A stretch of DNA of 64,000 bases, taken from assembly GCF_006345805.1 (NCBI RefSeq), contig NC_043024.1, positions 11,904,001 through 11,968,000 on the forward strand, in the 5' to 3' direction. Shown piece after piece: positions 1 through 64,000 of this stretch (position 1 is the first letter of the stretch; each line of letters opens with the position of its first letter). This DNA is from Octopus sinensis. Taxonomy: Eukaryota. Under the pieces are notes generated by a model. That model was not told where the DNA came from, did no database searches, and saw only the letters and a list, made by a program, of their open reading frames with translations. The position numbers were made by a program, and so were the translations under genes.

Positions 1-191
1 TTCGCACCTATAAAGCTGCTTCACCGCCTTATGAGAGATCGAATTCTACATTCGGAGACGGATCGCAGCAGCATCCTCATCCCACAAACGTTTACCTTAA
101 AAGGCTATCATAGGTCTACTACATCGCATATTGACCTGATACCACAGAGCAAGACTAGCAACTGTGCAATCATGTCCTCCACCAGAATTCT

Positions 192-780
192 TATTTCTTT
201 ACTGCCCACAAGGGGCTAAACATAGAGGGGACAAACGAGGGCAGACAAACGGATTAAGTCGATTATATCGACCCCAGTGCGTAACTGGTACTTAATTTAT
301 CGACCCCGAAAGGATGAAAAGCAAAGTCGACCTCGGCGGAATTTGAGCTCAGAACGTAGCGGCAGACGAAATACCTATTTCTATTTCTTTACTGCCCACA
401 AGGGGGTACACACAGAGGGGACAAACAAGAACAGACAAACGGATTAAGTTGATTATATCGACCCCAGTGCGTAACTGGTACTTAATTTATCGACCCCGAA
501 AGGATGAAAGGCAAAGACGACCTCGGCGGAATTTGAGCTCAGAACGTAGCGGCAGACGAAATGCCTATTTCTTTGCTAAACACAGAGAGGACAAACAAGG
601 ACAGGCAAACGGATTAAGTCGATTAAATCGACCCCGGTGCGTAACTGGTACTTATTTAATCGACCCCGAAAGGATGAAAGGCAAAGTCGACCTCGGCGGA
701 ATTTGAACTCGGAACGTAACGGCACACGAAATACGACTACGCATTTCGCCCGGCGTGCTAACGGTTCTGCCAGCTCGCCG
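192..780 (-). mobile_element. tRNA-derived SINE family B, head + 3 tandem ~183-bp units
   Basis: Pol III B-box GAGTTCAAATTCC; 16-bp TSD CCTCCACCAGAATTCT at 176-191 and 781-796. Confidence 0.85.
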
Positions 781-1275
781 CCTCCACCAGAATTCTGTGT
801 ATCACTTAATCAACCATCATCTTTTTTGGTTGGGGATGCAAAACACACACACACACACACATATGGAGAGAGAAAGAGGACATCTGTGGACCATTGAAAG
901 GGAGTTTGCAAATCCAGTACCCAAAATAGACTTTCAGTGTCATACCTATTATTATTATTATTGGACAGAATACCTACAAACCCTTTTGGAGCAAAGTATG
1001 GCTGACCTTGGAATCTTGGGGAGAAATGCAAATCCTTAATTTATACTCTACAAATGATCACGATATGAGGAGCAATAAAAATCTGCAAGATCTTCTTAAG
1101 ATTTAAAGGATGATGGTTAAAAGAAGATACATTCCTCCATAGCCAATAAAGGCGGTGCTGCAGCATGGCCGCAGTCAAATGACTGAAACAAGTAAAAGAG
1201 AGTAAAGAGAGCCTTGCTTCCAAGTAGGTGGCTGGTCAACATTTACTCTAAAATCAGAAAGAGAAAGAGAAGAAC

Positions 1276-1967
1276 ATACATATATATACATACATACACA
1301 CATACATACATGCATACATACATACATGCATACATGCATACATACATATATACATGCATACATACACACATATACATCCATAATACATACATACACGCAT
1401 ACATACATACACACATACATAAATACATTCATACATGCATACATACATACATACATACATACATTCATACATGCATACATATATACATACATACATACAT
1501 ACATATATACATACACACATACATACACAGATACATACATACACGCATACATACATACACACATACATAAATACATTCATACATGCATACATACATACAT
1601 ACATTCATACATACATATATACATACACACATACATACACAGATACATACATACACGCATACATACATACACACATACATAAATACATTCATACATGCAT
1701 ACATACATACATACATTCATACATGCATACATACATACATACATTCATACATACATATATACATACACACATACATACACAGATACATACATACATGCAT
1801 ACATGCACTCATACATACATACATACACACATACATACATACATACATACATGCATGCACACACACATACATACATACATACATACACACACATACATAC
1901 ACACACACATACATACATACATACATACATACATACATACATACATACATACATACATACATACATA
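1276..1967. repeat. (TACA)n compound microsatellite
   Basis: Direct inspection. Confidence 0.97.
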
Positions 1968-2224
1968 GAAGTTGACTCGAGACTATGTAAGACCACTTCC
2001 TATGCCCAGTTCACTCTAAGAAGCATCTCAAGTTTAGTCTCCCCCATCACTGATCCCAGCTTCAATGGATCCTTCGGCCTACAAGGGAGTTGCAAGTCAT
2101 TCCACTCCGACCACAAGTCATCCCCCACCCCCCACCGGCAGCAGCAACCTGATCATCTGGATTTGGGAGCCTACAACGCCGAGTACGTCCACTGACCGAC
2201 CCATATACTCTGTTACGAGTTTCT

Positions 2225-2822
2225 ACCGGCGAGCTGGCAGAAACGTTAGCACGCCGGGCGAAATTCGTAGCCGTATTTCGTCTGTCGTTACGTTCCGAGT
2301 TCAAATTCCGCCGAGGTCGACTTTGCCTTTCATCCTTTCGGGGTCGATAAATTAAGTACCAGTTACGCACTGGGGTCGATGTAATCGACTTAATCCCTTT
2401 GTCTGTCCTTGTTTGTCCCTTCTATGTTTAGCCCCTTGTGTATAGTAAAGAAATAGGTATTTCGTCTGCCGCTACGTTCTGAGTTCAAATTCCGCCGAGG
2501 TCGACTTTGCCTTTCATCCTTTCGGGGTCGATAAATTAAGTACCAGTTACGCACTGGGGTCGATGTAATCGACTTAATCCCTTTGTCTGTCCTTGTTTGT
2601 CCCTTCTATGTTTAGCCCCTTGTGTATAGTAAAGAAATAGGTATTTCGTCTGCCGCTACGTTCTGAGTTCAAATTCCGCCGAGGTCGACTTTGCCTTTCA
2701 TCCTTTCGGGGTCGATAAATTAAGTACCAGTTACGCACTGGGGTCGATGTAATCGTCTTAATCCCTTTGTCTGTCCTTGTTTGTCCCCTCTGTGTTTAGC
2801 CCCTTGAGGGTAGTAAAGAAAT
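2225..2822 (+). mobile_element. SINE family B, head + 3 units
   Basis: Period 183 bp (2275, 2458, 2641). Confidence 0.85.
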
Positions 2823-2984
2823 ACATAAACTCTGCTACACATGGTACACCAGAGATCATGCTGGATATCACTTTCGTGGACGAAGCACCTCCGTAACCAG
2901 GCTTGTGGTTGAGTAGAACTGTCTTTCAGAAGCTATCATGACAACGCATATCACACACACCCACACCCACACACACATGTATAT

Positions 2985-3125
2985 AAGGGCCCTTCTTTTT
3001 AAATTTACCCACATGGTTGCTATTTCTACACAAATTGCACGTTTTAATTCATCGATAGATCGAAGGCGATGACTGAATACTTTTGATTTTAAATATCCCC
3101 ACAAGAAGAAATCACATTTCACCAT
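2985..3125 (-). mobile_element. Tc1/mariner transposase C-terminal fragment
   Basis: CDFFLWGYLKSKVF...RSIDELKRAI..EIA motif in ORF 2868-3173. Confidence 0.7.
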
Positions 3126-3159
3126 TCCAGAAGAAACGATCCATAGAGTTATAACTATT

Positions 3160-3388
3160 TCTTTGCTACCCACAAGGGGCTAAACACAGAGAGGACAAAC
3201 AAGGACAGGCAAACGGATTAAGTCGATTATATCGACCCCAGTGCGTAACTAGTACTTATTTAATCGACCCCGAAAGGATGAAAGGCAAAGTCGACCTCGG
3301 TGGAATTTGAACTCAGAACGTAACGGCAGACGAAATACGGCTACGCATTTCGCCCGGTGCGCTAACGTTTCTACCAGCTCGCTGCCTT
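3160..3388 (-). mobile_element. SINE family B monomer
   Basis: Same consensus as 192-780. Confidence 0.8.
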
Positions 3389-3531
3389 CCAGTCACAACA
3401 TATTGATCAATCTAAGGCAAAAGAAAAAGGCTATTTGTCCAATGCATGTACTCTGTAATGGGATTGAAACCTTGGGCTAGCTGACTGCACAGCAGATGTC
3501 TTAACCACACTAACATACCTGACCCTTATTA

Positions 3532-4106
3532 TTAGGTTGTCCGGAAAGTTCGTGCTGATTTTTAATGGAAAGAAAAAGGTCAATAAACACTTGCCATTAC
3601 CCAAGCTTTACCAGGTGCTCATGAACGACGGATTTTGACAGGTTGAGGCTTTCTGCCAATTCTCGGGTTGTGCAATGTGGGCTATTCTCAATTAATGACT
3701 TGATTTGGTCATCATCTGTAGTGGATGGTCTGCCTGATTGCTCTTTATCAATAAGGCTGCAATCTCCAGGTCGGAACCTTGCGAACCACTTCTGTACAGT
3801 TCTTTCGGATAAAGAAACATCACCGTAAACTGCGCATATTTCTTTGGTTGCTTGTAAGGCATTTTTCCCTTTACGGAAAAAAGAAAAGCATCAAGTGCCG
3901 AAAATGAACTTTCTTATCTTCCATTTTAAAGGGTTACAGAATTAACACAGGTTATAGGAACATAAACCTTCTTCCACGAAAAGATAGCTTAAACTGTGCT
4001 CTAAATGGAGGTGTAGTCAAATCCTATTTTATTGACTCAACCATGTTCTAAAATAAGTCGAAATGTAAGCTACTATAAATCGGCACGAACTTTCCGGACA
4101 ACCCAA
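3532..4106 (-). mobile_element. Internally deleted mariner element
   Basis: 30-bp TIR TTAGGTTGTCCGGAAAGTTCGTGC (2 mismatches), TA on both sides; minus strand from 3924 encodes MEDKKVHFRHLML...ERTVQKWFARFR...GRPS (frameshifted HTH), catalytic domain missing. Confidence 0.9.
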
Positions 4107-4519
4107 TAATTCTCGACTAGAGTGAGCCTTGATTTAGCAGGGCAAGGATCAAAAGTTTTTCAGCTATAACTATGAAGTTTTTTCTCAGATGGGATGGTCA
4201 TGGCCCCGTTGTCGGATTGAGTGGTTACATACAAAGTTGTGTATTGGCTTGTATTGTGTAACCTCTTAATGTACACATTTTTTTCAATTTCCTTGCAAAA
4301 AACAAATATTTTTTATCATTTATTTTGAATCTGTATATAAGGATGAATAAATACACAAATAATTTGGGTTCCTGAAGGGTTTATAACGAAGTTACTGATA
4401 GAAATGATAACTGCTGATAAATTAATGATAGAAAACTGGAAATAACATCACGGACGAAGAATTTCGGGTTTGAAATAAGTGACAGATACCTCGGGGTACA
4501 GTAAACGTAGAGTTTCCTT

Positions 4520-8910
<4,391 letters not shown>

Positions 8911-9003
8911 ATATATTTACTAGACATATCAGAACGGAAATATACGGGATAATATGTTAAGCGGTTAAGTTGGTGGGTTAACAGAAACAGTAGCTCACTG
9001 GAC

Positions 9004-9490
9004 CAGTGCTTTTCAAACTTTTTGCTGGAGCGGAACCCCAAGGAAACATTCCACTGGCTCAAGGAACCCCTGTGCAATAATTTAATAGTCTTATGTACAC
9101 ATATCTGCACAGGAGACTTAAAAATTACTGCCGATTTTTAGCAGTTTTGTAACTTCTTGCGGAACCCCTGCACTGTACTGGCGGAACCCTAAGGTTCCGC
9201 GGAACCCTGGTTGAAAACCACTGATATACATACATATACATATGCACATATATACACACATACATATACATCAGTGCTTTTCAAACATTTTGCTGGAGCG
9301 GAACCCCAAGGAAACATTCCACTGGCTCGAGGAACCCCTGTGCAATAATTTAATAGTCGTATGCACACATATCTGCACAGGAGACTTAAAAATTACTGCC
9401 GATTTTAGCAGTTTTGTAACTTCTTGCGGAACCCCTGCACTGTACTAGCGGAACCCTAAGGTTCCGCGAAACCCTTGTTGAAAACCACTG
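9004..9490 (+). mobile_element. hAT MITE dimer (9004-9223 and 9272-9490)
   Basis: TIR CAGTGCTTTTCAA/TTGAAAACCACTG; one 8-bp TSD CACTGGAC (8996-9003, 9491-9498) around both copies. Confidence 0.88.
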
Positions 9491-9584
9491 CACTGGACTA
9501 TTGCCCTTGTTTCGGTGAAACTCATGCTCGAATTGTTCATCTTTCTAGGATCGATAAAATACTTGCTATATTCTGTGAATTAAG

Positions 9585-10071
9585 GGCGGTGAGCTGGTAG
9601 AAACGTTAGCACACCGCACGAAATGCGTAGCCGTATTTCGTCCGCCGTTACGTTCTGAGTTCAAATTCCGCCGAGGTCGACTTTGCCTTTCATCCTTTCA
9701 GGGTCGATTAAATAAGTACCAGTTACACACTGGGGCCGATTTAATCGACTTAATCCGTATTTCATCCTTTCGGGGTCGATAAATAAAGTACCAGTTACGC
9801 ACTGGGGTCGATGTAATCGACTTAATCCCTTTGTCTGTCCTTGTTTGTCCCCTCTGTGTTTAGCCCCTTGTGGTTAGTAAAGAAATAGGTATTTCGTCTG
9901 CCGTTACGTTCTGAGTTCAAATTCCGCCAAGGTCGACTTTGCCTTTCATCCTTTCGGGGTCGATTAAATAAGTACCAGTATTGCACTGGGTTCGATATAA
10001 TTGACTTAATCCCTTTGCCTGTCCTTGTTTGTCCCCTCTGTGTTTAGCCCCTTGTGGGTTGTAAAGAAATA
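9585..10071 (+). mobile_element. SINE family B multimer
   Basis: TSD TATATTCTGTGAATTA on both sides. Confidence 0.85.
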
Positions 10072-10964
10072 TATATTCTGTGAATTATCCTCCCAAAAAT
10101 TTTATGGTTTTCGAATAATGTTAAAAAGCGATAATTCTCTTTCTTAAACCCTCAGCATTCCTGATACTTACAGCATTAACTTCGTTCGCATATTTACATA
10201 AAGTTACGTGCCTGACCTAAGGTTTAATCCTTCCGTCTCTTGCAATATTAATGAGGTTCAATTTGTTGAAGTGTTTGCTTAAAAGCAACATTGACAGACT
10301 AAAGCGAAAGAAAATGGAACTTCGTCGATGTTTCCTTCTTTTCAAGACAACATATCGACTGAAGTGATATTTGCTACTTTGAATGATAAAATGGTTCATT
10401 AAGACATTTTATCTCGATTCTCACCCTACAAAACACGTTAGCGATTGAAGATCGATGTTAATTGTAAAATCTTAGCAACGCACTTACCATTGTATCAGAA
10501 TTCCTGAATAAATCAACGAGAATCAGATTAAATACTATCTTGTTCAAATATGGACAATTCTGAAACCTTCTTCTTTCGGTTCCTATAGAATTAAAGGCTT
10601 CAATCTAATTTCTACTTTTGCTATCCTCCAACCTCGCCCCTCTCGACAAATAACCGTTTCACAAGAAACAAGATATATCTACCCATAACATTTCTCCGAA
10701 TCATGCAATTATCGTGATAATTTGTAATTTATCAGATGAAGTCAAGGCGTGTCGGACGTAGTCTCAAACATGGAGCACAACTCCCACCTTGGTGGTTTTT
10801 TTTTTTATCTCTCTAAGTACAGCATTTGGTTAGTTCTAAGAACGGGTTTCCTTTCCACTTTTGACCAATGGTCGGAGTAGCAGGTGTCGTCCCTCTCTGA
10901 CAAATGCAAAGTAATAAACACTCGATGTTCAATCTTGATAAATTTCTCTGCTTGTAATCATCGA

Positions 10965-11340
10965 CACCTCTACAACAACAACGCCAACATCGTCATCATC
11001 ATCATCATCATCATTATCACAACCACCACTACCATCATCATCACCACCACCACCACCACCACCACCACCACCACCATCATCATCATCACCCACCACCACC
11101 ACCACCACCGCCACCACCACCACCGCCACCACCACCACCACCACATCATCATCATCACCACCACCACCACCACCACCACCACCACCATCATCATCACCAC
11201 CACCACCACCACCACCACCACCACACCACCATCATCATCACCACCACCACCATCATCATCACCACCACCCACCACCACACCACCACACCACCACCACCAT
11301 CATCATCATCACCACCACCACCACCACAACCACCACTACC

Positions 11341-11371
<31 letters not shown>

Positions 11372-11400
11372 CCACCACCACCACCACCACCATCATCATC
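10965..11400. repeat. (CAC/CAT)n trinucleotide tract
   Basis: Direct inspection. Confidence 0.95.
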
Positions 11401-11527
11401 AACGTATTGAAAGGAAATGCAAGAAACAGCTTGTCTGGATTTATTCCGGTCTTCCCTGTCCCACCAACTGCGCCACAGATTCTGTCCCTCTTCGCATGCC
11501 CCGCCTCACATATGCTACTCAGGTGCA

Positions 11528-11530
11528 CAC

Positions 11531-11578
<48 letters not shown>

Positions 11579-11913
11579 CTGCAGGTGCCCTTAGCTACAG
11601 ACCTCAACTTAGTTTCAGCGTTATCTCTCCTCCCCCTCCCCCTCATTTGAAACGCCTATTGTTGTACATGACACACACATATACATACACGCACACACAC
11701 ACACATACATGCACATGCACACACACACACACACATATACATAAATACATATATATATATACACACATACATACACATATATATACATATACATATATAT
11801 ATATGTATATACGTGTGTGCGTACGTATATATGTATATATATATATATATATATAATATATATAATATATTATATATAATATATATACATACATATACAT
11901 ACATATATATATT

Positions 11914-11956
<43 letters not shown>

Positions 11957-12012
11957 ATGTATGTATGTATGTATGTATGTATATATATATTATATATATA
12001 TATATATATATA

Positions 12013-12068
<56 letters not shown>

Positions 12069-12106
12069 TATATACACATGTATATATGTATGTATGTATA
12101 TATATA
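11528..12106. repeat. (CA)n/(TA)n/(TATG)n tracts directly upstream of coding exon 1
   Basis: Direct inspection. Confidence 0.95.
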
Positions 12107-12286
12107 CTGATAGAAATCAGAAAGCTTCATCAGTTGAAGAGATTGTGGTTGGTGCTGGCAAGAAATTTTTAGTCCAGGCCACAAAGACACAAGTCCGAAA
12201 CTGAGAAGATCCCTTTCCACGGTTATCAAACCCCCAGAAACTATAGGAGGACTACTGAGGAGGTTGAAATACAAAAGCCGGGAAAT

Positions 12287-12390
12287 ATGAGAAGGTGTTC
12301 ACCTTCTCTCCTCTTCTGGGGTTCTGTCTTACTGCTTTACATTGCAGCAACACCAAATCTACCATTGGCTTCTGCAAAAAAATGGCTCAG
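12287..12390 (+). CDS. SSPO: Coding exon 1: signal peptide MRRCSPSLLFWGSVLLLYIAATPNLPLASA-KKWL
   Basis: ATG at 12287, basic-hydrophobic-ASA signal pattern, strong donor CAG|gtaaga at 12391; phase 2 matches exon 2. Confidence 0.8.
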
Positions 12391-12591
12391 GTAAGAATTC
12401 TAACTAATGAGAGAATTTCATTGAAATTGTGAAAATATTATTCTTATATTTCCTTGTAATTTTTCAGATTAAATTTGCATGTTTATGACTAAAACACAAT
12501 TATTTATAGATAATTAGTACTCATGGATAATTATTATAGTTAATAAAATTAATTGGTATACCTAATATACAGAAATTCTTGTAATATACAA

Positions 12592-13383
12592 AGGCGGCGA
12601 TCTGGCAGAAACGTTAGCACGTCGGGCGAAATGCTTAGCGGTATTTCTTCTGTCGCTACGTTCTGAGTTCAAATTCCGTCTACGTCAACTTTGCCTTTCA
12701 TCCTTACGGGGTCGATAAATTAAGTACCAGTTACGCACTGGGGTCGATATAATCGACTTAACCCGTTTGTCTGTCCTAGTTTGTCCCCTCTGTGTTTAGC
12801 CCCTTGTGGATAGTAAAGAAATAAGTATTTCGCCTTTCTTTATGTTCTGAGTTCAAATTCCGCCGAGGTCGACTTTGCCTTTTATCCTTTCGGGGTCGAT
12901 AAATTAAGTACCAGTTACGCACTGAGGTCGAAATAATCGACTTAATCCGTTTGCCTATCCTTGTTTGTCCCCTCTGTGTGTAGCCCCTTGTGGGTAGTAA
13001 AGAAATAGAAATAAGTATTTCGCCTGCCGTTACTTTCTGAGTTCAAATTCCGCCGAGGTCGACTTTGCCTTCCATCCTTTCGGGGTCGATAAATTAAGTA
13101 CCAGTTACGCACTGGGGTCAATATAATCATCTTAATCCGTTTGCCTGTCCTTGTTTGTCCCCTCTGTGTGTAGCCCCTTGTGGATAGTAAAGAAATAGAA
13201 GTAGGTATTTCGTCTGCCGTTACGTTCTGAGTTCAAATTCTGCCGAGGTCGACTTTGCCTTTCATCCTTTGGGAGTCGATTAAATAAGTACCAGTTACGC
13301 ACTCGGGTCGATATAATCAGCTTAATTCCTTTGTCTGTCCTTGTTTGTCCCCTCTTTGTCCCCTTGTGGGCAGTAAAGAAATA
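12592..13383 (+). mobile_element. SINE family B, head + 4 units (intron 1)
   Basis: TSD AGAAATTCTT(G/A)TAATATA. Confidence 0.85.
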
Positions 13384-13837
13384 AGAAATTCTTATAATAT
13401 AATTATTATTTTTTTTATTATAATCACTTGTATACAAGCGATTAAAATAATTAATACACAATTAATTATAACAATCATAATCTGTAGCAAGGTGGTGAGC
13501 TGGTAGAATCATAGCATGCTAGACAAAATGCTTACCACATATTTCGTCTGTCTTTACATTCTGAGTTCAAATCCTGCTCGGGTTGTCTTTACCTTTCATC
13601 TTTTTGAGAGCAATAAAACAACAGACTGTTGGCTTGGTACCCAAATTTGAAGACATTATTTATAATCTATAGTGTTATAGTTATACCAATCACAGATGTT
13701 AATTATAATGAATATTAAATTATTTTAATTATCAAAGAATGGTTATAAAAACAACAAATATACAGTAATTATTATAATTAATACGCAGTAATTATCATAT
13801 TACAGTTTTTATTCATATCATTTATGCAACTTTTATT

Positions 13838-14165
13838 ACTCTTTTACTTGTTTCAGTCATTTGACTGCGGCCATGCTGGAGCCATGCCTTTAGTCGAGCA
13901 AATCGACCCCGGGACTTATTCTTTGTAAGCCCAGTACTTTTTCTATCGGTCTCTTTTGCCGAACCGTTAAGTGACGGAGACGTAAACACACAAGCATCGA
14001 TTGTATATATATATATACATATATACGACAGGCTTCTTCCAGTTTCCGTCTACCAAATCCACTCACAAGGCTTTGGTCGGCCCGAGGCTATAGTAGAAGA
14101 CACTTGCCCAAGCTGTCACGCAGTGGGACTGAACCCGGAACCAAGCTACTTATCACACAGCCACA
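13838..14165 (-). mobile_element. tRNA-derived CORE-like SINE family A
   Basis: Matches the family A consensus (A box TGGCTGTGTGG, B box GGTTCAGTCCC, CACCTTGGGCAAGTGTCTT core, GTAAAAGA tail). Confidence 0.8.
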
Positions 14166-14809
14166 ATAAATTTTTATAATAATTAATTACTATAATTTAT
14201 GTGAAAGATATAATATTACTATTAATTAATCTGGGTAATCCACAATTATTATTGTAATGTAAAGTAATTATTATGACTACTAATATTAACGAGATTAATT
14301 TAAGGCGGTGAGCTGGCAGAATCGTTAGAACATGAGGTAGAGTGTTTAGCAACATTTTGTCTGTCTTTATGTTGTGTGTTCAAATTCTGCAAAGGTCGAC
14401 TTTGCCTTTCATCCTTTCAGGGTCGATAAAATAAGTACCAGTTGAGTACTGGGACTGATCTAATTGACTTAGTCTCCTCCCCTGAAATTGCTGGCCTTGT
14501 GCCAAAATTTGAAACCAATACTAATGAGGTTGACTGGCACATCAAAATCTTTTTGACATATATATATATATATATATATATACGTACGTACGTACGTACG
14601 TACGTATGTATGTATGTCATCGTCATCATCATCATCGTCGTTTAATGGCAACTCAATGCAAGAGCACCTTCATGGTCAACAGACCTGCTGGAAATACTAG
14701 TCAAATGCCCAGTCGAAACTCCTGTGGTCAAGAAGCTCGCTTTGTAAGCCTCAGGCTGACCAAAGCCTTGTGAGTGGATTTGGTAGACGGAAACTGAAAG
14801 AAGCCTGTC

Positions 14810-14871
<62 letters not shown>

Positions 14872-15065
14872 TTGTCCCCCTGCCACAATGTTGGTGTGTT
14901 TACGTCCCCATAACTTAGTGGTTTGGCAAAAGTCACTAATTGAATAAGTAATAGGTTTACAAATGCATAACTCCTAGGGTTGATTTATTCGGAAAAGGCG
15001 GTGCTCCAGCATGACTGCAGTCAAATGCCTGAAACAAATAAAAGAATAAAAGATAAAATATTTAT

Positions 15066-15350
15066 CATCATCATCATCATTTAACGTCCATTGTCCATGC
15101 TGGCATGGGTTGGATGGTTTGACTGGGCATGGTTTTCTACGGCTGGATGCCCTTCCTAACGCCAATCACTCCGAAAGTGTAGTGGGTGCTTTTTACGTGC
15201 CACTGACATGGGTGCCATTTGCATAACACTGGGGTATACCCATATGCCAGCGGCACGGGTGCCAATTTGCATGACACCAGTATCTACCATAACTGGTTTT
15301 TCTCGGGTTGATGAGTCTTCTTCTCAGACATGACATAATGCAAAAGGTCT
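15066..15350 (-). mobile_element. (GAT)n-tailed retroelement 3' end (family D; also 15770-15950, 34340-34675, 51480-51680, 53810-54060)
   Basis: Recurrent TTTAACGTCC..CCATGCTGGCATGGGTTGG..GCTGGATGCCCTTCCTAACG next to CAT/GAT tails. Confidence 0.65.
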
Positions 15351-15386
15351 TGGTCATTGCCCCATTTGGCCAACATTATGTATATA

Positions 15387-15419
<33 letters not shown>

Positions 15420-15568
15420 ATATATATAAATATATATACATATATACATATATATATATGCATATATATATACATACATATATATATAAATATATATATA
15501 TACATATATATGTATGTATGTATGTATGTATATACACATATATACACACACACATATATATACATACT

Positions 15569-15624
<56 letters not shown>

Positions 15625-15687
15625 CACACAAACACACATATATATACATATATATATGTATGTATACACACACGCACACACACACAT

Positions 15688-15719
<32 letters not shown>

Positions 15720-16303
15720 CTATATCTATATCTATCTATCTATCTATATATATGTATAAATATATCAACGTCATCATCATCATCGTCGTTTACTGTTCGC
15801 TTTCCATGCTGGCACGGGTTAGATGGTTTGACTGAGAGCTGGTGACCCAGAAGACTCCAATCTGATTTGGCAAGATTTCTACAGCTGGATGCCCTTCCTA
15901 ACGCCAACCACTTCGAGAGTGTAGTGGGTGCTTTTTATGTGCTGCCGGCTTTACGAACCACATGGTTCCGGGTTCAGTCCCACAGCGTGGCACCTTGGGC
16001 AAGTGTCTTCTACTATAGCCTCGGGCCGACCAAAGCCTTGTGAGTGGATTTGGTAGACGGAAACTGAAAGAAGCCCGTCGTATATATGCATATATATTTA
16101 TATGTATGTATATGTGTGTATATGTTTGCGTGTCTGTCTTTGTCCCCTCAACATCGCTTGACTACCGATGCTGATGTGTTTACGCCCCCCGACAATTATA
16201 GCAATCCCTGTTTGCATGATCAATAATCAATCATTTTAAATCTGGAATAATTCGTTTGTTGGAAGGGACTATCTTTGTGTCAGCAAACCTACATTACTGC
16301 TTA

Positions 16304-16423
16304 CCAACCACATGGTTCCGGGTTCAGTCCCACTTCGTGGAACCTTGGGCAAGTGTCTTCTACTATAGACTCAGACTGACCAAAGCCCATGAGTAGATTT
16401 GGTAGACGGAAACTAAAAGAAGC

Positions 16424-16478
<55 letters not shown>

Positions 16479-16682
16479 CTGTGTTTGTCCCCACCAACAT
16501 CGTTTGACAACTGATGCTGGTGTGTTTACGTCCCCGTAACTTAGCAATTCGGCAAAAAAGGACCGATAGAATAAGTACTGGACTTACAAAGAATAAGTCC
16601 TGGGTGTCGATTTGCTCGACTAAAGGCGGCGCTCCAACATGGCCACTGTCAAATGGCTGTAACAAGTGAAAGGGTAAAAAAG
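16304..16682 (+). mobile_element. SINE family A (5'-truncated)
   Basis: Consensus match with internal TA/TG microsatellite; near-identical copy at 34848-35210. Confidence 0.8.
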
Positions 16683-16971
16683 TAAATTTGTACGATTCTG
16701 TATATTAACCAATGAAATTCCAGCTTTGTCAAGATCACTTCTTTTCTTATTTCTGTTATTCTGAGACTTGGTCAGAATTTACAACTTCACCCCATGTCTT
16801 CCCAGATCTTTCTCTTTCACAGTACAATTCGCTTTGAGTGCAGCTGAGTGCACCTTTTATGCAGCTGCCTTCAACTTTGCACATCACATACCCACACCAC
16901 CACAGCTTTCTCTCTTGCAGACTATATCTGGCTCCTTTTATACACAGTTTTTATCTTAGATCACACATACT

Positions 16972-19579
16972 TATTTCTTTACTACCTCCAACGGGCTAAA
17001 CACAGAGAGGACAAACAAAGGCAGACAAAGGGATTAAGTCGATTATATCGACCCCAGAGCGTAACTGGTACTTATTTAATCGACCCTGAAAGGATGAAAG
17101 GCAAAGTCGACGTAGACGGGATTTGAACTCAGAACGTAGCAGTAGACGAAATACCTATTTCTTTACTACCCACAAGGGACTAAACACAGAGGGGACAAAC
17201 AAGGGCAGACAAACGGGTTAAGTCGATTATATCGACCCCAGAGCGTAACTGGTACTTATTTAATCGACCCTGAAAGGATGAAAGGCAAAGTCGACCTCGG
17301 CGGAATTTGAACTCAGAACGTAGCGGCAGTCGAAATACCTGTTTCTTTACTACCCACAAGGGGCTAAACACAAAGAGGACAAACAAAGGCAGACAAACGG
17401 ATGAAGTCGATTATATCGACCCCAGAGCGTAACTGGTACTTATTTAATCGACCCCGAAAGGATGAAAGGCAAAGTCGACCTCAGCGGAATTTGAACTCAA
17501 AACGTAACGGCAGACGAAATACCTGTTTCTTTACTACCCACAAGGGGCTAAACACAGAGGGGACAAACAAGGACAGACAAAGGGATGAAGTCGATTATAT
17601 CGACCCCAGAGCGTAACTGGTACTTATTTAATCGACCCCGAAAGGATGAAAGGCAAAGTCGACGTAGACGGGATTTGAACTCAGACGTAGCAGTAGACGA
17701 AATACCTGTTCTTTACTACCCACAAGGGCTAACACAGAGGGGACAAACAAGGACAGACAAAGGATAAGTCGATTATATCGACCCCAGAGCGTAACTGGTA
17801 CTTATTAATCGACCCCGAAAGGATGAAAGGCAAAGTCGACGTAGAGGGATTTGAACTCAGAACGGAGCAGTAGACGAAATACCTGTTCTTACTACCCACA
17901 AGAGGGCTAAACACAGAGGGGACAAACAAGGACAGACAAACGGATATTAAGCGATTATATACCCCGCCCCAGTGCGAAACTGGTACTTATTTAATCGACC
18001 CGAAGGATGAAAGGCAAAGTCGACCTCAGCGGAATTTGAACTCAAAACGTAACGGAGACGAAATACCTGGTTCTTTACTACCCACAAGGGGCGTAAACAC
18101 AGCGGGGACAAACAGGACAGACAAAGGGATGAAGTCGATTATATCGACCCCAGAGCGTAACTGGTACTTATTTAATCGACCCCGAAAGGATGAAAGGCAA
18201 AGTCGACGTAGACGGGATTTGAACTCAGAACGTAGCAGTAGACGAAATACCTGTTTCTTTACTACCCACAAGGGGCTAAACCACAGAGGGGACAAACAAG
18301 GACAGACAAACGGATTAAGTCGATTATATCGACCCCAGAGCGTAAATGGTACTTATTTAATCGACCCCGAAAGGATGAAAGGCAAAGTCGACGTAGACGG
18401 GATTTGAACTCAGAACGTAGCAGTAGACGAAATACCTGTTTCTTTACTACCCACAAGGGGCTAAACACAGAGGGGACAAACAAGGCAGACAAACGGATGA
18501 AGTCGATTATATCGACCCCAGAGCGTAACTGGTACTTATTTAATCGACCCCGAAAGGATGAAGGCAAAGTCGACCTCAATGGAATTGAACTCAAAACGTA
18601 ACGGCAGACGAAATACCTGTTTCTTTACTACCACACAAGGGCAAACACAGAGGGGACAAACAAGGACAGACAAAGGGATGAAGTCGATTATATCGACCCC
18701 AGAAGCGTAACTGGTACTATTTAATCGACCCCGAAAGGATGAAAGGCAAAGTCGACGTAGACGGGATTTGAACTCAGAACGTAGCAGTAGACGAAATACC
18801 TGTTTCTTTACTACCCACAAGGGGCTAAACACAGAGGGGACAAACAGGACAGACAAACGGATTAAGTCGATTATATCGACCCCAGAGCGTAACTGGTACT
18901 TATTTAATCGACCCCGAAAGGATGAAAGGCAAAGTCGACGTAGACGGGATTTGAACTCAGAACGTAGCAGTAGACGAAATACCTGTTTCTTTACTACCCA
19001 CAAGGGGCTAAACACAGAGGGGACAAACAAGGACAGACAAACGATTAAGTCGATTATATCGACCCCCAGTGCGTAACTGGTACTTATTTAATCGACCCCG
19101 AAAGGATGAAAGGCAAAGTCGACACTCAGCGGAATTTGAACTCAAAACGTAACGGCAGACGAAATACCTGTTTCTTTACTACCCACAAGGGGCTAAACAC
19201 AGAGGGGACAAACAAGGACAGACAAAGGATGAAGTCGATTATATCGACCCCAGAGCGTAACTGGTACTTATTTAATCGACCCCGAAAGGATGAAAGGCAA
19301 AGTCGACCTCAGCGGAATTTGAACTCAAAACGTAACGGCAGACGAAATACTGTTTCTTACTACCACAAGGGGCTAAACACAGAGGGGACCAACAAGGACA
19401 GCAAAGGGATTAAGTCGATTATATCGACCCCAGAGCGTAACTGGTACTTATTTAATCGACCCCGAAAGGATGAAAGGCAAAGTCGACCTCAGCGGAATTT
19501 GAACTCAGAACGTAGCGGCAGACGAAATACCGCTAAGCATTCCGCCCGGCGTGCTAACGATTCTGCCAGCTCGCCGCCT
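16972..19579 (-). mobile_element. SINE family B, head + ~14 tandem 183-bp units
   Basis: 16-bp TSD TTAGATCACACATACT at 16956-16971 and 19580-19595. Confidence 0.9.
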
Positions 19580-19619
19580 TTAGATCACACATACTGTGCC
19601 ATCGAGGCACACTGACATT

Positions 19620-21650
19620 ACACATTCAGCTTATATTCATGCTAAGCTCATTTCTTTCTATCTTTTGCAAATCCTTTGCATTCGGGGCCCACGTTTCACT
19701 ATCATATTGCACTGCACTCCAGCAAGGGGCCTCTCCTTCTCTGAAAGAGAGACCCCTTGTTGTCAGGAGAACCAGTAGCTCCCTGAAATTTTCTCACCTT
19801 GTTCTTATCTTAGCCATAATCTTGTAATCTCCACAACTGATTAAGTTACCTAGGTAACAAAAACTATTGACTAAGTCTGGGATGTCTTCTGAATAACTGA
19901 GAGAATCTCTTATTGTCTGGATACAGCGCAGGAGCGGCTGTGTGGTAAGTAGCTTGCTTACCAACCAATGGTTCCGGGTTCAGTCCCACTGCGTGGCACC
20001 TTGGGTAAGTGTCTTCTACTGTAGCCTCGGGCCGACCAAAGCCTTGTGAGTGGATTTGGTAGACGGAAACTGAAAGAAGCCCGTCGGATATATGTGTATA
20101 TATATATATGTATATATATGTGTGCGTGTATGTTTGTGTGTCTGTGTTTGTCCCCCTAGCATTGCTTGGCGACCGATGCTGTTGTGTTTACGTCCCCCGT
20201 CACTTAGCGGTTCGGCAAAAGAGACCGATAGAATAAGTACTGGGCTTACAAAGAAAAAGTCCCGGGGTCGAGTTGCTTGCTCGATTAAAGGCGGTGCTCC
20301 AGCATGGCCGCAGTCAAATGACTGAAACAAGTAAAAGAGTATACATTCCATTCTTAGTGCCCCTGTGCCCCTGTCTTGTATGCAGACTGCTTTTGCAGTT
20401 AGTCTCCTTGTGATTTTACTACTCCTCATGTGCCTCCACAGTTTACCCAGGGTACATCATATGGAGTTTCTGTTTACCCTTTTTCTGCCTTCTAAGTACA
20501 GACTCTTCTTGCCATAAGTTTAGTTTTGGCTATGCTTACTTTAAGACCCTTAAAATCTCGGTTTAGCTTCTGTATCGGGAATTTCTTTTCCAAATCTTCC
20601 ACAGGAGCGGCTGTGTGGTAAGTAGCTTGCTAATCAACCACATGGTTCCGGGTTCAGTCCCACTGCGTGGCACCTTGGGCAAGTATCTTCTGCTATAGCC
20701 TCGGGCCGACCAATGCCTTGTGAGTGGATTTGGTAGACGGAAACTGAAAGAAGCCCGTCGTATATATGTATGTATTTGTATATGTGTGTTTGCGTGTATG
20801 TTTGTGTTTGTCCCCCTAGCATTGCTTGACATCTGATGCTGGTGTGTTTACGTCCCCGTCACTTAGCGGTTCGGCAAAAGAGACCGATAGAATAAGTACT
20901 GGGCTTACAAAAGAATAAGTCCCGGGGTCGATTTGCTCGGCTAAAGGCGGTGCTCCAGCATGGCCTTAGTCAAATGACTGAAACAAGTAAAAGAGTAAAG
21001 AGTAAAAGAGAGATCCTATTATATGAACAAGGTCATTAGCATGCAGGTAAAATCATCTGCTATAGTAAACAGAAGAGGGCTGAGCACAGAACCTTGATGG
21101 ATCCCTCGCTACCCATTAGATTCCTCATTGTATTCATTGTTAACTTTTGCTGATGGCAACTCTGTACCTAATTTGCACAGCATTCATTAATCCTTCTTTT
21201 ACCTCCTAACTTCCTTGGAACTCACCAGACGACAGAACTAGGGATGCTATTAAAGGGTTTTACCAAGTGTATGGACGTTAAGTAGAGAGTCAAGTATTTT
21301 TGCTGCAGCTGTCTCCGTAGGAAGATGGCATCGATCCTACTATCCTGTCACGAAACCCAACTGAATCTCATTAAGGTTGTTCCTAATCAATTTTATAATT
21401 TCGGTAACTTTCATGATCTTGTGCAAGAATTTAACACTATTGCAGTTTCCTGTCTCTCTTTAGAGAATATTTTTGTTTCGTAACAGTTCACAATAAAGCT
21501 ACTGCTATGTCAATCTTTAAGTATGATACATCCTTGTATTATCTGATTGACTAATTGCGTGACTAAACAATATCCTACTTTGCCAGTTATTTTAAGCTTC
21601 TCAACAACTGTATTGTTTGATAAATATTTCAAACAATATTAATAGCGTTC
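19620..21650 (-). mobile_element. Fossil RTE-like LINE reverse transcriptase with two nested family A SINEs (19927-20340, 20602-21008)
   Basis: Minus-strand remnants QLGF..G, GIHQGSVLSPLLF, KGLKVSIAKTK, SFCYLG..IS, FRELL.LLTT.GLS, DSETWA...DLQKIERNE; many stops. Confidence 0.8.
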
Positions 21651-21715
21651 AGTAAATCACTATACATATCCATCATTTTCTGTTAAAATATCTTACTGAC
21701 GAGTTTCATTTCTTC

Positions 21716-21804
21716 ACTTCCCTGAAGAGAAGATTACATTGTTTTACACCATTTTATTCCTTTGGAATAATATCAGTGAAATCTTCGAAACATGTGTCGG
21801 AAGT
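21716..21804 (+). ncRNA. Type I hammerhead ribozyme, canonical core
   Basis: Stem I ACTTCC/GGAAGT; CTGAAGA 21722-28; stem II GAAGATT/AATCTTC; GAAA 21787-90; C-ATGT-GTC; predicted cleavage after 21798. Confidence 0.85.
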
Positions 21805-21990
21805 AAAAGTATTTGAATTACACCTGCGTAAATCTCCATTTATTTATTTATATATTATACAAAAGATTCCACGTAAACCCGAAGTTTCTACCTTTAAAAA
21901 CAAGGAGTTACAACCTCTTGTGTGATTTTTTGCTACTCAGGTAACTATTTATCTATCTTTGGGTGTTAATTGTTAACAAGGGAAAATACA

Positions 21991-22060
<70 letters not shown>

Positions 22061-22114
22061 TATAGTGTAGGTGCATGGCTTAGTAGTTAGGGCAGTGAGT
22101 TCAATTCCCAGCGA

Positions 22115-22352
22115 CGCATTGTGTCCTTGAGCAAGACACTTTATTTCACATTGCTCCAGTCCACTCAGCTGGCAAAAATGGTTTACCTGTATTTCAAAGG
22201 GCCAGCCTTGTCACACCTGTGTCACGCTGAATCTCCCTGACAACTACATTAGGGGTACACATGTCTGTGGAGTGCTCAGCCACTTGCACATTATTTCGTG
22301 AGCAAGCTGTTCTGTTGATCGTATAAGCTGGGACCCTCATTATTTTAACTGA
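22115..22352 (+). mobile_element. tRNA-derived SINE (family also at 53375-53705)
   Basis: A/B boxes, GTGTCCTTGAGCAAGACACTTTATTTCAC..CTCCAGTCCACTCAGCTG. Confidence 0.7.
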
Positions 22353-22394
22353 GAAGTGCCCTATATTAATATATATATATATATAATATATATA

Positions 22395-22444
<50 letters not shown>

Positions 22445-23625
22445 AATACATATATATATATATATTATATGTAGTCATTACAGATATAGGGTGAAAGATG
22501 ATTAATTTAATAAAATCAACAAATTTCACCTAGTAGTATTTCGGTATGGAAAAGGACCATATTCGGTAAAAACTTATCCAAATATTTTTTTATATATAAT
22601 TATAACAATAAGGGTTTTGCAACAAGTTGCTTGACCACATACCGAAAATTTTAGAAATAGCAGCCAAAGGACTACTATTTCCTTTTCCTACAAAACTATG
22701 TCTCCACAGACAACAATATTTGTAACACACATATGGCAAAAAAAAAAGAAGAAAAATAATGGAATCAAAGTCTTCGATTAATTATGGACGCGTTTCTGGA
22801 TTAGAATCATAAGGTTCATTTCCTTCATCGACATAATATTCCGATAAATTTCGGTATGTGGTCAAGCAACTTGTTGCGAAACCCTTGTTGTTATAATTAT
22901 ATATATATATATATATATATTATAATATATATATATATATATATTGTTATATTTCGGAATGGTCATATTGCCAGTTTAGCCAATAAAACACACGCGCTAC
23001 TATATTTGGTGTTATTTTGCTTCAGTGATATTTATTTTTTACATTAATCTTAATCTTATTTCGGCCAAAGTTCTTTCGTCACACTCCTGTGACCGCATCA
23101 GTGGTCCTTTGTTTTCTTCTCACTTACTTGTGTCTCTCCTTACTAACCGTCAGCCATTTTGTATTTCGATTGTATTTTATTGGCTAAACTGGCAATATGA
23201 CCATTCCGAAATATAACAATATCTGTTTCAACACACGACTTCACATAAAAAATCTTGCACAACAAATATTTAAACGTATATATATATATATATTATATAT
23301 ATATACATATATATACATATATATATATAACATTTATATATATATTTTAAAATGTAGAGGTAACACACAAGTAAATAGATATTTATGAAAAAGAAGAACA
23401 AAAAATATGGCTGACGGTTAGTAAGGAGCGACACACAAATAAGAAAGAAGAAAGTAAAGGACCACCGATGCGGTCACAGGAGTGTGACGAAAGAACTCTG
23501 GCCGAAATAAGATTAAGATTAATGTAAAAAATAAATAACGCTGAAGCAAAGTAACACCAAATATATAGTGCGTGTGTTTTTATTGGCTAAACTGGCAAAA
23601 TGACCAATCCGAAATACAACAATAA

Positions 23626-24692
23626 GAACAAAAATGCTACTTTTTAAAATTAGGTACATTTAAATTTCTTTATAATAAATACATCAAAAAAATGTTTTTG
23701 TTTTACATGATTCGGTTTTTTTATAAACCTTATTAAAAATATGTACTTAAAGGAAATATGTAGAGAAATAAATTATTAATAAAATTATTAATAAAATAAA
23801 CATTCATAGTACTTTTCTTTTTCCTGCAAGGGCACGTGGTAATTTCCATTAATTTTCGTGGCATTGCCTGTAGCAATTTAGGTAGGTGTCTGTGGTGGTA
23901 AATTAAGTAGTGTAGTCAAAACTGTTTTCAAAAGGAGTGGCTACAGCAGTCAAATAAGCAGCAGCAGCAGCAATAATAGTCGTCGTAAAGTTATCTCCCC
24001 TGAGGTCTTCACAGAAATGGATTTATTCAATGTCTCATCTTTATTCCTTATGAATAATATACATTAATATACATATAGTTTCAGTGTTCTGAGCTTAAAG
24101 AATTTAGACTCGGTTGACACTTTCTTATGAAATGCATTTCCTTGCCAATGAGTTCATTTTGGCTAGCATTGTCTTTGAATTTGTATAATGGAAAAGTTGT
24201 GAATTTGGGATGTTTATTGGATGTACATCTATGTGTTCGCTGACAAATATTTTCCTGTATTCCAGAATTCTAATTTGGTATTTGTGTACTACCATCCTCT
24301 GTCGTAGGGTGTTTTTTGTGTGTCCCATATATTGCCATTTGCATCCCGAGCATGTAAAGTTAGTTTTTATGGTAAAATTTTGGCCTTGTTCTAATCGGCG
24401 TTCTGATCCTTCTATTATGTTGATACAGATCCCACAGTTGGGCTTCCCGCACTTTTTACTGTCGGCTTTGTGGTTATTGTTGAGTGTAAGTTGGCAGGAA
24501 AAAGAAAAATACACTATAAACGTTTATTAATAGTTTTATTAATAATTTATTTCTCTACATATTTCATATAAGTATATATGTTTAATAAGGTTTATAAACA
24601 ACCAAAACATGTAAAACAAAACATTTTAAAATGTATTTATATAAAGAAATTTTAATGTACTTAATTTTAAAAAATAGCATTTTCGTTCTTTT
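23626..24692 (-). mobile_element. Penelope-like element fragment: GIY-YIG endonuclease remnant between ~200-bp inverted repeats
   Basis: ORF 24125-24514 CGKPNCGIC..F.IKTNFTC..C..QYMGHTKNTLRQRMVVHK..VSEH; inverted repeats ~23626-23830 and ~24490-24692. Confidence 0.8.
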
Positions 24693-24694
24693 TC

Positions 24695-24753
<59 letters not shown>

Positions 24754-24808
24754 CGGAGATGTACTTGCATAGCGAGTGACTTGATCTGAGATCGTGTGCT
24801 GGAACGAA

Positions 24809-25004
24809 AGCAATTGCAGCGTGGAAGGTGTTATAAGCATTTAAGAAACACACAAAGCCGTTAGATTCACTTCACCATTTAAATTTAATTTGTCAAAATA
24901 TTTTCGTCGCTTTGACACCGCGACAAATTTAATTTAAATGTTGAAGTGAATCTAACGGTTTTGTGTATTTCTTAAATGGCTTATAAACACCTTCCACCCT
25001 GCAA
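24809..25004. repeat. Inverted repeat, ~83-bp arms, ~30-bp loop
   Basis: AATTGCAGCGTGGAAGGTG..AATTTGTC mirrored by GACAAATT..CCTTCCACCCTGCAATT. Confidence 0.85.
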
Positions 25005-25129
25005 TTATATATATATATATATATATATATAGTTAATCCAAACATGAAAACACAAGGAGAAAACACAACACGAGGACGTGGTACAAGTATAGTGTACCAC
25101 GTCCTCAGGAAATGAAGGAAAGAAGGAGG

Positions 25130-25164
25130 ATTTAACGTTTCGAGCGGAGCTCTTCGTCAGAAAC
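25130..25164 (-). ncRNA. Minimal Penelope-type hammerhead motif
   Basis: Minus: GTTT-CTGACGA-A-GAGC tcc GCTC-GAAACGTT-AAAT; ACGT palindrome; short stem I, GUU site. Confidence 0.55.
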
Positions 25165-25743
25165 ATAGGAAGAGGAAAGATCCAAGGAAGGGAAGACGGA
25201 AGAAACAAATCGCCAACGATACACACGCGGTCACATGTTGAATATATATATATACATATATGCTAATGAAGGTGGCTATATACAATACAAAACCTAAAAG
25301 GAAAACTTCTACTGCCATTAATTGTGATTGAGGGTGTAGGGTAGCACCTACTTTGCTAGAAATGAGAGCTAAAGTGCCCTTAGAGCCACAAGAAGCACAT
25401 TTTCATATACTGACAGGGGAGATAACCCCCCACACACAGCGAGCGAGATCACTATACTATAGTTTCGTTTGATATACATATTTGCTTGTTTGTGTGTGTG
25501 TGTGTGTGTTTGTTTCCATTTGCACTCTACAGAACTCGCTACAAGCAATGTTGAGTGTTGCATCTTCTCTTAGCAAATTGTCCCCTCACTTTACACCTTC
25601 AGAGACATGTGAAATGAGAGACCCTTCATTTGAAAAATAAGTAAGGATTAGGAAGAGGAAAAAATAGACAGCTATAAAGCAATGCAACAGTAACCTCTAT
25701 ACATCTAACCTCTAACACATGCCGGCATAGAAAAGCTGACATA

Positions 25744-26253
25744 CCGTAAATCCTCGAGTATAATCCGCATTTATTTCCCAAAATTTAAAGGTCAAAATCC
25801 CTACTGCGTACTATACACGAGTTTAAAAATGAAAAATATTTTCTAAGCAATGTCCGAGTCTCTATTTGCTGTCCGGCAATGTTTATTCAGACGCATTTTG
25901 TGATGTCGGGCGCGAAAATACCTTAAGCTAAGCCTGAAAGCAATGAAGTCATAAAAGAATCATCCATAACTTGCAGTAAGCAACATTTATTAAACGTTAT
26001 TACTGTTATTTCTTTATTTTCTGCAAACAAAATGCACAAAAAAGCTACGTTTGCATTATGTTATATATACAATAATAATAAAGGATGTTACTGTATACAG
26101 ATTTACAAACTAAGGACGTTATATAGACCTCCTTGCCTCAAGTTAGAGAAGGGGTGCGTATTATACATGAGGTTTAGGTTTTTCAGCGGTACAGCCTCCT
26201 AAAACTCCCCTGCGTATTATACTCAAGGGTGGGCTATACTCGAGGATTTACGG
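25744..26253 (+). mobile_element. pogo-family MITE
   Basis: TIR CCGTAAATCCTCGAGTATA, TA target; reverse copy at 42858-43366. Confidence 0.85.
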
Positions 26254-26560
26254 TTAAACAAGTGAATGAAATATATATTTTTTTATTTGCTATCTTTTAT
26301 TTAAATGTGTTTGAATTGAATTTGTCTGCAGCCAAGAATTCAAGTGTTTTTAGTTGATAACATCAACTACGAAAACCATATCAGTTTAATACATATATCA
26401 TTGATATCTTGTTTGCCAAAGTCATAAAATTAATCTTTATCTAAAGTGATGCAATACAGCACAAGAGCTTACAAGGGGTGACCTAAAACACGGACACCAA
26501 TACACAGATAAGGTTAGTGAACTGCTAGTCGTTTGAAGAGTATGTGACAAAATGCTTAGT

Positions 26561-27085
26561 GGAGGCACATGGCCTAGTGGTTAGAGCAGCGGACTCGCGG
26601 TCGAGGGATCGCGGGTTCGAATCTCAGACCGGGCTATGTGTGTGCTTATGATCGAAACACGTAAGCTCCATGCGGCTCCGGCAGAAGGTAATGGCGAACT
26701 TCTGCTGACTTTTTCGCCACAACTTTCTCTCACTCTTTCCTCCTGCATCTTGCAGCTCACCTGCGATGGACTGGCTTCCCGTACAGGTGGGGAACCTATA
26801 CACCAAGGAAACCGGGAAACCGGCCCTTGTGAGCCAGGGATGGCTTGAGAAGGAGCAAACAACAACAAAAACAATATATATATATGTGTGTGTGTGTGTG
26901 TGCGTGTGTGGAGGCACATAGCCTAGTGGTTAGAGCAGCGGACTCGCGGTCGAGGGATCGCGGGTTCGAATCTCAGACCGGGCTATGTGTGTGCTTATGA
27001 TCGAAACACCTAAACTCCACGCGGCTCCGGCAGAAGGTAATGGCAAACTTCTGCTGACTCTTTCGCCACAACTTCCTCTGTCTCT
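26561..27085 (+). mobile_element. tRNA-derived SINE family C (full copy plus truncated tandem copy)
   Basis: A box TGGCCTAGTGGTTAGAGC, B box GGTTCGAATC, (CAA)n tail; relatives at 52104-52395 and 59282-59940. Confidence 0.8.
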
Positions 27086-27139
27086 GTACTCACCTGAAGT
27101 CAGCTTTGCGTTTTATCCTCCATTTTTTTATTCTCTTTT

Positions 27140-27444
27140 CTCTTTTACTCTTTTACTTGTTTCAGTCATGTAATTGTGGCCATGCTGGAACACCGCCTTT
27201 AGTCGAGCAAATCGACCCTCAGGACTTATTCTTTGTAAGCCTAGTACTTATTCTATCGGTCTCTTTCGCCGAACCGCTAAGTTACGGGGACGTGAACACA
27301 CCAGCATCGGTTGTCATACGATGTTGGGGGACAAACACAGACACGCAAGCATATACATACATATATATACACAAACATACACACTCACCACACACACACA
27401 CACACACACACACTACAATATATATAATATATATAATTATATAA

Positions 27445-27540
<96 letters not shown>

Positions 27541-27702
27541 CAACGGGCTTCTTTCAGTTTCCACCTACCAATACCACTCACAAGGCTTTGGTCGGCCCGA
27601 GGCTATAGTAGAAGACACTTGCCCAAGGTGCCACGAAGTGGGACTGAACCCAGAACCATGTGGTTGGTAAGCAAGCTTCTTACCACACAGCCACTCCTGC
27701 AC
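27140..27702 (-). mobile_element. SINE family A
   Basis: Consensus match with an expanded (TA)n core. Confidence 0.8.
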
Positions 27703-27759
27703 CTATAATGATAATGTTTAATAACGAAAATTTAAGCATGTAGTTATTCATTTTGCTCG

Positions 27760-28485
27760 CTAAAGTTTGGTGGAAGATTTTAATTAATTTTAAATATAAT
27801 TTAATTAATTTTAAATATAACAAAGAATTTAGTAAAATAACTTAGTTATCATTAAGCTAGTGTTAGGAACATAAATTGTGACTAAGGTTTGGTGGAAGAT
27901 TTTAATTCAGAACTTTTGAAAACAAGACATTTATACTACAGAGCCAGAGGTGGTTTCAACCAGGTTGGTATCGAAAGGGTTAAAATTGTTTCTCTATTAT
28001 ATATTTTAAAACCTTTTTGTTACCATATTTCTGTTTAGATGCTCTGTGTTTCTTTCAATTACTTTAAATATAACAAAGAATTTAGTAAAATAAATTGGTT
28101 ATCATTAAGCTAGTGTTAGGAACATAAATTGTGACTAAGGTTTGGTGGAAGATTTTAATTCAGAACTTATGAAAACAAGACATTTGTACTACAGAGCCAG
28201 AGGCTGTTTCAGCCAGGTTGGTATCGAAAGAGTTAAAAATTGTTTCTCTATTATATATTTTAACCCTTTTGTTACCATATTTCTGCTGAGATGCGCTGTG
28301 TTTCTTTCAATTAATTTTAAACATTAAGAATTTAGTAAAATAACTTAGTTATCATTCAGCTAGTATAAGGAACATAAATTGTGACTAAGGTTTGGTGGAA
28401 GATTTTAATTCAAAACTTATGAAAACAAGATATTTGTACTACAGACCCAGAGGCGGTTTCAGGGAGGATGGTATCAAAAGGGTTA
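27760..28485 (+). mobile_element. piggyBac-like MITE tandem array (~3 units)
   Basis: TTAA-CCCTTTTGTTACC ... GGTATCAAAAGGG-TTAA termini, ~250-bp period. Confidence 0.8.
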
Positions 28486-28798
28486 GTAATGAAAACCACA
28501 ACCAGATAGTATGACAGTATAACCCCTTCCTCTTATAATTCGCTCTTTCCCTATTTCTTTTTTCTTTCTTTATTTTTCTCTCTGTTATCTGTTTTTGTTT
28601 CTTTGTAGTTACTCTGGATATTTCTACCAATAGGTGGTGCTGTAAGCTAATTTTGGTGTATTACACCATTTGTCTACAGCGAATATTCTCCATAACAAAA
28701 TACAGCGAGTAACTTTTTTATGGGTTCGAATATGCTCCAAGCATATTTGAAATGGTGATGACCTAGTGTTAATCCATGTGGATAAATACTGAACATAT

Positions 28799-29478
28799 AG
28801 TTACCTCTGCCTTGGCGAAGGCGGGGGTATTGTTTTCAGTCATATTTGTTTGTCTGTCCATAGACAAGATATTTCAAGAACTAATGGATGGATTCGAATG
28901 AAACTATCAGAGATGTTTGGCCTCATGACTGGCATGAACCGATTAGATTTTGGGATCGATCTGACACCAGACAAGGGTTCTAGATTATTTTTTCCTGTTT
29001 TATTTTTACTAAATTCTTGTGAGCAGTAAGGTTTCATTTTTAGCATTCTCGTTTGTCAGAGCAGTCTAGTTTATTTCAAACTAGCAGTAATGCCCGGCGT
29101 TGCTCGGGTTTGTAAGGGAAATAACTATATAAGCATTTTTAGAGAGTTACTTCCCTTATATAAACCGAGCAAAAAATACATTAAAAAAACGAAAACATGA
29201 TGGTAAATTTTATTTTTAAATCGTAGACTCATCGTAGACGCGCGCTAATACCCAGAAGGGCTCGATATGAATCACGACTATAAGATACCCGCTTTTGGGT
29301 AAACTGAACCGCAAAATGTGGGAGTAGTTAGGAATCTAAATCGGAGGAGACAGACTCTCACACAACTTCAGATTTATATATAAAGATATTTTCATTTTAA
29401 AGATCATCTCCGGCTAATCATTGAGAGGACGTTGGTGTTGCCTTGGTGGAGGTTTGTGCTCTCTGAGTGCTCTTGTTT
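28799..29478 (+). mobile_element. Unclassified non-autonomous element with nested Helitron
   Basis: TTACCTCTGCCTTGGCGAAGG start and CCTTGGTGGAGGTTTGTGCTCTCTGAGTGCTCT end; related start at 63910-64000. Confidence 0.5.
29081..29386 (-). mobile_element. Non-autonomous Helitron
   Basis: Minus strand 5'-TC...hairpin CCCGAGCAACGCCGGG...CTAG-3', inserted between A and T. Confidence 0.8.
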
Positions 29479-29759
29479 ATAATACATTCATATCAAATTC
29501 TCTGGTAATGTACAGATGGCTTCCCCTATAGACTGGCTTCCAATCTACTTCGGCTCTATCTTTTCCAATCACTTCTTAAAACTATACTAAAGATGTAGTG
29601 ACAGATGAATAACAAACAAATACATGCATTGCCATAAAGTGAATGGCTTCATAATAGCATTCTATAGTAAGAGACTATGAAACGGACGTTGGTTTAACAT
29701 TTATTTGGTTAAAAATATTGTGTTTTAACCTAGAAATGCATAACTTTACTCTCTCTCTC

Positions 29760-30192
29760 TCTCTTTACTCTTTTACTCTTTTACTTGTTTCAATCATTTG
29801 ACTGTGGCCATGCTGGAGCACTGCCTTTTTAGTCGAGCAAATCGACCCTAGGACTTATTCTTTGTAAGCCTAGTACTTATTCTATCGGTCTCTTTTGCCG
29901 AACCGCTAAGTGACGGGGACGTAAACACAGCAGCATCGGTTGTCAAGCAATGCTAGGGGGACAAACACAGACACACAAACACATACACACACACATACAT
30001 ATATATATATACATATACATATATATAAGGCGTGCTTCTTTCAGTTTCCGTCTACCAAATCCACTCACAAGGCATTGGTCGGCCCGGGGCTATAGCAGAA
30101 GACACTTGCCCAAGATGCCACGCAGTGGGACTGAACCCGGAACCATGTGGTTGGTAAACAAGCTACTTACCACACAGCCACTCTTGCGCCTA
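29760..30192 (-). mobile_element. SINE family A
   Basis: Consensus match. Confidence 0.8.
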
Positions 30193-30547
30193 TCGAAATC
30201 TGTGCCAAAAGGTACACTTTTTTAAATGTAATAAACAGAATAAAAATACCACACATAGTGGCTGTGTGGTGAGGAGTTTGTTTACCAACCACATGGTTCT
30301 GGGTTTTAGCTGAAGAAATCGATCCCAGAACTTCGGTCTCTTTTGCTGAACTGCTAAGTTATGGAGACATAAACACACCAGCATCAGCTGTCAAGCGATG
30401 GTAGGGACACAAATACAGACACACATACATAAATACATACACAAACACACAAATAATATGATAACATAATATGATATAATATAATATAATATAATATAAT
30501 ATATATATATAATATAATATAATATAATATATATAATATAATATATA

Positions 30548-30615
<68 letters not shown>

Positions 30616-30984
30616 ATATATTATATATATATTAATTATAATAAAGGGTTAATTGCAACAAGTTCCTCAAATAGGGTGGGATTTCGTTATTTTCTTTCCC
30701 TTTAACATATACGGGTTACAAATTCTGTTTGTTTGTGGAGACGTTTTAATTAGTAGGAGAAATAGTGATCTATTTGGCTGCTATTTCTAATATTTTCGGT
30801 ATGTGGTTTTGAGCAACTTGTTGCAATTAACCCTTTATTATAATTAATATAATTCTTACCAAATATGGTCCTTTTCCATACCGAAAAATCTACTAGGTGA
30901 AATTTATTAATTTTATAAAATTAATAAATCTACTAGGTGAAATTTATTAATTTTATAAAATTAATTATATTTCACCCTTTTTTG

Positions 30985-31018
<34 letters not shown>

Positions 31019-31252
31019 AAGTGAGATAGGGGTTATGAGTGTAACCCACTATGGGATACCAGTTAGGCTGAAACAGCTGTAAGATCCCTTTTATGTGTAT
31101 TATTTTTATGGTATTATCTTACTTATTGATGTATATTGTTTTATTCTGTTGGATTTGGATGTGCCTATTTAAGTAGTTAATAAATAATATGAAATGGTAA
31201 TATCTGTAAGTCGATGATTGAAAGGAATCTATTCCTCCATTTCCTTATTTGC

Positions 31253-31292
<40 letters not shown>

Positions 31293-31475
31293 AATAATGA
31301 GGGAGATAAATTAATATTAATTTTAATATCAATTTAAAACCAGTAGTCCAGCATGCAAAAAATCTGAGAAGTCAGAGAAAATTCTAATATAGAGTATTTC
31401 CTTGTAGTTTGATCGTTGATGGTCTATTTCTAGCATACGGCCGACTCCCTAGCAGTAAGCCCTGCCAATATATAT

Positions 31476-31539
<64 letters not shown>

Positions 31540-32440
31540 CTGTATGTATAATGACAGGTTTCTTTTCAGTTTCCGTCTATCAAATCCACTCACGAGGCTT
31601 TGGCTGACCTGAGGCTATAGCAGAAGACACTTGCCCAAGGTGACATGCAGTGGGACCGAACCCAGAACCATGTGGCTGGGAAGCAACCTTCTTACCACAC
31701 AGCCATGCCTGCACCTATAATATAATTTGTAACGCATACTGTATATATAACACAAGGACAAGATTATGTACAGATCTACACTGATTGTTACTTCAGTCGC
31801 TGCATCTTTATACAATAAACATGCGTTTACAATCTCTGATTGTGGAGCAAAATGTGTGTGTATGTGTGTTTTGTATGGGTGTGCATCTGTGTATTTGTAT
31901 ATATGCGTATATATTTGCCATTGTAAGATATAAAATGTCGTTTCTAGGTAAATGTTGGAGCAATATAACATGTTTGCCACTTGCATAATTACTGCCTACT
32001 GTAACCCTTCCAGCAACCAGCCAACCAACCGACCAACCACACATCCCATCCCATAAACCTCAAGAATCCAGATGTTACCATTTAAGGTCTATTAGATCCA
32101 ATGATTATTCCGGCTATCTGTATGTAATGAGTCTGCCAGCAGTAGAAAAACTGATTTTATCGGCCTAATCTTACAAACATCTTCTTAGACACAAGTAACG
32201 ACTGGCCTGGACCGCAGTTTTAAAAACCTCAAACTGTTATTTATGACAAATATAAAGAAACAAATCTCTCTGCTTCCTGTTTTTACATCATTCAAAGAAA
32301 ATAGCCAACGATTTGAAGAATATCTAAACCTCTCTGGAAGGTGATGGATTGCTGACGCAAAAGCAGAAAGTCGGAGAGATTTTGTTGTTGTTATTTTGAA
32401 TTTTGTTGTTATTAGTGATGTGATGTAACTGCGACACTGC

Positions 32441-33552
32441 CGGCGAGCTGGCAGAGTCGTTAGCACGTCGGACGAAATGCTTAGCGGTATTTCGTCTGCA
32501 GCTACGTCCTGAGTTCAAATTCCGCCGAAGTCGACTTTACTTTTCATCCTTTCGGGGTCGATTAAATAAGTACCAGTTACGCACTGGGGTCGATGTAATC
32601 GACTTAATCCGTTTGTCTGTCCTTGTTTGTCCCCTCTGTGTTTAGCCCCTTGTGGGTAATAAAGAAATAGGTATTTCGTCTGCCGCTACGTCCTGAGTTC
32701 TAATTCCACCGAGGTCGACTTTGCCTTTCACCCTTTCGGGGTCGATAAATAAAGTACCAGTTAGGCACTGGGGTCGATGTAATCGACTTAATACCTATGT
32801 CTGGTCTTGTTTGTTCCCTCTGTGTTTAGCCCCTTGTGGGTAATAAAGAAATAGGTATTTCGTCTGCCGCTACGTCCTGAGTTCAAATTCCGTCGAGGTC
32901 GACTTTGCCTTTCATCCTTTCGGGGGTCGATTAAATAAGTACCAGTTACGCACTGGGTCGATCCAATCGACTTAATCCATTTGCCTGTCCTTGTTTGAAA
33001 TAGAATTTCATGGAAACCGTTACGTTCTGAGTTCAAATTTCACCGAGGTCGACTTTGCCTTTCATCTTTTTGGGTTCGATAAATTAAGTACCAATCTAAT
33101 CGACATAATCCGTTTGTCTGTCCCTGTTTGTCTTCTCTGTGTTTAGCCCCTTGTGGGTAATAAAGAAATAGGTATTCCGTCTGAGTTCAAATTCTGCCGA
33201 TGTCGACTTTGCCTTTCATCCTTTCGGGGTCGATTAAATAAGTACCAGTTATGCACTGGGGTCGATGTAATTGACTTAATTCCTTTGTCTGTCCCTGTTT
33301 GTCTTCTCTGTGTTTAGCCCCTTGTGGGTAGTAAAGAAATAGATATTTCATCTGTCGCTACGTTCTAAGTTCAAATTTCATCTGTCGCTACGTTCTAAGT
33401 TCAAATTCCGCCGAGGTCGACTTTGCCTCTCATCCTTTCGGGGTCAAGTAAATCAGTACCAGTTTCGCACTGGGGTCGATATAATCAACTTAATCCGTTT
33501 GTCTGCCCTTGTTTGTCCCCTCTATGTGTTTATTCCCTTGTGGGTATTAAAG
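32441..33552 (+). mobile_element. SINE family B multimer (~6 units, some rearranged)
   Basis: Head at 32441, repeated GGTATTTCGTCTGCCGCTACG junctions. Confidence 0.85.
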
Positions 33553-33639
33553 AAGCATATACAATAATAGAAAATGCAGCAGAGGATGTTGTCTTGTGTT
33601 TTAACATTGTGAAGGTATGTGCGTGAGATGGAGATCGAG

Positions 33640-33658
33640 TCTACTACTACGACCACTA

Positions 33659-33752
<94 letters not shown>
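33640..33752. repeat. (CTA)n
   Basis: Direct inspection. Confidence 0.97.
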
Positions 33753-34638
33753 GATGAGGTCAATGGATGGGGTCTATCACTCAAATAGGCCGTGGCAGCT
33801 TTTGAACTCAGAACACAAAGAAAGGGCTATGTTTAGCCCCCTTGTGGGTAATAAAGAAATAAGAAAAAAGAATTTCTTGGAAGCAATGCTGTCCCTTCAT
33901 TTCAGCCATTACAGAAACTGACAACTGACAGAGGAGAAGAACTGCAAACCAAAAACGTACCATGTGGCAGTATGACCCGACTGGACAATGCTGGTCGGCA
34001 GACTGATGCCTGAAGGTCACATCAAGTGACTTCTAGCAGTAGAAGCCTGAACTACAACAAGCTTATCCCACAGTGAACGTTTTCGGTCACTTTTGAGTAC
34101 CTCCTCGTATACTATTAGCAACAACACCAGTGCCGTAGTAACCTATTTCTTTACTACCCACAAGGGGCTAAACACAGAGGGGACAAACAAGGTCAGACAA
34201 ACGGATTAAGTCGATTATATCGACCCCAGTGCGTAACTGGTACTTAATTTATCGACCCCGAAAGGATGAAAGGCAAAGTCGACCTCGGCGGAATTTGAAC
34301 TCAGAACGTAGCGGCAGACGGAATACCTATTTGTGCTGGTGGCATGTGAAAAAAGATTCATTGCCAGTGCCACTGGATTGGCTCCTGTGCAGGTGGCACA
34401 TAAAATGCACCATTTGAGCGTGGCCATTGCCAGTACCGCCTGACTGGCCCTCGTGCCGGTGGCACGTAAAAGCACCCGCTACACTCTCGGAGTGGTTGTC
34501 GTTAGGAAGGGCATCCAGCTGTAGAAACTCTGCCAGATCAAGACTGGAGCCTGGTGCAGCCATCTGGTTCACCAGACCTCAGTCAAATCGTCCAACCCAT
34601 GCCAGCATGGAAAGCGGACGTTAAACGACGACGACGAC

Positions 34639-34677
<39 letters not shown>

Positions 34678-34972
34678 GCAGGTCAAATGACTATGAAAAG
34701 GCATTTTTGTTTTTTTAAAAGTTCTACCTTTTGTTAAATGAGAACTATAGCAATCCCTGATTGCATGATCAATAATCAATCATTTTAAATCTGGAATAAT
34801 TCGATTGTTGGAAGGGACTATCTTTGTGTCAGTAAACCTACATTACTGCTTACCAACCACATGGTTCCGGGTTCAGCCCCACTTCGTGGCACATTGGGCA
34901 AGTGTCTTCTACTATAGACTCAGACTGACCAAAGCCCATGAGTAGATTTGGTAGACGGAAACTAAAAGAAGC

Positions 34973-35003
<31 letters not shown>

Positions 35004-35241
35004 GTGTCTGTGTTTGTCCCCACCAACATCGTTTGACAACCGATGCTGGTGTGTTTACGTCCCCGTATCTTAGCGGTTCGGCAAAAGATACCGATAGAAT
35101 AACTACTAGGCTTACAAAGAATAAGTCCTGGGGGTCGATTTGCTCGAGTAAAGGCGGTGCTCCAGCATGGCCGCAGTCAAATGACTGAAACAAGCAAAAG
35201 AGTGAAAGAGAGTACCATCTCAAATAATGCACAGACTCATT

Positions 35242-35862
35242 GCGCAGGAGTGGCTGTGCGGTAAGTAGCTTGCTTATCAACCACATGGTTCCGGGTTCAG
35301 TCCCGCTGCGTGGCATCTTGGGCAAGTGTCTTCTACTATAGCTTCGGGCCGACCAGAGCCTTGTGAGTGGATTTGGTAGACGGAAACTGTAAGAAGCCTG
35401 TCGTATATATGTATATATATATAATAATTGAGTAGTTGAATGAATTATCTTATTATGGATAATTCGGTTAACCGATACCTGGGTAGAAAATTCACGTCAG
35501 AAAAACACGGTTGAAGCTACATGCCTAGGGCAGAGATCACGTGCTATCGTGTGGAAATTTGTGTGTTTTTTAAATACAAATAAATGAAAGAATGGAGTTG
35601 AACGACGAATTAACAAAATTCCTTTATTTTCGACATATGTTTCGAAGGCTGCATATTCCTAATTTCTAAGGAATAAGGGGTGCATTATGCCGCCTTCTCA
35701 TCAGGAAAAACCGTCACTTAGCGGTTCGGCAAAAGAGACCGATAGAATAAGTACTGGGCTTACAAAAAGAATAAGTCCCGCCCGGGGTCGAGTTACTCGA
35801 TTAAAGGCGGTGCTCCAGCATGGCCGCAGTCAAATGACTGAAACAAGTAAAAGAGTAAAGAG
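35242..35862 (+). mobile_element. SINE family A interrupted by a hammerhead-bearing insert (35423-35710)
   Basis: SINE 5' half ends in (TA)n at ~35422; 3' half resumes CCGTCACTTAGCGG at 35711. Confidence 0.8.
35627..35709 (-). ncRNA. Type I hammerhead ribozyme, canonical core
   Basis: Minus strand: TTTTC-CTGATGA-GAAGGC...GCCTTC-GAAA-C-ATAT-GTC-GAAAA; palindromic ACATATGT stem III. Confidence 0.85.
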
Positions 35863-36728
35863 GTATTGATAGATTCCTCGCTCATCTCGTTTCCATTATA
35901 TCCTAATAAAGTAGAGCTTGTCTCTTCTCATCTCGCTATTAGCTGATATTTTTTTTTGCCTATGACATCTTCTGTTGTGACAAATTAGCAATCAAATAAT
36001 TGGCAAAAGAAAGACATTCCTGATATTAACGATAAAACTGACATCGGCAGATGTGCAATGCGGAATAATAAAGAAGACTTAATTATTCAGAAAGTGAGAG
36101 AAGTCCATGGAAATGGTTGTTTAAAGCAACTTATCTGTAAAACTCAGAATTCGGTGCATTGACTTATGCTTCCCAAGGAGTTGAAAATCAATATTGTAAT
36201 CAAGAGCAATTAACACAACCACACCACTAAACCAAACAAACATGGTACTTAGGCTGCTGTCGTTGGTTTTCTTGTTAGAATCGTTAGCATGCTGGGAAAA
36301 ATACTTAGCGGTCTTTTGTCCACCTTGCTGTTCTGAGTTCAAATTCTGCCAGGGTTAACCTGGTACTGCATCAGGGTATATCATCATCATCATCATCATT
36401 ATTATTATAATTATAATCTTGGATAAATTTTGGAATTGTTTTGAAGAATCCGATAAATGAGTAGTCTTCCGGAATGTGCTGACATTGATTTATACAAACT
36501 GCATCGTATCAAGACAGACTATTTATTAAGTCAACAAATAAGGATATTATAAAGTTTGATTTGGTCAGCCAGACAGACCGCAAGTTTTTGATCTGCATGC
36601 TAAACCTGGATAGGATTCATTGACTGGGCCTGAACTACTGTGGGTCTTTACTAGGGTTTCTTATAAGCGGGACTTAAACCTGTACATTAATCTCCAATAA
36701 AACATTTTATACCTTACATGCCCATAAA

Positions 36729-37083
36729 ATGCCTCGTAGATCTTATTCAGCTATGTTTAAACTTGAAGTTATATCATATGCTGAAGAGCATGGTAGTAGG
36801 GCCGCCGGAAGAAAATTTGATGTTGACGAAAGCAAAGTCAGGTTGTGGAGAAGAAATAAAGATGAAAATAAACAGATACCAAAGATAAAGAAGGCAAGAA
36901 GGCAATAATAAAGGACGTTACTGTATACATTTTTACAAACCAAGGACGTTATATAGACCTCCTTGACACAAGTTAGAGAAGGGGTGCGTATTATACACAA
37001 GGTTTAAGTTTTTCAGAGGTACAGCCCCCTAAAAATCCCCTGCGTATTATACTCAAGGGTGGACTATACTCAAGGATTTACGG
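36729..37083 (+). mobile_element. pogo-family element remnant with Brinker-type DNA-binding domain ORF (36729-36908) and right TIR
   Basis: MPRRSYSAMFKLEVISYAEEHGSRAAGRKFDVDESKVRLWRR (BrkDBD-like, 59 aa) joined to the same right end and TIR as the 25744 MITE. Confidence 0.8.
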
Positions 37084-37607
37084 TATTCTGTGTTCAAACA
37101 ACACTTTGTTCTTCCACTGTTTGAGAGTAGCCCCAAATCTGTGGAATGGAAATGGTTTATTTTCCTATCTTTCTTATTTCAGCTTTGAGACATAGTTAAT
37201 AATGAGTGGTTGTGTGAGAGAGAAATCACTTGGTTTTTTCTTTTATGGTTTGTCTTCTAGTGTAAACTAGATGCATTTGTTTCTCTCTTGCTCTTTCTGT
37301 CTAACATTTATCACAATTGGCATTAAACTGGAAATATAATCAACTTTGTGAGCCAAAGAGTGATTCTTCGGTTAAGGAAGAATATAAACAAAGAAGACAT
37401 CAAGAATTTCTGACCGATAATTTCTGTTGAACTCAGAGTTTAATATTTTGTATCTCTTTAGCAAATCTCATCCTTTCACGAAGTTTAACCAATATAAGGT
37501 TCTATTACTTGAATTTTCAAAGCATTTTCACCCAACCCTTTTTTTTTACAAAAAATAAAGGGGTCTATCAACTCAGAGTTTCTAACAAATTCTTTTTCTT
37601 CTTTCAG

Positions 37608-37805
37608 CCATATTTGCGAAAATACCATCAAGATTGAAAAATCTACAACAGCCAAATGTTCTGAATTCTATACCAAAGTTCTAGAAGGATATTTTCTGAA
37701 TCGGACTGCGTCGGAACTAACAAAAGTCACCACTTCTGAGTTACAAAGGAAACTCCTTCAATGGCAGAAGCTTCCTGCTTCCAGCCCCTTATGCGTTTTC
37801 ACCAA
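37608..37805 (+). CDS. SSPO: Coding exon 2: EMI domain N-part (HICENTIKIEKSTTAKCSEFY...PLCVFT)
   Basis: Polypyrimidine tctttttcttctttcag acceptor, AA|gtaagt donor, 198 nt open, phase 2-2. Confidence 0.85.
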
Positions 37806-37823
37806 GTAAGTCACATCATTTCT

Positions 37824-37857
<34 letters not shown>

Positions 37858-37862
<5 letters not shown>

Positions 37863-38403
37863 TTCTCTTTTACTCGTTTCAGTCATTTGGCTGCGGCCAT
37901 GCTGGAGCACCGCCTTTATAGTCGAGCAAATCGACCCCCAGGACTTATTCTTTGTAAGCCCAGTACTTATTCTACCGGTCTCTTTTGCCGAACCGCTAAG
38001 TGACGGGGACGTAAACACACCAGCATCGGTTGTCAAGCAATGCTGGGGACACAAACACACACACACACACACACACACCACACACACACACACACATATA
38101 TATATACATACATTGGCCGGCTCGCTTAGCCAGCGGGGTGGCGTCATTTGAAGGCTAAAACAATGCTAAGCGCATTGTGACCAGCGATGTGTAGTAACAT
38201 CTGATAGCCTGGTCGGTCACGGTCACGGATATACATACATATATACGACGGGCTTCTTTTCAGTTTCCGTCTACCAAACACTCACAAGGCATTGATCGGC
38301 CCGGGGCTATAGCAGAAGACACTTGCCCAAGGTGCCACGCAGAGGGACTGAACCCGGAACCATGTGGTTGGTTAGCAAGCTACTTACCACACAGCCACTC
38401 CTG
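37858..38403 (-). mobile_element. SINE family A with a nested 115-bp (GGTCAC)n-tailed insert (38114-38228)
   Basis: Consensus match; insert flanked by ATATACATACAT duplication. Confidence 0.78.
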
Positions 38404-39409
38404 ATTTTTTTTTATAAAACTTAAAATATTATTTCGTTTTTGGATTTGGTTTGCACAGGAGTCAGTCCAGCGGCACTGGCAACGATCTCGCTCGAATGTT
38501 TTGTTCCCGTGCCCAGCGGCACAAGTGGCAGTAAAGCGACATTGGTAATGATCACGCTCAAATAGTGCTTTTTACGGGCCCACCGGTACGGAAGCCAGAC
38601 AGCTGCTCTGGCAGTGATCCCGCTTGGATGGTGCCGTTAGCGCTCCATTGGCACAGGTGCCAGCAATCGAATTTGGTATGGTTTATAAATACTGTTGTCA
38701 TTTCAGCTTTGCAATATGGCTGTGAAACTTGAACTCTGTATTGTTGCAACATCCGAAAATTCGAACACTTTCACTCACAAAGAGCTTTATATTCAATCTG
38801 GATCATGATTAGTCACTAATCAATCATTGAACGATATCTGCTGATCATCCACCGATCATCCATCAAATATAAAGAAATGAATCATTGAACGATATCTGCT
38901 GATCATCCACTGATCATCCATCAAAATCTATTCTCTAATCATTCACTGATTACCATCTACAATGACTGACCAGCCACAAAATTACAATTCAACGATAGCA
39001 ACAACAGATCAATCATTTATCTTTAACCTCTGACCAACACGTGATCGTTCATCAAACTATATCATGTGATCTATCATTGTACTCTATCGAGTGATCAGCA
39101 ACAAATCTACCGTCTAGCTATATCCTATATCCTTTCACAGGCCATTATCTACCATTAAGCTTTATCAGCTACTAATCAACCATCAAACTATATCCTCTTC
39201 TGCCTCTCCCACTAATATTACAATTAAATATTATCTTCACTCTTCTCTTTTTTTTTTGCTCTTTAATGTATGTACATCTCCTCCTCACTTTAATCCTCTC
39301 TTTGTCTCCTCTTCCAAAACACTTAGGGAAATTATCGTCTCACTGGTAATGCTGAGTCTCAAGTCCTACCAAGCTATCACCAACCGCCTTTTAAACACTT
39401 AAATTTAAT

Positions 39410-39900
39410 CATCATCATCATTGTTCGACCGTGGTCGAGACAATGGAATTTACCATGCTACGCCAGACTTCACGGTCCATCATGGCATTACGGAGGTCCT
39501 GTTGCTGGATGCCTGTATCCCTGGAGATTACATCAGGGTAGGAGAGTGCGCGCCCTCTGGTATTGCGAGTAGATGGCTTCCAGAGGAGGAGAGTAGAAAT
39601 TACCTCTTTTTCAGCTCTACAACAATGTCCAGCAAACTGGACTCTCCTACCTTTCACAAGAGATGACACGGGTGGTAGTTTCCCATATATTTGCATTTTG
39701 GTTGGATGACGCTTCCACGAGAGATTTTGAGCTCTCATAAGGAGGCGAGTGTAGGTTCCATCCCACCGCCTCTCAAGCTTCTTTGATAACGTCCAGGTTT
39801 CTGAGCCATATAGTAGAATTGGTTCGACTGTGGCTTTGAAGATTTCAAGTTTGAAGTCTCTACTTAGATTTGAATCTCAGGCAAGCCATCTGGGACAGTC
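39410..39900 (-). mobile_element. RTE-clade LINE 3' end, 5'-truncated
   Basis: KATVEPILLYGSETWTLSKKL..GTYTRLLMRAQNLSW..RRVQFAGHC..WR..V, stop, then (GAT)n tail. Confidence 0.85.
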
Positions 39901-40521
39901 TGCAGAAAAGCCCTCCCACTCTATTCTATATTCTTTGGAAGAGTCAGATACATGCCAAGCTAACATAACTTTGCTAATAAATAAAGCAGAAGACATGAGA
40001 TAAAGTTCCTGACTTTTGAAGGCTGTTTTGGAAAGTGGGATTTATGCAGTTGACATTCAACTTGAATACTGTATATTAATAAGGCGGCGAGCTGGCAGAG
40101 ACGTTAGCACGCCGGGCGAAATGCTTAGCGGTATTTCGTCTGCCGCTACATTCTCAGTTCAAATTCAGCCCAGGTTGACTTTGCCTTTCATCCTTTTGGG
40201 GTCGATAAATTAAGCACCAGTTACGCACTGGGGTCGATGTAATCGACTTAATACCTATGTCTGTCCTTGTTTGTCCCCTCTGTGTTTAGCTCCTTGTGGG
40301 TAGTAAAGAAATAGGTATTTCGTTTGTCTTTACGTTCTGAGTTCAAATTCCGCCGAGGTCGACTTTGCCTTTCATCCTTTCGGGGTCGATTAAATAAGTA
40401 CCAGTTACGCACTGGGGTCGATATAATCGACTTAATCCGTCTGTCTGCCCTTGTTTGTCTCCTCTGTGTTTAGCCCCTTGTGGGTAGTAAAGAAATAGGT
40501 ATTTCATCTCTCTTTACATTC

Positions 40522-41320
40522 TGCTGTGTGGACGCCCCAAGACGATGAAGTAGGCTAGCCCAATTCGTAGATATAGGGGGAGAAGCCTAGACGTCAAGAG
40601 AGGCGAGAAGAACCAATGGATTTATGCTATGATTTGTTCGAGGTCCCAGAACCACAAGCAAAAGTGTTCGAGGTCCCAGAACCACAAGCAAAAGTGTTCG
40701 AGGTCCCAGAACCACAAGCAAAAGTGTTCGAGGTCCCAGAACCACAAGCAAAAGTGTTCGAGGTCCCAGAACCACAAGCAAAAGTGTTCGAGGTCTCAGA
40801 ACCACAAGCAAAAGTGTTCGAGGTCCCAGAACCACAAGCAAAAGTGTTCGAGGTCCCAGAACCACAAGCAAAAGTGTTCGAGGTCCCAGAACCACAAGCA
40901 AAAGTGTTCGAGGTCTCAGAACCACAAGCAAAAGTGTTCGAGGTCCCAGAACCACAAGCAAAAGTGTTCGAGGTCCCAGAACCACAAGCAAAAGTGTTCG
41001 AGGTCCCAGAACCACAAGCAAAAGTGTTCGAGGTCTCAGAACCACAAGCAAAAGCAGAACTGTCACGTAGGTCGAACAGGAAGAGAAAACCTACAGAAAT
41101 GATGGAAATTAACGCTAAAAGAAAAAGATATGACAGTTTCTCACCGAGGAAACAGAAAATGATAAATTCGGGTTTAAAAACACTCAAAAGGGGGGGGGGT
41201 GGACGCCCCCAGACGATGAAGTAGGCTAGCCTAATACGTAGATATAGGGGGAGAAGCCTAGACGTCAAGAGAGTAGGAGAGCAGAATTGAGTAGAGGTCA
41301 TCCGAACGTGCGACATAACA
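40522..41320. mobile_element. Probable solo LTR / LTR-like element (799 bp) with internal 30-bp minisatellite
   Basis: TG...CA ends with 5-bp TSD CATTC (alternative parse: 8-bp ACATTCTG); ~75-bp direct repeats at 40528 and 41199. Confidence 0.7.
40636..41054 (+). repeat. 30-bp minisatellite x14 (GTGTTCGAGGTCCCAGAACCACAAGCAAAA)
   Basis: Exact period 30; C>T variant in units 6, 10, 14. Confidence 0.97.
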
Positions 41321-42031
41321 CATTCTGAGTTCAAATTCTGCTGAGGTCGACTTTGCTTTTAATCCTTTCAGGGTCGATAAATTAAGTACCAGTGGTATGC
41401 TGAGGTCGATCTAATTTACTGGCCCATCTCCAAAACTTTCATGCCTTGTCCATAGAGTAGAAGAGAATATTGTGGATTAAAGCGCAGAGACAAACTAACA
41501 AACAAAACAACATGGATGGTGTAGGATCTTTCCAGTTGGTTTCAGTCTTGAAGTGGAAGAACTCAACCATTTTATGCATTTCCTCCACTTCACCACAAGA
41601 GAAGTAGATTGGGCCTTTGAGGAAGAAGAATTTTTGTTACAGTAAAAATATATGTCTTGATGGTAAAGCATTGATAAAATATTAACCACTAGGTGGTTGC
41701 GTCCCAACCATATGGTTCTGGGTTCAGTCCCACCGTGTGGCACCTTGGGTAACTGTCTTCTACTATGGTCTCAGCCTGACGAAAGCTTTGTGAATGGATT
41801 TGGTAGATGGAAACTGAAAGAAGCCCACATATTTCATACTGTCAAGTACAGCGGTATGAAGCAAGCTGTATTGTCACACTCTTTTATGATGAATCCTTTC
41901 AAGTGCGGGTCGTCATGGTTAGATCTGCTTGAAGTAGTTGGCCACAGTTTGGATAAAAAGCACCTTCAACAAAATATTTAACTCTGTTTCATATGTGTGG
42001 ATATGTGGATATTTTCAAAATACCTCACAGC

Positions 42032-42066
<35 letters not shown>

Positions 42067-42357
42067 GTGTGTGTGTGTGTGTATGCATGTGTGTGTGTGT
42101 TTGCTGCCTCCGTAACTTAGCAGTTCAGCAAAACAGACCATAGAATATATATCCGGCTTTACAAAAAAATCACAAGTACTGGGGTTGATCAGTGTGACTA
42201 AAATTCTTGAAGGCGGTGCCCCAGCGTGGCCACAGTCTCAGGAGTGAAACAATTAAAAAATAAACACTAAGTCAGATTATTATTATTTAACCCTTGGCTG
42301 TTCTCGTCCGGTTTTGTGTTTCTCATCAATGATTGTCCTTCTTCCAATATTTTTTAG

Positions 42358-42419
42358 ACACGAACTCAAGAAGACTGAATCATGTTGCGATGGTTTCGAA
42401 GGCGACAAGTGTGAGATCC
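42358..42419 (+). CDS. SSPO: Coding exon 3: EMI C-terminus (HELKKTESCCDGFEGDKCEI)
   Basis: tttttag acceptor, C|gtaagt donor; CCxGxxGxxC EMI signature. Confidence 0.9.
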
Positions 42420-42628
42420 GTAAGTATATCATAATAATAATAAGAAGAAGAGTGAAATTATTGTATACAGTGCTCAGGTGCACCACAACGAGAGGGTCAC
42501 AGTAATTTCTGTCTTCTAGAACACGAATCTAAAATAGGTGGAATGTGTTTGAGAGTGTGTGTAATATGTGTGTGTGTGTGTAAAGTATGTCTGTCTAAGA
42601 TAGATGTATGTCTAGTGCTTGTGTGTGC

Positions 42629-42663
<35 letters not shown>

Positions 42664-42666
42664 TGT

Positions 42667-42706
<40 letters not shown>

Positions 42707-42857
42707 GTGTTACTGTCTCTTTGCCATGACTTTATGTGATAGTTTTAAAAACATGCAGGCAGTGAAATTCCATGCAAAAATGGACATTAAAGCAATGATG
42801 ATATATATATATATATAATATATATATATATATTATATATATATATATATATATTTA

Positions 42858-43366
42858 CCGTAAATCCTCGAGTATAGTCCGCCCTTGAGTATAATATGCA
42901 GGGGATTTTTCGGGGGCTGTACCTGAAAAACCTAAACCTTGTGTATTATAAGCACTCCTTCTCTAACTTGAGTCAAGGAGGTCTATATAACGTCCTTGGT
43001 TTGTAAAACTGTATACGGTAACGTCCTTTATTATTATTGTATATATAACATAATGCAAACGTGTAGCTTTTTTGTGCATTTTTTTTGCAGAAAATAAAGA
43101 AATAACAGTAATAACGTTTAATAAATGTTGCTTACTGCAAGTTATGGATGATTCTTTTAGGAATTCATTGCTTTCAGGCTTAGCTTTAGGTATTTTCGCT
43201 CTCGACATCACAAAATGCGTCTGAATAAACATTGCCGGACAGCAAATAGAGACTCAGACATTGCTTAGAAGATATTTTTCATTTTTAACCTCGTGTATAG
43301 TACGCAGTAGGGATTTTGACCGTTAAATTTTGGGGAAAAATGCGGATTATACTCGAGGATTTATGG
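42858..43366 (-). mobile_element. pogo-family MITE (reverse copy)
   Basis: Same TIR and internal sequence as 25744-26253. Confidence 0.85.
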
Positions 43367-44025
43367 TATATATGTATACATGTACAAATATTAAAGGAAA
43401 TAGAGGAATACAATTGACATATTAAAAATTTATTTACGTTAGAATATATAATTATACTATAAAAAGATATAATATAATGTAATATAATATAACAAATATT
43501 TAACACAAATATAAATCCAACAATTTGTTTCAACTCATATTCACCAGTGAATTTATAAAAATTCATATTTATTCATATGAGTCTCCTCAGGGTAATATTT
43601 AAAAAAAAAACAGACAAAAATTCCATGCAAGGCCTGCTAAACCATAAAAAAGACTGATAAGCATGTGTGTTAATAATTCAAAAATATAATAAATATAACA
43701 AAACCAAAATTCCAATAGATAAAATAATTAAATAAAGAAAAATTACAATGGTCTAAAATGTTCTTATGCATCTTTAATAATATTTATCTAAAGATAATAA
43801 TAAATCTCTGAACGAGGTATGACCTTTTTTTTTTCAAATACCTTAGGGCACAGAAAGTGTGCCTAAAGCCAGCTGGAGGAGATGTTCTCCTGGGGCTACA
43901 AGCTACAGTAACACCCACCCTTAGTGGTTAGCCATATTGAGATGGCAAATATACCTCACATTATCTAAAGATATTTTAATAAAAAATAATCTCTGGCCAT
44001 TTTATTATATAATAAGATCTATATA

Positions 44026-44431
44026 GGCGCAGGAGTGGCTGTGTGGTAAGTAGCTTGCTTACCAACCACATGGTTCCGGGTTCAGTCCCACTGCGTGGCA
44101 TCTTGGGCAAGTGTCTTCTGCTATAGCCCCGGGCCAACCAAAGCCTTGTGAGTGGATTTGGTAGACGGAAACTGAAAGAAGCCTGTTATATATATGTATG
44201 TATATATATATGTTTGTGTGTCTGTGTTTGTCCCCTTAGCATTGCTTGACAACCGATGCTGGTGTGTTTACGTCGCCGTCACTTAGCGGTTCGGCAAAAG
44301 AGACCGATAGAATAAGTACTGGGCTTACAAAGAATAAGTCCTGGGGTCGATTTGCTCGACTAAAGGCGGTGCTCCAGCATGGCCGCAGTCAACTGACTGA
44401 AGCAAGTAAAAGAGTAAAAGAGTAAAAGAGA
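44026..44431 (+). mobile_element. SINE family A, full length
   Basis: A/B boxes, core and GTAAAAGA tail; another full copy at 45330-45811. Confidence 0.85.
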
Positions 44432-44737
44432 TATAATATGTTAAGAATTTACGGTGGAGTAGGAAATATATTTCATTTAAAATTACTATATACTATGATG
44501 AAAAATATAAATAAATAAAGATATATTTTATTCAGATGCTAAATTCATTACGAACAAATTTTAAATTAATGATTCATTCGCTCAAAAGTGGAGACCCTAT
44601 ACGCCAAGGAAACCGGGAAACCGGCCCTTATGAGCCAGGCATGGCTCGAGAAAGAACAAACGAAATTCAGGTTGACAGAGTTTTCGATTTGATGCATTAA
44701 CCTTATGATAAATGCTTGTCTTTTTCTATAATTGTAG

Positions 44738-44842
44738 CTGTGTGTTACCCACCCTGCAGAAATGGGGGTACATGTGATGAACCCAATGAATGTACCTGTC
44801 GTTCAGACTTCGGAGGTTACCGCTGCGAAGATAGAATTTCTG
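44738..44842 (+). CDS. SSPO: Coding exon 4: EGF-like domain (VCYPPCRNGGTCDEPNECTCRSDFGGYRCEDRIS)
   Basis: ttgtag acceptor, G|gtaagc donor, six-Cys EGF spacing, phase 1-1. Confidence 0.93.
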
Positions 44843-45078
44843 GTAAGCATTCTTGTTACATCAATAATCAATAAGGTAAGAAAGAATAATCTGTTAAAAT
44901 ATATTTTGATGGTAATTATATTGTGAATATATTCGCTCTATCGCTCCACCACCGGTCATGTCTCTGAGAAATTTAGAAATTCAATATTTCTAATTACGGT
45001 GACCAGTGAATAGATTTCACTGTAAATAGATATATTTGGAAAGGCTTGGCAGGCATCTCAGCTAGCGGGACTCGCTAC

Positions 45079-45125
45079 TCTGCACTGATGACGAGCAAAA
45101 CCCAGAAACATGCATGTCTTCAGGT
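45079..45125 (+). ncRNA. Degenerate hammerhead motif inside a long imperfect hairpin
   Basis: CTGATGA 45085-91, GAAAC-ATGCAT-GTC 45105-18; stem II broken; flanks 45047-45155 partly self-complementary. Confidence 0.4.
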
Positions 45126-45495
45126 TGCTAGTCCTAGCTGGCGAGGGTGCTTGTCTCCCCTTTGCAAATATAAGGACACAGGAAATGTGTCAAAGCCGAC
45201 AGGAAGCGTCGATGCTTCCTAGGGCTAAACAGCGGTGGTGTAATTCCCTTTACGGACAGTCACGTTATGTTGACATTATACAACCACTATATTGTGAATA
45301 ATTTCCCATGATATATATTCTTAGTAGACAGGCGCAGGAGTGGCTGTGTGGTAAGTAGCTTGCTAACCAACCACATGGTTCCGGGTTCAGTCCCACTGCG
45401 TGGCACCTTGGGCAAGTGTCTTCTGCTATAGCCCCGGGCCGACCAATGCCTTGTGAGTGGATTTGGTAGACGGAAACTGAAAGAAGCCTGTCGTA

Positions 45496-45571
<76 letters not shown>

Positions 45572-46078
45572 GTTATATATATATATATGTATGTATGTAT
45601 TGTGTGTATTTGTGTGTCTGTGATTGTCCCCCTAGCATTGTGCTGGTGTGTTTACGTCCCCGTCGCTTAGCGGTTCGGCAAAAAGAGACCGATAGAATAA
45701 GTACTGGGCTTACAAAAAGAATAAGTCCCGGGGTCGAGTTGCTCGACTAAAGGCGGTGCTCCAGCATGGCCGCAGTCAAATGACTGAAACAAGTAAAAGA
45801 GTAAAAGAGTATGTGTTCTGTATCCCTTTGCAAATAGAAATTGTGGTCGAACAATGGGACCCACTCTGCATATGAAACCCAGGAGCTACCTGATCAGTTG
45901 CAAGCAATATATGTCTTTCTGTTCTAAGTTCAATTTCCACTGAGGTCAACTTTGCCTTTCATCCTTTCAGGGTCGATAAAATAAGTACCAGTTGAGTACT
46001 GGGATCCATGTAATCAACTTACCCTCTCCTGTGAACTTGCTGGCCTTGTGCCAAACTTTGACACCATTATTATTATTG

Positions 46079-46112
<34 letters not shown>

Positions 46113-46132
46113 CATCATCATCATCATCATCA

Positions 46133-46184
<52 letters not shown>

Positions 46185-46510
46185 TATTACGGTAGTGAAT
46201 GAGCAGAAAAAAGTTAGGGCATCGGGCAAAGTACTTTGTGGACATTCAACTGGCATTGTGAGTTCAAATCCTGCTGAGGTCAACTTTGCCTTTCGTCCCT
46301 CCTGTCAAGTAATTATTTGTGTCCGCGTGAATCGACTAATTTCGCTCCTCTCAAGATTGCTGGACTCGTGCTTAAATTAGAAACTATCTCCTTCATCATC
46401 ATCATCATCGTCCTTTGTCAACATTTCAAATTCAAAAATAAAAACAACGTGAAACTCCCACCAAAAAATTAAAATATTTTTTTGTTTTTTTTCTTGTTTG
46501 ATCCTTGCAG

Positions 46511-46681
46511 ACGTGTCCCATTCGATGGGTTACTGTTACAGTGGGAGCCATTGTTTCGGAGAAAAGGCCAAACACAAGCAAAACATCGTGTACACCTACG
46601 CCGATTGTTGCCAGGGCAACGCAGCCAGCAGCTGGGGCCTCACCAATTCCAAATGCATTGCTTGCGAAATCACGGGCAACT
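46511..46681 (+). CDS. SSPO: Coding exon 5: TB/hybrid-like Cys module (GYCYSGSHCFG...YADCCQGNAASSWGLTNSKCIAC)
   Basis: ttgcag acceptor, T|gtgagt donor, CC...SWG...C..C pattern, phase 1-1. Confidence 0.9.
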
Positions 46682-46747
46682 GTGAGTTATCTCTTTCGTG
46701 CCTCCCTTTCATGTCCCCCTCTCTCTTTCTTTCAATCACACTCTCCT

Positions 46748-46790
<43 letters not shown>

Positions 46791-47196
46791 CCTCTATCTC
46801 TCTAACTGTCATTTACATGCCATTCTCTCTCTCTCTCTCTCTATCTATCTATTTATCTATCTATCTATCTGTCACATTATTGACCGAGGTTACCGTGGTC
46901 TTTTCCGTAGGCTTTCTTTCCACGGATAAACCTTATCTATTTCCCCCTTTACACTTTACATCATGACATTTCTGTGATACTCGATCCCTATTAATCGTTT
47001 TTTCTTTTCCCTTCTTTTTCTCTTTCTTTTTTCTTTGTTTCTTTTCTTTTCTTCTTTCCCCTTTACGATCCCTTTTGATCGAAAACCTACCCTACTTTTT
47101 TATTTTATTTTTTTTTCTCTGTCCTCAAAAATGAAACACTCTACTTTGTAATTTGTCCCGTCTGTGTGCAGATCTGTGTGGCTAATAAAGAAACAT

Positions 47197-47219
47197 ATCT
47201 ATCTATCTATCTATCTATC

Positions 47220-47283
<64 letters not shown>

Positions 47284-47321
47284 CCTACCTATCTATCTCT
47301 CTATCTGTCTATCTATCTATG

Positions 47322-47391
<70 letters not shown>

Positions 47392-47511
47392 CCTAACTAT
47401 CTATCTCTCTATCTGTCTATCTATCTATCCATCTCTCTCCCCCTCTCTCTCTATCTCTCTATCAGTCTATCCATCTGTCTGTCTCTGTCTATACATTTAT
47501 CTATCTATTTT

Positions 47512-47544
<33 letters not shown>

Positions 47545-47671
47545 ATATATATATATCTATCTATCTATATATCTATCTATCTATCCATCTCTCTCCCCCC
47601 TCTCTCTATCTATCTATCAGTCTATCCATCTGTCTGTCTCTGTCTATACATTTATCTATCCATCCATCCAC

Positions 47672-47746
<75 letters not shown>

Positions 47747-47784
47747 CCTACCTATCTATCTCTCTATCTGTCTATCTATCTATG

Positions 47785-47832
<48 letters not shown>

Positions 47833-47833
47833 C

Positions 47834-47876
<43 letters not shown>

Positions 47877-48012
47877 AATCTATCTTCCTAACTATCTGTC
47901 TATCTATCCATCTATCTATCTATCCATCTCTCTCCCCCCTCTCTCTCTATCTATCTATCAGTCTATCCATCTGTCTGTCTCTGTCTATACATTTATCTAT
48001 CCATCCATCCAC

Positions 48013-48074
<62 letters not shown>

Positions 48075-48168
48075 ATCTATCCATCTCTCTCCCCCTCTCT
48101 CTCTATCTATCTATCAGTCTATCCATCTGTCTGTCTCTGTCTATACATTTATCTATCCATCCATCCAC

Positions 48169-48220
<52 letters not shown>

Positions 48221-48324
48221 ATATCTATCTATCTATCCATCTCTCTCCCCCTCTCTCTCTATCTATCTATCAGTCTATCCATCTGTCTGTCTCTGTCTAT
48301 ACATTTATCTATCCATCCATCCAC

Positions 48325-48415
<91 letters not shown>

Positions 48416-48416
48416 A
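47197..48416. repeat. (TATC)n tract with ~120-bp higher-order repeats
   Basis: Recurrent CCATCTCTCTCCCCCTCTCTCT..CAGTCTATCCATCTGTCTGTCTCTGTCTATACATT cassette about 5 times. Confidence 0.95.
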
Positions 48417-48631
48417 TTAACTATTCTACATGCATATAAATATAAACTATGGTTATGGGGGTATGATTATCTATTATGTATATTTCCTATTTAGTACTGG
48501 GGATATTTCATTTATGAGGATGAGCTCATGTATTTGTCTAAGTGTTGGGTCCTTTGGGTGCTTGGATAAAATGCGGATGTCACGCCTTGGCAGCAAAAAT
48601 TGTCTTCTACATTTGTTTTCTTCTTTTACAG

Positions 48632-48834
48632 TAACCGCAAAAGATGTTGTCAAAAAGGCGCATGCCCTTCCATTTGCCACTTGCCGAAATTTTGGACCAT
48701 ACAGTTATCGAACTTTTGATGGTGTCCTTTATGATTTCTCTGGGAACTGTAAATATACATTGGCCGTAAAACCAGGACTATGGAGCATCGATTTGACCAT
48801 TCAGAACTGCTCTCGGCTTGAAACTTGCAAAAAG
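48632..48834 (+). CDS. SSPO: Coding exon 6: start of VWD1 (ATCRNFGPYSYRTFDGVLYDFSGNCKYTLA)
   Basis: ttttacag acceptor, AAG|gtaaat donor; TFDG..Y.F.G.C.Y.L VWD motif. Confidence 0.95.
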
Positions 48835-48880
48835 GTAAATCATTCCATCTTTGAGTACTTTTGGAACACTGAACCATTAA

Positions 48881-49352
48881 CCCTTTTCGTTACCATATTT
48901 CTGTTGAGATGTTCTGTGTTTCTTTCAATTAATTTTAAATATAACAAAGAATTTAGTAAAATAACTTAGTCATCATTAAGCTAGTGTTAGGAACAAATTG
49001 TGACTAAGGTTTGGTGGAAGATTTTAATTCAGAACTTAAGAAAACAAAACATTTGTACTCAGAGCCAGAAACAGTCTCAGCCGGGTTGGTATCAAAAGGG
49101 TTAAGAATTGTTTCTCTATTATATATTTTAACCCTTTTGTTACCATATTTCTGTTGAGATGCTCTGTGTTTCTTTCAATTACTTTAAATATAACAAAGAA
49201 TTCAGTAAAATAACTTGGTTATCATTCAGCTAGTGTTAGGAACATAAATTGTGACTAAGGTTTGGTGGAAGATTTTAATTCAGAACTTTTGAAAACTAGA
49301 CATTTGTACTACAGAACCAGAGTCGGTTTCAGCCTGGTTGGTATCAAAAGGG
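48881..49352 (+). mobile_element. piggyBac-like MITE dimer, 46 nt downstream of exon 6
   Basis: TTAA at 48877-80, 49101-04, 49128-31 and 49353-56; CCCTTT/AAAGGG termini. Confidence 0.85.
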
Positions 49353-49623
49353 TTAAAATTAATTTTTCACATTTTGAAAAGTGATTCTTTTATGAGTCGA
49401 CGACAAAGATTGTTGGAACTGAAAAATGTAGCATTGTATTACTATATAAAAATTCTTAGGCCTTCTGTATATGGAATGGTTGGCAAGGGCGAATGGAGTG
49501 AGGTGGTATGGGTATGTGTTGAGGAGGGATGAGGAGGGATGAAGATTATGAAGACTTGCACAAAGAAATGCACAGGACCTATATTCAGGGAATCAGAGAC
49601 TGACCCCTTGAAATCAGGAAGCT

Positions 49624-49709
49624 TATTATTATTATTATAATTATTATTATTACTATTATTATTATCATTATTATTATTATTATTGTTATTATTATTGTTG
49701 TTGTTGTTG

Positions 49710-49762
<53 letters not shown>

Positions 49763-49859
49763 GTTATTATTATTACTATTATTTATTATATTATTATATT
49801 ATTATTATTATATTATTGTTGTTATTATTATTGTTATTATATTATCATTATTATTATTA

Positions 49860-49913
<54 letters not shown>

Positions 49914-49950
49914 TATATATTATTATTATTATTATTATTATTATTTTATT
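49624..49950. repeat. (ATT)n (also 46066-46190)
   Basis: Direct inspection. Confidence 0.95.
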
Positions 49951-50003
49951 ACAAAATGAGGTTGAAAAATGAATATACTCACACACGACACACTCTATTT
50001 CAG

Positions 50004-50106
50004 AGGCTGGACATAAGATTCAGTGAGACCAAGATCACAGCCAATGGCCATAATATCCTGATGGGCACACACAAGTTAGACTTGTCTGATTCACAGTATT
50101 TTAATG
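50004..50106 (+). CDS. SSPO: Coding exon 7: VWD1 middle (RLDIRFSETKITANGHNILMGTHKLDLSDSQYFN)
   Basis: tttcag acceptor, G|gtttgt donor; phases 0 and 1 fit the neighbouring exons. Confidence 0.85.
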
Positions 50107-50233
50107 GTTTGTATTAAATAATCTTTATAATTCATCTGTTGTCTAATTTATTTAAGAGATTGTCTAATAATTAACTAGTTGTCAAGCTGTGTTGGAGACA
50201 ACCAAAGTAAGAAGACACACACACACACACACA

Positions 50234-50280
<47 letters not shown>

Positions 50281-50329
50281 ACACCTATATATATTTGAAA
50301 TTTACAGAAGAACAAAAGACGAAGACAGG

Positions 50330-50945
50330 TGTATAAACAACAAGCAGGTGTACTAGTTTGATGCTTGGGAAAGCGAGAAAGTCTTTTATGTTTCGAGCCT
50401 ATGCTCTTCAACAGAAAGGAACACGAGGAAATAAACAGAGAGAGAATAAAAATGGATTTAGTGGTCAATCATGGCGACTGGTTACAAAATGGTAGTTGCA
50501 CAGGAGAGCTGGCAAGAAGGGGAGATAATAAAGTACTGGTGATCTCAAAATGAAGGTGCACATGTGTGTGTCTGTATGTGAGAGTGTGTAAGTGACTAGC
50601 ACTAACCACTTCCTAGCACCCACACCATCATCCACACACCCACACATTACAGATGCACACACACGCACACATTCACACGTCAAAGTCACCAGCCTCTATC
50701 CACGCGCACACACTTACACACTCTTACTTACAGACACACACATGCGACCTTCGTTTTAGGATCACCAGTACTTTATTATCTCCCTTTCTTCCTAGCTCTC
50801 CTGTCCATCTACCTTTTTCTAACCAGTCGCCATGATTGGCCACTAAATCCACAAGTTCTTTTTGTATTCTCCCTCTGTTTATTTTCTCGTGGTCATTTCT
50901 GTTAAAGTGCATAGGCTCAAAACGTTAAAGACTTTCTCACCTTCT
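50330..50945. repeat. Penelope-type inverted repeat with degenerate hammerhead (CTGTTGA variant at ~50385-50428, minus)
   Basis: 50370-50530 mirrored by 50760-50940. Confidence 0.65.
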
Positions 50946-51226
50946 GAGAGTTTTCTCTCTCAGTAAAATAGTGCAGTATTTGTATGTTCTTACACTACAT
51001 CCACTTTTAAGTGGTGAATATTTTAGCTATTCATTTACTTTATATTATTTGTTGTATGAGTGATCGATAACATTAATAAGCCCGTCCATTTTTTTAATAT
51101 CATATTTTATTATTTGAATGGGACTTTCTTTCCAACTTAAAATATATACAGATTCATTTCTTATATAGCCATTATTTTTGCAATGGCATTAAAACCACCA
51201 TCTTTCTACATTCTACATTTTCGTAG

Positions 51227-51391
51227 GTACAAGTATCGTGCTGAAAGACGACTTTGTGCATATTGAAAACTCTGCCTTGGGATTGAAAATAAAATTCGAT
51301 AACGAATCTTCAGTGTATGTGACCCTCCAAAACAGCGCCAAATCTAAGAACATCAAAGGATTGTGTGGGAACTACAATGATAACCCCACTG
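51227..51391 (+). CDS. SSPO: Coding exon 8: VWD1 (GLKIKFDNESSVYVTLQ...IKGLCGNYNDNPT)
   Basis: tcgtag acceptor, G|gtaagt donor; GLCGNYN motif. Confidence 0.95.
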
Positions 51392-51676
51392 GTAAGTGAG
51401 CCATTCCTTCTGGTTTTGATTCTTAATACATAGACCCCACGCCCCATACCGCAGCCTCACCCCCAGGGCTTATATTTCAAGCTGCGTGACGGACCTACTA
51501 TTGCTGGTGGTACGTAAAAAAAGGCAGCCGGTACATGCTATAAAGTGGTTGGCATCAGGAAGAGCATCCAGTCATAGGGACCATGTTACAACAGAGATTG
51601 GGAGCAACATTGCAGTTCTTGGACCCATCAGATCTTGTCAAACCATCCGACCCATGCTATCATGGAACATGGATAT

Positions 51677-51939
51677 TAATGATGATGACGATGATGATGA
51701 TAATGATGATGACGACGACGACGATGACGATGATGACGATGATAATGATAATGATGATGATGACGATGATGACGATGATGACGATGATGATGACGTTGAT
51801 GATGATAATGATGATGACGACGACGACGATGACGATGATGACGATGATGATGATGATGATGATGATGACGATGATGACGATGATGATGATGATGATGGTG
51901 ATGACGATGATGATGATGGTGATGATGATGATGATGATG
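51677..51939. repeat. (GAT/GAC)n
   Basis: Direct inspection. Confidence 0.95.
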
Positions 51940-52458
51940 TTACAGTAAGCAGTGCTGCCATGTTGGTTTGGGAGACCTCAAGTCATATTGTCTGTGTGTG
52001 CGTGTGTGTGTATGTGTGCGTGTGTGTGCATGTGTGCGTGTGTGTGCCAGACAAATTCTTTGTCTTATGTAATATGGATTTAATAATGATATAGTGATAT
52101 GAGGAAGCGCAATGGCCCAGTGGTAAGGGCAGCGGACTCGCGGTTTCGATTCCCAGACCGGGCGTTGTGTGTGTTTATTGAGCGAAAACACCTATAAAGC
52201 TCCACGAGGCTCCGGCAGGGGGTGGTGGCGAACCCTGCTATACTCTTTCGCCCCAACTTTCTCTCACTCTCTCTCTTCCTGTTTCTTGAGTAACGCTGCG
52301 ATGGACTGGCGTCCTGTCCAGCTGGGGGGAACACATTTGCCATAGAAACCGGAAAACCGGGCCCATGAGCCTGGCCAGGCTTGAAAAGGGCGACGTTTAC
52401 GTTATAATGATATAACACAGATTTAATAATATTGCTTTCATTTTTCTGTTCTTTCCAG

Positions 52459-52544
52459 ATGATTTCATCACTCGAGAGAACAAAGTTGTCAGCAGTTCAG
52501 AAGAATTTGCCAATTCCTACATAATTCCAGACAGTCTGAACCCA
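52459..52544 (+). CDS. SSPO: Coding exon 9: VWD1 end (DDFITRENKVVSSSEEFANSYIIPDSLNP)
   Basis: ttccag acceptor, CCA|gtatga donor; DDF...F.NS motif. Confidence 0.88.
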
Positions 52545-52701
52545 GTATGATGCTTAATCCTGATTCGTATAATGTTTTATAACCCTTTCATTTGTATATA
52601 TACAAAGTCTATATATGTATGTGTATGGGGAAAGTTTTTGGTGTCATTTATTCTCCATTACACGTGTTTCATTTGCTAACAGGAATCACAAACGTCTACA
52701 T

Positions 52702-52922
52702 CAGTGGTTTTCAACCAGGGTTCCGCGGAACCTGAGGGTTCCGCCAGTACAGTCCAGGGGTTCCGCAAGAAGTTACAAAACTGCTAAAATCGACAGTAAT
52801 TTTTAATTCTCCTGTGCAGATATGTGTGCATAAGACAATTAAATTATTGCACAGGGAATGTCCTCGAGCCAGTGGAATGTTTCCTTGGGGTTCCGCTCCA
52901 GCAAAAAGTTTGAAAAGCACTG
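52702..52922 (-). mobile_element. hAT MITE monomer
   Basis: Same family as 9004; 8-bp TSD GTCTACAT. Confidence 0.88.
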
Positions 52923-53250
52923 GTCTACATGTTAGACAGACATGTAGGAATTTCCTTACATGTCTATCTAATATGTAAACGTTTGTGATGCCTGTTAGCA
53001 AATGAAACACGTGTAATGGAGAATAAATAATAATACAAAACAATTTCTACTTACCTGTTTTGTTATACAATAACTGTGCAAATGATATTTCTATAATTCT
53101 CAGTTTTAATATGTATTTTGACGAACATAAAGTGGCAACTGTGGATACATTGGATTGCAATAAGGGAATAAGCAGATGTGCTTTAAGGGGAAACAGCTGA
53201 GATTTTCCCTAACTAGCTACATTATATACATACATACATACATACATACA

Positions 53251-53288
<38 letters not shown>

Positions 53289-53305
53289 ATATATAACTTA
53301 TATAT

Positions 53306-53341
<36 letters not shown>

Positions 53342-53709
53342 ATGGATGAAAGTTGAAGGAAGGCTGTCATATATATAGTGAAGACTCAAGGGTTAGAGCG
53401 TCGAGCTTACGATCGTGAGGTTGTGAGCTCGAATCCCGGTCCGGGCTGCGTGTTGTGCTCTTGAGCAAGACACTTTATTTCACGTTGCTCCAGTTCACTC
53501 AGCTGTAGAAATGAGTTGCGACGTCACAGGTGCCAAGCAGTATCGGCCCCTTTGCCTTTCCCTTGGATAACATCAGTGGTGTGGAGAGTGGAGGCCGGTG
53601 TGCATGGGCGACTGCTGGCCTTCCATAAATAACCTTGCCCAGACTTGTGCCTGGGAGGGTAACTTTCTAGGTGCAATCCCATGGACAGTCATGACCGAAG
53701 GGGGTCTCA

Positions 53710-53751
<42 letters not shown>

Positions 53752-54121
53752 ATATATATATATATCTATATATATATATATGATATATATATATATATAT
53801 ATATGAATGGGGTGTCTCCTCTCCTTCTCTTGAAATTACATGATAGCTGTCCATGATTGTCCCTGTCATACAAGCAGAGTCATCCATTCCCAATATTCTA
53901 CAAGACCAAGTCTGGCGATGAGGAAATATTAACTTGCTTAGAACCATTTGAGGATTGGCAGCAAAAAGAGTATCTAGCTGTAGAAAACCAGTCTCAATAA
54001 ACTTCATCCATACCATGCAAGAAGGAAAAAGTGGGTGTTAAATTGATGATGATGATGATGATGAAGACGATGATGATGATGAAGACGATGATGATGATGA
54101 AGACGATGATGATGATGATGA

Positions 54122-54164
<43 letters not shown>

Positions 54165-54503
54165 TAGGGAGTATAACTACAAACTTACAGGGAAAAATTC
54201 AATTTAGTATTAAATCAAATTTCACAATAAATATGATATAAATTAGAGAAAAAAACACTATTATGCAATTCAAACAATGATAGACATAAACCAAATCATA
54301 AATAAAAAATAAAATATATTTTTATAAAACATATAACTAGATCACAAAAAGTATAAAAATAAATAATCAATATATAATAAGTAAAAAAAACTACGTACAT
54401 TTCATGGCTATAAAAATATATTTTATTATTTGGTTTGTGTCTATCCTTGTTTGAATTGCATAATAGTGTTTTTTCTCTAATTTATATATTTATATATATA
54501 TAA

Positions 54504-54536
<33 letters not shown>

Positions 54537-54987
54537 AGTTCAGCAAAATTTAGATTCAGATGAATATGGTACTTAAGTTAAAGGCACCAGAATTTTGTAT
54601 GGTATTATCCATATAAATCAAATGGGGTGATTATAATCAAAATAAGCAACAAAGATATCCAAGGTAGAGTAGTACAATTGTTTCATGCTACTTCATTTTA
54701 TTAAACGCTGTAAGTATTACATCAGTTTTAAAATGTCGAGCAATCTTCAGCCACATATAGACTTTTTTAATTAAACGTACAATGCACATTCTTATACTTA
54801 TTGGAAATATATATATATACACATATATATATACTCACACATATAAGTGTTAGCCTGTTACATGGTTGCCATTTATAAAGTTTGACTATAATCTTGTTTA
54901 TCTTACATATGACTTACAACTGTTTACCAATAAATTAATCTTGATGTGTGTGTTTATTTTTAATGTGCATTTTTTTGTCTTCCTTAG

Positions 54988-55101
54988 TGTATCCCCACAG
55001 AACGATTCCCAAGACAGTGCATCAACAAATTCCAGGAACAAACTGCAATTCGGATGTGCAGCAGTATCAAGTCTCATAAGTTCGTTCGTTGCCACATGAA
55101 G
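54988..55101 (+). CDS. SSPO: Coding exon 10: linker/C8 start (CIPTERFPRQC...MCSSIKSHKFVRCHMK)
   Basis: ttccttag acceptor, AAG|gtgagt donor; C...F..CH C8 pattern, phase 0-0. Confidence 0.92.
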
Positions 55102-56452
55102 GTGAGTGAAACATTTTTACAAGTTCTAAATTGATAATTACAATTAGTAGCGGTTGATCACAACTGGAGTATATTCATCGGTTATCGAATCACAACTGGT
55201 GATCATCTGTTAGAAATTGGTCTCACTCAGTCAACAACATTTTGAAGAGAGAAAACACGTGGTATTTCGTCTGTCTTTACGTTCTGCGTTCAAATTCTGC
55301 TGCGGTCGACTTTGCCTTTCATCCTTTCGGGCTCGATAGATTAAGTACCAGTTGCATACTGGAGTCGATCTAATCCACTGACCCTCTCCCCAAAAATTTC
55401 GGGCCTTGTGACTAGAATAGAAAAGAATAATAATAATAATTCACCTTGATGAGAATAAGGAACCAGACTTGTGGAATAACGGTATTAGCTACAAAAAGCA
55501 ATGTATGGTTGATATATCGCTTGGAGTAGGAATGGAATGTAACAGATGGTAATGCATTGTGTAACATAATAATATGCACGAACACATGCACATACATATA
55601 TATTTATACACACACACACACACACGCATGCACACACGCACACACACATTATTTGGCAATTGTGTTCAGAACAAGGTCTCTACTCCTACCTTCTTTCCAC
55701 CAATATTTATTTCTTTATTGCCCACAGGAGGCTAAACAGAGAGGGGACAAACAAGGACAGAGAAAGGGATTAAGTGAATTTCATCGATCTCCTGTACCAT
55801 AACTGGTACTTATTTAATCGGTCCCCGAAAGGATGAAAGGCAAAGTCGACCTCAGTGGAATTTGAAATCAGGACGTAACGGCGGCAGACAAAATACCGCT
55901 AAGCATTTCACCTGGCATGCTAACAATTCTGCCAGCTTGCCACCCTATATTGGAGATCTTTGAAAGTGTCCCAAGTGTTGCCATTCCTCTTCTGACAAAT
56001 AATTCTTTCAAATTTTAGCACAGGACACACAGTTTCTGGAGAAGTCAATACATTGATCCCCGGTACTTGACTGGTACTTATTCTATTGATCCAGAGATGA
56101 TGAACGGCAAAGTCACCCTTGGCAGATTTTGAACTCTGGAAATAAAGATGGAGAAAATGTCATTAAGGATTTTGCCTGGGACTTGTTCTTTATAAACCTA
56201 GAACTTACTCTATCGGTCTCTTTTGCCGAACTGCTAAGTGTGTGTGTTTATTTGGCAAAAATAAAAAAAGGATGACCATCCCAAAATATAACAATACTTT
56301 TATTAATGTTTTATCTTTTATCTTTTACTTGTTTCGGTCATTAGGCTGTGGCCATGCTGGAGCACCACGTTCATTTTAAGTATGGTACTTATTTTATTAA
56401 TTTATTTATTTACTTTTTAGATAATTTTTTTCTGTTTTTTTTTGTGTTTCAG

Positions 56453-56618
56453 GTGAACGTAAATCACTGGTTTGACCTCTGTGTCAACTATGTCTGTAAT
56501 GCGGATATAAATGCTGATGAGGCTTTGCAGGCAGGAATCTGCAGGATATTCTCAGCCTATGCTCTGGAATGTTCCAATGAAGGTGTGATTGTCCAATGGA
56601 GGACGCAAGAACTCTGCC
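56453..56618 (+). CDS. SSPO: Coding exon 11: C8 domain (VNVNHWFDLCVNYVC...ICRIFSAYALECSNEGVIVQWRTQELC)
   Basis: tttcag acceptor, C|gtaagt donor; AYA.EC...G...WR...C. Confidence 0.95.
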
Positions 56619-56929
56619 GTAAGTATCTGATAGTATTCAGCATCATCATTCTAGGCATTTTTGGTCCAAGAAGTTGACACTTTGGGTTCCTTTCTTCATC
56701 TTCTAACAATTACCTCTCAGGGGATTCTGGGATGAAACATTGGATGACATTTTCTACAGCCATAGGCACAGGCGTGGCTGTGTGGTAAGATGCTTGCTTC
56801 CCAACCACATGATTTTGGGTTCAGTCCCACTACATGGCAACTTGGAAAAATTTTTTTACTTTAGTTTTGAGCTGACCAAAACCTTATAAGTGGATTTGGT
56901 TGATGAAAACTGAAAGAAGCCCATATATA

Positions 56930-57777
56930 TCAGGTCATCACATAAGTTCTGTCCGATTTTACCTTTTTTAAAATTGAATGAAATTTAATAGTATTTTAGA
57001 ATGTCTAATGGAATTTAAAATTATTTTTACGCATTTGTGTACATTTAAACTAATTAAATATTATTTTATAGAATAATAGAATTAAAATTACTTTCCTTTC
57101 TAACATGGAAGTATCCAAAGAGCATTTGAGGCGCAAAATGCTTTATGAGTACAAAAAAGGAAACCCTGCAGTCGAAGCGACTCGAAACATACACTCAGTT
57201 TATGGGAAAGAATGCTGAATGAAAGAACTTGCAAAATTCGGAAGTGGAGATTTCAGCCTTGAAGATGATTATCGAATAGGACGTCCACTTGAGTTTGATG
57301 ATAAGCTCCTTGAGGTATTACTTGAAGAAAATCTGCATTTTCAGTTGAAGAATGGCAATTAAGCTTAGTTCAAACCATACAACTGTTCATCGTCATCTTC
57401 AACAACTTGGAAAGGTTCCTAAACTTGGAAAATGGGTGCCTCTTGCATTGTCGAAAGCAACCGCAAATCCTGAGATGATATCAGCTCTTCTCTCCATTCT
57501 CGCGAACTCATTTCACCCTTTTTGGATAGACTTGTGAGTGATGATGAAAAATGGATCTTCTAGCGAAATGTTAAATGTCGTACACAGTGGCTTGGTAAAA
57601 GGGAAAAAACTCAACCACAACCGAGAAGGAAACTTCATGGGGAAATGGTTCTTCTCTCTATCTGGTGGGATTGCAAAAGAGTAATTCACTTTGAATTGTT
57701 ACACTGAATGCAACAATCAATTGCTCAAGTCTACTATCAGCAATTAGAGCGTTTGAAGCAAGCTTTGAAGAAATCAG

Positions 57778-57779
<2 letters not shown>
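56930..57779 (+). pseudogene. Mariner transposase fossil, copy 1 (3'-truncated)
   Basis: TA-TCAGGTCATCACATAAGTTCTGTCCG left TIR; ATG 57105 MEVSKEHLR..; GKWVP; SDDEKW; frameshifts and stops. Confidence 0.9.
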
Positions 57780-57814
<35 letters not shown>

Positions 57815-57815
57815 G

Positions 57816-58770
<955 letters not shown>

Positions 58771-58771
58771 G

Positions 58772-58808
<37 letters not shown>

Positions 58809-58809
58809 G

Positions 58810-58863
<54 letters not shown>

Positions 58864-59009
58864 ATTATATATATATATATATTTCTCGATAAGTTTTACC
58901 GTCTCTTTTTATTAAGTAACTCTAACACATCTTGCAATTATTATTTCTGTTATGAAACATTAATTTTTGTTTCATCATCTTTAAATACTTTTCTTTTTTT
59001 AACTTTCAG

Positions 59010-59250
59010 CCAAAAGTTGCCCGGATGGATTCATCTACTCTGAATGTGCTTCCATATGCAAATTATCTTGTCAAAATCTCTATAACATAAAACCTGATTC
59101 GTGCTACACTCAGTGCACCCCTGGATGTGAGTGTGTCCCAGGCACCGTGCTCGACCATGGCAGTTGTGTTGTTCCCAATAATTGCTCTTGTGAATACCAC
59201 GGTACTCAATATCTGGCTGGAGAAAAGGTCAAAGTGAAATGCAATGATTG
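59010..59250 (+). CDS. SSPO: Coding exon 12: TIL domain + start of VWC-like (CPDGFIYSECASICKLSCQN...GCEC..CVVPNNCSCEYHG..KCND)
   Basis: ctttcag acceptor, TG|gtatgt donor; TIL ten-Cys spacing. Confidence 0.95.
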
Positions 59251-59281
59251 GTATGTGTTTACTTCAAGTTATTATCAGTTT

Positions 59282-59940
59282 GGAGGCGCAATGGCCCAGT
59301 GGTTAGGGCAGCGGACTCGCGGTCGTAGGATCGCGGTTTCGATTCCCAGACCGGGCGTTGTGAGTGTTTATTGAGCGAAAACACCTAAAAGCTCCACGAG
59401 GCTCCGGCAGGGGATGGTGGTGATCCCTGCTGTACTCTTTCACCACAACTTTCCCTCACTCTTACTTCCTGTTTCTGTTGTACCTGTATTTCAAAGGGCC
59501 GGCCTTGTCACTCTCTGTGTCACACTGAATATCCCCAAGAACTACGTTAAGGGTACACGTGTCTGTGGAGTGCTCAGCCACTTGCACCTTAATTTCACGA
59601 GCAGGCTGTTCCGTTGATTCGGATCAACCGGAACCCTCGTCGTCGTAACCGACTGAGTGCTTCCATCCGAGGCTCCGGCAGGGGATGGTGGTGATCCCTG
59701 CTGTACTCTTTCACCACAACTTTCCCTCACTCTTACTTCCTGTTTCTGTTGTACCTGTATTTCAAAGGGCCGGCCTTGTCACTCTCTGTGTCACTCTGAA
59801 TATCCCCGAGAACTACGTTAAGGGTACACGTGTCTGTGGAGTGCTCAGCCACTTGCACCTTAATTTCACGAGCAGGCTGTTCCGTTGATTCGGATCAACC
59901 GGAACCCTCGTCGTCGTAACCGACGGAGTGCTTTCCTTCC
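59282..59940 (+). mobile_element. tRNA-derived SINE with 271-bp internal tandem duplication, 31 nt after the exon 12 donor
   Basis: 11-bp TSD ATTATCAGTTT (59271-81, 59941-51). Confidence 0.85.
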
Positions 59941-60141
59941 ATTATCAGTTTAAGGGAAAGGATGCCCTAAAATGTGATAAACAGCAAAAGTATAAATTCA
60001 CGTTTGAATAGAAGTAGTGCTGGTGTTGTAAACATTATCAAACACATATACTCGATGGATGTCCCTTGTTTATTTATGAAAATCACCGGCAAATAAGCAA
60101 TGTCCATATGTTGTGTATGTGTTCTCAATAATGTTTACAAG

Positions 60142-61175
60142 AAAGGCGTGGAGCTGGCAGAAACGTTAGCACGCCGGGCGAAATGCTTTGTGGTATTTCG
60201 TCCGCCGCTGCGTTCTTAGTTCAAATTCTGCCGAGGTCGACTTTGCCTTTCATCCTTTCAGGGTCGATAAATTAAGTACCAGTTACACACTGGGATCGAT
60301 GTAATCGACTTAATCCGTTTGTCTGTCCTTGTTTGTCCTCTCTGTGTTTAGCCTCTTGTGAGTAGTAAAGAAATAGGTATTTCGTCTGCTGCTATGTTCT
60401 GAGTTCAAATTCCGTGAGGTCGACTTTGCCTTTCATCTTTCAGGGTCGATAAATTAAGTACCAGTTATGCACTGGGGTCGATGTAATCGACTCATCCGTT
60501 GTCTGTCCTGTTGTCCCCTCTGTGTTTAGCCCCTTGTGGGTAGTAAAGAAATAGGTATTTCGTCTGCCGCTATGTTCTGAGTTCAAATTCTGCCGAGGTC
60601 GACTTTGTCTTTCATCCTTTCGGGGTCGATAAATTAAGTACCAGTTATGCACTGGGGTCGATGTAATTGACTTCATCCGTTTGTCTGTCCTTGTTTGTCC
60701 CCTCTGTGTTTAGCCCCTTGTGGGTAGTAAAGAAATAGGTATTTCGTCTGCCGCTATGTTCTGAGTTCAAATTCTGCCGAGGTCGACTTTGTCTTTCATC
60801 CTTTCGGGGTCGATAAATTAAGTACCAGTTATGCACTGGGGTCGATGTAATCGACTTCATCCGTTTGTTGTCCTGTTTGTCCCCTGTGTTTTAGCCCCTT
60901 GTGGGTAGTAAAGAAATAGGTATTTCGTCTGCCGCTATGTTCTGAGTTCAAATTCTGCCGAGGTCGACTGTCTTTCATCCTTTCGGGGTCGATAAATTAA
61001 GTACCAGTTATGCACTGGGGTCGATGTAATCGACTTAATCCGTTTGTCTGTCCTTGTTTGTCCCCTCTGTGTTTAGCCCCTTGTGGGCAATAAAGAAATA
61101 AGAAACGTTAGCACACAGGGCGAAATGCTTAGCAGTATTTTGTCTGTCTTTACGTTCTGAGTTCAAATTCCGCTG
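60142..61175 (+). mobile_element. SINE family B, head + ~5 units
   Basis: ~182-bp period, homopolymer-type indels between units. Confidence 0.85.
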
Positions 61176-61179
61176 ACCC

Positions 61180-61500
61180 CAATTCTGGCGGCTCTTGAGG
61201 TGGAGGGCATTTAAGTGTTTCTTAGAAGTGTTCCTTCCATCTCGCCAGTTGGTCCTCAGTAGAAGTTAGCAACCGTCCGGCCTTGTCCTTTACTGGTCTG
61301 ACCTGGTTGCCTCTCCTTCCTCTCAGCAACTTATTGTTGTATATAGCGCCATCAAGTCTCCTTTGCTCGTTGCTGTTTCCGCTTCGTCGGCCACTTCAAT
61401 GAAGTATGTTCTTCTGTCTCTCCTTAGTTTCTCCTTGACTTCTCTCACCACCTCACTATACTTACTGGTGACGGCCTGCTTTTGCTGATGGGTTCTGGCT
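61180..61500 (-). mobile_element. RTE-like LINE fragment (endonuclease-RT linker)
   Basis: Minus: KYSEVVREVKEKLRRDRR..A.EAE..; PVKDKAGRLLTSTEDQLARWKEHF. Confidence 0.75.
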
Positions 61501-61559
61501 TTTTTTTTCTGAGTTAGGATACTATTAAAGCCAACTTAATATTTCATTCTTCCAGAGAA

Positions 61560-61960
61560 ACTTGAAAAATACAGGTATGGGATTTCATCAGATTGATTCT
61601 GCTTTCCTCCATAATTTGTGGTATTAAAGTGGGAACGAAACCTCAGCATGCTCATTCAAACTATGAGACATGACATCCAAGAACTGTGGTGGTCTCCACT
61701 GCCACGGGGCTCAACCATAAACCTGTCAGAGAGCGGCTGATACCACGACAATTTAAAACGATCCAGTGACTTAGTCTCTAAGAACCCAGATGAAAATACT
61801 ATCAGTTGTAATTCCATATAAGTTTTGTTGATCAAGTTTGTTAAATTAAAGACTTATTTGGTCTTGTGCTGCAATTAAAAATCCTTCAATCTCTGCTTTG
61901 AGTCCTGGGCTTCTCAGCCATTGCTGGGATCTTTCTTTGTCTATTTCTTTTGCATTTAGT
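61560..61960 (-). mobile_element. Degraded R4/Dong-like LINE C-terminal fragment
   Basis: Minus: WLRSPGLKAEIEGFLIAAQDQI motif. Confidence 0.5.
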
Positions 61961-62044
61961 TTAGTCCAGTATTTACCATGAAGGGGCTTTTCTTGCCATC
62001 GTTTTATCATGTTCTTGCTGTTCTAGTTTTAGTTTGGATTCATT

Positions 62045-62320
62045 TGTTTCTTCTTTCTTCTTCTTTTTCTCTTCTTCTTCTTCTTCTTCTTCTTCTCTTT
62101 CTTCTCTTCTTATCTCTTCTTCTTCTTCTTCTTCTTCCTTCTTCTTCTTCTCTTCTTCTTCTTTTTCTTCTTCCTTCTCATTCTTCTTCTTCTCTTCTTC
62201 TTATTCTTTCTTCTCTTCTTTTTTTCTTCTTTTCTTCTTCTTTTCTCCTCTCCTCCTCCTCCTACTCCTTCTTCTTCTTATTCTCTTCTTCTTCTTTCTT
62301 CTTCTTCTCCTTCTTCTCAT
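62045..62320. repeat. (CTT)n
   Basis: Direct inspection. Confidence 0.95.
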
Positions 62321-62579
62321 ATTTGTTAGGTGGTGTGATTTCTGTTTGTATTTGTCAGCTTCCTTAAATACTGAGAACATTTTTTTTTGTTTTGCTCGTG
62401 TTTTGCCGCTATTTGTATCAGTTTTCCTTCCTTCTGAAGTAGATATTTCCCTACAGCTTCACATATCCATTCTTACCAAGATTCTTCATTCTTTTTTTGT
62501 GCAAAAGCCCCGTGTTAATCCCAATATCGAGTTCAGCATATACCAATGAATTGTGAGATGTTTTCCTCTTCTGTTTTAG

Positions 62580-62721
62580 CACTTGTGTACGAGGTCGATG
62601 GAAATGTACTCAAGACAAATGTGCGGGTACCTGCAGCATCTTGGGAAGGGCCCACTTCAGCACATTTGATGGAGAAATATTCAAATTCGAACCTACAGCT
62701 TGTCAATACGATTTGGTCCAG
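62580..62721 (+). CDS. SSPO: Coding exon 13: VWC-like end + start of VWD2 (CTCVRGRWKCTQDKCAGTCSILGRAHFSTFDG..CQYDLVQ)
   Basis: ttttag acceptor, CAG|gtttgt donor; CTC..G.W.C and HF.TFDG motifs. Confidence 0.95.
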
Positions 62722-63178
62722 GTTTGTCTCATTTCTTTCCTGTATTTTTTTTCTTTCTTGTGGCCATGCTGGGGCACTGGTTTGAGGAATTTTAGTTGAA
62801 GGAATCGACTCCAGTACTTATTATTCTATGTAAAGCCTGCTATTTATTCTATCAACCTCTTTTTACCAAACTGTTAAGTTACAGGGATGTAAACACACCA
62901 ACACTGGCTGTCAATCGGTGGTGGGGGCCAAATACACAAGATTTGGTCCAGGTTTGTGTCTTTTCTCTCATCCTTTTACTTGTTCCTGTCATTTGACTGT
63001 GGCCATGCTGGGGCAGTGCCTTGGGGAATTTTAGTCGGTTGAATCGACTCCAGGACTTATTGTTCTTTGTAATGCCTGTTATTTATTCTATCAATCTCTT
63101 TTACCAAACTGTTAAGTTACAGGGATGTAAACACACCAACACTGGCTGTCAATCGGTGGTGTGGGACAAATACACAAG

Positions 63179-63219
<41 letters not shown>

Positions 63220-63380
63220 TATATATATCCATGACAGGCATCTTTCTGTTTCTGTCTATCAATTTCCACTTGCAAGACTTTGGTGAGCCCAAGGCTATAG
63301 TGAAAGACACTTGTCCAAGGTGCCACATGGTGGGACTGAACCCAGAACCATATGGCTGAGAAGCAAGCTTCTTACACATA
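62722..63380 (-). mobile_element. Diverged SINE family A with a 230-bp tandem duplication that includes the exon 13 donor
   Basis: GATTTGGTCCAGGTTTGT at 62710 and 62940. Confidence 0.75.
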
Positions 63381-63513
63381 TCCATACATATATGAACTCA
63401 TATATCCACATACAAATGCATTTGTACCTATTTTTCGTGTAAAAATAGCTTTGAATATGCATTTTATTCAGTGAAATATATGGCTTTCTCAAAACTTTTT
63501 TTTTATTCATTTA

Positions 63514-63909
63514 CTAGCAGTATCGCCCGGCGTTGCTCGGGTTCTTTTTCGACCCTTTAGAATTGGAATTTTTGAAAAGTAAAAATTTTGCATTATATAG
63601 CTTGTTATTCTCTTTAAGTGAACATTTTTCTGGTTGAAATACACCGAAAAGTGGCGACACAGCAGTCAAAAAAATCATAAAAAATAGGGATTTGCATAGG
63701 AAAAAAAGCACCTTTTTGATGTAAATAATTTTTGGTGTTAACATGGTCCGATTTGAATTTTTTCTTCTCCGGAAGGAAGAGCAAGCCTTCTTTTATCATA
63801 CTCTAAATTTTGGTCAACATGTGCCGCAGGGTCTCAGAGGAGATAGTGTTAGTTGAAAGCTACCATACCTGCCACACACACAGACAACTTCAGTTTATAT
63901 ATATATAGA
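63514..63909 (-). mobile_element. Non-autonomous Helitron
   Basis: Same TC...hairpin-CTAG termini as 29081-29386, A|T insertion site. Confidence 0.8.
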
Positions 63910-64000
63910 TTACCTTAACCTTCACAGAAGTATTGCTTTCAGTTGTGTTTGTTTGTTTGTTTGTTTCTCCATGGACAAGATATCTCAAGAACCACTGGAT

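What the first reader, a model, noticed from the sequence alone, without database searches (positions are those of the whole stretch)
21716..21804. Intact hammerhead ribozyme in the sense strand of intron 1
Seen: all core nucleotides present (CUGAAGA, GAAA, GUC), 6-bp stem I and 7-bp stem II. Stem II extends (CATTG/CAGTG) to a terminal TTATTCC-ttt-GGAATAA hairpin. Stem III ACAUGUGU is self-complementary, with central U-G pairs. Known: Penelope-like elements and retrozymes carry type-I hammerheads with palindromic stem III that cleave as dimers. Inference: the SSPO-like pre-mRNA could be cut co-transcriptionally at 21798/21799, affecting splicing of a 25-kb intron or releasing a small RNA.
Basis: partly seen in the sequence, partly recalled or inferred. 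Interest (0 to 1): 0.75.

Follow-up and report, generated by a model that had tools for sequence, protein, structure and literature searches.

The report
Transposon-borne hammerhead ribozyme in octopus intron
The hammerhead ribozyme motif is really there and intact, but it is one of several copies left by a small ribozyme-carrying mobile element in this octopus gene, so it is an ordinary relic of a known kind rather than a demonstrated regulator of the gene.

Summary
Window 21716-21804 (+) carries every hammerhead core nucleotide, a 6-bp helix I, a 7-bp helix II with a long extension, and a self-complementary helix III. Cleavage would fall at 21798/21799.

It is not chance. None of 8000 shuffled windows gave a motif this good. 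A diverged second copy lies at 35626-35710 (-), with 5 of 18 helix pairs changed on both sides and the core untouched.

Both copies are about 0.3 kb: the ribozyme plus a tail of roughly 190 nt that ends at a (TA)n microsatellite. This fits the ribozyme-bearing terminal repeats of Penelope-like elements and the animal non-LTR retrozymes.

The host gene is the Octopus vulgaris SCO-spondin-like gene.

The functional inference is not supported:
- Helix III is barely stable in a single copy.
- The only other copy in the intron is antisense.
- Native flanks favour a fold that buries the core, by 5-10 kcal/mol.
- The motif scores below Rfam's threshold (26.2 against 34 bits).

Verdict: a real hammerhead motif and a new member of a known kind; cleavage of the pre-mRNA is untested and probably weak.

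The parts
21716..21804 (+). Copy A, the finding: a type I hammerhead motif. Helix I 21716-21721 / 21799-21804; core CTGAAGA 21722-21728; helix II 21729-21735 / 21780-21786 with extension 21736-21779; GAAA 21787-21790; helix III 21790-21797; C17 at 21798; predicted cleavage at 21798/21799.
21805..21995 (+). Tail of copy A, about 190 nt and non-coding, homologous to the tail of copy B. It ends at a (TA)n microsatellite that starts at 21996.
   Evidence: Local alignment. nhmmer with A finds B at E = 5.1e-12 over the ribozyme plus about 155 nt of tail. Frames checked: the tail of B has stops in all three frames.
35428..35711 (-). Copy B, about 285 bp. Hammerhead at 35626-35710: helix I TTTTC/GAAAA, CTGATGA, helix II GAAGGC/GCCTTC, the same extended helix II with the TTATTCC...GGAATA hairpin, helix III ACATATGT, then GTC. 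A tail of about 200 nt follows and ends at (TA)n. Copy B sits inside an octopus SINE and is antisense to the host gene within the same intron 1.
12391..37607 (+). Intron 1 of the SCO-spondin-like gene, with GT...AG ends, 25,217 nt. Exon 1 is 12287-12390 (signal peptide). Exon 2 is 37608 to about 37805.
   Evidence: Protein P0001 mapped by tblastn. Splice sites read.
21060..21640 (-). Degenerate reverse-transcriptase fragment of a non-LTR (LINE) element on the opposite strand. It places the 5' edge of copy A between about 21640 and 21716.
   Evidence: Representative search: 38 relatives at E <= 1e-3. All ten relatives tested carry Pfam RVT_1. The fragment itself gave no Pfam or PDB match.
21709..21730 (+). 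Predicted competing hairpin. The upstream TTCTTCA (21710-21716) pairs with the core TGAAGA(G) (21723-21729), with the helix I 5' strand in the loop.
   Evidence: ViennaRNA folds with native flanks.
54667..54756 (-). Related but distinct hammerhead-like motif C1: long helix II, palindromic helix III ACAATTGT, H17 = A. It is defective (U.U at 10.1-11.1; helix I only 4 bp). It lies in a short element bounded by (TA)n on both sides, about 54545-54810.
   Evidence: Model R1 hit at 18.2 bits. Sequence read. Comparison with the intact copy in O. vulgaris, L004 48750-48840.
25130..25164 (-). Minimal hammerhead-like motif: GTTT|CTGACGA|A|GAGC-TCC-GCTC|GAAA|CG|TT|AAAT. It has an unpaired A before G10.1 and a palindromic ACGT in place of helix III. 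At this level of match it could be chance.
   Evidence: Descriptor hit. Null rate 0.011-0.038 per window. No Rfam hit.

Best explanation
The candidate is a genuine type I hammerhead ribozyme motif with an intact sequence. It was not built by the host gene. It arrived with a short retroelement of about 0.3 kb, made of the ribozyme plus a non-coding tail of about 190 nt, that inserted at a (TA)n microsatellite.

This architecture matches two related known things: the ribozyme-bearing terminal repeat (pLTR) of Penelope-like elements, and their non-autonomous derivatives, the animal non-LTR retrozymes.

In the source element, the ribozyme would have processed multimeric element transcripts, probably as a dimer through the self-complementary helix III. 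That step is inferred from the literature.

In its present place, as a single sense copy 9.4 kb into a 25.2-kb intron, it is most likely a relic. It cleaves the SCO-spondin-like pre-mRNA rarely or not at all and has no dedicated host function. That step is inferred from fold predictions and from published activities of this ribozyme class.
For: Motif and significance:
- All core nucleotides and all helices are present.
- No motif of equal quality appeared in 8000 shuffled windows.

Family membership by homology:
- A second copy, B, at 35626-35710 (-) shares the unusual extended helix II and the tail. nhmmer gives E = 5e-12.
- Of 18 helix pairs compared between A and B, 5 changed on both sides and 97% of cells remain paired. 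Slid controls give 31-44% paired. The core is invariant.
- A model built from A and B finds only these two copies in the window, at 109 and 100 bits; the next hit scores 18 bits.

Element context:
- A, B and the related motif C1 all end at (TA)n, 165-200 nt after the ribozyme.
- All three begin within about 76 nt upstream of the ribozyme.
- (TA)n target bias, and copy ends a little over 100 nt downstream of the ribozyme, are published traits of Penelope-like elements (PMC8557442, PMC11167929).
- Units of 170-400 nt with low GC are published traits of retrozymes (PMC7229834). A and B are 280-284 nt with GC 0.31-0.36.
- Penelope-like elements are abundant in O. vulgaris (PMC13282606).

Low expected activity:
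- Helix III pairing probability is about 0.04 in a single copy.
- The active fold is disfavoured by 5.4 to 9.8 kcal/mol once 5' flank is present.
- The only other copy in the intron is antisense and could pair with A at -70.6 kcal/mol.
- Hammerheads of metazoan Penelope-like elements cleave poorly in vitro (PMC4209133).
Against: - No reverse transcriptase / GIY-YIG reading frame adjoins A or B. The link to Penelope-like elements therefore rests on architecture and literature, not on a demonstrated parent element.
- No tandem copies are present, so the defining arrangement of a retrozyme is absent here.
- The units are not strongly self-paired (z = -1.4 to -2.2).
- Only two family members could be compared, because no octopus genome could be searched.
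- Both copies keep an intact core although the tails are only about 65-70% identical. The orthologous copy in the O. vulgaris reference differs at 1 of 89 positions, against about 5% divergence in the flanks (Poisson p about 0.04). This is compatible with some constraint.
- Invertebrate type I hammerheads with a 2-bp helix III plus a tetraloop can cleave as single copies (PMC7229834, PMC7761336). Activity cannot be excluded from sequence alone.
Confidence: 0.72

Rival explanations
1. The ribozyme is active in the nascent SCO-spondin-like transcript, cuts intron 1 at 21798/21799 during transcription, and thereby lowers or modulates splicing and expression, or releases a small RNA.
For: - The core is intact and helices I and II are stable in isolation, with pairing probability above 0.9.
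- The copy is in the sense strand.
- About 15.8 kb of intron remains to be transcribed after the ribozyme, which gives minutes for cleavage (my arithmetic).
- The ribozyme shows fewer substitutions than its flanks between two Octopus genomes: 1 observed against about 4.9 expected.
- Some invertebrate type I hammerheads with a short helix III cleave as single copies (PMC7229834).
Against: - Helix III is marginal.
- Native flanks favour inactive folds by 5-10 kcal/mol.
- No sense partner is available for a dimer.
- The single orthologous substitution falls in helix III and removes its central pairs.
- Hammerheads of Penelope-like elements show low activity in vitro (PMC4209133).
- In the one Penelope-like element examined for it (Anolis), no RNA-seq reads began or ended at the hammerhead cleavage site (PMC11167929).
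- The conservation signal is weak (p about 0.04), and a neighbouring 120-nt stretch has no substitutions either.
Confidence: 0.12
2. The motif is a chance match in AT-rich repetitive DNA.
For: - It scores below Rfam's gathering threshold (26.2 against 34 bits).
- Scaled to a genome of about 2.8 Gb, the Rfam E-value is about 0.4 for that single family (my arithmetic).
- Relaxed descriptors do hit shuffled sequence, at 0.038 per window.
Against: - There were 0 equally good motifs in 8000 shuffles.
- A homologous second copy exists with the same helix II extension and tail (E = 5e-12) and with compensatory changes.
- A third, related family member lies in the same window and in the O. vulgaris reference.
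Confidence: 0.02
3. The element has been taken over by the host for something other than cleavage. One possibility is that the long conserved helix II, or the A/antisense-B pair, forms a double-stranded RNA structure inside intron 1 that serves as an RNA-editing or protein-binding platform.
For: - The extended helix II architecture is conserved between A and B, with covariation.
- A and the antisense copy of B could form a duplex of -70.6 kcal/mol within the same intron.
- Both insertions are shared with the O. vulgaris reference.
Against: - Conservation of helix II between paralogues is explained by selection on the mobile element itself.
- The same intron holds many longer and more similar inverted SINE pairs, up to 551 nt at 91% complementarity, which would dominate any double-stranded RNA formation.
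- No hit appeared in the Argonauta locus, which holds 10 kb of flank on each side of the matched gene.
Confidence: 0.04

Closest known systems
[quoted passage not shown]
   Same: - Type I topology, a long helix II (7 bp), a G10.1-C11.1 pair, and a palindromic helix III suited to dimer formation.
- Most genomic copies are solitary and dispersed, sometimes paired on opposite strands.
- The copy ends one to two hundred nt after the ribozyme.
- Insertion at (TA)n (PMC8557442, PMC11167929).
   Different: - No adjoining reverse transcriptase / GIY-YIG reading frame was found for A or B.
- There is no unpaired nucleotide between A9 and G10.1.
- Helix III keeps extra palindromic nucleotides rather than being absent.
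- Helix II carries a conserved extension of about 44 nt ending in a distal hairpin. None of the papers I read describes such an extension.
Metazoan non-LTR retrozymes (Cervera & de la Pena 2020, PMC7229834; Li, Clavereau & Pollet 2026, bioRxiv 10.64898/2026.07.22.740005)
   Same: - Type I hammerhead, a unit of about 280-285 nt, and GC of 0.31-0.36.
- Solitary single-unit copies scattered through the genome, many of them in introns (about 43% in Xenopus).
- Proposed derivation from the pLTRs of Penelope-like elements.
   Different: - There is no tandem arrangement at either locus.
- The units are not predicted to be strongly self-paired (z = -1.4 to -2.2).
- No evidence on circular RNA was available.
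Dimer-dependent hammerheads of newt satellite 2 and Schistosoma Sm-alpha (the seed type of Rfam RF00163)
   Same: The Rfam model for this type aligns end to end. Helix III is a short self-complementary stretch that is modelled as fully paired only in a dimer.
   Different: Helix II is 4 bp plus a small loop in those ribozymes, against 7 bp plus a long extension here. The score is therefore below the family threshold. Copy B is not reported even at E <= 1.
Conserved intronic ribozymes of vertebrates (hammerheads HH9/HH10; the CPEB3 HDV-like ribozyme, PMC10919898)
   Different: Those are single-copy and conserved across classes of vertebrates. This one is a member of a repeat family, is shared only between two very close Octopus genomes, and gave no hit in the Argonauta locus.

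Membership tests
Hammerhead ribozyme, type I | Conserved core: C3 U4 G5 A6 N7 G8 A9, G12 A13 A14, A15.1-U16.1, and H17 not G | tested here: met
   All present in A and in B.
Hammerhead ribozyme, type I | Three helices around the core, with helix I open-ended | tested here: met
   Helix I is 6 bp and helix II is 7 bp, each with pairing probability above 0.9 in isolation. Helix III is only 2-3 bp, or 8 bp as a dimer.
Hammerhead ribozyme, type I | Rfam RF00163 gathering score (34 bits) | tested here: not met
   A scores 26.2 bits. It is not reported in the whole-window scans. B is not reported at E <= 1. The shortfall comes from the long helix II insertion.
Hammerhead ribozyme, type I | Helices supported by compensatory changes among relatives | tested here: met
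   Between A and B, 5 of 18 pairs changed on both sides and 97% of cells are paired, against 31-44% in slid controls. Only two sequences were available, so support is limited.
Hammerhead ribozyme, type I | Site-specific self-cleavage yielding 2',3'-cyclic phosphate and 5'-OH ends | not testable with these tools
   Needs in vitro transcription or RNA end mapping.
Hammerhead ribozyme, type I | Tertiary contact between helix I and helix II elements | not tested
   No canonical loop 1 / loop 2 pair is recognisable. Whether the internal loop of the extended helix II could substitute is unknown.
Hammerhead in the pLTR of a Penelope-like element | Lies in a terminal repeat flanking a reverse transcriptase / GIY-YIG reading frame | tested here: not met
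   Upstream of A is a LINE reverse-transcriptase fragment on the other strand. Upstream of B is a SINE. The only GIY-YIG-like reading frame (24128-24523, minus strand) is 2.3 kb away, convergent, and shares no sequence with A. Most published genomic copies are likewise solitary.
Hammerhead in the pLTR of a Penelope-like element | Long helix II, a G10.1-C11.1 pair, palindromic 15.2-16.2 and loop 3 | tested here: met
   judged against the criteria in PMC4209133.
Hammerhead in the pLTR of a Penelope-like element | Unpaired nucleotide between A9 and G10.1 | tested here: not met
   Absent in A and B. Present only in the separate minimal motif at 25130-25164.
Hammerhead in the pLTR of a Penelope-like element | Insertion at a microsatellite, with the copy ending one to two hundred nt past the ribozyme | tested here: met
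   A ends at (TA)n at 21996. B ends at (TA)n at about 35425. C1 is bounded by (TA)n on both sides.
Metazoan non-LTR retrozyme | Head-to-tail tandem units of 170-400 bp, each with a type I hammerhead | tested here: not met
   The window has a single unit at each locus and no tandem partner. Unit size and GC do fit.
Metazoan non-LTR retrozyme | Expressed as small circular RNAs with a highly self-paired fold | tested here: inconclusive
   Circular folds of the units give z = -1.4 to -1.7 only. No expression data were available.
Domesticated intronic ribozyme | Single-copy orthologue conserved across distant species | tested here: not met
   It is a member of a repeat family. It is shared with the O. 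vulgaris reference, but no hit appeared in the Argonauta hians locus L005.

The most novel reading that the evidence does not exclude
Octopus genomes may carry an undescribed and possibly abundant family of elements with these traits:
- about 0.3 kb long and targeted to (TA)n microsatellites;
- a type I hammerhead with a conserved, long, branched helix II, which standard Rfam annotation misses;
- activity recent enough to produce lineage-specific insertions.

Sense-strand copies that keep an intact core inside long introns, such as this one in the SCO-spondin-like gene, might then measurably cut host pre-mRNAs.
Probability: 0.1. Interest if true: 0.6.

Novelty: new member of a known kind. Interest (0 to 1): 0.3.

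Why it matters
Hammerheads carried by Penelope-like elements and retrozymes are already known to be scattered through animal genomes, including introns. One more copy is therefore not surprising.

Three points are modestly useful:
- This octopus variant has a conserved extended helix II. It falls below Rfam's threshold, and copy B is not reported at all, so routine annotation will under-count such ribozymes in cephalopods.
- The window gives a clean small case of covariation between two diverged copies.
- Sense and antisense copies sit in one 25-kb intron of an expressed gene. That is a convenient natural test of whether transposon-borne ribozymes ever cut host transcripts.

If cleavage were shown in vivo, the interest would rise clearly.

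Tried and rejected
- **Rfam at gathering threshold and whole-window E-value scan:** no hammerhead reported. The E-value scan was dominated by spurious microRNA hits in microsatellites.
- **Copies outside the window:** two exact-pattern scans of metagenome contigs gave 0 and then 3 hits. The 3 were chance matches lacking the family's helix II extension.
- **Protein search with the 89-aa stop-free frame across the ribozyme:** no homologue. The tails are non-coding.
- **Protein search with the GIY-YIG-like reading frame at 24128-24523 (-):** no homologue and no Pfam match. No other endonuclease-like segment exists in the window. I could therefore not retrieve Penelope-like elements from octopus to compare their ribozymes.
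- **Is the 690 bp upstream of A part of the element?** Rejected. It is a LINE reverse-transcriptase fragment on the opposite strand, although Pfam and PDB searches of the fragment itself were negative.
- **Retrozyme-style rod-like or circular fold of the 280-nt units:** only z = -1.4 to -2.2.
- **Joint alignment of families A/B and C for a broader model:** MAFFT misaligned them, so no second model was built.
- **Argonauta hians orthologous locus (L005):** no significant hit with model R1.
- **CTGACGAG at 21696-21703 and the repeat at 7554/8624 containing CTGACGAG:** neither has GAAA and helices in register, so neither is a hammerhead.

Full report
**Observation.** The stretch 21716-21804 (+) reads ACTTCC|CTGAAGA|GAAGATT...AATCTTC|GAAA|CATGTG|TC|GGAAGT. 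Every conserved hammerhead nucleotide is present: C3 to A9, G12 to A14, A15.1, U16.1 and C17. Helix I has 6 Watson-Crick pairs. Helix II has 7 pairs starting with G10.1-C11.1. It continues through CATTG/CAGTG to a TTATTCC-ttt-GGAATAA hairpin. Helix III (ACAUGUGU) is self-complementary with two central G.U pairs. The predicted cleavage site is 21798/21799.

**Rfam.** Rfam's Hammerhead_1 model aligns end to end to exactly these coordinates when 301 nt are searched, at 26.2 bits and E = 1.9e-4. That is below the curated threshold of 34 bits. The motif is missed in the whole-window scans, because helix II holds 54 nt where the model expects 10.

**Is it more than chance?** I wrote a descriptor requiring the core, contiguous helices I and II, a helix II region of up to about 100 nt, and U16.1 followed by H17. 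It found three motifs in the real window.
- In 8000 dinucleotide shuffles of the window (512 Mb, both strands), the relaxed descriptor hit 0.038 times per window.
- Adding a self-complementary helix III gave 0.011 per window.
- Helix I >= 5 with helix II >= 6 gave 5 hits in all.
- Helix I >= 6 with helix II >= 7, the candidate's level, gave none.
- Scaling the Rfam E-value to a whole genome of about 2.8 Gb gives roughly 0.4 for that one family (my arithmetic). The candidate alone would therefore be borderline genome-wide, and a second line of evidence matters.

**A second, homologous copy.** The descriptor's second hit, 35626-35710 (-), is a diverged copy of the same ribozyme; I call it B. It reads TTTTC|CTGATGA|GAAGGC...GCCTTC|GAAA|CATATG|TC|GAAAA. 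It has the same extended helix II, including the TTATTCC...GGAATA distal hairpin.
- Homology continues through a non-coding tail of about 190-200 nt. In both copies the tail stops at a (TA)n microsatellite.
- nhmmer with A as query finds B at E = 5.1e-12 and finds nothing else in the window.
- On the A/B alignment, 97% of cells in 18 helix pairs are standard pairs. Five pairs changed on both sides: two in helix I and three in helix II and its extension. Sliding the partner columns gives 31-44% paired and 0-1 double changes.
- The catalytic core is invariant.
- A covariance model built from A and B scores them at 109 and 100 bits; the next hit in the window scores 18 bits.
- A chance origin is excluded. 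The ribozyme fold was under selection while the two lineages of the element diverged.

**Host gene.** A protein search with the window's exon-like frames returned 'SCO-spondin-like [Octopus vulgaris]' (P0001).
- Exon 1 (the signal peptide) maps to 12287-12390, and exon 2 begins at 37608. The intron has GTAAGA...TTTCAG boundaries.
- Later exons encode EGF, VWD, C8 and TIL domains.
- Intron 1 is therefore 12391-37607, or 25,217 nt.
- Copy A lies in the sense strand, 9.4 kb into the intron. Copy B lies in the same intron but antisense.

**What the element is.**
- The 5' side of A is bounded by a degenerate LINE reverse-transcriptase fragment on the opposite strand (21060-21640). It has 38 relatives at E <= 1e-3, and all ten that I tested carry Pfam RVT_1. 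A therefore begins within 76 nt of the ribozyme.
- B begins exactly at helix I, where it interrupts an octopus SINE. The SINE resumes after B's (TA)n.
- Each copy is thus about 0.3 kb: ribozyme first, then the tail, then (TA)n.
- A third motif of a related but distinct family, C1 (54667-54756, minus strand, helix III ACAATTGT, long helix II), has the same layout and is bounded by (TA)n on both sides.
- These traits match published descriptions of Penelope-like elements and their derivatives:
  - type I hammerheads with a long helix II, G10.1-C11.1 and palindromic helix III, found mostly as solitary dispersed motifs (PMC4209133);
  - (TA)n target bias and complex or inverted insertions (PMC8557442);
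  - reverse transcription starting about 110-120 nt into the reading frame that begins at the ribozyme, which fixes the copy's 3' end shortly after the ribozyme (PMC11167929);
  - non-LTR retrozymes of 170-400 nt with low GC (PMC7229834), now argued to derive from the pLTRs of Penelope-like elements, with many solitary intronic units (bioRxiv 10.64898/2026.07.22.740005).
- Penelope-like elements are abundant in O. vulgaris (PMC13282606). Rfam-based annotation counted 235 Hammerhead_1 loci in the giant squid (PMC6962438).
- I could not show a parent element. No reverse transcriptase / GIY-YIG frame adjoins A or B, there is no tandem partner, and the units are not strongly self-paired.

**Comparison with the O. 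vulgaris reference.** Locus L004 (OX597840.1) overlaps the window but is only about 95-97% identical, with many indels. The window therefore comes from a sister taxon or a divergent haplotype.
- Both A and B are present at the orthologous positions.
- B is identical. A differs at one base: T21793 is A in the reference, in the centre of helix III.
- The flanks of A differ by about 5-6%. One substitution against about 4.9 expected gives p of about 0.04. That is weak, and a nearby 120-nt stretch is also unchanged.
- The Argonauta hians locus gave no hit.

**Would it cut the pre-mRNA?**
- In isolation, helices I and II form with probability above 0.9. Helix III has a probability of about 0.04 and costs +0.6 kcal/mol.
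- Two copies of A gain about 10 kcal/mol as a dimer. The intron holds no second sense copy, however.
- The antisense copy B could instead pair with A, at -70.6 kcal/mol against -40.9 for the two folded separately.
- With 30 to 150 nt of native flank on both sides, structures that keep helices I and II are 6.4 to 9.8 kcal/mol worse than the minimum, and helix I has zero predicted probability. With flank only on the 3' side the penalty falls to 1.6-3.5 kcal/mol. One competitor is a hairpin between the upstream TTCTTCA and the core TGAAGA.
- Metazoan Penelope-like-element hammerheads cleave poorly in vitro. Single motifs show no detectable cleavage (PMC4209133).
- In the Anolis element, no RNA-seq reads began or ended at the cleavage site (PMC11167929).
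- On the other side, invertebrate type I hammerheads with a 2-bp helix III plus a tetraloop can work as single copies (PMC7229834, PMC7761336).
- Folding during transcription would also present the ribozyme before the distal competitors, though not before the upstream hairpin.
- I rate measurable cleavage in vivo at roughly one in eight. No RNA data were available to test it.

**Verdict.** It is best explained as a relic of a short (TA)n-targeting retroelement of the Penelope-like / retrozyme kind. It is a new member of a known kind, with an extended helix II that standard annotation misses. An effect on the host gene is possible but unsupported.

Noticed in passing
window 35428-35711 (-): A second, diverged copy of the same hammerhead-plus-tail element, antisense in the same intron 1 and inserted inside an octopus SINE. 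Rfam does not report it even at E <= 1.
   Followed up: yes
window 54545-54810 (-); L004 48750-48840 (-): A related hammerhead family, C, with helix III ACAATTGT and H17 = A. The window's copy is defective (U.U at 10.1-11.1). The O. vulgaris reference has an intact copy about 345 bp away in corresponding coordinates. The surrounding 1.5-kb segments (window 53252-54825, L004 47735-49251) are not homologous. Different insertions have therefore accumulated at the same (TA)n-rich spot in the two genomes, which suggests recent activity.
   Followed up: partly
window 25130-25164 (-): A minimal hammerhead-like motif (GTTT CTGACGA A GAGC-TCC-GCTC GAAA CG TT AAAT). It has the unpaired nucleotide before G10.1 and the palindromic ACGT typical of minimal hammerheads of Penelope-like elements. 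It is also present in L004 (19354-19388). At this stringency it could be chance (0.01-0.04 per window).
   Followed up: partly
window 24084-24523 (-): A reading-frame remnant that by eye resembles a zinc-knuckle plus GIY-YIG endonuclease (CGKPNCGIC ... YMGHTKNTLRQR ... frameshift ... ELIGKEMHFIRKCQPSLN), as in Penelope-like elements. Pfam and the word-indexed protein search found nothing, so this remains unconfirmed.
   Followed up: partly
whole window against L004 (O. vulgaris GCA_951406725.2, OX597840.1:33909884-33978325): The window is not the reference O. vulgaris sequence. Aligned blocks are 89-98% identical with many indels, while the coding exons match P0001. It is a sister species or a strongly divergent haplotype.
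   Followed up: partly
window 51193-51396 (+); L004 genes 10001-58442 and 58519-68442: The public gene model looks fragmented. P0001 (380 aa) omits an exon at 51193-51396 that encodes the second half of a VWD domain; the Argonauta protein P0003 includes it. A second VWD/C8/TIL/LDLa gene is called only 77 bp downstream. Together they are probably one long SCO-spondin-like gene.
   Followed up: no
window 21060-21640 (-): A degenerate non-LTR (LINE) reverse-transcriptase fragment directly upstream of the candidate. Its relatives carry RVT_1, and some also carry a PHD finger.
   Followed up: yes
window 21709-21730 (+) and 21716-21804 with 35626-35710: Two predicted competitors of the active fold. 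The first is an upstream hairpin, TTCTTCA/TGAAGA, that buries the core. The second is a long-range duplex of -70.6 kcal/mol between copy A and the antisense copy B in the same intron.
   Followed up: partly
window, many sites (e.g. 2223-2890, 16967-19280, 32437-33527, 60143-61072): Arrays of a SINE-like unit with a period of about 184 bp, in both orientations. They form inverted repeats of up to 551 nt at about 91% complementarity within and around intron 1.
   Followed up: no
window 1273-1970, 11659-12110, 15378-15709, 31460-31582 and others: The E-value-mode Rfam scan returns more than 200 sub-threshold 'microRNA' hits (mir-297, mir-3149, mir-1277 and others). All lie in (TA)n, (CA)n or (CATA)n microsatellites, so they are artefacts of low complexity.
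   Followed up: no
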